DNA of 17,565 nucleotides from Candidatus Krumholzibacteriia bacterium (lineage in GTDB: Bacteria > Krumholzibacteriota > Krumholzibacteriia > WVZY01), in NCBI GenBank assembly GCA_036478295.1, contig JAZGDW010000295.1, positions 1 to 17,565 on the forward strand, read 5' to 3'. Shown here in pieces: positions 1-17,565 of the stretch (position 1 is its first letter; every line of letters begins with the position of its first letter). The notes beneath the pieces are model-generated. The model saw only the letters and a list, made by a program, of their open reading frames with translations, searched no databases and was not told where the DNA came from. Position numbers and translations under genes: made by a program.

Positions 1-862
1 CCAGCTCTTTCGCGGCCAGCCTCTTGTCGCGCAACAGTCTCTTCGCCGTCGTGGCGGCGCCGCCCGGTGAGAGAAAATAGACCTCCGATCCCCGCGCGCT
101 CCGGCGCGGCGCGGAGTTGAGATGGACGCTAACGAAAATATCGGCGTCCTTCTGCTGGGCGATCTTGCTCCGCCGCGGCAGTGAAATGAAAACGTCTTTG
201 GTGCGGGTGAGGACTGCTTTGTATCCTGGCTGCTCGTTTATCTCACGCGCCAGGCGCCGGGCGATGTCGAGAGCGGCACGCTTCTCGACGATACGGTGAC
301 CTCGTGTGCCGGGATCGGTGCCACCGTGTCCCGCGTCGATGGCCACCACCAGGTCGCGCCTCTTGGTGGTCCTCCGGACCGCTGTCCCCGCCCCGGCGGT
401 CTTGACCGGGCCTTTGGCGGTGCTGGCCAGCTTCGTTACCGGCGTCGTAGCGGGCGTTAGGACGTCAACCACGATACGGTTGGGCATGTTCTCGACCGCG
501 GCGAGAAAAAAGTCCGCCCAGGTTGCCTTGTGGTTCAGGTCGAGAACGACCTGCGAACCCCAGGACAAGCGATTGACCCTCACGCGTTTCACAAGACTCC
601 CCGCCACGTCGATGGAGCGGACGCTCTTCGCCAGGCGGGTGTTGGGCATGTTGATCGCGATGCGCTCGGGCCGGGCCACCCGGTATATTTTGTAGGAGGT
701 CCGCGCGGACAGGTCGATGACAATGCGGGTCCGGCCCTGCGAGATCGAGTGCCGCACGTCTCGCACCGTCGTCGCCCCGGCCGCGGGACTGACCACGGAG
801 CCCGTGCAGAGCAGCAGGGAGACAGCGACTGAGATTCTTGGGCAGGATGCGATGCGTTTCAC
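1..862 (-). CDS. amiC: N-acetylmuramoyl-L-alanine amidase (signal peptide + AMIN domain + Amidase_3), 3' end outside the window
   Basis: Not in the ORF track because it has no stop in the window; translated by hand from GTG at 862 behind GGAGG: MKRIASCPRISVAVSLLLCTGSVVSPAAGATTVRDVRHS...RTRIVIDL...PNRIVVDV...VVAIDAGHGGTDPG...VEKRAALDIA...LTRTKDVFISLPRR...ADIFVSVHLNS. Has the Amidase_3 zinc motifs (DAGHGG, EK, SVHLN) and AMIN-type RIVID repeats. Confidence 0.92.
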   Translation of the reverse strand, partial: MKRIASCPRISVAVSLLLCTGSVVSPAAGATTVRDVRHSISQGRTRIVIDLSARTSYKIYRVARPERIAINMPNTRLAKSVRSIDVAGSLVKRVRVNRLSWGSQVVLDLNHKATWADFFLAAVENMPNRIVVDVLTPATTPVTKLASTAKGPVKTAGAGTAVRRTTKRRDLVVAIDAGHGGTDPGTRGHRIVEKRAALDIARRLAREINEQPGYKAVLTRTKDVFISLPRRSKIAQQKDADIFVSVHLNSAPRRSARGSEVYFLSPGGAATTAKRLLRDKRLAAKEL

Positions 863-1051
863 CCCAAAATCCTCCGACGACCCTGACGGGCACCGATACC
901 CGGTCTGTTCCGGGCGGTACCGGCCGGGATCCGTCCCGACACGCCAAGCTCAACGGACTCAAGCGCCTCCAAAGAGGCTCGATCAGAAGCCCGGCGCATC
1001 TATGGAAAATAGACCAGGGGCAAAACGCTTGGCAAGAAAATATTTACAGGG

Positions 1052-1993
1052 CTAGTCAGTGACTTCTTTGCCCGAGAGGACGTAGGCCAGGGGGTTGTGC
1101 TTGCGTCCGTCTTTGAGCACTTCGTAGTGGAGGTGGGTCGCGGTGGATTTTCCCGATGAGCCGACACGCGCGATAACGTCACCACGCTTCACGCGTTGAC
1201 CCTTCTTGACCAGAATCTTCGAGGTGTGAGCGTAACGCGTCACCAGACCGAACCCGTGAGAGATCTCGACGGTCAGGCCGAAAGCCGCCCACTTGCCAGC
1301 GAAGGTCACCACCCCATCGCCCGTCACAAGAATCGGGGTGCCGAGACGGGCCGAATAATCGACGCCGTAGTGGTTCGACGCGCGCCCCGTGATGGGATCC
1401 ATGCGGCGCCCGAACCGGCTGGACAGGTACCCTCTCGGAACCGGCCGGATCGACGGTGTGGCGTTCAGCCGCTTGTGCCTGTCGGAGAGGTGGCTGATAA
1501 TCTGGCCGTAGCTCTCCCGCTGGAGTTTCGCCTGCCGGACAAGCTTGTCGATATCCGCCTTGAGCCCGCTGACCGTTCCACGGGTTTTGTCATCGAGCAT
1601 GGACAGCGAGCGGACGTAGCCATAGTTCGGCCCACCAACGCCGACCTCGGCGATGTCTTCACTCATATCCTCCAGGTTGGCAAGGATGCGGGCTTTCTTC
1701 TGAAAATCGAAGTTTTGCTGGACGTGGTGCTCGAGTGCTCCGACCTGCTGCTGGAAATCCGTGAGCTGTCCCCTGAGCAGTCTGTTCTCTCGCTCCAGCC
1801 TCGAGACGCGGTAGGTATCTGTCAGATTCGACGAGTACTTGAGCAACACCACGGCACTCATCACCATCAATAACGCGATAGTTCCGAAAAGGCTGAATAC
1901 GAGCCACCTCCGAATACGGACAGTCTTGAGCCCGTCGTTCTCGGCCGGGACGTACATGAAGGTGAAATATCTATTGGCGTGGTTCATGGACAT
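1052..1993 (-). CDS. M23-family peptidoglycan DD-metalloendopeptidase with N-terminal TM helix and coiled coil
   Basis: HYGVD (HxxxD), TRYAH and TATHLHYEV (HxH) zinc motifs are intact; single TM segment WLVFSLFGTIALLMVMSAVVLL. Start uncertain (ATG 1993 or 1987; the track uses TTG 2002). Confidence 0.93.
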   Translation of the reverse strand: MSMNHANRYFTFMYVPAENDGLKTVRIRRWLVFSLFGTIALLMVMSAVVLLKYSSNLTDTYRVSRLERENRLLRGQLTDFQQQVGALEHHVQQNFDFQKKARILANLEDMSEDIAEVGVGGPNYGYVRSLSMLDDKTRGTVSGLKADIDKLVRQAKLQRESYGQIISHLSDRHKRLNATPSIRPVPRGYLSSRFGRRMDPITGRASNHYGVDYSARLGTPILVTGDGVVTFAGKWAAFGLTVEISHGFGLVTRYAHTSKILVKKGQRVKRGDVIARVGSSGKSTATHLHYEVLKDGRKHNPLAYVLSGKEVTD

Positions 1994-2012
1994 GCTCACC
2001 AAATTACCGGAT

Positions 2013-2041
2013 AGGCTACGGAGCTAAGCTGCTTTTGTCAA
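2013..2041 (-). promoter_or_regulatory. sigma-70-type promoter for the M23 gene
   Basis: Minus strand TTGACA (2041-2036), 17-nt spacer, TAGCCT (2018-2013), just upstream of the start codon. Confidence 0.7.
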
Positions 2042-2100
2042 GGATATTATCCATCGTCCCCTGGTAGGGAGCAAGGATTATACCAGGAACTTGGCCGTTG

Positions 2101-2141
2101 AAAAATAACAGGTTACCGGGTTTCTAACCCCGGTAACCTGT
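2101..2141 (-). terminator. Intrinsic terminator after the sigma factor gene
   Basis: Perfect 13-bp stem ACAGGTTACCGGG (2108-2120) / CCCGGTAACCTGT (2129-2141), 8-nt loop, followed on the minus strand by TATTTTT. Confidence 0.85.
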
Positions 2142-2183
2142 CGCTGGGCGTTGCACGCGTCGCTGATTGGGAATTTCTGGCCG

Positions 2184-3059
2184 TCAGGCCTCGATGTACC
2201 CCTTGAGGTATTTGGACCTCGATGAGTGACGGAGCCGCATGATGGCTTTTTCCTTGATCTGGCGGATGCGCTCCCTCGTGAGAGCGAGTTTCTTGCCGAT
2301 TTCTTCCAGAGTCATCGGTTGTTCCCCGCCATTCAGCCCGAAATAAAGGCTCAGAATAAGTTTTTCCCGTTCGGAGAGGGTGTTCAACGCTTTCTCCATG
2401 TCGTCGCTCAGCGCGTGCTCGAAGGTCTGGTCGTCGGGCATCCTCGCCTTGTCATCCACCAGGTAGTCGACCAGCGCGTTATCGTCCTGGTCGTTCGAGT
2501 AGGGATCGTCCAGAGACACGTGCGTGTTGGCGATGTGCATGGTGTCTTTGACTTCCGTCTCGGAAATCTTCAGCTTTTTGGCAATTTCTTCGGCACGCGG
2601 CGCACGGCCCAGTTCCTGATCGAGCTGGCGCGACGCCTTGCCGATTCGGTACAGCGTGCCGGCGCGGTTGAGCGGAAGGCGCACGATCCGCGAGTGTTCC
2701 GCCAGCGACTGCAGCATCGCCTGCCGGATCCACCACACCGCGTAGGAAATGAACTTGTAGCCGCGCTTTTCGTCGAAACGATGTGCGGCCTTGATCAAAC
2801 CAAGGTTACCGTCGTTGATCAAATCCTCGAGTGACAGGCCCTGATTTGCATACTGCTTGGCGATAGAAACCACGAAGCGCAGATTCGCCTTTACCAACTG
2901 ATCCAGCGCTCCCTCTTCACCTTCGCGAATACGGCGGGCAATTGCCTGTTCCCCTTCTCGCGACAGGAGCGGCGTCTTGTTGATCTCGTGCAGATAGAGA
3001 TCGAGACTACGGTTGCCGTTGTAGCTCTGTTTCTTTTCGCCCTTGTCGTTCTGCCTCAT
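2184..3059 (-). CDS. RNA polymerase sigma-70 factor, RpoD/SigA/RpoS-like, lacking region 1.1
   Basis: Region 1.2 SLDLYLHEINKTPLL; region 2 ANLRFVVSIAKQY, GNLGLIKAAHRFD, KFISYAVWWIRQ; region 4 TLEEIG...TRERIRQIKEKA. ATG 3059 behind AAGGA is preferred over ATG 3086. Confidence 0.95.
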   Translation of the reverse strand: MRQNDKGEKKQSYNGNRSLDLYLHEINKTPLLSREGEQAIARRIREGEEGALDQLVKANLRFVVSIAKQYANQGLSLEDLINDGNLGLIKAAHRFDEKRGYKFISYAVWWIRQAMLQSLAEHSRIVRLPLNRAGTLYRIGKASRQLDQELGRAPRAEEIAKKLKISETEVKDTMHIANTHVSLDDPYSNDQDDNALVDYLVDDKARMPDDQTFEHALSDDMEKALNTLSEREKLILSLYFGLNGGEQPMTLEEIGKKLALTRERIRQIKEKAIMRLRHSSRSKYLKGYIEA

Positions 3060-3109
3060 GGCGTCTTCCTTGGTTAATGGTCCCATACCGTCTGGATATA
3101 TTGCATGGG

Positions 3110-4630
3110 CTAGTCCTTATCCGGAATTACCGGTACGTACGTTGATGTCCTTCCTCGTTTGACGAGGAATGCGATGGGGTCTTTCCTGTCCCTAAGTTTC
3201 TTGGATATTGCCACGTACTCTTTCAAATTCACGACCCGCTGCGAGTACACTTCCGTGATGACGTCTCCCTCACGGATGTCCGCGTCACTCGCCGGGCTGC
3301 CTTCTTCCACCTCCACGACCACAACGCCATCCTGTCCCTGCTCGATCCTGAATCGTGCCCGCACCTCCGCCGAGCGAACGTCGTCGACCTGGATCCCAAG
3401 CCAGCTATCCTTGCTCTGCGACGTCGACGCGACGAGCTCGGGCGGGCTAGGTCTCTCGGTCAGGGTGATCATGACATCCTTCTTCTTTCCTTCGCGGACA
3501 ATCTGGAGCGGGACTTCCGTGCCGACCGGCGTGTTACCGACCATTAGTCGGAACCTCTGCGCATCCCTTACAAGGTTGTCCCGGTACTTCACGATGACAT
3601 CGCGCTTGAGCAGGCCCGCCTCGTCCGCCGGAGAATCCGGGACCACCTCGCGCACCAGGATGCCCTGATGGACCTTGAGTCCCAGTCCCTCCGCCAGGTT
3701 GCGGTTGAGCTCGGCGAGCTGGATGCCCATGAAACCGTACTGGACGCGCCCTTTCGAAATCAGCTGGTCACTGATGTTCTTGGCCATGTTCACCGGGATG
3801 GCAAAGCCGATGCCCTGGCCCGACGGGTTGATCGCCGTGTTGATCCCGATGGCCTCGCCCCTCAGGTTCACCAGCGGCCCACCGCTGTTTCCGAAGTTGA
3901 TCGATGCATCGGTCTGAATATAGTCCTGGTAGTCCGCAGTGCCCCCCATGATGCGCAGGTCGTTACGGCCCTTCGCGCTGATCACGCCCACGGTTACCGT
4001 ACCGGCCAGCTGACCGAACGGGGTGCCGATCGCCATGACCCAGTCGCCCACCATCATCTCGTCGGAATCGCCCAGTTCCACTACCGGCAAGTCCCCCTCG
4101 GCATCGATCTGGATGATCGCGATATCCGTGTGCTCATCCATACCGATCACGGTGGCCTCGTACTCCTTCTCGTCAGGTTTCTGTCCGAGAATCACGGTAA
4201 TCTTTTCCGCGTCCCGAATCACATGATGATTGGTCAGGACACGTCCCTTCTTGTCGATTATGAACCCGCTGCCCCCCCCGCCCAGCTGCCGGCGCGGGCG
4301 CTCGTCATCCGGCACCCTTTCTCTGAAGAAATCAAACGGTCCGAAGCCGTTTTGTCTCCGGCTGCGAGAAGAAGTGCGCTCGGTTCGGATAAACACGACG
4401 GCCGGTCGTACTTTTGCCGCCACGGCGGTAAATGTTGAATGAATACTTCCCGTTTGCGGGATGACCCGTGACTCAACGTCGGCAGATTTTTCCTGGGGCG
4501 ATGAAACGGTATCCGAAGTCACCAGAAGGTTGTACGTGAACCCGCCCAAAAAAAGCGCCGAACTCAACAAGAACAACTTCAGTGACTTACGTAAAGTTAC
4601 CATGCGGGTACTACCTGCATACCTGTTCAT
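3110..4630 (-). CDS. degP: Do/DegP (HtrA) periplasmic serine endoprotease with two PDZ domains
   Basis: GSGFII, TNHHV (His), TDIAII (Asp), IQTDASINFGNSGGPL (Ser), two PDZ domains (GFMGI...DSPA; WLGI...GSPA), N-terminal hydrophobic segment, GAGGA RBS. Confidence 0.95.
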   Translation of the reverse strand: MNRYAGSTRMVTLRKSLKLFLLSSALFLGGFTYNLLVTSDTVSSPQEKSADVESRVIPQTGSIHSTFTAVAAKVRPAVVFIRTERTSSRSRRQNGFGPFDFFRERVPDDERPRRQLGGGGSGFIIDKKGRVLTNHHVIRDAEKITVILGQKPDEKEYEATVIGMDEHTDIAIIQIDAEGDLPVVELGDSDEMMVGDWVMAIGTPFGQLAGTVTVGVISAKGRNDLRIMGGTADYQDYIQTDASINFGNSGGPLVNLRGEAIGINTAINPSGQGIGFAIPVNMAKNISDQLISKGRVQYGFMGIQLAELNRNLAEGLGLKVHQGILVREVVPDSPADEAGLLKRDVIVKYRDNLVRDAQRFRLMVGNTPVGTEVPLQIVREGKKKDVMITLTERPSPPELVASTSQSKDSWLGIQVDDVRSAEVRARFRIEQGQDGVVVVEVEEGSPASDADIREGDVITEVYSQRVVNLKEYVAISKKLRDRKDPIAFLVKRGRTSTYVPVIPDKD

Positions 4631-4746
4631 CGTGCAATCCTCGACTCTGTATGTGACCTGGAGTGCCGTGGGGAGCTTCCTCCATACTTCCCGTGCCGGA
4701 GGAATCTCGTAGTGAGGCCTGGATCCGAGCTATCGGTTCATTCATA

Positions 4747-4775
4747 AGTGTAGACCAAAAAACACACGCTGTCAA
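4747..4775 (-). promoter_or_regulatory. sigma-70-type promoter for degP (and probably the sigma gene)
   Basis: Minus strand TTGACA (4775-4770), 17 nt, TACACT (4752-4747), about 115 nt upstream of the degP ATG. Confidence 0.78.
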
Positions 4776-5197
4776 GCTCCCACAACTGATTTAGTCGCTA
4801 CCGGTTGTTCTGATCACGGCAGCTCCAGCGGAGTACCCGGCCCGATACGCACCACTGCCCCGGGCATTGCGGAAATCTGCAAATTCGCTGCCAACACCCT
4901 CGGCAGCCGGTCCTCCGCCTGTGTTTCTACCCTCTTATACGGCCTCGGGTGCCCGAAGTTCCCCCGGGGCACTCAGGGTTCCTCGAAATCGCCGCTCCGC
5001 CGCCCGTCCTGGGGGCCGCCGTACGGACCGCGCGCGGGCTCGAGCCCGCCGCAGTACCGTGCCGCCACCGTGAAAACGCGGACCATTGCGAAAACGGGGT
5101 TGCCCTCTCTTGCCGTTGTTGATAGAAAGAGGCATTGAAACATCGACCGCTGGTCACCCCGGACTACAGATCGGTGCCCTCGGGCGAAGAGGACAGC

Positions 5198-5944
5198 ATG
5201 GATTCTTACTCGAACATTTCGTCCCGTCAACTCCTGTTCCTGGCTGACACCCATTTTCGCAATCCCCGACTCGAGGCGGAAGCGGAAAGGCGCCGCCGAT
5301 TTATCGGTTTTCTCGAAACAGTACCGGACGGCGCCGCGCTGTTCCTGCTCGGCGATATATTCGACTTCTATTTCGAGTACAGGTCGGTCGTGCTCAAACG
5401 CTACTTCGATATCCTCTACGCGCTGCGCAGGTCCGTCGAACGCGGGGTCGAGGTTCACTTTCTCGGCGGCAACCACGATTTCTGGGTGGGTGATTTCCTC
5501 AGCGAAGAAATCGGCCTCACGTTGCACGGCGGCGACGACATTCTTATCGACAGCCAGGGCAGAAAAATATGCTGCTCGCACGGCGACCTCGTGCTGCCGA
5601 ACGACGGCAGCTACCGCAGGATCCGGGCGATCATCCGCAACCGCCACGTTATCAACGCTGCCAGGCTGCTCCATCCCGATCTAATGAGCGCGATCGCAAC
5701 CCGTATTTCAAGCGGAAGCAAGAACAGAAAGCGCGGTGCGCTGGCTGACATGGCCAATCATCTCTGTGATATCGCACCCGGGGAATTTTTTTCGAAGGGG
5801 AACGACGTCTTCATTATCGGCCACGTACACTACCCCCTGCACCGCGTCTATGACGACCGGGATTTCATGATCGTCGGGGATTGGATCGAGAGCTACACAT
5901 ACGGCAAGCTCGAGGGCGGCAGGCTGAGTCTCGAGAAGGTCTAG
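5198..5944 (+). CDS. lpxH: UDP-2,3-diacylglucosamine diphosphatase (lipid A biosynthesis)
   Basis: Calcineurin-like motifs LADTH, LGDIFDFYFEY, GNHDFW, SHGD, GHVH, GDW. ATG 5198 behind GAGGAC. Confidence 0.88.
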   Translation: MDSYSNISSRQLLFLADTHFRNPRLEAEAERRRRFIGFLETVPDGAALFLLGDIFDFYFEYRSVVLKRYFDILYALRRSVERGVEVHFLGGNHDFWVGDFLSEEIGLTLHGGDDILIDSQGRKICCSHGDLVLPNDGSYRRIRAIIRNRHVINAARLLHPDLMSAIATRISSGSKNRKRGALADMANHLCDIAPGEFFSKGNDVFIIGHVHYPLHRVYDDRDFMIVGDWIESYTYGKLEGGRLSLEKV

Positions 5945-5949
5945 CCAGG

Positions 5950-6879
5950 CTAGATCCGCAACGAGAAGCCAAACCGGTGGCTATCGCCCAGGTCGTTGCT
6001 GATCAACTGAACCGCGTAGTCGAACAGGAATTCGCGGTATTTCACCCCGAGCCCGAAGGTGCCTCCCTGCGAATCGTATCCGCCTTTGAATCCCGCGCGC
6101 AGGTACACGCGTCGCGCGTAGGCGAACTCGATCCCGATGTGCTGCTTGGCGTCGCCGTCATTCGGAATCACCCCATCGAACGCAATAAGAACCGCCCCGT
6201 TCAGCGACGGGTAGTCTCGCTCGAAACTCACCCCGAGCCTCGCGAGGGCGGGCAGGGGAAACTTCGTCCCGGCGAACCGGTCATCGTTGAAACTCATCTT
6301 GGCCCCGATGTTCGACACGGCCGCGGCGAACTTCACACCGGGGATGCGGGTTATGTGATAGAGGCCCGCATCGAACGCCACACCGCTCGCCGTGAAATCG
6401 TCGATGTTCTCGTAGACGAGCTTGGCGACGATCCCCGCGGAGAGGTCGGGCAGGACGTAGCGCGAGAAACCAACGGCGGCGGAAACGTCGTAGGCCGAAA
6501 ACGTCCCCAGTGGTCCAGAGGTCGGTACGTTTATGAACCGTTCCATGTCGTCCATGTACAGCCCCACAAACGCGAGTCCAATCGTCCCGTAGTCCGTCTC
6601 GTGCGTCAACGCAGCCTGCTCTAGCCTGATGGACTGAAAATACTCGTTGTGCATGACGGTGGCGTTCGTGCCGAGAACCGCGGCCATGGCACCGGGATTC
6701 CAGAACACGCTGGTCGCGTCCTTGGCAACGGCGACATACGCTTCTCCCATGCCGGACGCCCTGGCGCCCAGCCCGAAACGCAGGAATAGCGCCCCGGCCT
6801 CACCGGGCTCGCTCGCGGACGACGGGGAAGGAATCAGCCCAACAAGCAGGGCAAACGCAACGTGTCGAAACCGGCACAT
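5950..6879 (-). CDS. PorV/PorQ-family (UPF0164-like) outer-membrane beta-barrel
   Basis: Signal peptide, then the family-typical FL-x-FGLGARASGMGEAYVAVAKDATSVFWNPG, alternating beta strands, FDAG, and C-terminal DYA...LGDSHRFGFSLRI; GGAG RBS. Confidence 0.88.
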   Translation of the reverse strand: MCRFRHVAFALLVGLIPSPSSASEPGEAGALFLRFGLGARASGMGEAYVAVAKDATSVFWNPGAMAAVLGTNATVMHNEYFQSIRLEQAALTHETDYGTIGLAFVGLYMDDMERFINVPTSGPLGTFSAYDVSAAVGFSRYVLPDLSAGIVAKLVYENIDDFTASGVAFDAGLYHITRIPGVKFAAAVSNIGAKMSFNDDRFAGTKFPLPALARLGVSFERDYPSLNGAVLIAFDGVIPNDGDAKQHIGIEFAYARRVYLRAGFKGGYDSQGGTFGLGVKYREFLFDYAVQLISNDLGDSHRFGFSLRI

Positions 6880-6892
6880 AAGGATCTCCCTC

Positions 6893-9800
6893 TCACCTCA
6901 GGATGGCAAAGGTCTTGACGAACGTGTCGGTTCCTCCCGAGCTCTTCACCGACAAGCGCATCAGGTACACGCCGCTCTTGAACCGCGCGATATTTATCAC
7001 TTCGTCGAAAGGCGTCTGGATGGTACCCGATGGATTGGCCAGAAAACTCCGTGACAACACCCGCTCGCCTTCGAGATTGTAAATTCCTACGTCGATGGTG
7101 GCACTTTGGTTGATAACAATCCTGGCGTGGAGCTCGTCACCTCTGACCGGGTTTGGGTAGACAATGAATGAGCTTTCCACCACGACGTTGTTTGCCTTCC
7201 GCAGCGGGTGAGGCTCGCTCACGCGTCCGCGCCGCAGTCCGTCGTGATGGTAGGAGAACCAGAAGCTGGTGGTGAGCGCGCTCGACCCCGGCAGGGTCTG
7301 GAGGGACAGCACCATCTGGTTCGCCGATATGATTATATCAGAAACCGAGTCAAAGGTCTCCAGCAAAGGCACCGATCCCAGGGCAATCAGCGTCAGCTCG
7401 CCGTCGTTGTCCAGGTCCGCGACCGCAGCGGTCGCGCCCATCGAGGCGGGACCGACCCGCGGAAACGTTGCCACCGGCGAGCCGTCCGAGTGATAGCCGT
7501 AAATCGTTCCCTCTCGGGTCGGAAACAGGATGTCCATGCGACCGTCTCCGTCCACGTCGCCGATCAGCGGGCTGTTGAGCCGCGCCTCGAAGCGGAGCGG
7601 TGGGAAACTCCCCACGCTTATCTGGCGAATCGGTTGCGGCCAGTTCGTCGCCAGCCTGCCGTTGTTCTCGAAAAGGTAGAAATAGTCGTTGTCCCACACG
7701 GCGATCTCGAGCGCTCCGTCCCCGTCGACGTCTCCCAGCGCCGGTGACGACGGATTGGTCGATCGCAGGGTAACGATCTCGGTCCTGCGCGGCGGCAAGG
7801 GTGGGGTCGTCAGCGGTGACCCGAGCTGCCCGCCTATCGACCACGCCTGTCCGAAACCACGCGGGGACAGCGTGTGGATCACCAGGCGCCCGTCGGGTAG
7901 CGCCACCACGACTTCGTCGTAGCCGTCCTCGTTGAGATCGCCCACAGCCGGCGCGGACACCGGCGGAAAAGCCGCTCGTAGTGCCCCCAGCGGCGCGAAG
8001 GTCACCGTCTCCACCGTCTGCCCGAAGCCGAACAACGAGATACCGTAGACCCCGCGTACCGTATCCGTCCACGCCGCCACGATACCCGGCACACCCACCT
8101 GCTCCACCCGGCCGTATGAGAGCGGCGCGCAGTATTGCGCCTGAACGTGGAGCGGGGCCGGCGAGATCAACGTCGGCGGTACCTTGAGCCCCCGGTCGTC
8201 CAGGAAGCCGATGAAGATCGAGTCGCCGACACTCTCGACAACGGCAATCTCATTACGTGCATCCCCCGCGACGTCGACGAGCATCGGCGGGGCAGCCAGA
8301 GGCGCACCCTGGTAGAGCACTCCGATGGTGGCTGCATTCCCGTCACCGTCGACTACCTCGGTGCCGTCTCCCTTCCACGCGTAGACGGTGCCGTCCTCGC
8401 TGCAGGCGACGATCTCGTCGTCACCGCCGCCATCGATGTCTCCAAAAGCCGGTGCCCCTCGCCACACGGCGCCGGGCGCCGAGAAAAACGGCTCGATGGT
8501 TGCCGGGTCGAGGTCTTGATCCAGGAACTCCGTCCCGTCCGGACGAAACGCGTACACCCGGCCCGAGTCGGCAAACACGACGATTTCCGTGTCGCCGACG
8601 GCGTCGAGATCAAACGCCGTCGGCGGCTGAAAGGACCCCACATCCGGCCAGCGCACGCGGATGTCCGCGTACGGTCTGGCAAATTCCACGGTGCAGGTCA
8701 TAAAGGAGTCGGCCGCCGAAATATCGCGGATGGTGATTCCGGTGCGCGCGCCGGAGTTGGCCAATGATGAGGGATTGGTACCGGGACCAAACGTCGCGTT
8801 GTGGCCCGCACGAAAACTGTCGAAATGGCTGCCGAATGAAAAACGGTTGTTGCCTCCGACGTCGAGGTCCGGAACACCGTCGGCTTCCTCGAGGTCGACG
8901 CCCTTGCGCGACACAAAGTCGTTGGGTAGAAAGCCGCTCTCAAAATTCGTGCGGATGACGTTTTCGTCTACATGCCACACGTAGACGCCGGAACCCGTGA
9001 GCCCCGGTGGGTTGGTGAACACGGTCAAGAAGAAGTCAAACTCGGCTCCTCCAAGCGAGTCGGTGTTGTCCGGTACCCGGTTGCTGTCGAAATCCGAGAA
9101 CGTAAACATGCCGTCAAAATCCGTATCGTGGACACGGTTCACGACCAGAAAATACTCGCTCTCGGTGATTGGTATTTTCAGACAAGCGGTGTCAAGTGCC
9201 GCGGAGGTGTTGATATCCCGCAGACGAAAGCGGCCGTCTGTGTCCACCAGCAAAGGATCCAGCCACCCGGCGAGGATACGGTTGAAGGCGCTGGGGAACC
9301 CGGGCACGAACCCGTTCACGATGAAGAGGCCGCTGCTCATCAGGTCGAAGTCGCCGACTCCCCGCGAATCGGGAAACCCCGCCGGCGTCGAATCGAAGAG
9401 CGGCACCAGACCGAGGCGGCTGCCGGTAACGAACGCCCAGATGCCCAGCGAACCCACGACGATCCCGTCCTGGTTGGGACTGGCGGGTAAAACCATGAAG
9501 TTGTCCAGCAGAAAGGGCTCTCCACCGAGGCTGTCCGCCGTCTGAAGTCCGGCGACCGTACTGTCGATGAATGCCGCGTCGATGTCGTCCTGGTCCATGA
9601 AAACCGAAAATATCTGCTCGCGCGAGTTGCCGAGGACGTCGGTCTCCTGCCCCGGTCCCGCGTGGAGCAACATGACGGTATCGTAGAGGGAAAAATCTTC
9701 GTCGGCATCCGCGGAGTCGATGACAGATTCCATCATCTCCACCACCCGCCCATCCTGCAGCACCTCGTCACCGTAGTAACCCATGTTCCGCGGCAGCGTG

Positions 9801-10192
9801 TAGAGTTTCGGTGTGACTTTCCAGGTGATAACGAGTCGCTGGAGTGACGCACCACTGAAGTACTGTTCGAGGTGTCGGACTTCGTTCGCGAAGTACGTAG
9901 AGTCGCGGACCTCCACGCGCCGGCTACCGGGCTGACCGCCCATGAGGCTGTCGGCGAACTGGACCTGGATGGCGAGGACCCGCAGTGTGGTCGCCGCGCG
10001 CACGCTTCCCTGCAGGTAGTTGCGTACCGCGGCCCTCTGGTAACGGTTGAGCGCGGCCGTCTTGCCGCCCAGCAGCGGCCTGGAAGGGTACTCCTGCGAG
10101 CGGTAGGTCGGCGCGACGGTTTCCGCGTACGCCGGGAGCACGGCGGTACACGCGAGAAGAGACATTATGACCAGAGAACGGATAAATCGCAC
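6893..10192 (-). CDS. Secreted M6 (immune inhibitor A)-like domain + FG-GAP/VCBS repeats + T9SS type A C-terminal sorting domain; predicted catalytically inactive
   Basis: M6 hallmarks VLAIQVQFAD, YFSGAS, LLHAGPGQE, DFDLMSSG (Met-turn), SAFNRILAGWL, EYFLVVNR, GVYVWHVDE, VDLEEADG; several DxDxDGxxE/D repeats; CTD VYPNPV...IYNLEGE...SGVYLMRL. HExxH is replaced by FVTGS. Confidence 0.85.
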   Translation of the reverse strand: MRFIRSLVIMSLLACTAVLPAYAETVAPTYRSQEYPSRPLLGGKTAALNRYQRAAVRNYLQGSVRAATTLRVLAIQVQFADSLMGGQPGSRRVEVRDSTYFANEVRHLEQYFSGASLQRLVITWKVTPKLYTLPRNMGYYGDEVLQDGRVVEMMESVIDSADADEDFSLYDTVMLLHAGPGQETDVLGNSREQIFSVFMDQDDIDAAFIDSTVAGLQTADSLGGEPFLLDNFMVLPASPNQDGIVVGSLGIWAFVTGSRLGLVPLFDSTPAGFPDSRGVGDFDLMSSGLFIVNGFVPGFPSAFNRILAGWLDPLLVDTDGRFRLRDINTSAALDTACLKIPITESEYFLVVNRVHDTDFDGMFTFSDFDSNRVPDNTDSLGGAEFDFFLTVFTNPPGLTGSGVYVWHVDENVIRTNFESGFLPNDFVSRKGVDLEEADGVPDLDVGGNNRFSFGSHFDSFRAGHNATFGPGTNPSSLANSGARTGITIRDISAADSFMTCTVEFARPYADIRVRWPDVGSFQPPTAFDLDAVGDTEIVVFADSGRVYAFRPDGTEFLDQDLDPATIEPFFSAPGAVWRGAPAFGDIDGGGDDEIVACSEDGTVYAWKGDGTEVVDGDGNAATIGVLYQGAPLAAPPMLVDVAGDARNEIAVVESVGDSIFIGFLDDRGLKVPPTLISPAPLHVQAQYCAPLSYGRVEQVGVPGIVAAWTDTVRGVYGISLFGFGQTVETVTFAPLGALRAAFPPVSAPAVGDLNEDGYDEVVVALPDGRLVIHTLSPRGFGQAWSIGGQLGSPLTTPPLPPRRTEIVTLRSTNPSSPALGDVDGDGALEIAVWDNDYFYLFENNGRLATNWPQPIRQISVGSFPPLRFEARLNSPLIGDVDGDGRMDILFPTREGTIYGYHSDGSPVATFPRVGPASMGATAAVADLDNDGELTLIALGSVPLLETFDSVSDIIISANQMVLSLQTLPGSSALTTSFWFSYHHDGLRRGRVSEPHPLRKANNVVVESSFIVYPNPVRGDELHARIVINQSATIDVGIYNLEGERVLSRSFLANPSGTIQTPFDEVINIARFKSGVYLMRLSVKSSGGTDTFVKTFAILR

Positions 10193-10261
10193 CGATGCTT
10201 CTTTGTTGAGGAAATGAGCGGTCTACGATATCACAGGGGACGGAGAGAGAGCAATAGCAAA

Positions 10262-10320
10262 GGGGAGCTGGTTTCAGTAAGCGCCGCCCCTGATCGGCAT
10301 TTACTTTAACTCAACTCCCC
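10262..10320 (-). terminator. Long imperfect hairpin downstream of the DUF4384 gene (terminator or RNA-processing structure)
   Basis: Minus strand GGGGAGTTG...AGTAA.TGCCG(loop)CGGCG.TTACT...CAGCTCCCC followed by TTTG; two of the pairs are G-U only on the minus strand. Confidence 0.5.
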
Positions 10321-10424
10321 CTTACCTGGTCGGCATTTGTTCCAGCCTGCTTCTCGCGCTCACGGTCAGCGAGCGCTTGCTACCAGCCAACCAAACCCTC
10401 TCAGCAACGATGGGGGTAACACTT

Positions 10425-11663
10425 CTAGCGCTTCCCACGCTTTTTCGCCTTGCCATCGCCCGAACGGGACTTGGCGGCAGCGACCTTACTCGCGCGGGAA
10501 CTTGTCCTCGCTTTCGAACTTGTCTTCACACGCGCACTCTGTTTCTTCAAGCTTCTCTTGTTGAGTGTCCGCACGTGCTTGCTGCTCTTCTCAGTTCTCT
10601 TCGTAGTCACCTTGCGCTCTTTGAGCTGACGACGCATCGCCGTGATCTCACCCTTGCCCTTCACGTATGTGTCCTTGCTCGAGCGTACAACCTTGCGCGA
10701 GGTTTTGCTTCTCGCACCGGACCTCACGGACTTCTCGTGAACGGCGCGCTCCTTGCGCGAGACCCGATTCGCGACCCGTGACTTCGTCTTCACGACGTTT
10801 TTGCCGCGTTGTTTGGCGTCATAACTGTGTATCTCTCTCTTCGCAGCTTTGTAACGCGTTTTGTGTTCGCGCTTGCTATGGTGAGCGATCCTCGTGTACT
10901 CGCCCACTTTGTGCTTGATCCTGTACTGCGGGTGCAGCACTTGATGCGGGGCTCTCGCGTGCAGGTTGTAGTGCCTGTACACGGAGCAGTTCCCCCGGCA
11001 GTACTGGCGGGCACCGTAGTAATCGTGCCAGCCGACGCAGAGGTATCTCGGGTAGCGCACGTACTCCCTGACGTAGAAGCGCGCGTGGCTGATGCCGATG
11101 AGATACCGGTCACACCTTCCAGCGATCAGGCTCAGGTAGAACCTCTTCGACGCCACGTACGGATCACCGTAGATCCGAAAGCCGAAGCCGGGCCCGAAGA
11201 TGTCCACGCCGTAATAGCTGTAATCGAACGGAACCGGGCTCGATACCGCGAAGGCATAGGCGACGCCGCGGTCAAAACCGTGTCCGTAGCCGAAGTCGCT
11301 GAGGTAGATCTTGTAGACACGCCCTCCACGAACGTAGGCGTTATCGTCGACCGAGTACGGGTGCACCACGTGAATGAAGCCCTCGGTGTCGACCACGTAG
11401 ACCGTCGCAAAGCAGCTGCGCGAGGCCCGAAAATACAGAACGATATCGTCGGCCGACGGGTAAACGTCGTACTCGTAGCGGCCTCCATCGTACTCGTCGT
11501 CGTAGTCGCCCTGTCCCTGCCGGTCCAGCCACACCTGAACATCCGCCGGAGACGAGGTGTAGGCGAAGCTGACCCGCACGCCGGCGCTCGCGGGAGCCAC
11601 CAGCATCGGGGACAAAACCAGCATTCCGATGACGAACGTTAATGCGTTAGCTGTCTTTCTCAT
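10425..11663 (-). CDS. Secreted DUF4384-domain protein with Tyr/Cys-rich middle and Lys/Arg-rich C-terminal tail
   Basis: Signal peptide ending ASA; VQVWLDR...Y...IVLYFRASRSCFATVYVVDTEGFIHVVHP resembles DUF4384; GGAGG RBS; ATGA overlap with the upstream gene at 11660-11663. Confidence 0.75.
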   Translation of the reverse strand: MRKTANALTFVIGMLVLSPMLVAPASAGVRVSFAYTSSPADVQVWLDRQGQGDYDDEYDGGRYEYDVYPSADDIVLYFRASRSCFATVYVVDTEGFIHVVHPYSVDDNAYVRGGRVYKIYLSDFGYGHGFDRGVAYAFAVSSPVPFDYSYYGVDIFGPGFGFRIYGDPYVASKRFYLSLIAGRCDRYLIGISHARFYVREYVRYPRYLCVGWHDYYGARQYCRGNCSVYRHYNLHARAPHQVLHPQYRIKHKVGEYTRIAHHSKREHKTRYKAAKREIHSYDAKQRGKNVVKTKSRVANRVSRKERAVHEKSVRSGARSKTSRKVVRSSKDTYVKGKGEITAMRRQLKERKVTTKRTEKSSKHVRTLNKRSLKKQSARVKTSSKARTSSRASKVAAAKSRSGDGKAKKRGKR

Positions 11664-12517
11664 TGCGACGCACCTCCTGTTCCAGGGGCCAGTTCGGGGT
11701 TCCCAGGATCAATCTGGTACGCCCAGTCGAGCGTCACTGAAATTGCTGAAACGGTTACGACGTTTATCTTGGCCATATTGAAGGTGCCGCCCAGAGCGAT
11801 ACGAATGATGTAGCTGTGACCCGGGATGAGCTCGGCCTGACCGATGTTGGACCACCCGGCACTCGGCGCCCAGTCGACATCGATGAGATCGATCAGACCG
11901 TAGTCCTGGATTTGTACGTCGCGGTTAGGATTGGCAATTAGATTGTGCTCACCTGGATTGGGCGAGTCAAAGTACACATCTGTGTCGAAGTCTGTCCAGT
12001 CCTGAGGGGTACCACTCAAAGACGCGAAGTTGTACCCGCTCAGGCTTGGGTTCTGCCCCACTGCACTTAAAATCAGTCCGGTTCCCTCGGGCCGAGGGGT
12101 ATCGAATATGTCTTCGAAACTCAGTTCGCTCTCCAGGCCGGCCTTGTCAAAAGCGGCGACCGCGTAGTAATAGGTGGTGCCATTGACCACTTCGGTATCG
12201 ACGAAGCAGGTCTGATTCGCTCCGACGCTGCCGATGAACTCGAACGCGCCGGTCGGGGCGCTGTTCCAGTAGATGTCGTAGCCCGCGACGTCCGGCTCGG
12301 GGTTCCGGTTCCAGCAGATTGTCACCTGGCCGTCGCCGGTGATGCTAAACACGCCGTCAGGCGCGCTGGGTGGAAAATTCACGATAACCGGATCGTCGTC
12401 GTTGCAACCCCCCGCCACCAAGGTCAGCAAGAAGAGCGCGAGGGCCAGGGCCACCACGTAGGCGACACCCCACTGCCCGCTCATTTGCCGTGTTCTTATG
12501 CGAAATGTCTTTCTCAT
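11660..12517 (-). CDS. Lipoprotein with a fibronectin type III domain
   Basis: Hydrophobic stretch and lipobox-like LVAGG-C; FN3 motifs PPSAPDGV, TGDGQVTICW, DVAGYDIY, NGTTYYYAVAAFD...ES. Start is ATG 12517 or 12484; the track's 12586 start lies upstream of the sigma-54 promoter. Confidence 0.82.
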   Translation of the reverse strand: MRKTFRIRTRQMSGQWGVAYVVALALALFLLTLVAGGCNDDDPVIVNFPPSAPDGVFSITGDGQVTICWNRNPEPDVAGYDIYWNSAPTGAFEFIGSVGANQTCFVDTEVVNGTTYYYAVAAFDKAGLESELSFEDIFDTPRPEGTGLILSAVGQNPSLSGYNFASLSGTPQDWTDFDTDVYFDSPNPGEHNLIANPNRDVQIQDYGLIDLIDVDWAPSAGWSNIGQAELIPGHSYIIRIALGGTFNMAKINVVTVSAISVTLDWAYQIDPGNPELAPGTGGASQ

Positions 12518-12533
12518 CACGCCATTCTCTAGC

Positions 12534-12548
12534 GCAATCTGTGTGCCA
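12534..12548 (-). promoter_or_regulatory. sigma-54 (-24/-12) promoter P1 for the lipoprotein-DUF4384 operon
   Basis: Minus strand TGGCACACAGATTGC is an exact TGGCAC-N5-TTGC match, 16 nt upstream of ATG 12517, with an AT-rich patch at 12586-12615. Confidence 0.85.
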
Positions 12549-12829
12549 GACGCTAGGCGTTGGGCGGCAGTCGCCGGGGAAGGCAAGTTAATCTATTATT
12601 CAACAATTGGTTATGAAACAGGACTGGGCGCGAAAACGGGTCTCTTGGGGGTGGCTTGGCCCTGAAAAACAGCCCCCGGAGCGTGTAACAGGGACGACAA
12701 CTGTCCTACAAAGAGGACGTTTTTGGCAGGCAGGAGCAGGCGACGCGGAGCCTGGCGAGGGCGGCAGATCCTTAGTACAAGAACCTGGAGGGTCGATGGC
12801 ATTACGGAACAGCCGCCGGACGGTGCGCG

Positions 12830-12935
12830 GTTGGGTTGTTGACGGAACCGTCGCGGGAACAAGTCAGGGGGCGCCTGTTGGGTTGTTGACGGAGCCGTCG
12901 CGGGAGCGAGCGAGGATCATCCGCCGGAGGCGGAT
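12830..12935. repeat. REP-like cluster: two ~31-nt direct repeats plus a GC hairpin
   Basis: GTTGGGTTGTTGACGGA(A/G)CCGTCGCGGGA(A/G)C at 12830-12860 and 12877-12907 (2 mismatches), each containing a GACGG-NN-CCGTC palindrome; ATCCGCC-GGA-GGCGGAT at 12919-12935. Confidence 0.75.
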
Positions 12936-12964
12936 AGCCGAGCGAAGTGGAGCGCGGTGTGGGC

Positions 12965-13234
12965 ATAATAAAGAAACTGACGTTCACATCTCCTTTTGGA
13001 GTTAAAGTCGAGACCCCACCTCTCGAAATTAACGTTACTCCGCAAAGCCAGCAGCTATGCTTTGGAGATTATGTGAACGCCAGCTTCTCTTGACCTTTCG
13101 GTCACAATGCTGGAGGAGAAAAGTAGCTCGTCTTTTCCCCGCTCCGAGTCCAGGATTGGATTCTTGGGGAACAATCCCCAAGAATCCGTTCCCCCACCGA
13201 ATGGAAGTTCCTTACGCACGGGACAACTTCCGAA
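12965..13234 (-). ncRNA. Candidate sigma-54-dependent structured non-coding RNA
   Basis: Starts at the predicted +1 of promoter P2; five consecutive stem-loops (13203-13231, 13158-13187, 13110-13153, 13091-13104 with a GAAA loop, 12970-13090); G-U pairing favours the minus strand; no credible ORF. Confidence 0.55.
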
Positions 13235-13245
13235 GCATTTACGTG

Positions 13246-13260
13246 GCAATCGGCGTGCCA
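13246..13260 (-). promoter_or_regulatory. sigma-54 (-24/-12) promoter P2
   Basis: Minus strand TGGCACGCCGATTGC is an exact TGGCAC-N5-TTGC match, about 200 nt downstream of the enhancer-binding protein stop codon. Confidence 0.82.
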
Positions 13261-13307
13261 GTAGTTGTCACCAACGCCAAAATCGTTGACGCTCTTATCA
13301 GACAATA

Positions 13308-13320
13308 TAACAATAAGTTA
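13308..13320. promoter_or_regulatory. IHF-like site upstream of P2
   Basis: TAACAATAAGTTA matches WATCAANNNNTTR with 1 mismatch, in an AT-rich patch about 50 bp upstream of the -24 box, where IHF typically binds sigma-54 promoters. Confidence 0.45.
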
Positions 13321-13446
13321 GGAGGGATAACGCCGCTGTCATTGCAATCGCTTTTGGGGCGTTTTCAGGCGAAGTTAAGAAGATTTTACAGAACGACACC
13401 ACGGCGTCGATGCAATCCACAGTGAGTGCATGAGTTAAGAGGGAGA

Positions 13447-13468
13447 AAAAGTTTTTATAAAAACTTTT
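13447..13468. promoter_or_regulatory. Perfect 22-bp AT-rich palindrome at the stop of the enhancer-binding protein gene
   Basis: AAAAGTTTTTATAAAAACTTTT is its own reverse complement; function unknown. Confidence 0.45.
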
Positions 13469-16400
13469 AATAACAGCGGAGGTTGAAACGTTTGATCTTG
13501 GAAAGGATATTGGGGTAGCTGATACCCAGGGCGGTCGCCGCCTGGGATTTGTTCCAGCCGCTTCTTTCTAGTGCTGCCTGGATTTCTGTTTTCTCCAACC
13601 GATCGATCTGGTCGCGGAGGGTAACGTTCTTGCGCGCGCCGCGCTTTGCCGCCGGTGATACGATCTCGGACGGCAAGTGGCGCACATCGAGAGTTTCGCC
13701 ATCATCCGCCAGGATGACGGCGCGCTTGACGACCTTGTCCAACTCGCGAACGTTGCCCGCCCAATGAAAGTCCCTCAGCATGTCGAGCGCCTCGTCCGTG
13801 ATGTCGGTGATGTCCTTCCCCATCTCGCACGAGTATTTCCTTAAGTAGTGAAAGAACAGCAGCTCAATGTCCTCCCGCCGCTTGCGAAGCGGGGGAACGG
13901 TCAGTGGAAAATCATTGATGCGGTAGAAAAAATCTTCAAGGAAACGTCCCTCGTGGCACAGGGACAGCAGGTCCGCCTTGGACGCGCAGATGACCCGCAC
14001 GTCGACCGGCCTCATCTCATTGGAGCCGACCTTTCTGATCTTACTCGTATCCAGGAACTGCAGCAGCTTCCCCTGCATCGCGAGCGTGGTCTTGCCGATC
14101 TCATCGAGAAAAATGGTCCCGCCGTCCGCCTGGTTCAGCAACCCGCTCTTGTCCACCGTCGCCCCGGTGAAGGAGCCTTTGGCATGACCAAAGAGCTCGG
14201 ATTCGAGGAGTGACTCCGGCATGGCCGCGCAGTTGATGTGCACGAAAGGCTTGTCCCGCCTCTCGCTCAGGAGATGGACGGCGTACGCGATGAGTCCCTT
14301 GCCCGTACCCGTCTCTCCCTGCAGGAGCACAGTCGCGTTGGAGTGCGCCACTCGCTCCGCGAGGTTGAGTAGTTTGATCATCTCAATGTTGTTGGTAACG
14401 ATGCTGTCGAAGCCGCTTGCCGAGGGCCTGGCCTTCGGTTCCCGGCGCCTCTCGTTGCGCGCCAGCTCGTATACCGAGAGCGAGATAAGACGAGAATACG
14501 CCCCTACGAAGTGCAGGACCTCCTGGCCAATCGGAACGCGATGAGGACCGGGCTCCTGATTCATGAACACCACGCCGAGGGCATCGTTTTCAAAACCGAG
14601 TTCCTGAAACAACAACTTGCCCAGCTGGATATCCAGCTGCTCGCCGTCTCCGTTCAGACCGGTGTCGTCTGCATCCCGGATCATGAGACCCTGATCCGGC
14701 GCCGTGCCAGCCTCGGACAAGTACCACGACAGAATGGCCTTCGCTTCGCGCGCACGGAGGTTTTCGCGGCACACCACTTCAAACCCCTTGCTGCGACCCT
14801 TGGGGATAGCAACGAACCCGTTCTGCGCATTCGCCTTTTCCAAAATGAGCTTCAGCGACGAACTGAGACCCGCGACCAGTTTGTCGCGCGAGCGCAGACC
14901 GCTCTGGGCATTGCCGAACATGGGAATCTGGTCCAGGACGCGGCGCGTATCGCGCGTCATCTTCGATTCGACCCGCGCCCGCATGGCCGCCAGCAGTTTC
15001 TGAAACTTTGCGTTCCGCTCCTCCTCGGCCAGCCGCCCCGCCTCATAGATGGCAAGGAGCGCATCGTCCAGATTGCCGAGGCGTTCTTCGACGACCGCCA
15101 ACAGAACCTGTGACATCATTTGCTCGCTGAATTCCTCGATCTTGCCGAAACCGACGATGCTTTCGGTCAGCAATTGCTTGGCCCTGATCAGCGTTTCCTG
15201 GTCGCGGCTCCTAAGATGGAAGCGCCCCAACCGCCTCTGTGAACTAAATTTCTCGAATTCGATACCGTACTGCTCGAACATGTCAACACTGGTCTTCAGA
15301 CTGACCGCCGCCACTTCAAACTCCCCCCTGCGCCGCTGGCACAGTCCGCGCGTCCGGTAGAAATAACCCAACTCGTAGAACTCTCCACAGGCGTTGGCAA
15401 TCTCGAGGCCTTCGTCGACGAAGGACAGCGCCTTGTCGACGTTTCCCTGCAGGAGGTGGGCATCGGCCACCCGCCGCAGTATCTCCGCCGTCACGTCGCC
15501 TTCCGGCGCTATACGGCGGGCCCGGCGAAGCCCGTTGTTCAGGTTGACCAGGGCCTCCTCAGGCTTGCCCAGCGCCAACATTAGCTCGCCGAGATACTCG
15601 TCGGCCAGGGCGGCCTCACGTTCGTACCCCAACTCGTTGGCCATGGCCTGACCCCGCAGGATGTTCTTCTCGGCCTTGCAGAAATCCCCGCAGGCGATGT
15701 GGGTCCGGCCCTGCATGAGCACGGCCTTGGCGAGCTTTGCCTGGTCGCCGAAGCGCTCGGCCATGTTGCCAGCGGTTGCGAAACACGTTAGCGCCTCGCT
15801 GAAACGCCTCAGCTTCGCGTAAACCACGCCGAGGTTGAGCTGGACCCGAATGAGGTGTTGCGTGTGGCCCAGTGATTTGGCCAGGTCGAGTGACTTCGAC
15901 AGCGAGGCCAGCGCACGATTCCAACGGCAAGCGTTCTTATGAAGCAGTCCGAGGTTGTTATAGACAATGGCGATCCCCAGCCGGTCTTCGATCCGGCGGT
16001 AGGTGGACAGCGCGTCCATGAAGAAGTCTTCGGCCTCACTGGCCAAACCGATACGATGGTAGCAGTTGGCGAGGAGCTTCTGGATATCTCCGACTTCCCT
16101 GTGCTCGGTCGAGTGTTTCAGCCTGCGGTAGGCGCTGAACCCGAGCTTCAACGCGTCGTTGTAGCTTCCCCTGGCGAGCAGGCTCTCCGCTTCCCTCAGC
16201 TCAATCTTGCCCAGGGCCTCGGCCGGCGCAGGATCGTCGAGCAGCACCCGGGCACGGTCGAGAAACTTCTGCGCCTGTTTGTAGTTACCCTTGCTGCGGT
16301 AACAGTCGCCTATGTGGAGAAGAATTCTGTAGCGATCTGGGGTATCGTTTAGATCAGGAGACTGCAGCGCCTCCTGGAAGTACTCGATGGCGGTCGAGTA

Positions 16401-16517
16401 GTTCTCCGTAGCGAGATGCATCAGACCGACCTCTTCGCTGGGAGCGTAGATCGATTCTGTGCTTCGCTTCTTGCGGTTGTGCTGGAGCCTATCGCGATCG
16501 TCCCGTGCGTTAGACAT
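13467..16517 (-). CDS. sigma-54 enhancer-binding protein: TPR array, GAF-like region, AAA+ domain, Fis-type HTH
   Basis: About 500 aa of TPR-like repeats (e.g. AIVYNNLGLLHKNACRWNRALASLSKSL); Walker A GETGTGK, INCAA, ESELFGHAKGSFTGA (GAFTGA variant), Walker B FLDEIG, FLEDFFYRIN, WAGNVREL, C-terminal WNKSQAATALGIS. No receiver domain. Confidence 0.95.
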   Translation of the reverse strand: MSNARDDRDRLQHNRKKRSTESIYAPSEEVGLMHLATENYSTAIEYFQEALQSPDLNDTPDRYRILLHIGDCYRSKGNYKQAQKFLDRARVLLDDPAPAEALGKIELREAESLLARGSYNDALKLGFSAYRRLKHSTEHREVGDIQKLLANCYHRIGLASEAEDFFMDALSTYRRIEDRLGIAIVYNNLGLLHKNACRWNRALASLSKSLDLAKSLGHTQHLIRVQLNLGVVYAKLRRFSEALTCFATAGNMAERFGDQAKLAKAVLMQGRTHIACGDFCKAEKNILRGQAMANELGYEREAALADEYLGELMLALGKPEEALVNLNNGLRRARRIAPEGDVTAEILRRVADAHLLQGNVDKALSFVDEGLEIANACGEFYELGYFYRTRGLCQRRRGEFEVAAVSLKTSVDMFEQYGIEFEKFSSQRRLGRFHLRSRDQETLIRAKQLLTESIVGFGKIEEFSEQMMSQVLLAVVEERLGNLDDALLAIYEAGRLAEEERNAKFQKLLAAMRARVESKMTRDTRRVLDQIPMFGNAQSGLRSRDKLVAGLSSSLKLILEKANAQNGFVAIPKGRSKGFEVVCRENLRAREAKAILSWYLSEAGTAPDQGLMIRDADDTGLNGDGEQLDIQLGKLLFQELGFENDALGVVFMNQEPGPHRVPIGQEVLHFVGAYSRLISLSVYELARNERRREPKARPSASGFDSIVTNNIEMIKLLNLAERVAHSNATVLLQGETGTGKGLIAYAVHLLSERRDKPFVHINCAAMPESLLESELFGHAKGSFTGATVDKSGLLNQADGGTIFLDEIGKTTLAMQGKLLQFLDTSKIRKVGSNEMRPVDVRVICASKADLLSLCHEGRFLEDFFYRINDFPLTVPPLRKRREDIELLFFHYLRKYSCEMGKDITDITDEALDMLRDFHWAGNVRELDKVVKRAVILADDGETLDVRHLPSEIVSPAAKRGARKNVTLRDQIDRLEKTEIQAALERSGWNKSQAATALGISYPNILSKIKRFNLRCY

Positions 16518-16569
16518 ATCGTCGAGCCCTCAATCTGGTTTGCTCAGCAACAAGAACGAATTTCTGAGA

Positions 16570-16860
16570 TCAAAACATTCTATGGAACAGCAAATACATC
16601 CACCAAATTTTTGCCCCGGACCTGGTCTGAGGCAAGCCGCCCACCGTGAAGCGGGTGTGCTTGTCGCCTTTGAGACCAAGATCATCTGCATCCCCTTGAT
16701 CACCGTCACCGGACCCTAATGGACCACCTGGGTCGGTGTTCGGAGTGATAATTATGGTGGGAGAATCATCGATGCTAGGGGATTTCGCAGAAGGCATACT
16801 GGCAGGATATACGAGCAGTACCGCGAGCACGGCTATCAGTATGAAACATGCCCGTTTCAT
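16570..16860 (-). CDS. Small secreted protein / putative signalling pro-peptide (96 aa)
   Basis: Clear Sec signal MKR-ACFILIAVLAVLLVYP-ASMPSA, AGGAAGGAG RBS, its own promoter, 52 nt upstream of the co-oriented TPR regulator. Confidence 0.8.
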   Translation of the reverse strand: MKRACFILIAVLAVLLVYPASMPSAKSPSIDDSPTIIITPNTDPGGPLGSGDGDQGDADDLGLKGDKHTRFTVGGLPQTRSGAKIWWMYLLFHRMF

Positions 16861-16942
16861 CCGACCATCATCTCCTTCCTAACCGATTAAGACTTTACTG
16901 GCCCTCAAGAGGGCGATGAACAACGAATTACCCATCTAACAG

Positions 16943-16972
16943 AATATAATCAGTCACCTTAGAATCTGTCAA
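16943..16972 (-). promoter_or_regulatory. sigma-70-type promoter for the peptide / TPR-regulator operon
   Basis: Minus strand TTGACA (16972-16967), 18 nt, TATATT (16948-16943). Confidence 0.7.
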
Positions 16973-16999
16973 AGATTTTCGTTCGAACGGGGCACTTTC

Positions 17000-17565
17000 C
17001 TAGTCGTTTTGTTCGCCGTCATCACGGGGACGTTTGTACGATATTCCGTATTTTTCAAGCTTTTTGTAAAGATTGCTCCGCTGCATACCCAGCTTACGCG
17101 CGGTCTTGCTCACGTTGTACCCGTAGGTCTTGAGCTTGAGCAGGAAGAACTCTTTCTCCGTGGCGTCCCTGAACTCGGTGTACGTTTCCTTCTCGAGGAA
17201 CGGGTCCTCGAGATTCCTGGCGGACCCGAGCTGCGGCAGGTCGCCGACGTCGATCGTCGGTCGATGGGTCAGGATCACCAGGCGCTCGATCAGGTTCTTC
17301 AGCTCCCGGATGTTCCCAGGCCAGTTGTACTCGCGGAGTTCGTCCAACGCGCGCTTTGTCAGCTTCTTCGGACGTTGACCGAGCTCCGCCGCAACTGACG
17401 CGAGGAAATGGTCCACCAGGAGCGGCAGATCGGAAACGCGTTTCCTCAGGGGCGGTATCTGGATGGGAACGACGTTCAAGCGGTAGAAAAGATCCTCCCG
17501 AAAGCCGCCCTCCCGGCTCTCCTGCGCCAGGTTCTTGTTCGTCGCGGCGAGGACACGCACGTCGA
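17000..17565 (-). CDS. NtrC/NtrX-family sigma-54-interacting regulator, C-terminal part (5' end outside the window)
   Basis: DVRVLAATNKNL, FREDLFYRLNVVPI, WPGNIRELKNLIER, HTH YNVSKTARKLGMQRSNLYKKL; the frame is open to the window edge. Confidence 0.93.
   Translation of the reverse strand, partial: DVRVLAATNKNLAQESREGGFREDLFYRLNVVPIQIPPLRKRVSDLPLLVDHFLASVAAELGQRPKKLTKRALDELREYNWPGNIRELKNLIERLVILTHRPTIDVGDLPQLGSARNLEDPFLEKETYTEFRDATEKEFFLLKLKTYGYNVSKTARKLGMQRSNLYKKLEKYGISYKRPRDDGEQND

Follow-up and report, generated by a model that had tools for sequence, protein, structure and literature searches.

The window, that is, the whole stretch of DNA analysed, was the 17,565-nt contig JAZGDW010000295.1 of Candidatus Krumholzibacteriia bacterium (assembly GCA_036478295.1), and the genes of the circuit described here are located on its minus strand (Table 1). 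The genome is 3.5 Mb in size and 91% complete, contains rpoN, and carries PorV and TonB-dependent receptors as markers of a double-membraned host. A sigma-70-type promoter, the top one of 13 sigma-70-like promoters found across the window, precedes the ORF of a small, putatively exported protein with a basic N-terminus and a hydrophobic stretch, and this ORF is followed after a gap of 52 nt by the ORF of a TPR-containing sigma-54 activator. This arrangement, reported in a preliminary description of the locus, was confirmed in the sequence, as were the two exact sigma-54 boxes downstream of the activator (P1 at 13260-13246 and P2 at 12548-12534); the whole genome holds 24 such boxes. P1 is followed by a structured RNA (RNA1), and P2 by the FN3 and DUF4384 genes that had also been described, both with weak matches to these families. 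In the protein encoded at 6893..10192, the match to T9SSA_dep_M6i (E 3e-66) was below the cut-off of that model and the match to Por_Secre_tail was above its own. The response regulator gene is cut by the contig end, and a matching N-terminal half terminates another contig (C65).

Table 1. Coordinates of the features in the window.
Feature	Position	Strand	Remarks
Sigma-70-type promoter of the small-protein/activator operon	16943..16972	-	TTGACA-18-TATATT, 11/12 matches
Small exported protein, 96 aa	16570..16860	-	Signal peptide, variable linker, G56-D-A-D-D60 core, aromatic C-terminal stretch
GDADD core codons, putative mature signal	16681..16695	-	Motif classes among 62 proteins given in the text
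Sigma-54 activator, 1016 aa	13467..16517	-	~12 TPR-like helix pairs at 26-524, GAF-like ~544-691, AAA+ 707-959, Fis HTH 972-1011
Predicted sRNA target site, activator codons 3-7	16497..16510	-	14 contiguous pairs here, 11 of them Watson-Crick
Enhancer type 1, distal copy	13456..13472	.	TATAAA-N5-TTTATA class; overlaps activator stop codon; genome-wide best, sole site scoring at least 19
Enhancer type 1, proximal copy	13374..13390	.	~130 nt before the -24 box; position of the best site in many loci
Sigma-54 promoter P1	13246..13260	-	Exact TGGCAC-N5-TTGC box
RNA1, ~265-nt structured non-coding RNA	12968..13231	-	Ends in long stem and U-tract; inferred ends
RNA1 5' loop seed	13214..13227	-	Complementary to activator codons 3-7; 9-11 Watson-Crick pairs in 17/17 loci of the order
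RNA1 3' hairpin, G-rich loop GGUGGGG	13010..13024	-	Invariant in 17/17 loci; GUGGGG in 56/61 loci phylum-wide
Dispersed intergenic repeat copy	12796..12960	+	Outside the circuit; 40 places on 30 contigs of the genome, E ≤ 1e-8
Enhancer type 2 before P2	12702..12719	.	TGTCC-N8-GGACA, i.e. TGTC-N10-GACA; GTC-N10-GAC in 25/38 P2 regions
Sigma-54 promoter P2	12534..12548	-	Exact TGGCAC-N5-TTGC box; conserved directly before the FN3 gene
FN3-like lipoprotein, first gene after P2	11660..12517 (start 12517 or 12484)	-	FN3 E 0.007, below curated cut-off; lipobox-like Cys
Exported DUF4384 protein, basic tail	10425..11663	-	26.8 bits vs cut-off 27
M6-like metalloprotease-fold protein	6893..10192	-	FG-GAP repeats, T9SS sorting tail; T9SSA_dep_M6i, Por_Secre_tail
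PorV/PorQ family outer-membrane protein	5950..6879	-	NF033709 above cut-off
NtrC/NtrX-type response regulator, C-terminal part	17000..17560	-	AAA lid and HTH_8; cut by contig end; candidate P2 activator

Conservation of the small, putatively exported protein and its activator

The activator is a single-copy core gene, matched at E ≤ 1e-10 in 199 of the 201 genomes of the phylum, which is uncultured and double-membraned and whose homologues carry the label Krumholzibacteria. As the preliminary description had anticipated, a small secreted ORF was kept beside the homologues: a gene of about 100 codons with a signal peptide and a G-D-x-D-D-type core preceded the activator at 63/63 phylum loci (62 intact ORFs and one frameshifted) and likewise at 23/23 Eisenbacteria-labelled homologues with upstream DNA, these loci being kin and non-independent. 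Shorter paralogues, judged by eye, had such a gene before them in 10 of 12 cases. None of the 14 other sigma-54 activators of the genome was preceded by one, and among 969 gene starts any such ORF was found at 50 and one with the motif at a single start. The small gene always came first, the gap to the activator varied from 26 to 124 nt, and a loose TTGAC/-10 pattern was located upstream in 59/62 loci. Moreover, the pair was retained without an adjacent response regulator at 5 of 61 loci and at the Eisenbacteria-labelled loci, and paralogous pairs with other motifs occur together within one genome. The expected conservation of a -24/-12 box downstream of the activator was also observed, the P1 box together with a GTGGGG motif being present in 56/61 loci. 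A separate Atlas search returned Eisenbacteria clusters only, at 0.87-0.89, which we treat as a lead.

The homologous small proteins are 91-118 aa long and matched no family in Pfam and NCBIfam searches. All 62 have K or R within the first five residues and a hydrophobic core; by simple rules an AxA-like cleavage site was recognised in 43 and a lipobox in two. The acidic core is the sole part of the mature protein that is conserved phylum-wide (GDADD in 29 proteins, GDPDD in 10, GDADG in 7 and other motifs in 16), with G56 invariant and D57 and D59 each at 90% or more in the alignment. Such near-constancy across the phylum would be expected of a housekeeping signal more than of a code specific to kin.

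In the activator, Pfam recognised TPRs, Sigma54_activat (707-872), an AAA lid (878-959) and HTH_8 (972-1011), and neither a receiver family nor GAF. Of the domain order proposed in the preliminary description, the TPR, AAA+ and HTH parts and the lack of a receiver were thus recovered by Pfam and the GAF-like part was not; the latter label is nevertheless supported by an alpha/beta domain at residues ~544-691 and by one profile match to NifA that spans positions 532-1006, NifA-type activators having the order GAF-AAA-HTH. The features of a sigma-54 enhancer-binding protein were found together, namely Walker A and B motifs, a GAFTGA-type loop, a Fis HTH, rpoN in the genome and a -24/-12 promoter. 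The loop reads GSFTGA here, and GSFTGA, GAFTGA or GAFTNA in 61/61 homologues. When the activator was compared with NCBIfam, none of the best 25 models exceeded its cut-off; the LuxO model gave 255 bits against a cut-off of 800.

The TPR region contains invariant or near-invariant residues (R155, N188, K194, N195, N228, K235, R300 and R349), and in the structural model its invariant Asn, Arg and Lys residues lie on the groove-side helices of a superhelix of the peptide-binding type. The comparison with RRNPP receptors drawn in the preliminary description held in that the model aligned to Rap and NprR at Z 24-26 (Rap E 5e-8 to 2e-5) and to LGN, likewise peptide-binding, at Z 25-26, but this likeness is unspecific, as LGN, an APC/C subunit and MalT domain III scored equally. 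Foldseek placed no RRNPP protein among the best 50 matches, and no solved single chain spanning both halves of the activator was among the matches shown. When cluster representatives were searched with a profile, generic TPR proteins dominated the output, which carried no taxonomy. At the seven loci with GDADG, the loss of the last Asp coincides with the loss of R224, a position at which 29 of the 31 loci used for comparison carry Arg; as the tree leaves one or two events, with counter-examples, this co-change is a hint only.

RNA1 and its complementarity to the activator mRNA

The structured RNA that the preliminary description had placed after P1 was borne out by its fold (z = -7.5) and by both-side changes at 14 of 35 pairs, a number reached in 0/500 shuffles and far above that of the slid controls, as well as by its conservation, together with P1, alongside the activator throughout the phylum and in a second lineage; it was absent downstream in two rearranged loci. 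Rfam gave no match to RNA1 in the window (E ≤ 1) or, at the gathering score, in the loci of seven relatives. A look for RNA sequencing runs found none listed, a result with no bearing on expression.

The seed in the 5' loop of RNA1 is complementary to codons 3-7 of the activator, and about 5% of control windows paired in the same way. Among 153 degenerate columns with an invariant residue in 17 loci, codons 4 and 5 of the activator were the only invariant codons. When 3867 candidate starts were ordered by duplex energy alone, that of the activator came 21st and not first. A base difference of RNA1 in the window was considered as a compensatory change and rejected: the target is the same in relatives, and the difference therefore just lengthens the helix. 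The preliminary description had not mentioned that RNA1 is complementary to the start of the neighbouring activator gene.

In other lineages the same start region is matched by different seeds. Families f5 and f9 use a different one that spans the AUG in 12/12 loci, and in the Eisenbacteria-labelled loci a third seed pairs with codons 4-7 in 10/22 loci compared with 6.8% of controls, the match being shorter than 9 nt in 12/22. In families f3, f4, f6 and f7 RNA1 alone paired at background level, and the case there consists of 6-9-nt matches to the loop of a second RNA or to the G-rich loop.

The pairing between RNA1 and the activator points to a LuxO/Qrr-like negative feedback, in which RNA1 would bind codons 3-7 and, as is likely from the complementarity and the codon-level selection, reduce translation of the activator. 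In Vibrio, a sigma-54 activator gene likewise adjoins an sRNA gene, and Qrr sRNA pairs with the mRNA of its own activator LuxO in a negative feedback loop (accessible part of PMC3262071). However, LuxO is a phosphorelay receiver protein, and Qrr requires Hfq, which was not found in this 91%-complete genome; RNA1, at ~265 nt and with no Rfam counterpart, also differs from Qrr.

The G-rich 3' loop probably serves other targets, although a target scan with it revealed no convincing start region. Three known roles were considered for RNA1. It is not 6S RNA, as RF00013 had no match in the window and the 6S RNA of this genome lies on another contig. A CsrA sponge was discarded because CsrA was not found in the genome. 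A G-rich sponge for a C-rich RNA would be RosA-like, but the C-rich RNA2 was found in 2/36 genomes of the order and not in this one, and yet the loop is invariant; such a role is not supported for this lineage.

A putative peptide-controlled switch

The exported small protein, the TPR activator and the sRNA may together form a new peptide-controlled gene switch, as judged from sequence. The two proteins would be produced from one sigma-70 operon. We lean slightly towards a scheme of Sec-dependent export and cleavage of the small protein, after which a G-D-x-D-D fragment re-enters the cytoplasm, binds the basic, Asn-lined TPR groove and alters the activator; the fragment may come from neighbours or from the cell's own periplasm, and its effect may be of either sign.

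In several respects the pair resembles the RRNPP(A) systems of Bacillota (Rap-Phr, NprR-NprX, PlcR-PapR, AimR-AimP): the gene of a small protein, here putatively exported by Sec, adjoins that of a cytoplasmic TPR protein, a short core is conserved within a variable precursor, and the TPR superhelix is similar. The 96-aa precursor (91-118 aa among homologues) falls within the range of 10-100 aa used for propeptides, validated ones being 21-50 aa, but the activator has 1016 aa and RRNPP(A) receptors 250-500 aa (accessible part of PMC10075063). Unlike in those systems, the TPR region stands N-terminal to GAF-AAA-HTH and has its output through sigma-54, the host is double-membraned, the motif is internal and acidic, and the gene belongs to the core chromosome, with no match to the system among phage records. 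Given the receptor length, the system would be RRNPP-like in its working and not a member of RRNPP.

The widest form of this proposal is that double-membraned bacteria have a family of peptide-sensing sigma-54 switches in which the acidic fragment passes between cells to the TPR domain, with sRNA feedback, repeatedly replaced seeds and paralogous channels. We consider it possible though rather doubtful. No passage across the outer membrane, outward or inward, was identified; the genome encodes five family-5 binding proteins and a PTR2 transporter, neither linked to the small protein. An export monitor of FlgM/SecM-like logic, also unlikely in our view, would dispense with crossing two membranes: the intact precursor, acting as an anti-activator or co-activator, would build up in the cytoplasm when Sec export slows and bind the TPR region. 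The near-universal single-copy gene, the slowly changing motif, the fixed order with the small gene first and a short gap, and the envelope and T9SS genes nearby agree with such a monitor, but the coexisting paralogous pairs with other motifs suggest separate channels rather than one gauge, and peptide importers are available.

Descriptions of intracellular peptide-pheromone receptors come from Gram-positive bacteria and the mobile elements that these carry. If the peptide-controlled switch proves true, a TPR-gated sigma-54 ATPase with an exported precursor would extend such signalling to a cell plan and an output mechanism that are both new, and the pair occurs in almost all genomes of this phylum of double-membraned bacteria; an export monitor would still be a new mode of control for a sigma-54 activator. 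In addition, the locus contains small RNAs not described before, from an organism in whose genome Hfq was looked for and not found; selection at the codon level and the repeated replacement of the seed back their predicted target. A literature search, mainly of the main texts of open papers, found no description of the system.

Proposed wiring of the two sigma-54 promoters

P1 and P2 are preceded by different conserved enhancers. Each matrix derives from the set of sites that it describes, and only the cross-scores are a test: the type-1 matrix gave 17.0 at P1 and -0.3 at P2, and the type-2 matrix 18.3 at P2 and -1.4 at P1. This implies that the envelope operon is probably under another activator, likely the response regulator at 17000+, a possibility that the preliminary description had itself allowed for, and the proposal of the preliminary description that the FN3/DUF4384 operon is an output of the TPR activator probably does not stand. 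The recognition helix S-Y-P of the TPR activator (51 of 61 parsed) accompanies the TATAAA-type enhancer before P1, and homologues with the helix S-R-T/P have a tandem CGTC-N8-GACG enhancer in 24/24 loci. We favour, with confidence a little short of an even chance, a regulatory island of two activators as the overall account of the locus. Within it, the TPR activator would very likely bind the TATAAA-N5-TTTATA sites and fire P1 to produce RNA1, and it is fairly likely, given the enhancer difference, that the envelope/T9SS operon at P2 answers to another activator, for which the response regulator next to it is the most likely candidate.

A wiring in which the response regulator drives P1 and RNA1, RNA1 silences the TPR activator, and P2 is driven by the latter would account equally well for both enhancers and for the pairing of RNA and mRNA; the RNA would then link two pathways rather than close a loop. 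The response regulator does lie within ~750 nt upstream in 56/61 loci, and in glmY-qseEGF the response regulator GlrR drives an sRNA (accessible part of PMC3045617). This wiring is quite unlikely, because the sRNA enhancer co-varies with the recognition helix of the TPR activator in homologues without an adjacent response regulator, and because a GTC-type site would pair with an Arg-type helix, which is present in the response regulator (QRSNLYKK) and absent from the TPR activator. Control of both promoters by the TPR activator, with the envelope operon as a direct output of peptide sensing, is very unlikely: both boxes follow the activator and an FN3-gene homologue lies downstream in 47/61 loci, but the palindromes are unrelated, with cross-scores near zero, and 7/7 f3 loci with P1 and RNA1 have no FN3 gene in the retrieved DNA. 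QseG acts in the periplasm as an accessory to a histidine kinase, and that the small protein has a QseG-like role for the response regulator, never contacting the TPR region, is highly improbable. The small gene has the response regulator on one side and the activator on the other, and its product is putatively exported, but it accompanies TPR activators without an adjacent response regulator, seldom has a lipobox (2/62), and had no kinase gene beside it or the response regulator in the 11 longer loci read by eye.

The two-activator island nevertheless shares features with the enterobacterial glmY-glrK(qseE)-qseG-glrR(qseF) locus. The glmY-qseE-qseG-qseF operon is a comparable set of genes (accessible part of PMC8745638), with a sigma-54 sRNA gene, a small exported protein and a response regulator in one locus, as well as TGTC-N10-GACA enhancers and IHF-like sites; the type-2 enhancer is identical to the GlrR consensus TGTCN10GACA (accessible part of PMC3045617 for these features). 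In contrast to that locus, TGTC-N10-GACA here precedes the envelope operon and not the sRNA, no kinase is adjacent, and a TPR activator, lacking in the enterobacterial locus, is present.

The small gene and the activator

The features proposed for this locus in the preliminary description were all found on the minus strand, with the small gene and the activator 52 nt apart. Family searches of the activator detected TPRs, a sigma-54 AAA+ domain and a Fis HTH, and no receiver family. The predicted fold consists of about 12 helix pairs at residues 26-524 and an alpha/beta domain at about 544-691, with the AAA+ and HTH domains beyond. A family profile matched NifA, whose domain order includes GAF, over positions 532-1006, which fits a GAF domain in the activator. 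The genome (3.5 Mb) contains rpoN and 24 exact sigma-54 boxes.

Positions of the main features of the locus
Feature	Position	Strand	Remark
sigma-70-type promoter	16972-16943	minus	
small gene	16860-16570	minus	96-aa ORF
activator	16517-13467	minus	1016-aa ORF
P1	13260	minus	exact -24/-12 box
RNA1	about 13231 to 12968	minus	fold z -7.5
P2	12548	minus	exact -24/-12 box

The N-terminal 670 residues of the activator matched 199 of 201 phylum genomes. We took the best match with flanking DNA from 59 of these 199, picked to cover all nine families, and the window and three further homologous loci completed the full set (n=63); homologues were labelled Krumholzibacteria or Latescibacteria. The expectation that homologues keep an adjacent small exported ORF held in 63/63 phylum loci, where the small gene lies immediately upstream, and in 23/23 more distant ones. 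It was intact in 62 loci (91-118 aa); in the remaining one a frameshift has put the motif into the next frame. Past the signal peptide these proteins share only a Gly-acidic core, with G56 in all of them and D57 and D59 in at least 90%. Mean column identity is 16%, and 35 of the 62 have an aromatic C-terminal stretch. The more distant loci came from a wider search with a full-length homologue at 28-38% identity, which gave 28 loci, several labelled Eisenbacteria; two weak matches were left out, 23 of the remaining 26 had upstream DNA, and all 23 carried an upstream small gene with GDDDRW. Moreover, among 25 weaker loci from five genomes, 12 were judged to be shorter TPR-sigma-54 activators (the remaining 13 being TPR proteins of another kind or without their start), and a signal-peptide ORF bearing a Gly-acidic motif was seen by eye upstream of 10 of these 12. 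Such an upstream ORF preceded 0/14 other sigma-54 activators of this genome and 50 of 969 control gene starts, only one of which had the motif as well. The pairing was kept where the neighbouring response regulator or the downstream operon was lost, the loci being kin and not independent. Judged by sequence comparison, the small gene and the activator form a unit, and this cassette is well supported.

In two genomes of family f3 (L073, L075) the activator frames are about 870 aa versus about 1020, with the small gene, P1 and RNA1 kept. Another contig of this genome encodes, on its minus strand, a sigma-54 activator of 1541 aa (G000:C279:12993-17618) that shows internal TPR similarity and has no small exported ORF upstream.

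RNA1 and the start of the activator

The structured RNA postulated downstream of P1 was borne out by its fold score, by covariation and by its recurrence. A box about 190-370 nt past the activator stop was followed by a GUGGGG motif in 56/61 loci; the exceptions were a contig end, a degenerate box, two rearrangements and one case of unreadable bases. Alignment of the order's 17 loci showed changes on both sides in 14 of 35 pairs, a count reached in 0/500 shuffles, and sliding the alignment lowered the paired fraction to 33-55%. These alignments support RNA1 well as a real RNA. It had no match in Rfam and is not 6S RNA, which this genome encodes elsewhere. Searches of the genome, which is 91% complete, turned up neither CsrA nor Hfq.

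In 17/17 loci of the order, the 5' loop of RNA1 can form 9-11 Watson-Crick pairs with activator codons 3-7, compared with about 5% of the control windows taken from these genes. Codons 4 and 5 are the only invariant ones among 153 columns with an invariant four- or sixfold degenerate residue. The perfect 10-mer occurs at 10 genome places besides the RNA gene, and the activator is the only one of these where a long ORF on that strand starts no more than 20 nt away; duplex energy ranked the activator start 21st of 3867 candidate starts. Families f5 and f9 have a different seed, spanning the AUG (12/12), and Eisenbacteria-labelled loci a third one at codons 4-7 (10/22 versus 6.8% of controls), the match being shorter than 9 nt in 12/22. 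In 16/17 loci of f4, f6 and f7 a TCGCC motif stands just 5' of the Shine-Dalgarno site (4% of 1319 genome starts, 0/55 small-gene starts) and fits the loop of a second RNA, itself present in 16/17; in f3 CCCCAC (5/7; background 1.4%) matches the G-rich loop of RNA1. Points against the pairing are the length of the motif matches in these four families (6-9 nt), the background-level pairing there of RNA1 alone with the activator start, the Eisenbacteria-labelled matches below 9 nt and the rank by duplex energy. Translation is repressible by pairing within the first five codons (PMC9486967), and luxO is repressed by Qrr RNAs in a feedback loop (PMC3262071). Feedback pairing of RNA1 with the activator start is well supported at the sequence level, and RNA1 would presumably repress the activator.

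Between RNA1 and P2, 14 loci within L040-L058, together with L083 and L084, carry a second RNA of about 95 nt (RNA2) that has a sigma-70-like promoter of its own (e.g., L043:5839-5937). It folds into a three-way junction with loops AUGGCGAGA and AUCCCCUCC, and 15 of 32 pairs were changed on both sides. No Rfam match appeared in the loci scanned. RNA2 was present in 2/36 genomes of the order and not found in this genome; f4, f6 and f7 carry a shorter form. In locus L095 the RNAs and P2 are separated, downstream of RNA2, by about 1.1 kb of DNA that contains a transposase-like ORF. In L207-L232 a conserved hydrophobic ORF of 24-26 aa lies inside the sigma-54 RNA, about 180 nt past the box; a strict pattern recovered it in 14/22 Eisenbacteria-labelled loci, whose sigma-54 RNA is possibly dual-function.

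Activators of P1 and P2

The TPR activator had been proposed to drive both outputs. TATAAA-N5-TTTATA-type sites (type 1) were found upstream of P1 and TGTCC-N8-GGACA (type 2) upstream of P2. One matrix was trained on 56 P1 regions and another on 37 of the 38 P2 regions, the last P2 region being left out since no FN3 gene came after it. The P1 matrix scored 17.0 at P1 and -0.3 at P2, the P2 matrix 18.3 at P2 and -1.4 at P1; only the cross-scores count as a test since the own sets were used in training. The activator's recognition helix reads S-Y-P in 51/61 loci parsed and that of the response regulator Q-R-S, and where the helix of a homologue is S-R-T/P, tandem CGTC-N8-GACG stands upstream of the sRNA promoter in 24/24 loci. 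Because the sRNA enhancer changes together with the activator's helix, we assign P1 to the TPR activator and P2 to another. The proposal probably stands for P1 and RNA1, and probably not for P2 and the envelope operon, whose enhancer is unlike. RNA1 may even be the activator's main output, as a type-1 site scoring at least 19 occurs once in the genome.

The P2 site is identical to the GlrR consensus TGTCN10GACA (PMC3045617). The response regulator is adjacent in 56/61 loci, and sequence evidence makes it the most likely driver of P2. Other activators of the genome are less likely candidates for P2; one such rival is a sigma-54 activator whose gene directly follows a sigma-54 box with a type-2-like site (G000:C241:1929, plus strand). 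The favoured response regulator appears split between window 17000-17560 and G000:C65:9988-10815, both contig ends, which suggests that contig C65 joins that of the window. No kinase gene adjoined it in the 11 relatives read.

Another sigma-54 box with a type-2-like site lies at G000:C133:5492 (plus). Two more exact boxes, at G000:C93:5047 and G000:C58:9493 (both plus), are each preceded at a distance of about 130 nt by a palindrome that resembles type 1 more weakly. Each box precedes a purine-rich stretch with a common short motif; they possibly mark further sRNAs or targets.

The TPR region and known systems

Alternate TPR helices carry Arg, Lys and Asn residues that are invariant or nearly so (R155, N188, K194, N195, N228, K235, R300, R349). 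From TPR geometry they would face the groove and suit an acidic ligand. The TPR model aligned at Z 25-26, all tied, with LGN, phage Rap, NprR, MalT domain III and an APC/C subunit, and no RRNPP protein was among the Foldseek matches listed; the predicted fold is thus of the peptide-binding type but not specifically RRNPP. The genome encodes five family-5 binding proteins and a PTR2 transporter as importers. A peptide of the small protein may bind the TPR region, and such peptide sensing would be the most valuable claim for the system.

Compared with the five published RRNPP criteria (PMC10075063), the locus agrees in size, TPRs and adjacency and departs in receptor length. The RRNPP mechanism includes Sec export and Opp re-import (PMC9765709). 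By analogy, the system would act like an RRNPP input with a LuxO/Qrr-like output, being a member of neither; it also recalls glmY-qseEGF without belonging to it. Titles and abstract openings in the literature gave no account of this system.

Window 12796-12960 is a copy of a dispersed repeat (tandem units of about 47 nt and a terminal hairpin; REP- or MITE-like), which this genome carries at 40 places spread over 30 contigs. An M6-like protease-fold T9SS cargo, with the 'inactivated' M6 family as best model, occupies 6893-10192. Ordinary neighbours fill 1052-5944: the minus strand encodes an M23 peptidase, an RpoS/RpoD-like sigma factor and a DegP-like protease, the plus strand a metallophosphoesterase.
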